The notes under the pieces: model-generated
Database searches by the model: none
What the model was told of the DNA's origin: nothing
The model's input: only the letters and a program-made list of their open reading frames with translations
Translations under genes and position numbers: made by a program
Shown: positions 1 to 64,000 of the stretch, piece by piece
How the letters are laid out: each line of letters opens with the position of its first letter
Numbering within the stretch: position 1 is the stretch's first letter
Assembly (NCBI GenBank): GCA_964016885.1
Contig: OZ024740.1
Location: forward strand, 295,802,001 to 295,866,000
DNA from: Eledone cirrhosa
Taxonomy: Eukaryota
Length of the DNA: 64,000 nucleotides
Direction of reading: 5' to 3'

Positions 1-2679
1 AAGAATATATTATATAGTGAGTGAGTGTACCTAAGAATATATTACATAGACAGTGAGTGTACCTGAGAATATATTATATAGACAGTGAGTTTACCTAAGA
101 ATATATTATATAGATAGTGAGTGTACCTAAGAATATATTATATAGACAGTGAGTGTACCTAAGAATATATTATATAGACAGTGAGTATACCTGAGAATAT
201 ATTATATAGACAGTGAGTGTACCTAAGAATATATTATATAGATAGTGAGTGTACCTAAGAATATATTATATAGACAGTGAGTGTACCTAAGAATATATTA
301 TATAGATAGTGAGTGTACTGAAAATATATTGTATAGACAGTGAGTGTACCTAAGAATATATTATATAGACAGTGAGTGTACCTGAGAATATATTTTATAG
401 ACAGTGAGTGTTCCTAAGAATATATTATATAGACAGCAAGTGTACTGAATATATATTATATAGACAATGAGTGTACCTAAGAATATGTTATATAGACAGT
501 GAGTGTACCTAAGAATATATTATATAGACAGTGAGTGTACCAAAGAATATATTATATAGACAGTGAGTGTACCTGAGAATATATTATATAGACAGTGAGT
601 GTACCTAAGAATATATTATATAGATAGTGAGTGTATCCAAGAATATATTATATAGACAGTGAGTGTACCTGAGAATATATTATATTGTCAGTGAGTGTAC
701 CTAAGAATATATTATATAGACAGTGAATGTATACAAGAATATATTATATAGACAGTGAGTGTATCTGAGAATATATTATATAGACAGTGAGTGTACATAA
801 GAATATATTATATAGACAGTGAGTGTACCTAAGAATATATTAGATAGATAGTGAGTGTATCTAAGAATATATTATATAGATAGTGAGTGTATCTAAGAAT
901 ATATTATATAGACAGTGAGTATACCTAAGAATATATTATATAGACAGTGAGTGTACCTGAGAATATATTATATAGACAGTGAGTGTACCTAAGAATATAT
1001 TATATAGATAGTGAGTGTACCTAAGAATATATTATATAGACAGTGAGTGTACCTAAGAATATATTATATAGACAGTGAGTGTACCTAATAATATATTATA
1101 TAGACAGTGATTGTACCTACGAATATATTATATAGGCACTGACTGGACCTGAGAATATATTATATAGACAATAAGTGTACCTAAGAATATATTATATAGA
1201 GAGTGAGTGTACTGAGAATATATTATATAGACAGTGAGTGTACCTAAGAATATATTATATAGACAGTGAGTGTACCTAAGAATATATTATATAGAGATCG
1301 AGTGTACCCGAGAATATATTATATAGACAGTGAGTGTACCTAAGAATATATTATATAGACAGTGAGTGTACCTAAGAATATATTATATAGACAGTGAGTG
1401 TACTGAGAATATATTATATAGCCAGTGAGTGTACCTAAGAATATATTATATAGAGAGTGAGTGTACCTAAGAATATATTATATAGACAGTGAGTGTACTT
1501 AAGAATATATTATATAGACAGGGAGTGTACCTGAGAATATATTATATAGACAGTGAGTGTTCCTAAGAATATATTATATAGACAGCAAGTGTACTGAATA
1601 TATATTATATAAACAATGAGTGTACCTAAGAATATATTATATAGACAGTGAGTGTACCTAAGAATATATTATATAGACAGAGAGTGTACCTAAGAATATA
1701 TTATATAGACAGTGAGTGTACCTAAGAATATATTATATAGACAGTGAGTGTAGCTAAGAATATATTATATAGACAGTGAGTGTTCCTAAGAATATATTAT
1801 ATAGACAGTGAGTGTACTGAACATATATTATATAGACAATGAGTGTACCTAAGAATATATTATATAGACAGTGAGTGTATCTGACAATATATTATAGAGA
1901 GTGATTGTACCTAACAATATATTATATAGCGAGTGAGTGTAGCTAAGAATATATTATATAGACAGTGAGTGTACCTAAGAATATATTATATAGGCACTGA
2001 CTGGACCTGAGAATATATTATATAGACAATAAGTGTACCTAAGAATATATTATATAGAGAGTGAGTGTACTGAGAATATATTATATAGACAGTGAGTGTA
2101 CTGAGAATATATTATATAGACAGTGAGTGTACCTAAGAATATATTATATAGTGAGTGAGTGTACCTAAGAATATATTACATAGACAGTGAGTGTACCTGA
2201 GAATATATTATATAGACAGTGAGTGTACCTAAGAATATATTATATAGATAGTGAGTGTACCTAAGAATATATTATATAGAGAGTGAGTCTACCTAAGAAT
2301 ATATTATATAGACAGTGAGTATACCTAAGAATATATTATATAGACAGTGAGTGTACCTGAGAATATATTATATAGACAGTGAGTGTACCTAAGAATATAT
2401 TATATAGACAGTGAGTGTACCTGAGAATATATTTTATAGACAGTGAGTGTTCCTAAGAATATATTATATAGACAGCAAGTGTACTGAATATATATTATAT
2501 AGACAATGAGTGTACCTAAGAATGTGTTATATAGACAGTGAGTGTACCTAAGAATATCTTATATAGACAGTGAGTGTACCAAAGAATATATTATATAGAC
2601 AGTGAGTGTACCTAAGAATGTATTATATAGACAGTGAGTGTACCTAAGAACATATTATATAGACATTGAGTGTTCCTAA

Positions 2680-5600
2680 GAATATATTATATAGACAGTG
2701 AGTGTACTGAATATATATTATATAGACAATGAGTGTACCTAAGAATATATTATATAGACAGTGAGTGTATATAACCATATATTATATAGACAGTGAGTGT
2801 ACCTAAGAATATATTATATAGAGAGTGCGTGTACTGAATATATATTATATAGACAATGAGTAAACCTAAGAATATATTATATAGAGAGTGAGTGTACCTA
2901 AGAATATATTATATAGACAGTGACTGTACCTAAGAATATATTATATAGACAGTGAGTGTACCTAAGAATATATTATATAGACAGTGAGTGTACCTAACAA
3001 TATATTATATAGACAGTGAGTGTACCTAAGAATATATTATATAGCGAGTGATTGTACCTAAGAATATATTATATAGACAGTGAGTGTACCTAATAATATA
3101 TTATATAGACAGTGATTGTACCTAAGAATATATTAAATAGGCACTGACTGGACCTGAGAATATATTATATAGACAATAAGTGTAGCTAAGAATATATTAT
3201 ATAGAGAGTGAGTGTACTGAGAATATATTATATAGACAGTGAGTGTACTGAGAATATATTATATAGACAGTGAGTGTACCTAAGAATATATTATATAGAG
3301 AGTGAGTGTACCCGAGAATATATTATATAGACAGTGAGTGTACCTAAGAATATATTATATAGGCAGTGAGTCTACCTAAGAATATATTATATAGACAGTG
3401 AGTGTACTGAGAATATATTATATAGACAGTGAGTGTACCTAAGAATATATTATATAGACAGGGAGTGTATCTGAGAATATATTATATAGACAGTGAGTGC
3501 ACCTAAGAATATATTATATAGCTAGTGAGTGTACCTGAGATTATATTATATAGACAGTGAGAGTTCCTAAGAATATATTATATAGACAGCAAGTGTACTG
3601 AATATATATTATATAGACAATCAGTGTACCTAAGAATATATTATATAGACAGTGAGTGTACCTAAGAGTATATTATATAGACAGAGAGTGTACCTAAGAA
3701 TATATTATATAGACAGTGAGTGTACCTAAGAATATATTATATAGACAGTGAGTGTACCTAAGAATATATTATATAGACAGTGATTGTTCCTAAGAATATA
3801 TTATATAGACAGTGAGTGTACCTAACAATATATTATATAGAGAGTGAGTGTACCTAAGAATATATTATATAGGCACTGACTGGACCTGAGAATATATTAC
3901 ATAGACAATAAGTGTACCTAAGAATATATTATATAGAGAGTGAGTGTACTGAGAATATATTATATAGACAGTGAGTGTACTGAGAATATATTATATAGAC
4001 AGTGAGTGTACCTAAGAATATATTATATAGAGAGTGAGTGTACCTAAGAATATATTATATAGACAGTGAGTATACCTAAGAATATATTATATAGAGAGTG
4101 AGTCTACCTAAGAATATTTTATATAAACAGTGAGTGTACCTAAGAATATATTATATAGACAGTGAGTGTACCTGAGAATATACTATATAGACAGTGAGTG
4201 TACCTAAGAATATATTATATAGATAGTGAGTGTACCTAAGAATATATTATATAGACAGTGAGTATACCTAAGAATATATTATATAGATAGTGAGTGTACT
4301 GAGAATATATTATATAGACAGTGAGTGTACCTAAGAATATATTATATAGACAGTGAGTGTACCTGAGAATATATTATATAGACAGTGAGTGTTCCTAAGA
4401 ATATATTATATAGACAGCAAGTGTACTGAATATATATTATATAGACAATGAGTGTACCTAAGAATATATTATATAGACAGTGAGTGTACTTAAGAATATA
4501 TTATATAGACAGTGAGTGTACCAAAGAATATATTATATAGACAGTGAGTGTACGTAAGAATATATTATATAGACAGTGAGTGTACCTAAGAACATATTAT
4601 ATAGACAGTGAGTGTTCCTAAGAATATATTATATAGACAGTGAGTGTACTGAATACATATTATATAGACAATGAGTGTACCTAAGAATATATTATATAGT
4701 CAGTGAGTGTACATAACAATATATTATATAGACAGTGAGTGTACCTAAGAATATATTATATATGCAGTAAATGTACCTAACAATATATTATATAGACAGT
4801 GAGTGTATCTAAGAATATATTATATAGAGAGTGAGTGTACTGAATATATATTATATAGACAATGAGTGTACCTAAGAATATATTATATAGAGAGTGAGTG
4901 TACCTAAGAATATATTATATAGATAGTGAGTGTACCTGAGAATATATTATATAGACAGTGAGTATTCCTAAGAATATATTATATAGAGAGCAAGTGTACT
5001 GAATATATATTATATAGACAATGAGTGTACCTAATAATATATTATATAGACAGTGATTGTACCTAAGGATATGTTATATAGACAGTGAGTGTTCCTAAGA
5101 ATATATTATATAGACAGTGAGTGTACTGAATATATATTATATAGACAATGAGTGTACCTAAGAATATATTATATAGACAGTGAGTGTACCCAAGAATATA
5201 TTATATAGACAGTGAGTGTACCAAATAATATATTATATAGATAGTGAGTGTACCTGAGAATATATTATATAGAGAGTGAGTGTACCTAAGAATATATTAT
5301 ATAGACAGTGAGTGTACCTGAGAATATATTATATAGATAGTGAGTGTACCTAACAATATATTATATAGACAGTGAGTGTACCTAATATATAGACAGTGAG
5401 TGTACCTAAGAATATATTATATAGAGAGTGAGTGTACCTAAGAATATATTGTATAGAGAGTGAGTGTACCTAAGAATATATTATATAGAGAGTGAGTGTA
5501 CCTAAGAATATATTATATAGACAGTGAGTGTACCTGAGAATATATTATATAGACAGCGAGTGTACATAAGAATATATTATATAGATAGTGAGTGTACCTG

Positions 5601-8600
5601 AGAATATATATAGACAGAGAGTGTACTGAGACTATATTATATAGACAGTGAGTGTACCTGAGAATATATTATATAGATAGTGAGTGTATCTGAGAATATA
5701 TTATATAGATAGTGAGTGTACCTAAGAATTTATTATATAGAGAGTGAGTGTACCTAAGAATATATTATATAGACAGTGAGTGTACCTAAGAATATATTAT
5801 ATAGACAGTAAGTGTACCTAAGAATATATTATATAGAGAGTGAGTGTACCTATGAATATTTTATATAGACAGTAAGTGTACCTAACAATATATTATATAG
5901 ACATATAGAATATATTATATAGAGAGTGATTTTACCTAAGAATATATTATATAAACAGTGAGTGTACCTAATAATATATTATAGAGACAGTGATTGTACC
6001 TAAGGATATATTATATAGACAGTGAGTGTACCTAATAATATATTATATAGACACTGACTGGACTGAGAATATATTATATAGACAATAAGTGTACCTAATA
6101 ATATATTATATAGAGATTGAATGTACTGAGAATATATTATATAGACAGTGAGTGTACTGAGAATATATTATATAGACAGTGAGTGTACATAAGAATATAT
6201 TATATAGAGATTGAGTGTATCTAAGAATATATTATATAGACAGTGAGTGTACCTAAGAATATATTATATAGAGAGTGAGTGTACCTGAGAATATATTATA
6301 TAGACAGTGAGTGTACCTAAGAATATATTATATAGATAGTGAGTGTACCTGAGAATATATTATATAGACAGTGAGTGTTCCTAAGTATATATTATATAGA
6401 CAGCAAGTGTACTGAATATATATGATATAGACAATGAGTGTACCTAAGAATATATTATATAGACAGTGAGTGTACCTAAGAACATATTATATAGACAGTG
6501 AGTGTAACTAAGAATATATTATATAGATAGTGAGTGTACCTGAGAATATATTATATAGACAGTGAGTGTTCCTAAGAATATATTATATAGACAGCAAGTG
6601 TACCTGAGAATATATATTATATAGACAATGAGTGTACCTAAGAATATATTATATAGACAGTGAGTGTACCTAAGAATATATTATATAGACAGTGAGTGTA
6701 CCTAAGAATATATTATATAGACAGTGAGTGTACCTGAGAATATATTATATAGATAGTGAGTGTACCTGAGAATATATTATATAGACAGTGAGTGTTCCTA
6801 AGAATATATTATATAGACAGCAAGTGTACTGAATATATATTATATAGACAATGAGTGTACCTAAAATATATTATATAGACAGTGAGTGTACCTAAGAATA
6901 TATTATATAGACAGTGAGTGTACCTAACAATATATTCAGTGAGTGTACCTAAGAATATATTATATAGACAGTGAGTGTTCCTAACAATATATTATATAGA
7001 CAGTGAGTGTACTGATTATATATTATATAGACAATGAGTGTACCTAAGAATATATTATATAGACAGTAAGTGTACCTAAAAATATATTATATAGACAGTG
7101 AGTGTACCTAAGAATATATTATATAGACAGTGAGTGTACCTAAGAATATATTATATAGAGAGTGATTGTACCTAAGAATATATTATATAGACAGTGAGTG
7201 TACCTAATAATATATTATATAGACAGTGATTGTACCTATGAATATATTATATAGGCACTGACTGGACCTAAGAATATATTATATAGACAGTGAGTGTACC
7301 TATGAATATGTTATATAGATAGTGAGTGTATCCAAGAATATATTATATAGACAGTGAGTGTATCTAAGAATATATTATATAGATAGTGAGTGTATCTAAG
7401 AATATATTATATAGACAGTGAGTGTACTGAGAATATATTATATAGACAGTGAGTGTACCTAAGAATATATTATATAGACAGTGAGTGTACCTGAGAATAT
7501 ATTATATAGACAGTGAGTGTACCTGAGAATATATTATATAGACAGTGAGTGTACCTAAGAATATATTATATAGATAGTGAGTGTACCTAAGAATATATTA
7601 TATAGACAGTGAGTGTACCTAAGAATATATTATATAGATAGTGAGTGTACTGAGAATATATTATATAGACAGTGAGTGTACCTAAGAATATATTATATAG
7701 ACAGTGAGTGTACCTGAGAATATATTATATAGACAGTGAGTGTTCCTAAGAATATATTATATAGACAGCAAGTGTACTGAATATATATTATATAGACAAT
7801 GAGTGTATCTAAGAATATATTATATAGACAGTGAGTGTTCCTAAGAATATATTATATAGACAGCAAGTGTACTGAATATATATTATATAGACAATGAGTG
7901 TTCCTAAGAATATATTATATAGACAGTGAGTGTACTGAATATATATTATATAGACAATGAGTGTACCTAAGAATATATTATATAGACAGTGAGTGTATAT
8001 AACCATATATTATATAGACAGTGAGTGTACCTAAGAATATATTATATAGAGAGTGCGTGTACTGAATATATATTATATAGACAATGAGTAAACCTAAGAA
8101 TATATTATATAGAGAGTGAGTGTACCTAAGAATATATTATATAGACAGTGACTGTACCTAAGAATATATTATATAGACAGTGAGTGTACCTAAGAATATA
8201 TTATATAGACAGTGAGTGTACCTAACAATATATTATATAGACAGTGAGTGTACCTAAGAATATATTATATAGCGAGTGATTGTACCTAAGAATATATTAT
8301 ATAGACAGTGAGTGTACCTAATAATATATTATATAGACAGTGATTGTACCTAAGAATATATTAAATAGGCACTGACTGGACCTGAGAATATATTATATAG
8401 ACAATAAGTGTAGCTAAGAATATATTATATAGAGAGTGAGTGTACTGAGAATATATTATATAGACAGTGAGTGTACTGAGAATATATTATATAGACAGTG
8501 AGTGTACCTAAGAATATATTATATAGAGAGTGAGTGTACCCGAGAATATATTATATAGACAGTGAGTGTACCTAAGAATATATTATATAGGCAGTGAGTC

Positions 8601-11600
8601 TACCTAAGAATATATTATATAGACAGTGAGTGTACTGAGAATATATTATATAGACAGTGAGTGTACCTAAGAATATATTATATAGACAGGGAGTGTATCT
8701 GAGAATATATTATATAGACAGTGAGTGCACCTAAGAATATATTATATAGCTAGTGAGTGTACCTGAGATTATATTATATAGACAGTGAGAGTTCCTAAGA
8801 ATATATTATATAGACAGCAAGTGTACTGAATATATATTATATAGACAATCAGTGTACCTAAGAATATATTATATAGACAGTGAGTGTACCTAAGAATATA
8901 TTATATAGACAGAGAGTGTACCTAAGAATATATTATATAGACAGTGAGTGTACCTAAGAATATATTATATAGACAGTGAGTGTACCTAAGAATATATTAT
9001 ATAGACAGTGATTGTTCCTAAGAATATATTATATAGACAGTGAGTGTACCTAACAATATATTATATAGAGAGTGAGTGTACCTAAGAATATATTATATAG
9101 GCACTGACTGGACCTGAGAATATATTACATAGACAATAAGTGTACCTAAGAATATATTATATAGAGAGTGAGTGTACTGAGAATATATTATATAGACAGT
9201 GAGTGTACTGAGAATATATTATATAGACAGTGAGTGTACCTAAGAATATATTATATAGAGAGTGAGTGTACCTAAGAATATATTATATAGACAGTGAGTA
9301 TACCTAAGAATATATTATATAGAGAGTGAGTCTACCTAAGAATATTTTATATAAACAGTGAGTGTACCTAAGAATATATTATATAGACAGTGAGTGTACC
9401 TGAGAATATACTATATAGACAGTGAGTGTACCTAAGAATATATTATATAGATAGTGAGTGTACCTAAGAATATATTATATAGACAGTGAGTATACCTAAG
9501 AATATATTATATAGATAGTGAGTGTACTGAGAATATATTATATAGACAGTGAGTGTACCTAAGAATATATTATATAGACAGTGAGTGTACCTGAGAATAT
9601 ATTATATAGACAGCGAGTGTTCCTAAGAATATATTATATAGACAGCAAGTGTACTGAATATATATTATATAGACAATGAGTGTACCTAAGAATATATTAT
9701 ATAGACAGTGAGTGTACTTAAGAATATATTATATAGACAGTGAGTGTACCAAAGAATATATTATATAGACAGTGAGTGTACGTAAGAATATATTATATAG
9801 ACAGTGAGTGTACCTAAGAACATATTATATAGACAGTGAGTGTTCCTAAGAATATATTATATAGACAGTGAGTGTACTGAATACATATTATATAGACAAT
9901 GAGTGTACCTAAGAATATATTATATAGTCAGTGAGTGTACATAACAATATATTATATAGACAGTGAGTGTACCTAAGAATATATTATATATGCAGTAAAT
10001 GTACCTAACAATATATTATATAGACAGTGAGTGACCTAAGAATATATTATATAGAGAGTGAGTGTACTGAATATATATTATATAGACAATGAGTGTACCT
10101 AAGAATATATTATATAGAGAGTGAGTGTACCTAAGAATATATTATATAGATAGTGAGTGTACCTGAGAATATATTATATAGACAGTGAGTATTCCTAAGA
10201 ATATATTATATAGAGAGCAAGTGTACTGAATATATATTATATAGACAATGAGTGTACCTAATAATATATTATATAGACAGTGATTGTACCTAAGGATATG
10301 TTATATAGACAGTGAGTGTTCCTAAGAATATATTATATAGACAGTGAGTGTACTGAATATATATTATATAGACAATGAGTGTACCTAAGAATATATTATA
10401 TAGACAGTGAGTGTACCCAAGAATATATTATATAGACAGTGAGTGTACCAAATAATATATTATATAGATAGTGAGTGTACCTGAGAATATATTATATAGA
10501 GAGTGAGTGTACCTAAGAATATATTATATAGACAGTGAGTGTACCTGAGAATATATTATATAGATAGTGAGTGTACCTAACAATATATTATATAGACAGT
10601 GAGTGTACCTAATATATAGACAGTGAGTGTACCTAAGAATATATTATATAGAGAGTGAGTGTACCTAAGAATATATTGTATAGAGAGTGAGTGTACCTAA
10701 GAATATATTATATAGAGAGTGAGTGTACCTAAGAATATATTATATAGACAGTGAGTGTACCTGAGAATATATTATATAGACAGCGAGTGTACATAAGAAT
10801 ATATTATATAGATAGTGAGTGTACCTGAGAATATATATAGACAGAGAGTGTACTGAGACTATATTATATAGACAGTGAGTGTACCTGAGAATATATTATA
10901 TAGATAGTGAGTGTATCTGAGAATATATTATATAGATAGTGAGTGTACCTAAGAATTTATTATATAGAGAGTGAGTGTACCTAAGAATATATTATATAGA
11001 CAGTGAGTGTACCTAAGAATATATTATATAGACAGTAAGTGTACCTAAGAATATATTATATAGAGAGTGAGTGTACCTATGAATATTTTATATAGACAGT
11101 AAGTGTACCTAACAATATATTATATAGACATATAGAATATATTATATAGAGAGTGATTTTACCTAAGAATATATTATATAAACAGTGAGTGTACCTAATA
11201 ATATATTATAGAGACAGTGATTGTACCTAAGGATATATTATATAGACAGTGAGTGTACCTAATAATATATTATATAGACACTGACTGGACTGAGAATATA
11301 TTATATAGACAATAAGTGTACCTAATAATATATTATATAGAGAGTGAATGTACTGAGAATATATTATATAGACAGTGAGTGTACTGAGAATATATTATAT
11401 AGACAGTGAGTGTACATAAGAATATATTATATAGAGATTGAGTGTATCTAAGAATATATTATATAGACAGTGAGTGTACCTAAGAATATATTATATAGAG
11501 AGTGAGTGTACCTGAGAATATATTATATAGACAGTGAGTGTACCTAAGAATATATTATATAGATAGTGAGTGTACCTGAGAATATATTATATAGACAGTG

Positions 11601-13060
11601 AGTGTTCCTAAGTATATATTATATAGACAGCAAGTGTACTGAATATATATGATATAGACAATGAGTGTACCTAAGAATATATTATATAGACAGTGAGTGT
11701 ACCTAAGAACATATTATATAGACAGTGAGTGTAACTAAGAATATATTATATAGATAGTGAGTGTACCTGAGAATATATTATATAGACAGTGAGTGTTCCT
11801 AAGAATATATTATATAGACAGCAAGTGTACCTGAGAATATATATTATATAGACAATGAGTGTACCTAAGAATATATTATATAGACAGTGAGTGTACCTAA
11901 GAATATATTATATAGACAGTGAGTGTACCTAAGAATATATTATATAGACAGTGAGTGTACCTGAGAATATATTATATAGATAGTGAGTGTACCTGAGAAT
12001 ATATTATATAGACAGTGAGTGTTCCTAAGAATATATTATATAGACAGCAAGTGTACTGAATATATATTATATAGACAATGAGTGTACCTAAAATATATTA
12101 TATAGACAGTGAGTGTACCTAAGAATATATTATATAGACAGTGAGTGTACCTAACAATATATTCAGTGAGTGTACCTAAGAATATATTATATAGACAGTG
12201 AGTGTTCCTAACAATATATTATATAGACAGTGAGTGTACTGATTATATATTATATAGACAATGAGTGTACCTAAGAATATATTATATAGACAGTAAGTGT
12301 ACCTAAAAATATATTATATAGACAGTGAGTGTACCTAAGAATATATTATATAGACAGTGAGTGTACCTAAGAATATATTATATAGAGAGTGATTGTACCT
12401 AAGAATATATTATATAGACAGTGAGTGTACCTAATAATATATTATATAGACAGTGATTGTACCTATGAATATATTATATAGGCACTGACTGGACCTAAGA
12501 ATATATTATATAGACAGTGAGTGTACCTATGAATATGTTATATAGATAGTGAGTGTATCCAAGAATATATTATATAGACAGTGAGTGTATCTAAGAATAT
12601 ATTATATAGATAGTGAGTGTATCTAAGAATATATTATATAGACAGTGAGTGTACTGAGAATATATTATATAGACAGTGAGTGTACCTAAGAATATATTAT
12701 ATAGACAGTGAGTGTACCTGAGAATATATTATATAGACAGTGAGTGTACCTGAGAATATATTATATAGACAGTGAGTGTACCTAAGAATATATTATATAG
12801 ATAGTGAGTGTACCTAAGAATATATTATATAGACAGTGAGTGTACCTAAGAATATATTATATAGATAGTGAGTGTACTGAGAATATATTATATAGACAGT
12901 GAGTGTACCTAAGAATATATTATATAGACAGTGAGTGTACCTGAGAATATATTATATAGACAGTGAGTGTTCCTAAGAATATATTATATAGACAGCAAGT
13001 GTACTGAATATATATTATATAGACAATGAGTGTATCTAAGAATATATTATATAGACAGTG
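2680..13060. repeat. Tandem duplication of satellite block, period 5227-5228 bp
   Basis: Rare markers recur: ATAACC at 2771/7999 and the deleted monomer ATTCAGT at 6934/12161; boundaries approximate. Confidence 0.88.
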
Positions 13061-16000
13061 AGTGTACCTAGGAATATATTATATATACAGTGAGTGTACC
13101 TAAGCATATATTATATAGACAGTGAGTGTACCTAAGAATATATTATATAGACAGTGAGTGTACCTGAGAATATATTATATAGACAGCGAGTGTACATAAG
13201 AATATATTATATAGATAGTGAGTGTACCTGAGAATATATATAGACAGAGAGTGTACTGAGACTATATTATATAGACAGTGAGTGTACCTGAGAATATATT
13301 ATATAGATAGTGAGTGTATCTGAGAATATATTATATAGATAGTGAGTGTACCTAAGAATTTATTATATAGAGAGTGAGTGTACCTAAGAATATATTATAT
13401 AGACAGTGAGTGTACCTAAGAATATTTTATATAGACAGTAAGTGTACCTAACAATATATTATATAGACATATAGAATATATTATATAGAGAGTGATTTTA
13501 CCTAAGAATATATTATATAGACAGTGAGTGTACCTAATAATATATTATAGAGACAGTGATTGTACCTAAGGATATATTATATAGACAGTGAGTGTACCTA
13601 ATAATATATTATATAGACACTGACTGGACTGAGAATATATTATATAGACAATAAGTGTACCTAATAATATATTATATAGAGAGTGAATGTACTGAGAATA
13701 TATTATATAGACAGTGAGTGTACTGAGAATATATTATATAGACAGTGAGTGTACATAAGAATATATTATATAGAGAGTGAGTGTTCCCGAGAATATATTA
13801 TATAGACAGTGAGTGTACCTAAGAATATATTATATAGACAGTGAGTGTACCTAAGAATATATTATATAGACAGCAAGTGTACTGAATATATATTATATAG
13901 ACAATGAGTGTACCTAAGAATATATTATATAGACAGTGAGTGTACCTAAGAACACATTATATAGACAGTGAGTGTTCCTAAGAATATATTATATAGACAG
14001 TGAGTGTACGGAATATATATTATATAGACAATGAGTGTACCTAAGAATATATAATATAGACAGTGAGTGTACATAACACTATATTATATATACAGTAAGT
14101 GTACCTAACAATATATTATATAGACAGTGAGTGTACCTAAGATTATATTATATAGAGAGTGAGTGTACTGAATATATATTATATAGACAATGAGTGTACC
14201 TAAGAATATATTATATAGAGAGTGAGTGTAACTAAGAATATATTATATAGATAGTGAGTGTACCTGAGAATATATTATATAGACAGTGAGTGTTCCTAAG
14301 AATATATTATATAGACAGCAAGTGTACCTGAGAATATATATTATATAGACAATGAGTGTACCTAAGAATATATTATATAGACAGTGAGTGTACCTAAGAA
14401 TATATTATATAGACAGTGAGTGTACCTAAGAATATATTATATAGACAGTGAGTGTACCTGAGAATATATTATATAGATAGTGAGTGTACCTGAGAATATA
14501 TTATATAGATAGTGAGTGTTCCTAAGAATATATTATATAGACAGCAAGTGTACTGAATATATATTATATAGACAATGAGTGTACCTAAAATATATTATAT
14601 AGACAGTGAGTGTACCTAAGAATATATTATATAGACAGTGAGTGTACCTAACAATATATTATATAGACAGTGAGTGTACCTAAGAATATATTATATAGAC
14701 AGTGAGTGTTCCTAACAATATATTATATAGACAGTGAGTGTACTGATTATATATTATATAGACAATGAGTGTACCTAAGAATATATTATATAGACAGTGA
14801 GTGTACCTAACAATATATTATATAGACAGTGAGTGTACCTAAGAATATATTATATAGACAGTAAGTGTACCTAACAATATATTATATAGACAGTGAGTGT
14901 ACCTAAGAATATATTATATAGACAGTGAGTGTACCTAAGAATATATTATATAGAGAGTGATTGTACCTAAGAATATATTATATAGACAGTGAGTGTACCT
15001 AATAATATATTATATAGACAGTGATTGTACCTATGAATATATTATATAGGCACTGACTGGACCTAAGAATATATTATATAGACAGTGAGTGTACCTATGA
15101 ATATGTTATATAGATAGTGAGTGTATCCAAGAATATATTATATAGACAGTGAGTGTATCTAAGAATATATTATATAGATAGTGAGTGTATCTAAGAATAT
15201 ATTATATAGACAGTGAGTGTACTGAGAATATATTATATAGACAGTGAGTGTACCTAAGAATATATTATATAGACAGTGAGTGTACCTGAGAATATATTAT
15301 ATAGACAGTGAGTGTACCTGAGAATATATTATATAGACAGTGAGTGTACCTAAGAATATATTATATAGATAGTGAGTGTACCTAAGAATATATTATATAG
15401 ACAGTGAGTGTACCTAAGAATATATTATATAGATAGTGAGTGTACTGAGAATATATTATATAGACAGTGAGTGTACCTAAGAATATATTATATAGACAGT
15501 GAGTGTACCTGAGAATATATTATATAGACAGTGAGTGTTCCTAAGAATATATTATATAGACAGCAAGTGTACTGAATATATATTATATAGACAATGAGTG
15601 TACCTAAGAACATATTATATAGACAGTGAGTGTACCTAGGAATATATTATATATACAGTGAGTGTACCTAAGCATATATTATATAGACAGTGAGTGTACC
15701 TAAGAATATATTATATAGACAGTGAGTGTAACTAAGAATATATTATATAGACGGTGAGTGTACCCGAGAATATATTATATAGACAGTGATTGTACCTAAG
15801 AATATATTATATAGACAGTGAGTGTACCTAACAATATATTATATAGACAGTGAGTGTACCTAAGAATATATTATATAGAAAGTGAGTGTATCAAACAATA
15901 TATTATATAGACAGTGACTGTACCTAAGAATATATTATATAGAGAGTGAGTGTACCTAATAATATATTATATAGACAGTGATTGTACCTATGAATATATT

Positions 16001-19000
16001 ATATAGGCACTGACTGGACCTAAGAATATATTATATAGACAGTGAGTGTATCTATGAATATGTTATATAGATAGTGAGTGTATCCAAGAATATATTATAT
16101 AGACAGTGAGTGTATCTAAGAATATATTATATAGATAGTGAGTGTATCTAAGAATATATTATATAGACAGTGAGTGTACATAAGAATATATTATATAGAC
16201 AGTGAGTGTACCTAAGAATATATTATGTAGACAGTGAGTGTACCTAATAATATATTATATAGACAGTGATTGTACCTATGAATATATTATATAGGCACTG
16301 ACTGGACCTAAGAATATATTATATAGACAATGAGTGTACCTAAGAATATATAATATAGACAGTGAGTGTACATAACACTATATTATATATACAGTAAGTG
16401 TACCTAACAATATATTATATAGACAGTGAGTGTACCTAAGATTATATTATATAGAGAGTGAGTGTACTGAATATATATTATATAGACAATGAGTGTACCT
16501 AAGAATATATTATATAGAGAGTGAGTGTAACTAAGAATATATTATATAGATAGTGAGTGTACCTGAGAATATATTATATAGACAGTGAGTGTTCCTAAGA
16601 ATATATTATATAGACAGCAAGTGTACCTGAGAATATATATTATATAGACAATGAGTGTACCTAAGAATATATTATATAGACAGTGAGTGTACCTAAGAAT
16701 ATATTATATAGACAGTGAGTGTACCTAAGAATATATTATATAGACAGTGAGTGTACCTGAGAATATATTATATAGATAGTGAGTGTACCTGAGAATATAT
16801 TATATAGATAGTGAGTGTTCCTAAGAATATATTATATAGACAGCAAGTGTACTGAATATATATTATATAGACAATGAGTGTACCTAAAATATATTATATA
16901 GACAGTGAGTGTACCTAAGAATATATTATATAGACAGTGAGTGTACCTAACAATATATTATATAGACAGTGAGTGTACCTAAGAATATATTATATAGACA
17001 GTGAGTGTTCCTAACAATATATTATATAGACAGTGAGTGTACTGATTATATATTATATAGACAATGAGTGTACCTAAGAATATATTATATAGACAGTGAG
17101 TGTACCTAACAATATATTATATAGACAGTGAGTGTACCTAAGAATATATTATATAGACAGTAAGTGTACCTAACAATATATTATATAGACAGTGAGTGTA
17201 CCTAAGAATATATTATATAGACAGTGAGTGTACCTAAGAATATATTATATAGAGAGTGATTGTACCTAAGAATATATTATATAGACAGTGAGTGTACCTA
17301 ATAATATATTATATAGACAGTGATTGTACCTATGAATATATTATATAGGCACTGACTGGACCTAAGAATATATTATATAGACAGTGAGTGTACCTATGAA
17401 TATGTTATATAGATAGTGAGTGTATCCAAGAATATATTATATAGACAGTGAGTGTATCTAAGAATATATTATATAGACAGTGAGTGTACTGAGAATATAT
17501 TATATAGACAGTGAGTGTACCTAAGAATATATTATATAGACAGTGAGTGTACCTGAGAATATATTATATAGACAGTGAGTGTACCTGAGAATATATTATA
17601 TAGACAGTGAGTGTACCTAAGAATATATTATATGGATAGTGAGTGTACCTAAGAATATATTATATAGACAGTGAGTGTACCTAAGAATATATTATATAGA
17701 TAGTGAGTGTACTGAGAATATATTATATAGACAGTGAGTGTACCTAAGAATATATTATATAGACAGTGAGTGTACCTGAGAATATATTATATAGACAGTG
17801 AGTGTTCCTAAGAATATATTATATAGACAGCAAGTGTACTGAATATATATTATATAGACAATGAGTGTATCTAAGAATATATTATATAGACAGTGAGTGT
17901 ACCTAGGAATATATTATATATACAGTGAGTGTACCTAAGCATATATTATATAGACAGTGAGTGTACCTAAGAATATATTATATAGACAGTGAGTGTACCT
18001 GAGAATATATTATATAGACAGCGAGTGTACATAAGAATATATTATATAGATAGTGAGTGTACCTGAGAATATATATAGACAGAGAGTGTACTGAGACTAT
18101 ATTATATAGTCAGTGAGTGTACCTGAGAATATATTATATAGATAGTGAGTGTATCTGAGAATATATTATATAGATAGTGAGTGTACCTAAGAATTTATTA
18201 TATAGAGAGTGAGTGTACCTAAGAATATATTATATAGACAGTGAGTGTACCTAAGAATATTTTATATAGACAGTAAGTGTACCTAACAATATATTATATA
18301 GACATATAGAATATATTATATAGAGAGTGATTTTACCTAAGAATATATTATATAGACAGTGAGTGTACCTAATAATATATTATAGAGACAGTGATTGTAC
18401 CTAAGGATATATTATATAGACAGTGAGTGTACCTAATAATATATTATATAGACACTGACTGGACTGAGAATATATTATATAGACAATAAGTGTACCTAAT
18501 AATATATTATATAGAGAGTGAATGTACTGAGAATATATTATATAGACAGTGAGTGTACTGAGAATATATTATATAGACAGTGAGTGTACATAAGAATATA
18601 TTATATAGAGAGTGAGTGTTCCCGAGAATATATTATATAGACAGTGAGTGTACCTAAGAATATATTATATAGACAGTGAGTGTACCTAAGAATATATTAT
18701 ATAGACAGCAAGTGTACTGAATATATATTATATAGACAATGAGTGTACCTAAGAATATATTATATAGACAGTGAGTGTACCTAAGAACACATTATATAGA
18801 CAGTGAGTGTTCCTAAGAATATATTATATAGACAGTGAGTGTACGGAATATATATTATATAGACAATGAGTGTACCTAAGAATATATAATATAGACAGTG
18901 AGTGTACATAACACTATATTATATATACAGTAAGTGTACCTAACAATATATTATATAGACAGTGAGTGTACCTAAGATTATATTATATAGAGAGTGAGTG

Positions 19001-22000
19001 TACTGAATATATATTATATAGACAATGAGTGTACCTAAGAATATATTATATAGAGAGTGAGTGTAACTAAGAATATATTATATAGATAGTGAGTGTACCT
19101 GAGAATATATTATATAGACAGTGAGTGTTCCTAAGAATATATTATATAGACAGCAAGTGTACCTGAGAATATATATTATATAGACAATGAGTGTACCTAA
19201 GAATATATTATATAGACAGTGAGTGTACCTAAGAATATATTATATAGACAGTGAGTGTACCTAAGAATATATTATATAGACAGTGAGTGTACCTGAGAAT
19301 ATATTATATAGATAGTGAGTGTACCTGAGAATATATTATATAGATAGTGAGTGTTCCTAAGAATATATTATATAGACAGCAAGTGTACTGAATATATATT
19401 ATATAGACAATGAGTGTACCTAAAATATATTATATAGACAGTGAGTGTACCTAAGAATATATTATATAGACAGTGAGTGTACCTAACAATATATTATATA
19501 GACAGTGAGTGTACCTAAGAATATATTATATAGACAGTGAGTGTTCCTAACAATATATTATATAGACAGTGAGTGTACTGATTATATATTATATAGACAA
19601 TGAGTGTACCTAAGAATATATTATATAGACAGTGAGTGTACCTAACAATATATTATATAGACAGTGAGTGTACCTAAGAATATATTATATAGACAGTAAG
19701 TGTACCTAACAATATATTATATAGACAGTGAGTGTACCTAAGAATATATTATATAGACAGTGAGTGTACCTAAGAATATATTATATAGAGATTGATTGTA
19801 CCTAAGAATATATTATATAGACAGTGAGTGTACCTAATAATATATTATATAGACAGTGATTGTACCTATGAATATATTATATAGGCACTGACTGGACCTA
19901 AGAATATATTATATAGACAGTGAGTGTACCTATGAATATGTTATATAGATAGTGAGTGTATCCAAGAATATATTATATAGACAGTGAGTGTATCTAAGAA
20001 TATATTATATAGATAGTGAGTGTATCTAAGAATATATTATATAGACAGTGAGTGTACTGAGAATATATTATATAGACAGTGAGTGTACCTAAGAATATAT
20101 TATATAGACAGTGAGTGTACCTGAGAATATATTATATAGACAGTGAGTGTACCTGAGAATATATTATATAGACAGTGAGTGTACCTAAGAATATATTATA
20201 TAGATAGTGAGTGTACCTAAGAATATATTATATAGACAGTGAGTGTACCTAAGAATATATTATATAGATAGTGAGTGTACTGAGAATATATTATATAGAC
20301 AGTGAGTGTACCTAAGAATATATTATATAGACAGTGAGTGTACCTGAGAATATATTATATAGACAGTGAGTGTTCCTAAGAATATATTATATAGACAGCA
20401 AGTGTACTGAATATATATTATATAGACAATGAGTGTACCTAAGAACATATTATATAGACAGTGAGTGTACCTAGGAATATATTATATATACAGTGAGTGT
20501 ACCTAAGCATATATTATATAGACAGTGAGTGTACCTAAGAATATATTATATAGACAGTGAGTGTAACTAAGAATATATTATATAGACGGTGAGTGTACCC
20601 GAGAATATATTATATAGACAGTGATTGTACCTAAGAATATATTATATAGACAGTGAGTGTACCTAACAATATATTATATAGACAGTGAGTGTACCTAAGA
20701 ATATATTATATAGAAAGTGAGTGTATCAAACAATATATTATATAGACAGTGACTGTACCTAAGAATATATTATATAGAGAGTGAGTGTACCTAATAATAT
20801 ATTATATAGACAGTGATTGTACCTATGAATATATTATATAGGCACTGACTGGACCTAAGAATATATTATATAGACAGTGAGTGTATCTATGAATATGTTA
20901 TATAGATAGTGAGTGTATCCAAGAATATATTATATAGACAGTGAGTGTATCTAAGAATATATTATATAGATAGTGAGTGTATCTAAGAATATATTATATA
21001 GACAGTGAGTGTACATAAGAATATATTATATAGACAGTGAGTGTACCTAAGAATATATTATGTAGACAGTGAGTGTACCTAATAATATATTATATAGACA
21101 GTGATTGTACCTATGAATATATTATATAGGCACTGACTGGACCTAAGAATATATTATATAGACAATGAGTGTACCTAAGAATATATAATATAGACAGTGA
21201 GTGTACATAACACTATATTATATATACAGTAAGTGTACCTAACAATATATTATATAGACAGTGAGTGTACCTAAGATTATATTATATAGAGAGTGAGTGT
21301 ACTGAATATATATTATATAGACAATGAGTGTACCTAAGAATATATTATATAGAGAGTGAGTGTAACTAAGAATATATTATATAGATAGTGAGTGTACCTG
21401 AGAATATATTATATAGACAGTGAGTGTTCCTAAGAATATATTATATAGACAGCAAGTGTACCTGAGAATATATATTATATAGACAATGAGTGTACCTAAG
21501 AATATATTATATAGACAGTGAGTGTACCTAAGAATATATTATATAGACAGTGAGTGTACCTAAGAATATATTATATAGACAGTGAGTGTACCTGAGAATA
21601 TATTATATAGATAGTGAGTGTACCTGAGAATATATTATATAGATAGTGAGTGTTCCTAAGAATATATTATATAGACAGCAAGTGTACTGAATATATATTA
21701 TATAGACAATGAGTGTACCTAAAATATATTATATAGACAGTGAGTGTACCTAAGAATATATTATATAGACAGTGAGTGTACCTAACAATATATTATATAG
21801 ACAGTGAGTGTACCTAAGAATATATTATATAGACAGTGAGTGTTCCTAACAATATATTATATAGACAGTGAGTGTACTGATTATATATTATATAGACAAT
21901 GAGTGTACCTAAGAATATATTATATAGACAGTGAGTGTACCTAACAATATATTATATAGACAGTGAGTGTACCTAAGAATATATTATATAGACAGTAAGT

Positions 22001-23350
22001 GTACCTAACAATATATTATATAGACAGTGAGTGTACCTAAGAATATATTATATAGACAGTGAGTGTACCTAAGAATATATTATATAGAGAGTGATTGTAC
22101 CTAAGAATATATTATATAGACAGTGAGTGTACCTAATAATATATTATATAGACAGTGATTGTACCTATGAATATATTATATAGGCACTGACTGGACCTAA
22201 GAATATATTATATAGACAGTGAGTGTACCTATGAATATGTTATATAGATAGTGAGTGTATCCAAGAATATATTATATAGACAGTGAGTGTATCTAAGAAT
22301 ATATTATATAGATAGTGAGTGTATCTAAGAATATATTATATAGACAGTGAGTGTACTGAGAATATATTATATAGACAGTGAGTGTACCTAAGAATATATT
22401 ATATAGACAGTGAGTGTACCTGAGAATATATTATATAGACAGTGAGTGTACCTGAGAATATATTATATAGACAGTGAGTGTACCTAAGAATATATTATAT
22501 AGATAGTGAGTGTACCTAAGAATATATTATATAGACAGTGAGTGTACCTAAGAATATATTATATAGATAGTGAGTGTACTGAGAATATATTATATAGACA
22601 GTGAGTGTACCTAAGAATATATTATATAGACAGTGAGTGTACCTGAGAATATATTATATAGACAGTGAGTGTTCCTAAGAATATATTATATAGACAGCAA
22701 GTGTACTGAATATATATTATATAGACAATGAGTGTACCTAAGAACATATTATATAGACAGTGAGTGTACCTAGGAATATATTATATATACAGTGAGTGTA
22801 CCTAAGCATATATTATATAGACAGTGAGTGTACCTAAGAATATATTATATAGACAGTGAGTGTAACTAAGAATATATTATATAGACGGTGAGTGTACCCG
22901 AGAATATATTATATAGACAGTGATTGTACCTAAGAATATATTATATAGACAGTGAGTGTACCTAACAATATATTATATAGACAGTGAGTGTACCTAAGAA
23001 TATATTATATAGAAAGTGAGTGTATCAAACAATATATTATATAGACAGTGACTGTACCTAAGAATATATTATATAGAGAGTGAGTGTACCTAATAATATA
23101 TTATATAGACAGTGATTGTACCTATGAATATATTATATAGGCACTGACTGGACCTAAGAATATATTATATAGACAGTGAGTGTATCTATGAATATGTTAT
23201 ATAGATAGTGAGTGTATCCAAGAATATATTATATAGACAGTGAGTGTATCTAAGAATATATTATATAGATAGTGAGTGTATCTAAGAATATATTATATAG
23301 ACAGTGAGTGTACATAAGAATATATTATATAGACAGTGAGTGTACCTAAG
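12630..23350. repeat. Nested higher-order duplication, periods 4835 and 2299 bp
   Basis: CTAGG at 13068/17903, AACAC at 13951/18786, CATAACACT at 14072/16371/18907/21206, ACGGTG at 15751/20586/22885. Confidence 0.86.
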
Positions 23351-26300
23351 AATATATTATATACATAGTGAGTGTATCTAAGAATATATTATATAGATAG
23401 TGAGTGTATCTAAGAATATATTATATAGACAGTGAGTGTACCTAAGTATATATTATATAGACAGTGATTGTACCTAAGAATATATTATATAGACAGTGAG
23501 TGTACCTAAGAATATATTATATAGACAGTGAGTGTACCTAGGAATATATTATATAGACAGTGAGTGTACCTAAGCATATATTATATAGACAGTGAGTGTA
23601 CCTAAGAATATATTATATAGACAGTGAGTGTAACTAAGAATATATTATATAGACAGTGAGTGTACCCGAGTATATATTATATAGACAGTGATTGCACCTA
23701 AGAATATATTATATAGACAGTGAGTGTACCTAACAATATATTATATAGACAGTGAGTGTACCTAAGAATATATTATATAGAAAGTGAGTGTATCAAACAA
23801 TATATTATATAGACAGTGACTGTACCTAAGAATATATTATATAGAGAGTGAGTGTACCTAAGAATATAGTATATAGACAGTGAGTGTACCTAAGAATATA
23901 TTATATAGACAGTGAGTGTACCTAAGAATATATTATATAGACAGTGACTGTACCTAAGAATATATTATATAGTTAGTGAGTGTACCTGAGAATATATTAT
24001 ATAGACAGTGAGTGTTCCTAAGATTATATTATATAGACAGCAAGTGTACTGAATATATATTATATAGACAATGAGTGTACCTAAGAATATATTATATAGA
24101 CAGTGAGTGTACCTAAGAATATATTATATAGACAGTGAGTGTACCTAACAATATATTATATAGACAGTGAGTGTACCTAAGAATATATTATATAGACAGT
24201 GAGTGTTCCTAACAATATATTATATAGACAGTGAGTGTACTGATTATATATTATATAGACAATGAGTGTACCTAAGAATATATTATATAGACAGTGAGTG
24301 TACCTAACAATATATTATATAGACAGTGAGTGTACCTAAGAATATATTATATAGAGAGTGAGTGTACCTAAGAATATATTATATAGACAGTAAGTGTACC
24401 TAACAATATATTATATAGACAATAAGTGTACCTAAGAATATATTATATAGAGAGTGAGTGTACTGAGAATATATTATATAGACAGTGAGTGTACTGAGAA
24501 TATATTATATAGACAGTGAGTGTACCTAAGAATATATTATATAGAGAGTGAGTGTACCCGAGAATATATTATATAGACAGTGAGTGTACCTAAGAATATA
24601 TTATATAGACAGTGAGTGTACCTAAGAATATATTATATAGACAGTGAGTGTACTGAGAATATATTATATAGACAGTGAGTGTACCTAAGAATATATTATA
24701 TAGAGAGTGAGTGTACCTAAGAATATATTATATAGACAGTGAGTGTACCTAAGAATATATTATATAGACAGTGAGTGTACCTGAGAATATATTATATAGA
24801 CAGTGAGTGCACCTAAGAATATATTATATAGATAGTGAGTGTACCTGAGAATATATTATATAGACAGTGAGTGTTCCTAAAAATATATAATATAGACAGC
24901 AAGTGTACTGAATATATATTATATAGACAATGAGTGTACCTAAGAATATATTATATAGACAGTGAGTGTACCTAAGAATATATTATATAGACAGTGAGTG
25001 TACCTAAGAATATATTATATAGACAGTGAGTGTACCTAAGAATATATTATATAGACAGTCAGTGTACCTAAGAATATATTATATAGACAGTGAGTGTTCC
25101 TAAGAATATATTATATAGACAGTGAGTGTAATGAATATATATTATATAGACAATGAGTGTACCTAAGAATATATTATATAGACAGTGAGTGTACCTAACA
25201 ATATATTATATAGACAGTGAGTGTACCTAAGAATATATTATATAGACAGTAAGTGTAACTAACAATATATTATATAGACAGTGAGTGTACCTAAGAATAT
25301 ATTATATTGAGAGTGATTGTACCTAACAATATATTATATAGACAGTGAGTGTACCTAAGAATATATTATATAGGCACTGACTGGACCTGAGAATATATTA
25401 TATAGACAATAAGTGTACCTAAGAATATATTATATAGATAGTGAGTGTACCCGAGAATATATTATATAGACAGTGAGTGTACCCAAGAATATATTATATA
25501 GACAGTGAGTGTACCTAAGAATATATTATATAGACAGTGATTGTACCTAAGAATATATTATATAGACGATGAGTGTACCTAAGAATATATTATATAGAGA
25601 TTGAGTGTATCTAAGAATATATTATATAGACAGTGAGTGTACCTAAGAATATATTATATAGAGAGTGAGTGTACCTGAGAATATATTATATAGACAGTGA
25701 GTGTACCTAAGAATATATTATATAGATAGTGAGTGTACCTGAGAATATATTATATAGACAGTGAGTGTTCCTAAGTATATATTATATAGACAGCAAGTGT
25801 ACTGAATATATATGATATAGACAATGAGTGTACCTAAGAATATATTATATAGACAGTGAGTGTACCTAAGAATATATTATATAGACAGTGAGTGTTCCTA
25901 AGAATATATTATATAGACAGTGAGTGTACTGAATATATATTATATAGACAATGAGTGTACCTAAGAATATATTATATAGACAGTGAGTGTACCTAACAAT
26001 ATATTATATAGACAGTGAGTGTACCTAAGAATATATTATATAGAGAGCCAGTGTACTGAATATATATTATATATACAATGAGTGTACCTAAGAATATATT
26101 ATATAGACAGTGAGTGTACCTAAGAATATATTATATAGACAGTGAGTGTACCTAAGAATATATTATATAGTCAGTGAGTGTACCTAAGAATATATTATAT
26201 AGACAGTGAGTGTTCCTAAGAATATATGATATAGACAGTGAGTGTACTGAATATATATTATATAGACAATGAGTGTACCTAAGAATATATTATATAGACA

Positions 26301-29300
26301 GTGAGTGTACCTAAGAATATATTATATAGAGAGTGAGTGTACCCGAGAATATATTATATAGACAGTGAGTGTACCTAAGAATATATTATATAGACAGTGA
26401 GTGTACCTAAGAATATATTATATAGACGATGAGTGTACCTAAGAATATATTATATAGAGATTGAGTGTATCTAAGAATATATTATATAGACAGTGAGTGT
26501 ACCGAAGAATATATTATATAGAGAGTGAGTGTACCTGAGAATATATTATATAGACAGTGAGTGTACCTAAGAATATATTATATAGATAGTGAGTGTACCT
26601 GAGAATATATTATATAGACAGTGAGTGTTCCTAAGTATATATTATATAGACAGCAAGTGTACTGAATATATATGATATAGACAATGAGTGTACCTAAGAA
26701 TATATTATATAGACAGTGAGTGTACCTAAGAATATATTATATAGACAGTGAGTGTTCCTAAGAATATATTATATAGACAGTGAGTGTACTGAATATATAT
26801 TATATAGACAATGAGTGTACCTAAGAATATATTATATAGACAGTGAGTGTACCTAACAATATATTATATAGACAGTGAGTGTACCTAAGAATATATTATA
26901 TTGAGAGTGATTGTACCTAACAATATATTATATAGACAGTGAGTGTACCTAAGAATATATTATATAGGCACTGACTGGACCTGAGAATATATTATATAGA
27001 CAATAAGTGTACCTAAGAATATATTATATAGATAGTGAGTGTACCCGAGAATATATTATATAGACAGTGAGTGTACCCAAGAATATATTATATAGACAGT
27101 GAGTGTACCTAAGAATATATTATATAGACAGTGATTGTACCTAAGAATATATTATATAGACGATGAGTGTACCTAAGAATATATTATATAGAGATTGAGT
27201 GTATCTAAGAATATATTATATAGACAGTGAGTGTACCTAAGAATATATTATATAGAGAGTGAGTGTACCTGAGAATATATTATATAGACAGTGAGTGTAC
27301 CTAAGAATATATTATATAGATAGTGAGTGTACCTGAGAATATATTATATAGACAGTGAGTGTTCCTAAGTATATATTATATAGACAGCAAGTGTACTGAA
27401 TATATATGATATAGACAATGAGTGTACCTAAGAATATATTATATAGACAGTGAGTGTACCTAAGAATATATTATATAGACAGTGAGTGTTCCTAAGAATA
27501 TATTATATAGACAGTGAGTGTACTGAATATATATTATATAGACAATGAGTGTACCTAAGAATATATTATATAGACAGTGAGTGTACCTAACAATATATTA
27601 TATAGACAGTGAGTGTACCTAAGAATATATTATATAGAGAGCCAGTGTACTGAATATATATTATATATACAATGAGTGTACCTAAGAATATATTATATAG
27701 ACAGTGAGTGTACCTAAGAATATATTATATAGACAGTGAGTGTACCTAAGAATATATTATATAGTCAGTGAGTGTACCTAAGAATATATTATATAGACAG
27801 TGAGTGTTCCTAAGAATATATGATATAGACAGTGAGTGTACTGAATATATATTATATAGACAATGAGTGTACCTAAGAATATATTATATAGACAGTGAGT
27901 GTACCTAAGAATATATTATATAGAGAGTGAGTGTACCCGAGAATATATTATATAGACAGTGAGTGTACCTAAGAATATATTATATAGACAGTGAGTGTAC
28001 CTAAGAATATATTATATAGACAGTGATTGTACTTAAGAATATATTATATAGACGATGAGTGTACCTAAGAATATATTATATAGAGATTGAGTGTATCTAA
28101 GAATATATTATATAGACAGTGAGTGTACCTAAGAATATATTATATAGAGAGTGAGTGTACCTGAGAATATATTATATAGACAGTGAGTGTACCTAAGAAT
28201 ATATTATATAGATAGTGAGTGTACCTGAGAATATATTATATAGACAGTGAGTGTTCCTAAGTATATATTATATAGACAGCAAGTGTACTGAATATATATG
28301 ATATAGACAATGAGTGTACCTAAGAATATATTATATAGACAGTGAGTGTACCTAAGAATATATTATATAGACAGTGAGTGTTCCTAAGAATATATTATAT
28401 AGACAGTGAGTGTACTGAATATATATTATATAGACAATGAGTGTACCTAAGAATATATTATATAGACAGTGAGTGTACCTAACAATATATTATATAGACA
28501 GTGAGTGTACCTAAGAATATATTATATAGAGAGCCAGTGTACTGAATATATATTATATATACAATGAGTGTACCTAAGAATATATTATATAGACAGTGAG
28601 TGTACCTAAGAATATATTATATAGACAGTGAGTGTACCTAAGAATATATTATATAGTCAGTGAGTGTACCTAAGAATATATTATATAGACAGTGAGTGTT
28701 CCTAAGAATATATTATATAGACAGTGAGTGTACTGAATATATATTATATAGACAATGAGTGTACCTAAGAATATATTATATAGACAGTGAGTGTACCTAA
28801 GAATATATTATAAAACAGTGAGTGTACCTAAGAATATATTATATAGTCAGTGAGTGTACCTAAGAATATATTATATAGACAGTGAGTGTTCCTAAGAATA
28901 TATTATATAGACAGTGAGTGTACTGAATATATATTATATAGACAATGAGTGTACCTAAGAATATATTATATAGACAGTGAGTGTACCTAAGAATATATTA
29001 TATAGAGAGTGAGTGTACCCGAGAATATATTATATAGACAGTGAGTGTACCTAAGAATATATTATATAGACAGTGAGTGTACCTAAGAATATATTATATA
29101 GACAGTGATTGTACCTAAGAATATATTATATAGACGATGAGTGTACCTAAGAATATATTATATAGAGATTGAGTGTATCTAAGAATATATTATATAGACA
29201 GTGAGTGTACCTAAGAATATATTATATAGAGAGTGAGTGTATCTGAGAATATATTATATAGACAGTGAGTGTACCTAAGAATATATTATATAGATAGTGA

Positions 29301-31862
29301 GTGTACCTGAGAATATATTATATAGACAGTGAGTGTTCCTAAGTATATATTATATAGACAGCAAGTGTACTGAATATATATGATATAGACAATGAGTGTA
29401 CCTAAGAATATATTATATAGACAGTGAGTGTACCTAAGAATATATTATATAGACAGTGAGTGTTCCTAAGAATATATTATATAGACAGTGAGTGTACTGA
29501 ATATATATTATATAGACAATGAGTGTACCTAAGAATATATTATATAGACAGTGAGTGTACCTAAGAATATATTATATAGATAGTGAGCGTACCTGAGAAT
29601 ATATTATATAGAGAGTGAGTGTACCTAAGAATATATTACATAGACAGTGAGTGTACCTGACAATATATTATATAAAAAGTGAGTGTACCTAAGAATATAT
29701 TATATAGACAGTGAGTGTACCTAATAATATATTATATAGACAGTGATTGTACCTAAGAATATATTATATAGACAGTGAGTGTACCTGAGAATATATTATA
29801 TAGACAGTGAGTGTACCTAAGAATATATTATATAGACAGTGAATGTATCCAAGAATATATTATATAGATAGTGAATGTATCTGAGAATATATTATATAGA
29901 CAGTGAGTGTACAAAAGAATATATTATATAGATAGTGAGTGTATCCAAGAATATATTATATAGACAGTGAGTGTACCTGAGAATATATTATATAGACAGT
30001 GAGTGTACCTAAGAATATATTATATAGACAGTGAATGTATCCAAGAATATATTATATAGATAGTGAGTGTATCTGAGAATATATTATATAGACAGTGAGT
30101 GTACCTAAGAATATATTATATAGATAGTGAGTGTATCTAAGAATATATTATATAGATAGTGAGTGTACCTAAGAATATATTATATAGACAGTGAGTGTAC
30201 CTAAGAATATATTATATAGACAGTGAGTGTACCTAAGAATATATTATATAGACAGTGAGTGTACCTAAGAATATATTATATAGACAGTGAGTGTACCAAG
30301 GAATATATCATATAGACAGTGAGTGTACCTAAGCATATATTATATAGACAGTGAGTGTACCTAAGATTATATTATATAGACAGTGAGTGTAACTAAGAAT
30401 ATATTATATAGACAGTGAGTGTACCCGAGAATATATTATATAGACAGTGATTGTACCTAAGAATACATTATATAGATAGTGAGTGTAATGAATATATATT
30501 ATATAGACAATGAGTGTACCTAAGAATATATTATATAGACAGTGAGTGTACCTAACAATATATTATATAGACAGTGAGTGTACCTAAGAATATATTATAT
30601 AGACAGTAAGTGTAACTAACAATATATTATATAGACAGTGAGTGTACCTAAGAATATATTATATACAGAGTGATTGTACCTAACAATATATTATATAGAC
30701 AGTGAGTGTACCTAAGAATATATTATATAGGCACTGACTGGACCTGAGAATATATTATATAGACAATAAGTGTACCTAAGAATATATTATATAGAGAGTG
30801 AGTGTACTGAGAATATATTATATAGACAGTGAGTTTACTGAGAATATATTATATAGACAGTGAGTGTACCTAAGAATATATTATATAGAGAGTGAGTGTT
30901 ACGAGAATATATTATATAGACAGTGAGTGTACCTAAGAATATATTATAGAGACAGTGAGTGTACCTAAGAATATATTATATAGACAGTGATTGTAACTAA
31001 GAATATATTATATAGACGATGAGTGTACCTAAGAATATATTATATAGAGATTGAGTGTATCTAAGAATATATTACATAGACAGTGAGTGTACCTAAGAAT
31101 ATATTATATAGAGAGTGAGTGTACCTGAGAATATATTATATAGACAGTGAGTGTACCTAAGAATATATTATATAGATAGTGAGTGTACCTGAGAATATAT
31201 TATATAGACAGTGAGTGTTCATAAGTATATATTATATAGACAGCAAGTGTACTGAATATATATGATATAGACAATGAGTGTACCTAAGAATATATTATAT
31301 AGACAGTGAGTGTACCTAAGAATATATTATATAGACAGTGAGTGTACCTAAGAATATATTATATAGACAGTGAGTGTACCTAAGAATATATTATATAGAC
31401 AGTGAGTGTACCTAAGAATATATTATATAGACAGTGAGTGTTCCTAAGAATATATTATATAGACAGTGAGTGTACTGAATATATATTATATAGACAATGA
31501 GTGTACCTAAGAATATATTATATAGACAGTGAGTGTACCTAACAATATATTATATAGACAGTGAGTGTACCTAAGAATATATTATATAGAGAGCCAGTGT
31601 ACTGAATATATATTATATATACAATGAGTGTACCTAAGAATATATTATATAGACAGTGAGTGTACCTAAGAATATGTTATATAGACAGTGAGTGTACCTA
31701 AGAATATATTATATAGTCAGTGAGTGTACCTAAGAATATATTATATAGACAGTGAGTGTTCCTAAGAATATATTATATAGACAGTTAGTGTACTGAATAT
31801 ATATTATATAGACAATGAGTGTACCTAAGAATATATTATATAGACAGTGAGTGTACCTAAGA

Positions 31863-31878
31863 ATATATTATATAGATA
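31863..31878 (+). repeat. Target-site duplication, left copy (ATATATTATATAGATA)
   Basis: Identical 16-mer at 37621-37636; the paralogous empty site at 40491-40506 has a single copy. Edges are ambiguous by 1-2 nt because of TA microhomology. Confidence 0.88.
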
Positions 31879-32142
31879 TATTTCTTTTATTTGCCACTAG
31901 GGCATCAAAAGTGGGACAAGTACAAAGGGGGGAGTTTACACAAAAAGGCGTCCTCAATAAGGAGGAGGCAATAACAAAATATAAAAATAAAATAAGATAT
32001 AACAAAAAATAAAATTTTTAACAAAATCCTCAATAGAGAGGAGGCGCCTTGGGGGGTCGCACACACCCCCGAAAAAAGTGTGCAACCCTTCTCCTCAGGA
32101 GCACAGAGAAGGGGTGCTCCCTTGGTCTTTCATCTTCCTCAC
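31879..32142 (-). other. LINE 3' UTR with several stem-loops
   Basis: 264 nt between ORF2 TAG and the TSD; inverted repeats at 32054-32088, 32098-32120 and 31892-31904, plus a duplicated 19-mer at 31951 and 32027. Confidence 0.8.
31886..31891 (-). terminator. Putative polyadenylation signal AATAAA of the LINE
   Basis: Minus strand reads GGCAAATAAAAGAAATA and then the TSD; the hexamer ends 7 nt before the element 3' end. Confidence 0.6.
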
Positions 32143-35100
32143 CTATAGTCTGATGTAGAGTGAAGGCCCATTCACACGGGCCATTCTCGCCACTTTCACC
32201 CATCTTTCATAGAAACGGCTGGGGTGCAGCACCTCTCTCTCCATCCTGATCCTTCTTCCGAAATGATATCGGAAGAAACGGACCAGTTGTTGGCCAGAGA
32301 GAAAGGTGCCCGACCTCAGTCCTTTCAGACGCGTCCACCATACAACCTCTTTCGCCATGGCTATTACGCACAGAAACACCGCCTCTGCTTCATCTTTGAA
32401 GGGGGGAGGCGGCTTGATCATTACAATAGACTCGGTGGTCAACCGGATCGGTCCCACCCTTGACAGCAGTTGTTCGACATAGCCCCACAGATCGGCTACG
32501 CCCGAGCAGTGTACTAATGCGTGTGCAACGGTTTCCTCGTCGCACACGCATCTGGGACAGATCTTTTTGGCGGGGTCCCTACCCGGGCGCCCGTGTCTGT
32601 AGAGCCTTTCTCGAACGGGTAAAGCCCCTCGGTAGCACTGCCAGGCCAGGGACTTCTGGAAGTTGTCCATAGGTCCCGGGCTGAATGTCCTACCGAACAG
32701 GCTGGCCAGTTCGTCCTCCTCCATGTCTAGGGCTTCTCCGAGGGCGTCGTCGCACCTGATGCGTACCAGCCCTCTATAGAATGTTGCGGTGGAGTCTCCA
32801 CTGATAACCGGATCCGCCTGCCAGAGGGCGGTGAGCGCCTGGGCACACTCAGTGTGCCAGGCGCCCAGTTTTCTCGGTCTTTGCTTGACCCAGGATTGCA
32901 GCTCGGTGAGTGAGACGAGTCTGGGAAAGGTTCGTCTCACAAACGAGGCCCACACCGGTTGTCCGGTGAGGAATACGTAGAGGTGCCGTAGCCTTAATGC
33001 GTGTTTACGCATCATTAGCCACGGCATCCCCAGCCCTCCTTTCGAAGGGTGTTGACAGCAGATGGATCTCCTCACCATAGGAGCCCGCCTCTTCCAAAGG
33101 AATTGGAAGAGCGCGCGCTCCATCTTGGTGAGGGTTTCCCTTGGGCAGGGCACTACGGTCAGGCGGTAGTAGATGACGGACGCTATGTAGGTGTTCGCCA
33201 CCTCCGCCCGGCCTTTCAGGGATAGTTTGCAACTGGCCCACTTCTGGGTCAGTGCAAACACCCTGTTCGTAACCTCCGCCCAGTTTTTCTCCACCTGGAG
33301 GTCCGGTCCGAACCAGACCCCGAGCAACTTCACCGGGCCCTCCGTCCAGCGTCCGACGACGCTATCGGAGGGCATCGGTCTGCCCCTCCACGTGCCGAGT
33401 TGCAAACCGATCGACTTGTCCCGGTTCAGCTTAGCCCCTGTGAACTTTTCGTACTCCTCCAGTAAGGTGCCGACCGCCTCGATTTCGGAGGCCGTCGACA
33501 CCATTACTGTCACGTCATCGGCGTAGGCCGACACCGCTTTCCGCAATCCCGGTTCCAAAGGGATGCCCTGCAACAACTCCAACTTCCGCAGTAGTGGCTC
33601 GAGAGTCAACACATACAGAAGGGAGGAGAGAGGGCACCCTTGTCGGATGGACCGCGCGATTTTGAACGGCTCCGAGAGGTAGCCGTTCACCTTGACCCTA
33701 GAGCAGATGCGGCTGCTGTGCATAGCAGTGATCCAGCCCCTGAAAACGGGTCCGAAGCCTGCCGCCGCTAGCACCGCATCCAGGTAACCATGGTCGACCC
33801 TATCGAACGCCTTAGATTGATCCAAGTTGATCAGAGCCCCACCAAAGCCGGGTTCGTTCCCAACCCTCTCTATGATGTATCGCATGAGGTGGAGGTTGTC
33901 ATGGATGGACCTGGACGGGATAGCGCATGTCTGCGCATCTCCCACCAGGTTGCCCACGACAAGCGCCAACCTCTTTGCTAGCACCTTCGCCAAAATCTGT
34001 AACTCTGTATTTAGCAGTGTTATGGGCCTGAAGTTACTTATTTCGTCCCCCTTGTTCTCGTCCTTCCTCACTAGCGTGACTACGCCCTTGGTCACAGTAC
34101 AGGGAATTCTCCCGTTCTGTTGCCAGTTGCAGTAGACCGCCTCGAGGAGATCGGGGAACAAGTCCGGCATAGCTAGATATAATTCGTAAGGAAGACCATC
34201 GAGACCCGGGGATTTGCGTTTGCCGCATTGGCTCAGCACGTCCTCTATCTCAGCGGCCGAAATCGGCTCTTCGCAGGACTTCGCCTCCCTGTCCGAGAGG
34301 CGCGGCAGGCCGTCGAGGTATGGACCGAAGTCCACGTTCCCAACCGGCTCCCCGCCCCTCCCGAACAGTCGGGCAAAGTGCCTTTGAAAGGCCTCACACA
34401 TCTGCTTAGGCTCAAGAATCGCCCGTCCATCCAGGTCTCGCAAAGACCGGATGGTGGATTTAGTTCCACTGTTGGCCTCTGTCACGCGGGCCCAGCTAAC
34501 AGCTTTGGTCCCCTCGTTCCCTAGAGCACGTATTTTACTTCGGACAACGCAGCCTTCGTGCTTCGCGTCGAAAAACTGGCTCAAAGCCGTTCTCGACGCT
34601 AGCACTCTGGCCACGTCGCCGCTTCTAATTGCCTCTTCTACTCTATCTACTAGCTCCCTTTCCTTCCTATTCCTATCCGCAGCTAGAACCTTACTAAATT
34701 CTATCGAGACTACTCTAATCTCTCTCTTTAGAGATACCCACCACCTGCTGTTGACGATCGCTCCAGTCAACCGTTCCTTAACTAACGTACTAATCCGATT
34801 CCTGTAGGCTCTACTTGCCGGCAAGGACAAGTTGAGCTTCCAGTAACCGGGGCCCTGTCTATGAGTTCTGTCAAGGTTGACCATGCAGGTCACTAATTTG
34901 TGGTCTGAATAGCCAACAATGCGCATTTTTGGACAACTTAAAAAGTCCTTATCCTTAATTCTAACTAAGAACCTATCTAGGTACGACCTAGATGATCCGC
35001 TACGATTTGCCCAAGTCCAGGTTGGCGCAGTCGGAAAATCTAGTCGATATCTATCGGCCAGGTCAAATCGACCGATTAACCCTTTGAGGCTATTACACCC

Positions 35101-35580
35101 CTCTCTATCGGGGCAGGCCCCTACGTAGTCCCAGCGTGCATCTAGGATACCATTCCAGTCCCCCACTAATAGCAAGGAGCGGGACGTCCCCAGAAAAGTC
35201 TCCAGACGATGGAAGAAGTCCGGCCGCATTGACCCGAAAGGGCCGTAGGCGGCTACCAACCTAAACGCTCCGCCTTTACCACTGCCAAGGTCCAGAACCA
35301 CTAGTCGACCCTCCGGGTCCAAATGTACCATCTGTGTTGCGAGACCCAGATGTTTTTGCAGCAGAACGACAACTCCACCCCCACCTCCGGGCTGACAGAG
35401 AGATGCGTGCATCTCAAAGTCATCAAAGGTGGGGGCCAGCTGTCGCACGTTGCTGATCCGGGCCTCGCAAATAACCATCACATCTATACGTTGTGACCTG
35501 AGGTCATTTAGAAGCATTGCTTGCTTCCAAGTTGAGCCCAGGCCACGCGCATTTAAACAGCCTACTCTTAGCATAGCCAT
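32143..35580 (-). CDS. LINE ORF2p: apurinic-like endonuclease, reverse transcriptase and C-terminal zinc finger
   Basis: Uninterrupted frame (track starts at GTG 35604; first ATG at 35580, MAMLRVGCLNARGL). APE motifs LNARGL, CE, GDWN, YLDRF, SDH. RT motifs KSPGLDG, RPITLLN, DQSKAFDRV, RQGCPLS, YADD (33514-33525), LLGV. C-terminal CPRC-x8-H-x4-C. Confidence 0.96.
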   Translation of the reverse strand: MAMLRVGCLNARGLGSTWKQAMLLNDLRSQRIDVMVICEARISNVRQLAPTFDDFEMHASLCQPGGGGGVVVLLQKHLGLATQMVHLDPEGRLVVLDLGSGKGGAFRLVAAYGPFGSMRPDFFHRLETFLGTSRSLLLVGDWNGILDARWDYVGACPDREGCNSLKGLIGRFDLADRYRLDFPTAPTWTWANRSGSSRSYLDRFLVRIKDKDFLSCPKMRIVGYSDHKLVTCMVNLDRTHRQGPGYWKLNLSLPASRAYRNRISTLVKERLTGAIVNSRWWVSLKREIRVVSIEFSKVLAADRNRKERELVDRVEEAIRSGDVARVLASRTALSQFFDAKHEGCVVRSKIRALGNEGTKAVSWARVTEANSGTKSTIRSLRDLDGRAILEPKQMCEAFQRHFARLFGRGGEPVGNVDFGPYLDGLPRLSDREAKSCEEPISAAEIEDVLSQCGKRKSPGLDGLPYELYLAMPDLFPDLLEAVYCNWQQNGRIPCTVTKGVVTLVRKDENKGDEISNFRPITLLNTELQILAKVLAKRLALVVGNLVGDAQTCAIPSRSIHDNLHLMRYIIERVGNEPGFGGALINLDQSKAFDRVDHGYLDAVLAAAGFGPVFRGWITAMHSSRICSRVKVNGYLSEPFKIARSIRQGCPLSSLLYVLTLEPLLRKLELLQGIPLEPGLRKAVSAYADDVTVMVSTASEIEAVGTLLEEYEKFTGAKLNRDKSIGLQLGTWRGRPMPSDSVVGRWTEGPVKLLGVWFGPDLQVEKNWAEVTNRVFALTQKWASCKLSLKGRAEVANTYIASVIYYRLTVVPCPRETLTKMERALFQFLWKRRAPMVRRSICCQHPSKGGLGMPWLMMRKHALRLRHLYVFLTGQPVWASFVRRTFPRLVSLTELQSWVKQRPRKLGAWHTECAQALTALWQADPVISGDSTATFYRGLVRIRCDDALGEALDMEEDELASLFGRTFSPGPMDNFQKSLAWQCYRGALPVRERLYRHGRPGRDPAKKICPRCVCDEETVAHALVHCSGVADLWGYVEQLLSRVGPIRLTTESIVMIKPPPPFKDEAEAVFLCVIAMAKEVVWWTRLKGLRSGTFLSGQQLVRFFRYHFGRRIRMEREVLHPSRFYERWVKVARMARVNGPSLYIRL

Positions 35581-35604
35581 GTTGGTGGTGAAGAGAAAAG
35601 GCAC

Positions 35605-37383
35605 TTACCTCTCTGCGTCCCGGGTATCGGGCTGCACAATTTCCATTAGGGTGGGGGATGGGTTGTTGGGTGGGGTGGTGGTTTGTGGAAGTGTGGGGGC
35701 ATCAGTGTGTTGTGTGGTTGGGGAGCTTGGAGTTGTGAGGGTGTTTGGGGAGGGGGTGGGATAGTTTTTTAGGAGGACGCGGTTAATGGGCCCGACGCAG
35801 GGGGGACCCACGTCCTCTTTAAAATTGTTTTTTAAAGTTTTATAGGTGTCCTGTGGGGCCTTAATCATTTTGAGGTGGGGGAAATCCCCTGCCTGGGTGA
35901 AGTTAGGCCCTTGTGTTTTTATTAGATTGTTGTTGTACACAATGTTTAACAGTTTTTTGTTTCTTGTATTTATGTATGTGTATGCATGTTTTTGTTTTTG
36001 TGTGGTGTTTTTTGTTTGCTGTTGTGAGCTCTTTTGTGTTGGTGTCAGTGTTATGTTTTGGGGAGGGTTTTTTTTCATTTGTGTGTCTGAGGTGTGTTTT
36101 CTTTTTTTTCTTTTGATTGTGTGGAAGTGCTCCTCCTCGTCTGACGACGAACTAGGGTCATCTTCCGCGTTGGAGGGGAGGGGTATATTTTCGGGTTGTG
36201 TTTGCGGTACGGGTGTTTTGGAAATTGTTTTTGTTTTTTGAGTGGAGGGGATGGGTTGGACATTGTTTTGTTTTGGTTTGAGCTGTGGTGGTTGTTTTTG
36301 TAGTGGTAGTTGTGGTGATTGTGTTGGTTGTGCAGCTGTTGGTGGTGTAGGCAGGATTGGGGTTTTCTTATTAAGTTGGGGACAGACAGCCCTCAGGTGA
36401 CCTCTGGTTCCGCAGAGGTAACACGAGGGCCGTCTACCCTCAACGGTAATGTTGATGAAGGTTAGATCATCCAGTATGACGCGTTCAGGGATCTGGGCGA
36501 TCCTTTCGGGCCTCATTTGAACTACAAGTTCGAGGCTCGTTCCACTGAACGCGTCACCCGATGCCTTTCCCATGGACACCAGCATGTCATCCTCCAGGTC
36601 CAGAAAACCTGTCAAAACCCACCATATGTCCATAATCGGCAGGATGGTGTGGATTTTTATTTTTTGTGTTCTTCTACCCATGTACGTAGGGTAGAAGGTG
36701 TATGCGGTGGATGTGATTGGTTTGATGGACAGTTTCACTGCTGTGTCCCTGTCCTTCATGAGAATGGATAGACTCCCGTAGAGTCTATCCTTCTGAATGA
36801 AGGTGATGTCCTTCATGACGTCTTTTAAAACCAGCTCTATCTCGCTCTGTGATGGTTGAGCTGGTTTTTTACTTTTGTTCGAGATTGTCCTAAACATGAC
36901 CGTGTTTAGGAGTCTCTGGCTTTTTAGTTCCGGGGGGGAATGGATTGTGAATGAACCATTTTCCCCGTACACTATATATTTTTTCGCATCCGCCAGTAGC
37001 TCCTTCGCTTTTGTTATATCTACTGGCAGATAGTCGAGGGTTTTCCTTGTCGTCTCGGCGAAGGAGAAATTTTGTTTGTTTGTGTTGTTGTTGTCGTTGG
37101 TGGTGTTGTTGTTATCATTGTTGTTGTTGTCACCGTTATTGGTCTTGTTGTTGTTATTGTTATTGGTGTTGTTTTCGTCCGTCGCATTGTTGTTGTTGCT
37201 GTTGCCGCTGGTTCTTTGAGTTGTTGCCATGGCAACGTCAAGTTGTCGGTTAACAGGTGGAGAGAATTCTTCCTCTGGCTGACCTTTCTTCTTGACCTCT
37301 GCTACTGTGACAGTGGCAGGGGGAAGCTGTAAGTTCATCTTCCCCTTTCCTCCTTCGAATTTTGGTGAAGAAGCTTCGGCCAT
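35605..37383 (-). CDS. LINE ORF1p, nucleic-acid-binding/gag-like protein (592 aa)
   Basis: ATG at 37383, TAA at 35605-35607. Single CX2CX4HX4C knuckle CYLCGTRGHLRAVC (36382-36423), Asn/Thr low-complexity N-terminus, P/Q/T/K-rich C-terminal half with DDPSSSSDEEE followed by KRKKRK; lies directly upstream of ORF2. Confidence 0.9.
   Translation of the reverse strand: MAEASSPKFEGGKGKMNLQLPPATVTVAEVKKKGQPEEEFSPPVNRQLDVAMATTQRTSGNSNNNNATDENNTNNNNNNKTNNGDNNNNDNNNTTNDNNNTNKQNFSFAETTRKTLDYLPVDITKAKELLADAKKYIVYGENGSFTIHSPPELKSQRLLNTVMFRTISNKSKKPAQPSQSEIELVLKDVMKDITFIQKDRLYGSLSILMKDRDTAVKLSIKPITSTAYTFYPTYMGRRTQKIKIHTILPIMDIWWVLTGFLDLEDDMLVSMGKASGDAFSGTSLELVVQMRPERIAQIPERVILDDLTFINITVEGRRPSCYLCGTRGHLRAVCPQLNKKTPILPTPPTAAQPTQSPQLPLQKQPPQLKPKQNNVQPIPSTQKTKTISKTPVPQTQPENIPLPSNAEDDPSSSSDEEEHFHTIKRKKRKHTSDTQMKKNPPQNITLTPTQKSSQQQTKNTTQKQKHAYTYINTRNKKLLNIVYNNNLIKTQGPNFTQAGDFPHLKMIKAPQDTYKTLKNNFKEDVGPPCVGPINRVLLKNYPTPSPNTLTTPSSPTTQHTDAPTLPQTTTPPNNPSPTLMEIVQPDTRDAER
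37073..37205 (-). repeat. Degenerate (AAC)n coding microsatellite giving a poly-Asn/Thr tract in ORF1
   Basis: Plus strand TTG/GTT runs; translation SGNSNNNNATDENNTNNNNNNKTNNGDNNNNDNNNTTNDNNNTNKQN. Confidence 0.85.
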
Positions 37384-37598
37384 TTAAAAAAATATTGACT
37401 TTTCAACAAGAAAAAACTTTTTTTTTGTTTAACTATTTCGCCTAAAGGCGTAGAATATTTTGAGAGACTGACCAGATCAAAGTTTGACCTGGCAGTCCCT
37501 CTACAAAATGGTACAAAAATTAAAGTTATCAGACAAGAATTTCTATAGAAATTTAAACAGAACTTACTCAGCAAGTTATACGCGTGTGTCCATCCCAG
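37384..37598 (-). promoter_or_regulatory. LINE 5' UTR (possible internal promoter)
   Basis: About 215 nt of AT-rich unique sequence between the (AGAT)5 tract and the ORF1 ATG. Promoter function is inferred only from general L1-clade biology. Confidence 0.55.
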
Positions 37599-37618
37599 AG
37601 ATAGATAGATAGATAGAT
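37599..37618 (+). repeat. (AGAT)5 microsatellite at the element 5' junction
   Basis: AGATAGATAGATAGATAGAT followed by GG and then the TSD; absent from the empty site. Confidence 0.92.
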
Positions 37619-37620
37619 GG

Positions 37621-37636
37621 ATATATTATATAGATA
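37621..37636 (+). repeat. Target-site duplication, right copy (ATATATTATATAGATA)
   Basis: Identical to 31863-31878; satellite resumes GTGAGCGTACC directly after it. Confidence 0.88.
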
Positions 37637-40600
37637 GTGAGCGTACCTGAGAATATATTATATAGACAGTGAGTGTACCTAAGAATATATTATATAGACA
37701 GTGAGTGTACCTAATAAAATATTATATAGAGAGTGAGTGTACCTAAGAATATATTACATAGACAGTGAGTGTACCTGACAATATATTATATAGATAGTGA
37801 GTGTACCTAAGAATATATTATATAGACAGTGACTGTACCTAATAATATATTATATAGACAGTGATTGTACCTAAGAATATATTATATAGGCACTGAATGG
37901 ACCTGAGAATATATTATCTAGACAATAAGTGTACCTAAGGATATATTATATAGAGAGTGAGTGTACTGAGAATATATTATATAGACAGTGAATGTATCCA
38001 AGAATATATTATATAGACAGTGAGTGTACCTGAGAATATATTATATAGACAGTGAGTGTACCTAAGAATATATTATATAGATAGTGAGTGTATCCAAGAA
38101 TATATTATATAGACAGTGAGTGTACCTGAAAATATATATTATATAGACAGTGAGTGTACCTAAGAATATATTATATAGACAGTGAATGTATCCAAGAATA
38201 TATTATATAGATAGTGAGTGTATCTGAGAATATATTATATAGACAGTGAGTGTACATAAGAATATATTATATAGATAGTGAGTGTATCCAAGAATATATT
38301 ATATAGACAGTGAGTGTACCTGAGAATATATTATATAGACAGGGAGTGTACCTAAGAATATATTATATAGACAGTGAATGTATCCAAGAATATATTATAT
38401 AGATAATGAGTGTATCTGAGAATATATTATATAGACAGTGAGTGTACATAAGAATATATTATATAGACAGTGAGTGTACCTAAGAATATATTATATAGAT
38501 AGTGAGTGTACCTGAGAATATATTATATAGACAGTGAGTGTACCTGAGAATATATTATATAGACAGTGAGTGTTCCTAAGAATATATTATATAGACAGCA
38601 AGTGTACTGAATATATATTATATAGACAATGAGTGTACCTAAGAATATATTATATAAACAGTGAGAGTACCTAAGAATATATTATATAGACAGTGAGTGT
38701 ACCTAAGAATATATTATATAGACCGTGAGTGTACCTAAGAATATAATATATAGACAGTGAGTGTACCTAAGAATATATTATATAGACAGTGAGTGTTCCT
38801 AAGAATATATTATATAGACAGTGAGTGTACTGAATATATATTATATAGACAATGAGTGTACCTAAGAATATATTATATAGACAGTGAGTGTACCTAACAA
38901 TATATTATATAGACAGTGAGTGTACCTAAGAATATATTATATAGACAGCCAGTGTACTGAATATATATTATATATACAATGAGTGTACCTAAGAATATAT
39001 TATATAGACAGTGAGTGTACCTAAGTATATATTATATAGACAGTGAATGTACCTAAGAATATATTATATAGACAGTGAGTGTACCTAAGAATATATTATA
39101 TAGACAGTGAGTGTTCCTAAGAATATATTTTATAGACAGTGAGTGTACTGAATATATATTATATAGACAATGAGTTTACCTAAGAATATATTATATAGAC
39201 AGTGAGTGTACCTAAGAATATATTATATAGATAGTGAGCGTACCTGAGAATATATTATATAGACAGTGAGTGTACCTAAGAATATATTATATACAGAGTG
39301 ATTGTACCTAACAATATATTATATAGACAGTGAGTGTACCTAAGAATATATTATATAGGCACTGACTGGACCTGAGAATATATTATATAGACAATAAGTG
39401 TACCTAAGAATATATTATATAGAGAGTGAGTGTACTGAGAATATATTATATAGACAGTGAGTTTACTGAGAATATATTATATAGACAGTGAGTGTACCTA
39501 AGAATATATTATATAGAGAGTGAGTGTTACGAGAATATATTATATAGACAGTGAGTGTACCTAAGAATATATTATATAGACAGTGAGTGTACCTAAGAAT
39601 ATATTATATAGACAGTGATTGTAACTAAGAATATATTATATAGACGATGAGTGTACCTAAGAATATATTATATAGAGATTGAGTGTATCTAAGAATATAT
39701 TATATAGACAGTGAGTGTACCTAAGAATATATTATATAGAGAGTGAGTGTACCTGAGAATATATTATATAGACAGTGAGTGTACCTAAGAATATATTATA
39801 TAGATAGTGAGTGTACCTGAGAATATATTATATAGACAGTGAGTGTTCATAAGTATATATTATATAGACAGCAAGTGTACTGAATATATATGATATAGAC
39901 AATGAGTGTACCTAAGAATATATTATATAGACAGTGAGTGTACCTAAGAATATATTATATAGACAGTGAGTGTACCTAAGAATATATTATATAGACAGTG
40001 AGTGTACCTAAGAATATATTATATAGACAGTGAGTGTACCTAAGAATATATTATATAGACAGTGAGTGTTCCTAAGAATATATTATATAGACAGTGAGTG
40101 TACTGAATATATATTATATAGACAATGAGTGTACCTAAGAATATATTATATAGACAGTGAGTGTACCTAACAATATATTATATAGACAGTGAGTGTACCT
40201 AAGAATATATTATATAGAGAGCCAGTGTACTGAATATATATTATATATACAATGAGTGTACCTAAGAATATATTATATAGACAGTGAGTGTACCTAAGAA
40301 TATGTTATATAGACAGTGAGTGTACCTAAGAATATATTATATAGTCAGTGAGTGTACCTAAGAATATATTATATAGACAGTGAGTGTTCCTAAGAATATA
40401 TTATATAGACAGTTAGTGTACTGAATATATATTATATAGACAATGAGTGTACCTAAGAATATATTATATAGACAGTGAGTGTACCTAAGAATATATTATA
40501 TAGATAGTGAGCGTACCTGAGAATATATTATATAGACAGTGAGTGTACCTAAGAATATATTATATAGACAGTGAGTGTACCTAATAAAATATTATAGAGA

Positions 40601-43600
40601 GAGTGAGTGTACCTAAGAATATATTACATAGACAGTGAGTGTACCTGACAATATTTTATATAGATAGTGAGTGTACCTAAGAATATATTATATAGACAGT
40701 GAGTGTACCTAATAATATATTATATAGACAGTGATTGTACCTAAGAATATATTATATAGGCACTGAATGGACCTGAGAATATATTATCTAGACAATAAGT
40801 GTACCTAAGGATATATTATATAGAGAGTGAGTGTACTGAGAATATATTATATAGACAGTGAATGTATCCAAGAATATATTATATAGACAGAGAGTGTACC
40901 TGAGAATATATTATATAGACAGTGAGTGTACCTAAGAATATATTATATAGATAGTGAGTGTATCCAAGAATATATTATATAGACAGTGAGTGTACCTGAA
41001 AATATATATTATATAGACAGTGAGTGTACCTAAGAATATATTATATAGACAGTGAATGTATCCAAGAATATATTATATAGATAGTGAGTGTATCTGAGAA
41101 TATATTATATAGACAGTGAGTGTACATAAGAATATATTATATAGATAGTGAGTGTATCCAAGAATATATTATATAGACAGTGAGTGTACCTGAGAATATA
41201 TTATATAGACAGTGAGTGTACCTAAGAATATATTATATAGACAGTGAATGTATCCAAGAATATATTATATAGATAATGAGTGTATCTGAGAATATATTAT
41301 ATAGACAGTGAGTGTACATAAGAATATATTATATAGACAGTGAGTGTACCTAAGAATATATTATATAGATAGTGAGTGTACCTGAGAATATATTATATAG
41401 ACAGTGAGTGTACCTAAGAATATATTATATAGACAGTGAGTGTTCCTAAGAATATATTATATAGACAGTGAGTGTACTGAATATATATTATATAGACAAT
41501 GAGTTTACCTAAGAATATATTATATAGACAGTGAGTGTACCTAAGAATATATTATATAGATAGTGAGCGTACCTGAGAATATATTATATAGACAGTGAGT
41601 GTACCTAAGAATATATTATTTAGACAGTGAGTGTACCTAATAAAATATTATATAGAGAGTGAGTGTACCTAAGAATATATTACATAGACAGTGAGTGTAC
41701 CTGACAATATATTATATAGATAGTGAGTGTACCTAAGAATATATTATATAGACAGTGATTGTACCTAAGAATATATTATATAGGCAGTGAGTGTACCTGA
41801 CAATATATTATATAGATAGTGAGCGTACCTAAGAATATATTATATAGACAGTGAGTGTACCTAATAATATATTATATAGACAGTGATTGTACCTAAGAAT
41901 ATATTATATAGGCACTGAATGGACCTGAGAATATATTATCTAGACAATAAGTGTACCTAAGGATATATTATATAGAGAGTGAGTGTACTGAGAATATATT
42001 ATATAGACAGTGAATGTATCCAAGAATATATTATATAGACAGTGAGTGTACCTGAGAATATATTATATAGACAGTGAGTGTACCTAAGAATATATTATAT
42101 AGATAGTGAGTGTATCCAAGAATATATTATATAGACAGTGAGTGTACCTGAAAATATATATTATATAGACAGTGAGTGTACCTAAGAATATATTATATAG
42201 ACAGTGAATGTATCCAAGAATATATTATATAGATAGTGAGTGTATCTGAGAATATATTATATAGACAGTGAGTGTACATAAGAATATATTATATAGATAG
42301 TGAGTGTATCCAAGAATATATTATATAGACAGTGAGTGTACCTGAGAATATATTATATAGACAGTGAGTGTACCTAAGAATATATTATATAGACAGTGAA
42401 TGTATCCAAGATTATATTATATAGATAGTGAGTGTATCTGAGAATATATTATATAGACAGTGAGTGTACATAAGAATATATTATATAGACAGTGAGTGTA
42501 CCTAAGAATATATTATATAGATAGTGAGTGTACCTGAGAATATATTATATAGACAGTGAGTGTACCTAAGAATATATTATATAGATAGTGAGTGTACCTG
42601 AGAATATATTATATAGACAGTGAGTGTTCCTAAGAATATATTATATAGACAGCATGTGTACTGAATATATATTATATAGACAATGAGTGTACCTAAGAAT
42701 ATATTATATAGACAGTGAGTGTACCTAAGAATATATTATATAGACAGTGAGTGTACCTAAGAATATATTATATAGACCGTGAGTGTACCTAAGAATATAA
42801 TATATAGACAGTGAGTGTACCTAAGAATATATTATATAGACAGTGAGTGTTCCTAAGAATATATTATTTAGACAGTGAGTGTACTGAATATATATTATAT
42901 AGACAATGAGTGTCCCTAAGAATATATTATATAGACAGTGAGTGTACCTAACAATATATTATATAGACAGTGAGTGTACCTAAGAATATATTATATAGAC
43001 AGCCAGTGTACTGAATATATATTATATATACAATGAGTGTACCTAAGAATATATTATATAGACAGTGAGTGTACCTAAGAATATATTATATAGACAGTGA
43101 GTGTACCTAAGAATATATTATATAGACAGTGATTGTACCTAAGAATATATTATATAGACAGTGAGTGTACCTAATAATATATTATATAGACAGTGATTGT
43201 ACCGAAGAATATATTATATAGGCACTGACTGGACCTGAGAATATAATATATAGACAATAAGTGTACCTAAGAATATATTATATAGAGAGTGAGTGTACTG
43301 AGAATATATTATATAGACAGTGAGTGTACTGAGAATATATTATATAGACAGTGAGTGTACCTAAGAATATATTATATAGAGAGTGTGTGTACCCGAGAAT
43401 ATATTATATAGACAGTGAGTGTACCTAAGAATATATTATATAGACAGTGAGTGTACCTAAGAATATATTATATAGGCACTGAAAGGACCTGAGAATATAT
43501 TATCTAGACAATAAGTGTGCCTAAGGATATATTATATAGAGAGTGAGTGTACTGAGAATATATTATATAGACAGTGATGTATCCAAGAATATATTATATA

Positions 43601-46600
43601 GACAGTGAGTGTACCTGAAAATATATATTATATAGACAGTGAGTGTACCTAAGAATATATTATATAGACAGTGAATGTATCCAAGAATATATTATATAGA
43701 TAGTGAGTGTATCTGAGAATATATTATATAGACAGTGAGTGTACATAAGAATATATTATATAGATAGTGAGTGTATCCAAGAATATATTATATAGACAGT
43801 GAGTGTACCTGAGAATATATTATATAGACAGTGAGTGTACCTAAGAATATATTATATAGACAGTGAATGTATCCAAGAATATATTATATAGATAGTGAGT
43901 GTATCTGAGAATATATTATATAGACAGTGAGTGTACCTAAGAATATATTATATAGATAGTGAGTGTATCTAAGAATATATTATATAGATAGTGAGTGTAC
44001 CTAAGAATATATTATATAGACAGTGAGTGTACCTAAGAATATATTATATAGACAGTGAGTGTACCTAAGAATATATTATATAGACAGTGAGTGTACCCGA
44101 GAATATATTATATAGACAGTGATTGTACCTAAGAATATATTATATAGACAGTGAGTGTACCTAACAATATATTATATAGACAGTGAGTGTACCTAAGAAT
44201 ATATTATATAGACAGTGAGTGTAACTAAGAATATATTATATAGAGTGTGAGTGTTCCTAAGAATATATTATATAGACAGTGAGTGTACTAAATATATATT
44301 ATATAGACAATGAGTGTACCTAAGTATATATTATATAGACAGTGAGTGTACCTAACAATATATTATATAGACAGTGAGTGTACCTAAGAATATATTATAT
44401 AGACAGTGAGTGTACCTAATAAAATATTATATAGAGAGTGAGTGTAACTAAGAATATATTACATAGACAGTGAGTGTACCTGACAATATATTATATAGAT
44501 AGTGAGTGTACCTAAGAATATATTATATAGACAGTGAGTGTAACTAATAATATATTATATAGACAGTGATTGTACCTAAGAATATATTATATAGGCACTG
44601 AATGGACCTGAGAATATATTATCTAGACAATAATTGTACCTAAGGATATATTATATAGAGAGTGAGTGTACTGAGAATATATTATATAGACAGTGAATGT
44701 ATCCAAGAATATATTATATAGACAGTGAGTGTACCTGAGAATATATTATATAGACAGTGAGTGTACCTAAGAATATATTATATAGATAGTGAGTGTATCC
44801 AAGAATATATTATATAGACAGTGAGTGTACCTGAAAATATATATTATATAGACAGTGAGTGTACCTAAGAATATATTATATAGACAGTGAATGTATCCAA
44901 GAATATATTATATAGATAGTGAGTGTATCTGAGAATATATTATATAGACAGTGAGTGTACATAAGAATATATTATATAGATAGTGAGTGTATCCAAGAAT
45001 ATATTATATAGACAGTGAGTGTACCTGAGAATATATTATATAGACAGTAAGTGTACCTAAGAATATATTATATAGACAGTGAATGTATCCAAGAATATAT
45101 TATATAGATAGTGAGTGTATCTGAGAATATATTATATAGACAGTGAGTGTACATAAGAATATATTATATAGACAGTGAGTGTACCTAAGAATATATTATA
45201 TAGATAGTGAGTGTATCTAAGAATATATTATATAGACAGTGAGTGTATCTATGAATATATTATATAGACAGTGAGTGTACCTAAGAATATATTATATAGA
45301 CAGTGAGTGTACCTAAGAATATATTATATAGACAGTGAGTGTACCTAAGAATATATTATATAGACAGTGAGTGTACCTACAAATATATTATATAGACAGT
45401 GAGTGTACCTAAGCATATATTATATAGACAGTGAGTGTACCTAAGATTATATTATATAGACAGTGAGTGTAACTAAGAATATATTATATAGACAGTGAGT
45501 GTACCCGAGAATATATTATATAGACAGTGATTATACCTAAGAATATATTATATACACAGTGAGTGTACCTAACAATATATTATATAGACAGTGAGTGTAC
45601 CTAAGAATATATTATATAGAAAGTGAGTGTACCAAACAATATATTATATAGACAGTGAGTGTACCTAAGAATATATTATATAGACAGTGAGTGTACCTAA
45701 GAATATATTATATAGAGAGTGAGTGTACCTAAGAATATATTATATAGACAGTGAGTGTACCTAAGAATATATTATATAGACAGTGAGTGTACCTAAGAAT
45801 ATATTATATAGACAGTGATTGTACCTAAGAATATATTATATAGACAGTGAGTGTACCTAATAATATATTATATAGACAGTGATTGTACCGAAAAATATAT
45901 TATATAGGCACTGACTGGACCTGAGAATATAATATATAGACAATAAGTGTACCTAAGAATATATTATATAGAGAGTGAGTGTACTGAGAATATATTATAT
46001 AGACAGTGAGTGTACCTAAGAATATATTATATAGAGAGTGAGTGTACCCGAGAATATATTATATAGACAGTGAGTGTACCTAAGAATATATTATATAGAC
46101 AGTGAGTGTACCTAAGAATATATTATATAGACAGTGAGTGTACCTAAGAATATATTATATAGACAATGAATGTACCTAAGAATATATTATATAGAGATTG
46201 AGTGTATCTAAGAATATATTATATAGACAGTGAGTGTACCTAAGAATATATTATATAGACAGTGAGTGTACCTGAGAATATATTATATAGACAGTGAGTG
46301 TACCTAAGGATATATTATATAGATAGTGAGTGTACCTGAGAATATATTATATAGACAGTGAGTGTTCCTAAGAATATATTATATAGACAGCAAGTGTACT
46401 GAATATATATTATATAGACAATGAGTGTACCTAAGAATATATTATATAGACAGTGAGTGTACCTAAGAATATATTATATAGACAGTGATTGTACCTAAGA
46501 ATATATTATATAGGCACTGAATGGACCTGAGAATATATTATCTAGACAATAAGTGTACCTAAGGATATATTATATAGAGAGTGAGTGTACTGAGAATATA

Positions 46601-47599
46601 TTATATAGACAGTGAATGTATCCAAGAATATATTATATAGACAGTGAGTGTACCTGAGAATATATTATATAGATAGTGAGTGTATCCAAGAATATATTAT
46701 ATAGACAGTGAGTGTACCTGAAAATATATATTATATAGACAGTGAGTGTACCTAAGAATATATTATATAGACAGTGAATGTATCCAAGAATATATTATAT
46801 AGATAGTGAGTGTATCTGAGAATATATTATATAGACAGTGAGTGTACATAAGAATATATTATATAGATAGTGAGTGTATCCAAGAATATATTATATAGAC
46901 AGTGAGTGTACCTGAGAATATATTATATAGACAGTGAGTGTACCTAAGAATATATTATATAGACAGTGAATGTATCCAAGAATATATTATATAGATAGTG
47001 AGTGTATCTGAGAATATATTATATAGACAGTGAGTGTACATAAGAATATATTATATGGACAGTGAGTGTACCTAAGAATATATTATATAGATAGTGAGTG
47101 TACCTGAGAATATATTATATAGACAGTGAGTGTACCTAAGAATATATTATATAGATAGTGAGTGTACCTGAGAATATATTATATAGACAGTGAGTTTTCC
47201 TAAGAATATATTATATAGACAGCAAGTGTACTGAATATATATTATATAGACAATGAGTGTACCTAAGAATATATTATATAGACAGTGAGTGTACCTAAGA
47301 ATATATTATATAGACCGTGAGTGTACCTAAGAATATAATATATAGACAGTGAGTGTACCTAAGAATATATTATATAGACAGTGAGTGTTCCTAAGAATAT
47401 ATTATATAGACAGTGAGTGTACTGAATATATATTATATAGACAATGAGTGTCCCTAAGAATATATTATATAGACAGTGAGTGTACCTAACAATATATTAT
47501 ATAGACAGTGAGTGTACCTAAGAATATATTATATAGACAGCCAGTGTACTGAATATATATTATATATACAATGAGTGTACCTAAGAATATATTATATAG

Positions 47600-50500
47600 A
47601 CAGTGAGTGTACCTAAGTATATATTATATAGACAGTGAATGTACCTAAGAATATATTATATAGACAGTGAGTGTACCTAAGAATATATTATATAGACAGT
47701 GAATGTATCCAAGAATATATTATATAGACAGTGAGTGTACCTGAGAATATATTATATAGACAGTGAGTGTACCTAAGAATATATTATATAGATAGTGAGT
47801 GTATCCAAGAATATATTATATAGACAGTGAGTGTACCTGAAAATATATATTATATAGACAGTGAGTGTACCTAAGAATATATTATATAGACAGTGAATGT
47901 ATCCAAGAATATATTATATAGATAGTGAGTGTATCTGAGAATATATTATATAGACAGTGAGTGTACATAAGAATATATTATATAGATAGTGAGTGTATCC
48001 AAGAATATATTATATAGACAGTGAGTGTACCTGAGAATATATTATATAGACAGTGAGTGTACCTAAGAATATATTATATAGACAGTGAATGTATCCAAGA
48101 ATATATTATATAGATAGTGAGTGTATCTGAGAATATATTATATAGACAGTGCGTGTACATAAGAATATATTATATAGACAGTGAGTGTACCTAAGAATAT
48201 ATTATATAGATAGTGAGTGTACCTGAGAATATATTATATAGACAGTGAGTGTACCTAAGAATATATTATATAGATAGTGAGTGTACCTGAGAATATATTA
48301 TATAGACAGTGAGTGTTCCTAAGAATATATTATATAGACAGCAAGTGTACTGAATATATATTATATAGACAATGAGTGTACCTAAGAATATATTATATAG
48401 ACAGTGAGTGTACCTAAGAATATATTATATAGACAGTGAGTGTACCTAAGAATATATTATATAGACCGTGAGTGTACCTAAGAATATAATATATAGAGAG
48501 TGAGTGTACCTAAGAATATATTATATAGACAGTGAGTGTTCCTAAGAATATATTATATAGACAGTGAGTGTACTGAATATATATTATATAGACAATGAGT
48601 GTCCCTAAGAATATATTATATAGACAGTGAGTGTACCTAACAATATATTATATAGACAGTGAGTGTACCTAATAAAATATTATATAGAGAGTGAGTGTAC
48701 CTAAGAATATATTACATAGACAGTGAGTGTACCTGACAATATATTATATAGATAGTGAGTGTACCTAAGAATATATTATATAGACAGTGAGTGTACCTAA
48801 TAATATATTATATAGACAGTGATTGTACCTAAGAATATATTATATAGGCACTGAATGGACCTGAGAATATATTATCTAGACAATAAGTGTGCCTAAGGAT
48901 ATATTATATAGAGAGTGAGTGTACTGAGAATATATTATATAGACAGTGATGTATCCAAGAATATATTATATAGACAGTGAGTGTACCTGAAAATATATAT
49001 TATATAGACAGTGAGTGTACCTAAGAATATATTATATAGACAGTGAATGTATCCAAGAATATATTATATAGATAGTGAGTGTATCTGAGAATATATTATA
49101 TAGACAGTGACTGTACATAAGAATATATTATATAGATAGTGAGTGTATCCAAGAATATATTATATAGACAGTGAGTGTACCTGAGAATATATTATATAGA
49201 CAGTGAGTGTACCTAAGAATATATTATATAGACAGTGAATGTATCCAAGAATATATTATATAGATAGTGAGTGTATCTGAGAATATATTATATAGACAGT
49301 GAGTGTACCTAAGAATATATTATATAGATAGTGAGTGTATCTAAGAATATATTATATAGATAGTGAGTGTACCTAAGAATATATTATATAGACAGTGAGT
49401 GTACCTAAGAATATATTATATAGACAGTGAGTGTACCAAGGAATATATCATATAGACAGTGAGTGTACCTAAGCATATATTATATAGACAGTGAGTGTAC
49501 CTAAGATTATATTATATAGACAATGAGTGTAACTAAGAATATATTATAAAGACAGTGAGTGTACCCGAGAATATATTATATAGACAGTGATTGTACCTAA
49601 GAATATATTATATAGACAGTGAGTGTACCTAACAATATATTATATAGACAGTGAGTGTACCTAACAATATATTATATAGAAAGTGAGTGTACCAAACAAT
49701 ATATTATATTGACAGTGAGTGTACTAAAAGAATATATTATATAGACAGTGAGTGTACCTAAGAATATATTATATAGAGAGTGAGTGTACCTAAGAATATA
49801 TTATATAGACAGTGAGTGTACCTAAGAATATATTATATAGACAGTGATTGTACCTAAGAATATATTATATAGACAGTGAGTGTACCTGAAAATATATATT
49901 ATATAGACAGTGAGTGTACCTAAGAATATATTATATAGACAGTGAATGTATCCAAGAATATATTATATAGATAGTGAGTGTACCTGAGAATATATTATAT
50001 AGACAGTGAGTGTACATAAGAATATATTATATATATAATGAGTGTATCCAAGAATATATTATATAGACAGTGAGTGTACCTGAAAATATATATTATATAG
50101 ACAGTGAGTTTACCTAAGAATATATTATATAGACAGTGAATGTACCTAAGAATATATTATATAGACAGTGAGTGTATCTGAGAATATATTATATAGACAG
50201 TGAGTGTACATAAGAATATATTATATAGACAGTGAGCGTACCTAAGAATATATTATATAGATAGTGTGTGTACCTGAGAATATATTGTATAGACAGTGAG
50301 TGTACCTAAGAATATATTATATAGAGTGTGAGTGTTCCTAAGAATATATTATATAGACAGTGAGTGTACTGAATATATATTATATAGACAATGAGTGTAC
50401 CTAAGAATATATTATATAGACAGTGAGTGTACCTAAGAATATATTATATAGACAGTGAGTGTACCTAAGAATATATTATATAGACAGTGAGTGTACCTAA

Positions 50501-53500
50501 GAATATATTATATAGACAGTGAGTGTAACTAAGAATATATTATATAGAGTGTGAGTGTTCCTAAGAATATATTATATAGACAGTGAGTGTACTGAATATA
50601 TATTATATAGACAATGAGTGTACCTAAGTATATATTATATAGACAGTGAGTGTACCTAACAATATATTATATAGACAGTGAGTGTACCTAAGAATATATT
50701 ATATAGACAGCCAGTGTACTGAATATATATTATATATACAATGAGTGTACCTAAGAATATATTATATAGACAGTGAGTGTACCTAAGAATATATTATATA
50801 GACAGTGAGTGTACCTAAGAATATATTATATAGACAGTGAGTGTACCTAAGAATATATTATATAGACAGTGAGTGTTCCTAAGAATATATTATATAGACA
50901 GTGAGTGTACTGAATATATATTATATAGACAATGAGTGTACCTAAGAATATATTATATAGACAGTGAGTGTACCTAAGAATATATTATATAGATAGTGAG
51001 CGTACCTGAGATTATATTATATAGACAGTGAGTGTACCTAAGAATATATTATATAGACAGTGAGTGTACCTAATAAAATATTATATAGAGAGTGAGTGTA
51101 ACTAAGAATATATTACATAGACAGTTAGTGTACCTGACAATATATTATATAGATAGTGAGTGTACCTAAGAATATATTATATAGACAGTGAGTGTAACTA
51201 ATAATATATTATATAGACAGTGATTGTACCTAAGAATATATTATATAGGCACTGAATGGACCTGAGAATATATTATCTAGACAATAAGTGTACCTAAGGA
51301 TATATTATATAGAGAGTGAGTGTACTGAGAATATATTATATAGACAGTGAATGTATCCAAGAATATATTATATAGACAGTGAGTGTACCTGAGAATATAT
51401 TATATAGACAGTGAGTGTACCTAAGAATATATTATATAGATAGTGAGTGTATCCAAGAATATATTATATAGACAGTGAGTGTACCTGAAAATATATATTA
51501 TATAGACAGTGAGTGTACCTAAGAATATATTATATAGACAGTGAATGTATCTGAGAATATATTATATAGACAGTGAGTGTACATAAGAATATATTATATA
51601 GATAGTGAGTGTATCCAAGAATATATTATATAGACAGTGAGTGTACCTGAGAATATATTATATAGACAGTGAGTGTACCTAAGAATATATTATATAGACA
51701 GTGAATGTATCCAAGAATATATTATATAGATAGTGAGTGTATCTGAGAATATATTATATAGACAGTGAGTGTACATAAGAATATATTATATAGACAGTGA
51801 GTGTACCTAAGAATATATTATATAGATAGTGAGTGTATCTAAGAATATATTATATAGACAGTGAGTGTATCTAAGAATATATTATATAGACAGTGAGTGT
51901 ACCTAAAAATATATTATATAGACAGTGAGTGTACCTAAGAATATATTATATAGACAGTGAGTGTACCTAAGAATATATTATATAGACAGTGATTGTACCT
52001 AAGAATATATTATATAGACAGTGAGTGTACCTAATAATATATTATATAGACAGTGATTGTACCGAAGAATATATTATATAGGCACTGACTGGACCTGAGA
52101 ATATAATATATAGACAATAAGTGTACCTAAGAATATATTATATAGAGAGTGAGTGTACTGAGAATATATTATATAGACAGTGAGTGTACTGAGAATATAT
52201 TATATAGACAGTGATTGTACCTAAGAATATATTATATAGACAGTGAGTGTACCTGAAAATATATATTATATAGACAGTGAGTGTACCTAAGAATATATTA
52301 TATAGACAGTGAATGTATCCAAGAATATATTATATAGATAGTGAGTGTACCTGAGAATATATTATATAGACAGTGAGTGTACATAAGAATATATTATATA
52401 TATAATGAGTGTATCCAAGAATATATTATATAGACAGTGAGTGTACCTGAAAATATATATTATATAGACAGTGAGTTTACCTAAGAATATATTATATAGA
52501 CAGTGAATGTACCTAAGAATATATTATATAGACAGTGAGTGTATCTGAGAATATATTATATAGACAGTGAGTGTACATAAGAATATATTATATAGACAGT
52601 GAGCGTACCTAAGAATATATTATATAGATAGTGTGTGTACCTGAGAATATATTGTATAGACAGTGAGTGTACCTAAGAATATATTATATAGAGTGTGAGT
52701 GTTCCTAAGAATATATTATATAGACAGTGAGTGTACTGAATATATATTATATAGACAATGAGTGTACCTAAGAATATATTATATAGACAGTGAGTGTACC
52801 TAAGAATATATTATATAGACAGTGAGTGTACCTAAGAATATATTATATAGACAGTGAGTGTACCTAAGAATATATTATATAGACAGTGAGTGTAACTAAG
52901 AATATATTATATAGAGTGTGAGTGTTCCTAAGAATATATTATATAGACAGTGAGTGTACTGAATATATATTATATAGACAATGAGTGTACCTAAGTATAT
53001 ATTATATAGACAGTGAGTGTACCTAACAATATATTATATAGACAGTGAGTGTACCTAAGAATATATTATATAGACAGCCAGTGTACTGAATATATATTAT
53101 ATATACAATGAGTGTACCTAAGAATATATTATATAGACAGTGAGTGTACCTAAGAATATATTATATAGACAGTGAGTGTACCTAAGGATATATTATATAG
53201 ACAGTGAGTGTACCTAAGAATATATTATATAGACAGTGAGTGTTCCTAAGAATATATTATATAGACAGTGAGTGTACTGAATATATATTATATAGACAAT
53301 GAGTGTACCTAAGAATATATTATATAGACAGTGAGTGTACCTAAGAATATATTATATAGATAGTGAGCGTACCTGAGATTATATTATATAGACAGTGAGT
53401 GTACCTAAGAATATATTATATAGACAGTGAGTGTACCTAATAAAATATTATATAGAGAGTGAGTGTAACTAAGAATATATTACATAGACAGTTAGTGTAC

Positions 53501-56500
53501 CTGACAATATATTATATAGATAGTGAGTGTACCTAAGAATATATTATATAGACAGTGAGTGTAACTAATAATATATTATATAGACAGTGATTGTACCTAA
53601 GAATATATTATATAGGCACTGAATGGACCTGAGAATATATTATCTAGACAATAAGTGTACCTAAGGATATATTATATAGAGAGTGAGTGTACTGAGAATA
53701 TATTATATAGACAGTGAATGTATCCAAGAATATATTATATAGACAGTGAGTGTACCTGAGAATATATTATATAGACAGTGAGTGTACCTAAGAATATATT
53801 ATATAGATAGTGAGTGTATCCAAGAATATATTATATAGACAGTGAGTGTACCTGAAAATATATATTATATAGACAGTGAGTGTACCTAAGAATATATTAT
53901 ATAGACAGTGAATGTATCTGAGAATATATTATATAGACAGTGAGTGTACATAAGAATATATTATATAGATAGTGAGTGTATCCAAGAATATATTATATAG
54001 ACAGTGAGTGTACCTAAGAATATATTATATAGACAGTGAATGTATCCAAGAATATATTATATAGATAGTGAGTGTATCTGAGAATATATTATATAGACAG
54101 TGAGTGTACATAAGAATATATTATATAGACAGTGAGTGTACCTAAGAATATATTATATAGATAGTGAGTGTATCTAAGAATATATTATATAGACAGTGAG
54201 TGTATCTAAGAATATATTATATAGACAGTGAGTGTACCTAAAAATATATTATATAGACAGTGAGTGTACCTAAGAATATATTATATAGACAGTGAGTGTA
54301 CCTAAGAATATATTATATAGACAGTGATTGTACCTAAGAATATATTATATAGACAGTGAGTGTACCTAATAATATATTATATAGACAGTGATTGTACCGA
54401 AGAATATATTATATAGGCACTGACTGGACCTGAGAATATAATATATAGACAATAAGTGTACCTAAGAATATATTATATAGAGAGTGAGTGTACTGAGAAT
54501 ATATTATATAGACAGTGAGTGTACTGAGAATATATTATATAGACAGTGAGTGTACCTAAGAATATATTATATAGAGAGTGAGTGTACCCGAGAATATATT
54601 ATATAGACACTGAGTGTACCTAAGAATATATTATATAGACAGTGAGTGTACCTAAGAATATATTATATAGACAGTGAGTGTACCTAAGAATATATTATAT
54701 AGACAATGAGTGTACCTAAGAATATATTATATAGAGATTGAGTGTATCTAAGAATATATTATATAGACAGTGAGTGTACCTAAGAATATATTATATAGAC
54801 AGTGAGTGTACCTGAGAATATATTATATAGACAGTGAGTGTACCTAAGGATATATTATATAGATAGTGAGTGTACCTGAGAATATATTATATAGACAGTG
54901 AGTGTTCCTAATAATATATTATATAGACAGTGATTGTACCTAAGAATATATTATATAGGCACTGAATGGACCTGAGAATATATTATCTAGACAATAAGTG
55001 TACCTAAGGATATATTATATAGAGAGTGAGTGTACTGAGAATATATTATATAGACAGTGAATGTATCCAAGAATATATTATATAGACAGTGAGTGTACCT
55101 GAGAATATATTATATAGACAGTGAGTGTACCTAAGAATATATTATATAGATAGTGAGTGTACCTAAGTATATATTATATAGACAGTGAATGTACCTAAGA
55201 ATATATTATATAGACAGTGAGTGTACCTAAGAATATATTATATAGACAGTGAATGTATCCAAGAATATATTATATAGACAGTGAGTGTACCTGAGAATAT
55301 ATTATATAGACAGTGAGTGTACCTAAGAATATATTATATAGATAGTGAGTGTATCCAAGAATATATTATATAGACAGTGAGTGTACCTGAAAATATATAT
55401 TATATAGACAGTGAGTGTACCTAAGAATATATTATATAGACAGTGAATGTATCCAAGAATATATTATATAGATAGTGAGTGTATCTGAGAATATATTATA
55501 TAGACAGTGAGTGTACATAAGAATATATTATATAGATAGTGAGTGTATCCAAGAATATATTATATAGACAGTGAGTGTACCTGAGAATATATTATATAGA
55601 CAGTGAGTGTACCTAAGAATATATTATATAGACAGTGAATGTATCCAAGAATATATTATATAGATAGTGAGTGTATCTGAGAATATATTATATAGACAGT
55701 GCGTGTACATAAGAATATATTATATAGACAGTGAGTGTACCTAAGAATATATTATATAGATAGTGAGTGTACCTGAGAATATATTATATAGACAGTGAGT
55801 GTACCTAAGAATATATTATATAGATAGTGAGTGTACCTGAGAATATATTATATAGACAGTGAGTGTTCCTAAGAATATATTATATAGACAGCAAGTGTAC
55901 TGAATATATATTATATAGACAATGAGTGTACCTAAGAATATATTATATAGACAGTGAGTGTACCTAAGAATATATTATATAGACAGTGAGTGTACCTAAG
56001 AATATATTATATAGACCGTGAGTGTACCTAAGAATATAATATATAGAGAGTGAGTGTACCTAAGAATATATTATATAGACAGTGAGTGTTCCTAAGAATA
56101 TATTATATAGACAGTGAGTGTACTGAATATATATTATATAGACAATGAGTGTCCCTAAGAATATATTATATAGACAGTGAGTGTACCTAACAATATATTA
56201 TATAGACAGTGAGTGTACCTAATAAAATATTATATAGAGAGTGAGTGTACCTAAGAATATATTACATAGACAGTGAGTGTACCTGACAATATATTATATA
56301 GATAGTGAGTGTACCTAAGAATATATTATATAGACAGTGAGTGTACCTAATAATATATTATATAGACAGTGATTGTACCTAAGAATATATTATATAGGCA
56401 CTGAATGGACCTGAGAATATATTATCTAGACAATAAGTGTGCCTAAGGATATATTATATAGAGAGTGAGTGTACTGAGAATATATTATATAGACAGTGAT

Positions 56501-59500
56501 GTATCCAAGAATATATTATATAGACAGTGAGTGTACCTGAAAATATATATTATATAGACAGTGAGTGTACCTAAGAATATATTATATAGACAGTGAATGT
56601 ATCCAAGAATATATTATATAGATAGTGAGTGTATCTGAGAATATATTATATAGACAGTGACTGTACATAAGAATATATTATATAGATAGTGAGTGTATCC
56701 AAGAATATATTATATAGACAGTGAGTGTACCTGAGAATATATTATATAGACAGTGAGTGTACCTAAGAATATATTATATAGACAGTGAATGTATCCAAGA
56801 ATATATTATATAGATAGTGAGTGTATCTGAGAATATATTATATAGACAGTGAGTGTACCTAAGAATATATTATATAGATAGTGAGTGTATCTAAGAATAT
56901 ATTATATAGATAGTGAGTGTACCTAAGAATATATTATATAGACAGTGAGTGTACCTAAGAATATATTATATAGACAGTGAGTGTACCAAGGAATATATCA
57001 TATAGACAGTGAGTGTACCTAAGCATATATTATATAGACAGTGAGTGTACCTAAGATTATATTATATAGACAATGAGTGTAACTAAGAATATATTATAAA
57101 GACAGTGAGTGTACCCGAGAATATATTATATAGACAGTGATTGTACCTAAGAATATATTATATAGACAGTGAGTGTACCTAACAATATATTATATAGACA
57201 GTGAGTGTACCTAACAATATATTATATAGAAAGTGAGTGTACCAAACAATATATTATATTGACAGTGAGTGTACTAAAAGAATATATTATATAGACAGTG
57301 AGTGTACCTAAGAATATATTATATAGAGAGTGAGTGTACCTAAGAATATATTATATAGACAGTGAGTGTACCTAAGAATATATTACATAGACAGTGATTG
57401 TACCTAAGAATATATTATATAGACAGTGAGTGTACCTGAAAATATATATTATATAGACAGTGAGTGTACCTAAGAATATATTATATAGACAGTGAATGTA
57501 TCCAAGAATATATTATATAGATAGTGAGTGTACCTGAGAATATATTATATAGACAGTGAGTGTACATAAGAATATATTATATATATAATGAGTGTATCCA
57601 AGAATATATTATATAGACAGTGAGTGTACCTGAAAATATATATTATATAGACAGTGAGTTTACCTAAGAATATATTATATAGACAGTGAATGTACCTAAG
57701 AATATATTATATAGACAGTGAGTGTATCTGAGAATATATTATATAGACAGTGAGTGTACATAAGAATATATTATATAGACAGTGAGCGTACCTAAGAATA
57801 TATTATATAGATAGTGTGTGTACCTGAGAATATATTGTATAGACAGTGAGTGTACCTAAGAATATATTATATAGAGTGTGAGTGTTCCTAAGAATATATT
57901 ATATAGACAGTGAGTGTACTGAATATATATTATATAGACAATGAGTGTACCTAAGAATATATTATATAGACAGTGAGTGTACCTAAGAATATATTATATA
58001 GACAGTGAGTGTACCTAAGAATATATTATATAGACAGTGAGTGTACCTAAGAATATATTATATAGACAGTGAGTGTAACTAAGAATATATTATATAGAGT
58101 GTGAGTGTTCCTAAGAATATATTATATAGACAGTGAGTGTACTGAATATATATTATATAGACAATGAGTGTACCTAAGTATATATTATATAGACAGTGAG
58201 TGTACCTAACAATATATTATATAGACAGTGAGTGTACCTAAGAATATATTATATAGACAGCCAGTGTACTGAATATATATTATATATACAATGAGTGTAC
58301 CTAAGAATATATTATATAGACAGTGAGTGTACCTAAGAATATATTATATAGACAGTGAGTGTACCTAAGAATATATTATATAGACAGTGAGTGTACCTAA
58401 GAATATATTATATAGACAGTGAGTGTTCCTAAGAATATATTATATAGACAGTGAGTGTACTGAATATATATTATATAGACAATGAGTGTACCTAAGAATA
58501 TATTATATAGACAGTGAGTGTACCTAAGAATATATTATATAGATAGTGAGCGTACCTGAGATTATATTATATAGACAGTGAGTGTACCTAAGAATATATT
58601 ATATAGACAGTGAGTGTACCTAATAAAATATTATATAGAGAGTGAGTGTAACTAAGAATATATTACATAGACAGTTAGTGTACCTGACAATATATTATAT
58701 AGATAGTGAGTGTACCTAAGAATATATTATATAGACAGTGAGTGTAACTAATAATATATTATATAGACAGTGATTGTACCTAAGAATATATTATATAGGC
58801 ACTGAATGGACCTGAGAATATATTATCTAGACAATAAGTGTACCTAAGGATATATTATATAGAGAGTGAGTGTACTGAGAATATATTATATAGACAGTGA
58901 ATGTATCCAAGAATATATTATATAGACAGTGAGTGTACCTGAGAATATATTATATAGACAGTGAGTGTACCTAAGAATATATTATATAGATAGTGAGTGT
59001 ATCCAAGAATATATTATATAGACAGTGAGTGTACCTGAAAATATATATTATATAGACAGTGAGTGTACCTAAGAATATATTATATAGACAGTGAATGTAT
59101 CTGAGAATATATTATATAGACAGTGAGTGTACATAAGAATATATTATATAGATAGTGAGTGTATCCAAGAATATATTATATAGACAGTGAGTGTACCTGA
59201 GAATATATTATATAGACAGTGAGTGTACCTAAGAATATATTATATAGACAGTGAATGTATCCAAGAATATATTATATAGATAGTGAGTGTATCTGAGAAT
59301 ATATTATATAGACAGTGAGTGTACATAAGAATATATTATATAGACAGTGAGTGTACCTAAGAATATATTATATAGATAGTGAGTGTATCTAAGAATATAT
59401 TATATAGACAGTGAGTGTATCTAAGAATATATTATATAGACAGTGAGTGTACCTAAAAATATATTATATAGACAGTGAGTGTACCTAAGAATATATTATA

Positions 59501-59750
59501 TAGACAGTGAGTGTACCTAAGAATATATTATATAGACAGTGATTGTACCTAAGAATATATTATATAGACAGTGAGTGTACCTAATAATATATTATATAGA
59601 CAGTGATTGTACCGAAGAATATATTATATAGGCACTGACTGGACCTGAGAATATAATATATAGACAATAAGTGTACCTAAGAATATATTATATAGAGAGT
59701 GAGTGTACTGAGAATATATTATATAGACAGTGAGTGTACTGAGAATATAT
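47600..59750. repeat. Higher-order duplication, periods 7550 and 2367 bp
   Basis: GCGTGTACAT at 48151/55701, GTGTACCAAGGAATATATCA at 49431/56981, TATAATGAG at 50034/52401/57584. Confidence 0.85.
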
Positions 59751-62700
59751 TATATAGACAGTGAGTGTACCTAAGAATATATTATATAGAGAGTGAGTGT
59801 ACCCGAGAATATATTATATAGACACTGAGTGTACCTAAGAATATATTATATAGACAGTGAGTGTACCTAAGAATATATTATATAGACAGTGAGTGTACCT
59901 AAGAATATATTATATAGACAATGAGTGTACCTAAGAATATATTATATAGAGATTGAGTGTATCTAAGAATATATTATATAGACAGTGAGTGTACCTAAGA
60001 ATATATTATATAGACAGTGAGTGTACCTGAGAATATATTATATAGACAGTGAGTGTACCTAAGGATATATTATATAGATAGTGAGTGTACCTGAGAATAT
60101 ATTATATAGACAGTGAGTGTTCCTAATAATATATTATATAGACAGCAAGTGTACTGAATATATATTATATAGACAATGAGTGTACCTAAGAATATATTAT
60201 ATAGACACTGAGTGTACCTAAGAATATATTATATAGACAGTGAGTGTACCTAAGAATATATTATATAGACAGTGAGTGTACCTAAGAATATATTATATAG
60301 ACAGTGAGTGTACCTAAGAATATATTATATGGACAGTGACTGTTCTTAAGAATATATTATATAGACAGTGAGTGTACTGAATATATATTATATAGACAAT
60401 GAGTGTACCTAAGAATATATTATATAGACAGTGAGTGTACCTAACAATATATTATATAGACAGTGAGTGTATCTAAGAATATATTATATAGACAGCCAGT
60501 GTACTGAATATATATTATATATACAATGAGTGTACCTACGAATATATTATATAGACAGTGAGTGTACATAAGAATATATTATATAGACAGTGAGTGTACC
60601 TAAGAATATATTATATAGACAGTGAGTGTACCTAAGAATATATTATATATACAGTGAGTGTTCCTAAGAATATATTATATAGACACTGAGTGTACTGAAT
60701 ATATATTATATAGACAATGAGTGTACCTAAGAATATATTATATAGACAGTGAGTGTACCTAAGAATATATTATATAGATAGTGAGCGTACCTGAGAATAT
60801 ATTATATAGACAGTGAGTGTACCTAAGAATATATTATATAGACAGTAAGTGTACCTAATAAAATATTATATAGAGAGTGAGTGTACCTAAGAATATATTA
60901 CATAGACAGTGAGTGTACCTGACAATATATTATATAGATAGTGAGTGTACCTAAGAATATATTATATAGACAGTGAGTGTACCTAATAATATATTATATA
61001 GACAGTGATTGTACCTAAGAATATATTATATAGGCACTGAATTGAACTGAGAATATATTATCTAGACAATAAGTGTACCTAAGGATATATTATATAGAGA
61101 GTGAGTGTACTGAGAATATATTATATAGACAGTGAATGTATCCATGAATATATTATATAGACAGTGAGTGTACCTGAGAATATATTATATAGACAGTGAG
61201 TGTACCTAAGAATATATTATATAGATAGTGAGTGTATCCAAGAATATATTATATAGACAGTGAGTGTACCTGAAAATATATATTATATAGACAGTGAGTG
61301 TACCTAAGAATATATTATATAGACAGTGATTGTATCCAAGAATATATTATATAGATAGTGAGTGTATCTGAGAATATATTATATAGACAGTGAGTGTACA
61401 TAAGAATATATTATATAGATAGTGAGTGTATCCAAGAATATATTATATAGACAGTGAGTGTACCTGAGAATATATTATATAGACAGTGAGTGTACCTAAG
61501 AATATATTATATAGACAGTGAATGTATCCAAGAATATATTATATAGATAGTGAGTGTATCTGAGAATATATTATATAGACAGTGAGTGTACATAAGAATA
61601 TATTATATAGACAGTGAGTGTACCTAAGAATATATTATATAGATAGTGAGTGTATCTAAGAATATATTATATAGACAGTGAGTGTATCTAAGAATATATT
61701 ATATAGACAGTGAGTGTACCTAAGAATATATTATATAGACAGTGATTGTACCTAAGAATATATTATATAGACAGTGAGTGTACCTAATAATATATTATAT
61801 AGACAGTGATTGTACCGAAGAATATATTATATAGGCACTGACTGGACCTGAGAATATAATATATAGACAATAAGTGTACCTAAGAATATATTATATAGAG
61901 AGTGAGTGTACTGAGAATATATTATATAGACAGTGAGTTTACTGAGAATATATTATATAGACAGTGAGTGTACCTAAGAATATATTATATAGAGAGTGAG
62001 TGTACCCGAGAATATATTATATAGACACTGAGTGTACCTAAGAATATATTATATAGACAGTGAGTGTACCTAAGAATATATTATATAGACAGTGAGTGTA
62101 CCTAAGAATATATTATATAGACAATGAGTGTACCTAAGAATATATTATATAGAGATTGAGTGTATCTAAGAATATATTATATAGACAGTGAGTGTACCTA
62201 AGAATCTATTATATAGACAGTGAGTGTACCTGAGAATATATTATATAGACAGTGAGTGTACCTAAGGATATATTATATAGATAGTGAGTGTACCTGAGAA
62301 TATATTATATAGACAGTGAGTGTTCCTAATAATATATTATATAGACAGCAAGTGTACTGAATATATATTATATAGACAATGAGTGTACCTAAGAATATAT
62401 TATATAGACACTGAGTGTACCTAAGAATATATTATATAGACAGTGAGTGTACCTAAGAATATATTATATAGACAGTGAGTGTACCTAAGAATATATTATA
62501 TAGACAGTGAGTGTACCTAAGAATATATTATATGGACAGTGACTGTTCTTAAGAATATATTATATAGACAGTGAGTGTACTGAATATATATTATATAGAC
62601 AATGAGTGTACCTAAGAATATATTATATAGACAGTGAGTGTACCTAACAATATATTATATAGACAGTGAGTGTATCTAAGAATATATTATATAGACAGCC

Positions 62701-63780
62701 AGTGTACTGAATATATATTATATATACAATGAGTGTACCTACGAATATATTATATAGACAGTGAGTGTACATAAGAATATATTATATAGACAGTGAGTGT
62801 ACCTAAGAATATATTATATAGACAGTGAGTGTACCTAAGAATATATTATATATACAGTGAGTGTTCCTAAGAATATATTATATAGACACTGAGTGTACTG
62901 AATATATATTATATAGACAATGAGTGTACCTAAGAATATATTATATAGACAGTGAGTGTACCTAAGAATATATTATATAGATAGTGAGCGTACCTGAGAA
63001 TATATTATATAGACAGTGAGTGTACCTAAGAATATATTATATAGACAGTAAGTGTACCTAATAAAATATTATATAGAGAGTGAGTGTACCTAAGAATATA
63101 TTACATAGACAGTGAGTGTACCTGACAATATATTATATAGATAGTGAGTGTACCTAAGAATATATTATATAGACAGTGAGTGTACCTAATAATATATTAT
63201 ATAGACAGTGATTGTACCTAAGAATATATTATATAGGCACTGAATTGAACTGAGAATATATTATCTAGACAATAAGTGTACCTAAGGATATATTATATAG
63301 AGAGTGAGTGTACTGAGAATATATTATATAGACAGTGAATGTATCCATGAATATATTATATAGACAGTGAGTGTACCTGAGAATATATTATATAGACAGT
63401 GAGTGTACCTAAGAATATATTATATAGATAGTGAGTGTATCCAAGAATATATTATATAGACAGTGAGTGTACCTGAAAATATATATTATATAGACAGTGA
63501 GTGTACCTAAGAATATATTATATAGACAGTGATTGTATCCAAGAATATATTATATAGATAGTGAGTGTATCTCAGAATATATTATATAGACAGTGAGTGT
63601 ACATAAGAATATATTATATAGATAGTGAGTGTATCCAAGAATATATTATATAGACAGTGAGTGTACCTGAGAATATATTATATACACAGTGAGTGTACCT
63701 AAGAATATATTATATAGACAGTGAATGTATCCAAGAATATATTATATAGATAGTGAGTGTATCTGAGAATATATTATATA
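59500..63780. repeat. Tandem duplication, period 2203 bp
   Basis: GGACAGTGACTGTTCTT at 60331/62534 and ATTGAAC at 61041/63244. Confidence 0.85.
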
Positions 63781-64000
63781 GACAGTGCGTGTACATAAGA
63801 ATATATTATATAGACAGTGAGTGTACCTAAGAATATATTATATAGATAGTGAATGTACCTGAGAATATATTATATAGACAGTGAGTGTACCTAAGAATAT
63901 ATTATATAGATAGTGAGTGTACCTGAGAATATATTATATAGACAGTGAGTGTTCCTAAGAATATATTATATAGACAGCAAGTGTACTGAATATATATTAT

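What the first reader, a model, noticed from the sequence alone, without database searches (positions are those of the whole stretch)
31863..37636. Candidate GATA-repeat-targeting Tx1-like retrotransposon inserted in a satellite
Seen: the element carries (AGAT)5GG at its 5' junction, which the empty site lacks. Its 3' junction falls right after ...TATAGATA, a minority GATA variant of the monomer (consensus TATAGACA), and the site does not resemble the canonical L1 5'-TTTT/AA target. Established: Tx1-clade elements are often sequence-specific (Kibi for (TC)n, Koshi for (TTC)n, Keno for U2 snRNA, Dewa for tRNA spacers, Mutsu for 5S rDNA). Inference: the donor copy sat in a (GATA)n tract and carried flanking target sequence along, and the endonuclease recognised the GATA-like variant here. 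That would be a family with possibly undescribed specificity. A single insertion cannot prove it.
Basis: partly seen in the sequence, partly recalled or inferred. Interest (0 to 1): 0.8.

Follow-up and report, generated by a model that had tools for sequence, protein, structure and literature searches.

The report
Young LINE that targets GATA repeats
A young jumping gene with about two thousand copies in what is likely an octopus genome inserts mostly into GATA-type repeats and picks out the rare GATA variant even inside other satellite DNA, likely because its own cutting enzyme reads that sequence.

Summary
Observation confirmed; the targeting inference holds genome-wide. Window 31879-37600 (minus strand) is an intact two-ORF, APE-type LINE with a 16-bp target-site duplication. 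Its ORF2 is closer to Xenopus Tx1L (314 bits) than to human L1 (167 bits). Of 1,959 family 3' ends, 1,514 are followed by TATCTAT and 187 by TATATAT. A near-identical pattern found none followed by TGTCTAT, the satellite consensus. TATATAT is 43 times commoner in sampled background. Five copies in this satellite array and three in an unrelated one all join the roughly 10% TATCTAT monomer variant. Truncated copies duplicate that variant on both sides, so it is target, not tail. The (AGAT)5GG cap is not fixed: 0-25 units precede other full-length copies. No separate donor with this exact cap was found. However, a second copy 83 kb away carries the same cap plus about 450 bp of this locus's flank on another subfamily's body, so 5' flanks do move. 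Endonuclease-driven recognition is inferred, not shown. Microsatellite-targeting Tx1 elements are known (Kibi, Koshi, crocodilian families). Ten literature searches found no (GATA)n target, but Repbase and Dfam could not be checked. New variant of a known kind.

The parts
31863..31878 (.). Target-site duplication, copy at the element's 3' end (reads TATCTATATAATATAT on the element strand)
   Evidence: empty site matched
31879..32142 (-). 3' UTR ending ...AATAAAAGAAATA; AATAAA signal but no poly(A) tail; weakly structured (z -2.09, 7 of 200 shuffles as stable)
32143..35580 (-). ORF2, 1145 aa: APE endonuclease (N10, E39, Y112, D141, N143, D202, D226, H227; residue roles recalled from the APE family), RT with YADD at 686, C-terminal zf-RVT-like cysteine motif
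35605..37383 (-). ORF1, 592 aa: one CCHC knuckle, predicted RRM-like RNA-binding region, Asn-rich and Pro/Thr-rich low-complexity stretches (type I ORF1p-like)
   Evidence: zf-CCHC E 0.051, below cut-off; feature hits 0.90-0.92 to zf-CCHC, RRM and ZCCHC3-type clusters
37384..37600 (-). 5' UTR; family-fixed 5' end is TCT-GGGA(T/C)GG
37601..37620 (-). Extra 20-nt cap CC(ATCT)4AT, absent from the empty site; found with this element start only here and at C1:295922827
37621..37636 (.). Target-site duplication, copy at the element's 5' end
37637..38083 (.). About 450 bp of satellite flank that reappears, identical, as a 5' extension of copy B 83 kb away
1..64000 (.). 32-bp satellite array with higher-order structure, hosting the element; it continues over the whole 222 kb fetched

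Best explanation
This is an intact copy of a young LINE, likely of the Tx1 group, whose copies join target DNA precisely in front of TATCTAT, mostly inside (TATC)n/(GATA)n microsatellites, likely because its own endonuclease nicks the opposite strand at 5'-ATAGATA. SHOWN: junction phase and sequence; duplications of about 7-20 bp; no poly(A) tail; choice of the TATC variant over the TGTC consensus in two satellites; tandem piling of kin elements in the same tracts; recent spread (identical full-length copies at different loci). INFERRED: the bottom strand is nicked after 5'-ATAGATA-3'; the freed end primes reverse transcription at the element's 3' end, perhaps helped by pairing with a few read-through UAUC bases; the top strand is cut 7-20 nt away. 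INFERRED for the 5' end: full-length cDNA extends into upstream flank, normally (CTAT)n, which anneals invisibly in a microsatellite target but shows up as a foreign cap when the target is a satellite monomer, as here. Odds by step: sequence-specific targeting 0.97; Tx1 group 0.85; endonuclease as main determinant 0.7; cap copied from another copy's flank 0.7.
For: Genome-wide: 1,514 TATCTAT and 187 TATATAT among 1,959 3' ends; 0 TGTCTAT with a slightly shorter prefix. Background in 190 kb: 160, 6,934 and 41 sites respectively, giving about 350-fold preference over TATATAT and about 390 TGTCTAT junctions expected if they were used equally. Among 96 full-length copies with both ends, 85 start TATCTAT and positions T1, A2, T5 never vary. 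This array: 5 of 5 copies at a variant that is 536 of 4,961 monomers (P 1.4e-4 for the four simple insertions). Truncated copies C, D, E carry the variant on both sides (duplications 14, 11, 7 bp), and C has an exact empty site over 200-bp arms. Second, unrelated 49-bp satellite: 3 of 3 at TATCTATGTTG (120 sites) against TGTCTATGTTG (978), with an 11-bp duplication on the truncated copy. Subfamilies ending in TA, CA, CT, GT, AT or TC all join at the same target position. 43 of 96 copies have both ORFs open; three pairs show 0 substitutions. Copy B shows a 5' flank moved from this very locus.
Against: No biochemical test; junctions cannot separate nicking from priming. 258 of 1,959 3' ends (13%) match neither 7-mer and were not examined genome-wide. 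No separate donor with the exact cap. Some full-length copies in non-(TATC)n targets have no clear cap (L121, L115, L090), and several odd 5' fillers are unique (L098, L116, L119, L123, L126, L149), which fits untemplated or repair-derived joins as well. L114 and L099 share a rare cap (2 in the genome) but their bodies differ by about 6%, so they are not donor and daughter. The branch joining this lineage to the Tx1L clade has SH-aLRT 86, unstarred, and the tree lacks a vertebrate L1 row. The background sample is small (19 x 10 kb).
Confidence: 0.75

Rival explanations
1. Same targeting, but the choice is made at priming: a loosely TA-specific endonuclease nicks widely, and only ends that pair with read-through UAUCUAU in the RNA are extended.
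For: No poly(A) tail despite AATAAA. Most donors are followed by (TATC)n (70 of 96 with three or more units), so their RNA could carry it. The forbidden TGTCTAT variant would mismatch at the second base from the primer end, while the tolerated TATATAT mismatches at the fourth (inference).
Against: All 8 satellite insertions have no added TATC unit at the 3' junction, so the start is precise rather than slipping along a repeat. Tx1L endonuclease nicks its target specifically in vitro (PMC1950540, passages).
Confidence: 0.18
2. Targeting as in the best explanation, but the 5' cap and copy B's extension arise at the DNA level: slippage or untemplated filler at the 5' join, and later gene conversion between same-orientation copies in an array, with no flank carried during insertion.
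For: In the second array two full-length copies share 2,742 bp of 5' flank but differ at 13 sites in the body and in the 3' flank, with no clear empty site, as unequal exchange would give. Unique fillers are common.
Against: In copy B the copied patch ends within a 31-bp window holding the nick site of its best empty site (463 bp upstream; 4 mismatches in 600 bp against 24 at the visible junction), where an insertion-coupled event would put it. 0 of 4 truncated satellite copies have a cap.
Confidence: 0.3
3. (TATC)n is the element's own head and tail, and it inserts at merely AT-rich sites.
For: Most full-length copies have (TATC)n on both sides (81 of 100 at the 5' side, 70 of 96 at the 3' side).
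Against: Satellite insertions have no tail and duplicate a pre-existing TATCTAT; 5'-truncated copies also have TATC or TA repeats upstream; unit number varies 0-25; TATATAT is 43 times commoner yet 8 times rarer at junctions.
Confidence: 0.02
4. Random insertion followed by selective survival in microsatellites.
For: Passive accumulation near CA repeats was proposed for Drosophila Waldo-A/B (PMC3812793, passage).
Against: Exact phase and strand at the junction in 96 of 96 for T1, A2, T5; single-base choice within neutral satellites; copies are very young.
Confidence: 0.01

Closest known systems
Kibi and Koshi (teleost Tx1 clade) and crocodilian Tx1 families
   Same: Tx1-type elements that insert into microsatellites: Kibi (TC)n, Koshi (TTC)n, crocodilian group (TTCC)n/(TTTC)n (PMC4494074 passages; PMC3812793 passages). 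Pyrimidine-rich repeat on the element's sense strand, as here.
   Different: Target here is (TATC)n with a TATCTAT core. The lineage is a separate branch from all vertebrate rows in the tree. Whether any vertebrate row is Kibi or Koshi is unknown (the Tetraodon pol-like protein BAC82605.1 is not named), so descent from them is untested.
Tx1L of Xenopus laevis (P14381)
   Same: Two ORFs, APE endonuclease plus RT; closer named reference than any L1 (314 bits, 30% identity); sequence-specific insertion.
   Different: Tx1L targets the Tx1D transposon. Its endonuclease hairpin has 11 residues with RDGH; here 9 residues, WANRSGSSR.
Mammalian LINE-1
   Same: Same L1 group; ORF2 matches over residues 8-857 (167 bits); duplications of similar length (L1 range recalled).
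   Different: No poly(A) tail, no TTTT/AA target, ORF1 has a CCHC knuckle rather than Transposase_22.
R2 elements that keep upstream 28S sequence on their RNA
   Same: [quoted passage not shown]
   Different: R2 has a restriction-like endonuclease and a ribozyme; only a distant RT match here (72 bits or less). No ribozyme was looked for.
L1-Tx1 families of Octopus vulgaris
   Same: 13 recently active L1-Tx1 families with 421 insertions reported (PMC13282606, passages).
   Different: The passages seen give no target analysis; its library was not compared.

Membership tests
L1 group (APE-type non-LTR retrotransposon) | ORF2 with N-terminal APE endonuclease, RT and C-terminal cysteine motif | tested here: met
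   Pfam Exo_endo_phos 5e-8, RVT_1 5e-26, zf-RVT 4e-5 (below curated cut-off); L1 ORF2p is the best PDB match, R2 far behind
L1 group (APE-type non-LTR retrotransposon) | Target-site duplication and 5'-truncated copies with a common 3' end | tested here: met
   16 bp here; 7-20 bp in others; 329 exact 5' ends against 1,959 exact 3' ends
Tx1 clade | ORF2 closer to Tx1L than to L1 | tested here: met
   phmmer 314 bits to P14381 against 167 to human L1 and at most 143 to plant L1; Tx1L itself scores 263 to human L1
Tx1 clade | RT phylogeny places it inside the clade defined by Repbase Tx1 references | tested here: inconclusive
   Groups with the Tx1L-containing clade away from plant L1 at SH-aLRT 86-94, unstarred; no vertebrate L1 row and no Repbase set available
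Tx1 clade | ORF1 of RRM/zf-CCHC type rather than Transposase_22 | tested here: met
   CX2CX4HX4C present, weak Pfam hit, no Transposase_22 hit; Atlas leads 0.90-0.92; association with Tx1 from PMC5203782 passages
Target-specific family (Kojima's criterion: one sequence type in over 20% of flanks) | Enrichment of one flank type | tested here: met
   77% of 1,959 3' ends; criterion from PMC4494074
Kibi / Koshi | Insertion into (TC)n or (TTC)n | tested here: not met
   0 of 96 full-length 3' flanks begin with TC or TTC repeats
Kibi / Koshi | Membership of their RT lineage | not testable with these tools
   No identified Kibi or Koshi sequence was returned by any search
Mammalian-type L1 | Poly(A) tail and TTTT/AA target | tested here: not met
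Sequence-specific Tx1 elements | Endonuclease nicks the target in vitro | not testable with these tools
   needs a nicking assay

The most novel reading that the evidence does not exclude
An octopod lineage of Tx1 elements (over 12,000 insertions counted here across sister families) is a (GATA)n specialist that reads a single base of its target, and it finishes full-length insertions by copying the 5' end and flank of a resident sister copy nearby. It would thereby move hundreds of bases of satellite or microsatellite DNA, make inter-subfamily chimeras, and seed new GATA tracts that become its own next targets.
Probability: 0.3. Interest if true: 0.72.

Novelty: new variant of a known kind. 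Interest (0 to 1): 0.52.

Why it matters
It adds a target, (TATC)n/(GATA)n, to the short list of microsatellites hit by APE-type retrotransposons; a 2013 review says the mechanism of such targeting is not well understood (PMC3812793, passage). The family is unusually testable: intact, near-identical copies exist, and the genome supplies a natural one-base experiment (TATCTAT used, TGTCTAT never). That gives an exact substrate pair for asking whether the endonuclease or RNA-primer pairing decides. Copy B is a rare readable record of how a 5' junction is completed, because satellite monomers act as barcodes. In practice, GATA-type markers and repeat annotation in this genome are entangled with these elements. 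It is not a new kind of system.

Tried and rejected
(1) A sister lineage with a shifted target (TACC)n: suggested by L114 and L115. Rejected: of the first 100 of 894 such 3' ends, 81 are followed by TATCTAT and 4 by TACC, and the two copies share no private endonuclease change. (2) Donor of the window's cap: only the window copy and copy B match. (3) L099 as donor of L114: bodies about 6% apart. (4) Empty-site mapping in the second array gave no clear minimum. (5) L131/L132 share flanks because they lie in a larger repeat, so they are uninformative. (6) DNA search with the 3' UTR returned nothing because common words are skipped; patterns were used instead. (7) No RNA holder listed; contigs laid showed the family in one other sample coded as the same organism and only thin cover in two other runs, which says nothing about flanks in other species. 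(8) Of the 42 rows, about 17 had no duplication; most of these are internal alignment breaks, so the table was not used for counts. (9) Earlier findings of this scan: nothing in three look-ups. (10) Ten literature searches found no (GATA)n-targeting LINE. Kojima and Fujiwara 2004 and Christensen et al. 2000 are not held, supplements of PMC4494074 could not be read, and Repbase/Dfam are not searchable; any of these could already list such a family. (11) No structure was predicted; it would not separate the rivals.
Full report
1. Observation. The window is one 32-bp satellite array interrupted by a 5.7-kb element on the minus strand. The duplication is 16 bp, at 31863-31878 and 37621-37636. The extra (AGAT)5GG is at 37599-37620, and the GATA monomer variant is 202 of 1,726 monomers. 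Joining the flanks at the duplication matches an empty place in the array with 3 mismatches in 600 bp; the next best of 22 offsets gives 13.

2. Anatomy. On the element strand: cap CC(ATCT)4AT, 217-nt 5' UTR, ORF1 (592 aa), a 24-nt spacer, ORF2 (1145 aa), and a 264-nt 3' UTR ending AATAAAAGAAATA with no poly(A). ORF2 has endonuclease, RT and zf-RVT-like domains with the expected catalytic motifs (roles recalled). ORF1 has one CCHC knuckle and resembles RRM/CCHC clusters (leads only). The nearest named protein is from Argonauta hians (67% over the RT region), so the host is inferred to be an octopod.

3. Family. The 3.0-Gb genome holds 1,959 exact matches to the 3' end and 329 to the 5' end. 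I fetched 39 copies chosen by 5' UTR similarity and 60 more in genome order from the first two contigs. With the window copy and copy B, 100 had a recognisable 5' end (one of the 39 did not) and 96 had both ends. Identity of the 39 to the window copy is 95-99.9%. 43 of 96 have both ORFs open, and three pairs at different loci show no substitution. The family is young and probably still moving.

4. Target, genome-wide. After the last two element bases, 1,514 of 1,959 3' ends continue TATCTAT and 187 TATATAT. None continues TGTCTAT (prefix four bases shorter). The remaining 258 were not classified. In 190 kb of evenly spaced background, both strands, the three 7-mers occur 160, 6,934 and 41 times. 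That is about 350-fold preference per site for TATCTAT over TATATAT, and about 390 TGTCTAT junctions expected under equal use. Among the 96 full-length copies 85 begin TATCTAT; T1, A2 and T5 are invariant; 70 have three or more TATC units downstream; 81 of 100 have three or more upstream. Kin with other 3' ends share the target: 9,620 matches for one pattern that required TATCTATC (no denominator) and 81 of the first 100 of 894 for another. 44 of 100 full-length copies lie within 200 bp behind a kin element's 3' end, and three copies are stacked at one re-used site.

5. The natural experiment. In 182 kb of this array there are five copies, all in one orientation and all joined to the TATC variant, which is 536 of 4,961 monomers; 40 kb more held none. 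Three are 5'-truncated at different points with duplications of 14, 11 and 7 bp. Each shows TATCTAT on the upstream side too, so the variant was in the target and was not supplied by the RNA. The chance of four independent hits on that variant, given the monomer phase, is 1.4e-4. An unrelated 49-bp satellite on another contig has consensus TGTCTATGTTG (978) and variant TATCTATGTTG (120); its three copies all join the variant, the truncated one with an 11-bp duplication. This excludes a repeat tail, plain AT preference and passive survival.

6. The 5' cap. The fixed 5' end is TCT-GGGA; perfect CTAT units before it range from 0 to 25. In non-(TATC)n targets some full-length copies carry extra CTAT units (window copy, L088/L089, L114) and some do not (L121, L115, L090), while 0 of 4 truncated satellite copies do. 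The exact cap occurs twice in the genome. The second, copy B at C1:295922841-295917115, has a body 2-3 substitutions from L134/L153 but 25 from the window copy. Its upstream flank is identical to the window copy's for 474 bp beyond the junction, a string found nowhere else in the 182 kb at 300-bp arm length. Its best empty site lies 463 bp upstream, again at a TATC monomer (4 mismatches in 600 bp, against 24 at the visible junction). So B carries about 450 bp of satellite plus the cap copied from the window locus, with the switch inside the first 170 nt of the element, where the two subfamilies do not differ. The patch ends within 31 bp that include B's nick site, which favours an insertion-coupled template switch over later conversion but does not prove it. 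In the second array two full-length copies likewise share 2,742 bp of 5' flank with different bodies and 3' flanks, but there the site could not be resolved. Mis-assembly was not excluded in either case.

7. Mechanism. Inferred: the endonuclease nicks the bottom strand after 5'-ATAGATA; the next base is usually G but can be T at re-used sites. The 3' end primes reverse transcription at the element's last bases, whose identity varies by subfamily without moving the junction. The top strand is cut 7-20 nt away. Full-length cDNA may include upstream flank that anneals to the target, as postulated for R2 (PMC3774820, abstract). The main rival is selection at priming by read-through UAUCUAU; the tolerated and forbidden variants fit it, and only an assay separates the two.

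8. Comparison with what is known. ORF2 scores 314 bits against Xenopus Tx1L (P14381), 167 against human L1 and at most 143 against plant L1. In a 70-row RT tree the element forms a starred clade with Argonauta and genomic sisters, next to unnamed ENA proteins. It groups with the Tx1L clade at SH-aLRT 86, away from plants; no vertebrate L1 row was available. It works like Kibi, Koshi and the crocodilian (TTCC)n/(TTTC)n families (PMC4494074 and PMC3812793, passages) but fails their target test. Other listed microsatellite targets are ACAY, AC, TAA and TG; none is GATA. Papers seen: passages of PMC4494074, PMC3812793, PMC13282606, PMC1950540, PMC5203782, PMC4640811, PMC8869645 and PMC13708176; abstract of PMC3774820; listings only for the rest.

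9. Verdict. A real, well-supported target-specific family, likely Tx1, with a target not found in ten searches of the open literature. Repbase and Dfam were out of reach, so it may already be catalogued there. New variant of a known kind; interest 0.52, raised by the one-base natural experiment and the readable 5' chimera.

Noticed in passing
G000:C1:295922841-295917115 (L102), 57 kb beyond the window: Chimeric full-length copy: body of one subfamily, 5' cap and about 450 bp of satellite flank identical to the window locus; true insertion site 463 bp upstream.
   Followed up: yes
G000:C2:25016001-25114000 (L176-L184, L210): Unrelated 49-bp satellite that shares the CAC-TGTCTAT/TATCTAT motif with the window's 32-bp satellite and holds three copies; two share 2,742 bp of 5' flank.
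   Followed up: partly
G000:C1:295955.9k-295959.5k (L187): A 3.5-kb non-coding insert in the same satellite, ends resembling TC...CTAG between A and T; Helitron-like by recalled hallmarks; no ORF over 200 aa and no match to ORF2.
   Followed up: partly
G000:C1:42268242-42269578 (L053-L055): Three truncated copies stacked at one site with only two TATC units; each new copy inserted at the previous 3' junction (duplications 11 and about 18-20 bp).
   Followed up: partly
window 1-64000 and C1:295752001-295974000: The 32-bp satellite spans at least 222 kb with higher-order repeats and strong strand skew (GC skew about 0.35); role (for example centromeric) untested.
   Followed up: no
L114, L115, L217 (C1:18.04 and 19.05 Mb): Copies of an older subfamily inserted in (TACC)n tracts at TACCTA; 4 of 100 such ends, so tolerated rather than a shifted target.
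   Followed up: yes
L028:4676 side, L090, L093, L098, L118, L120, L122: Copies with internal deletions, and one truncated copy with an opposite-strand (GATA)n run at its 5' junction.
   Followed up: no
P0155, P0004 and P0012 clusters (385-732 members each): Large families of about 40%-identical ORF2 relatives in unnamed ENA assemblies form the sister clade; their hosts and targets are unknown.
   Followed up: no
flanks of L045, L123, L125, L131, L132, L142: A recurring sequence directly after the (TATC)n 3' flank, probably the 5' end of another family using the same tracts.
   Followed up: no
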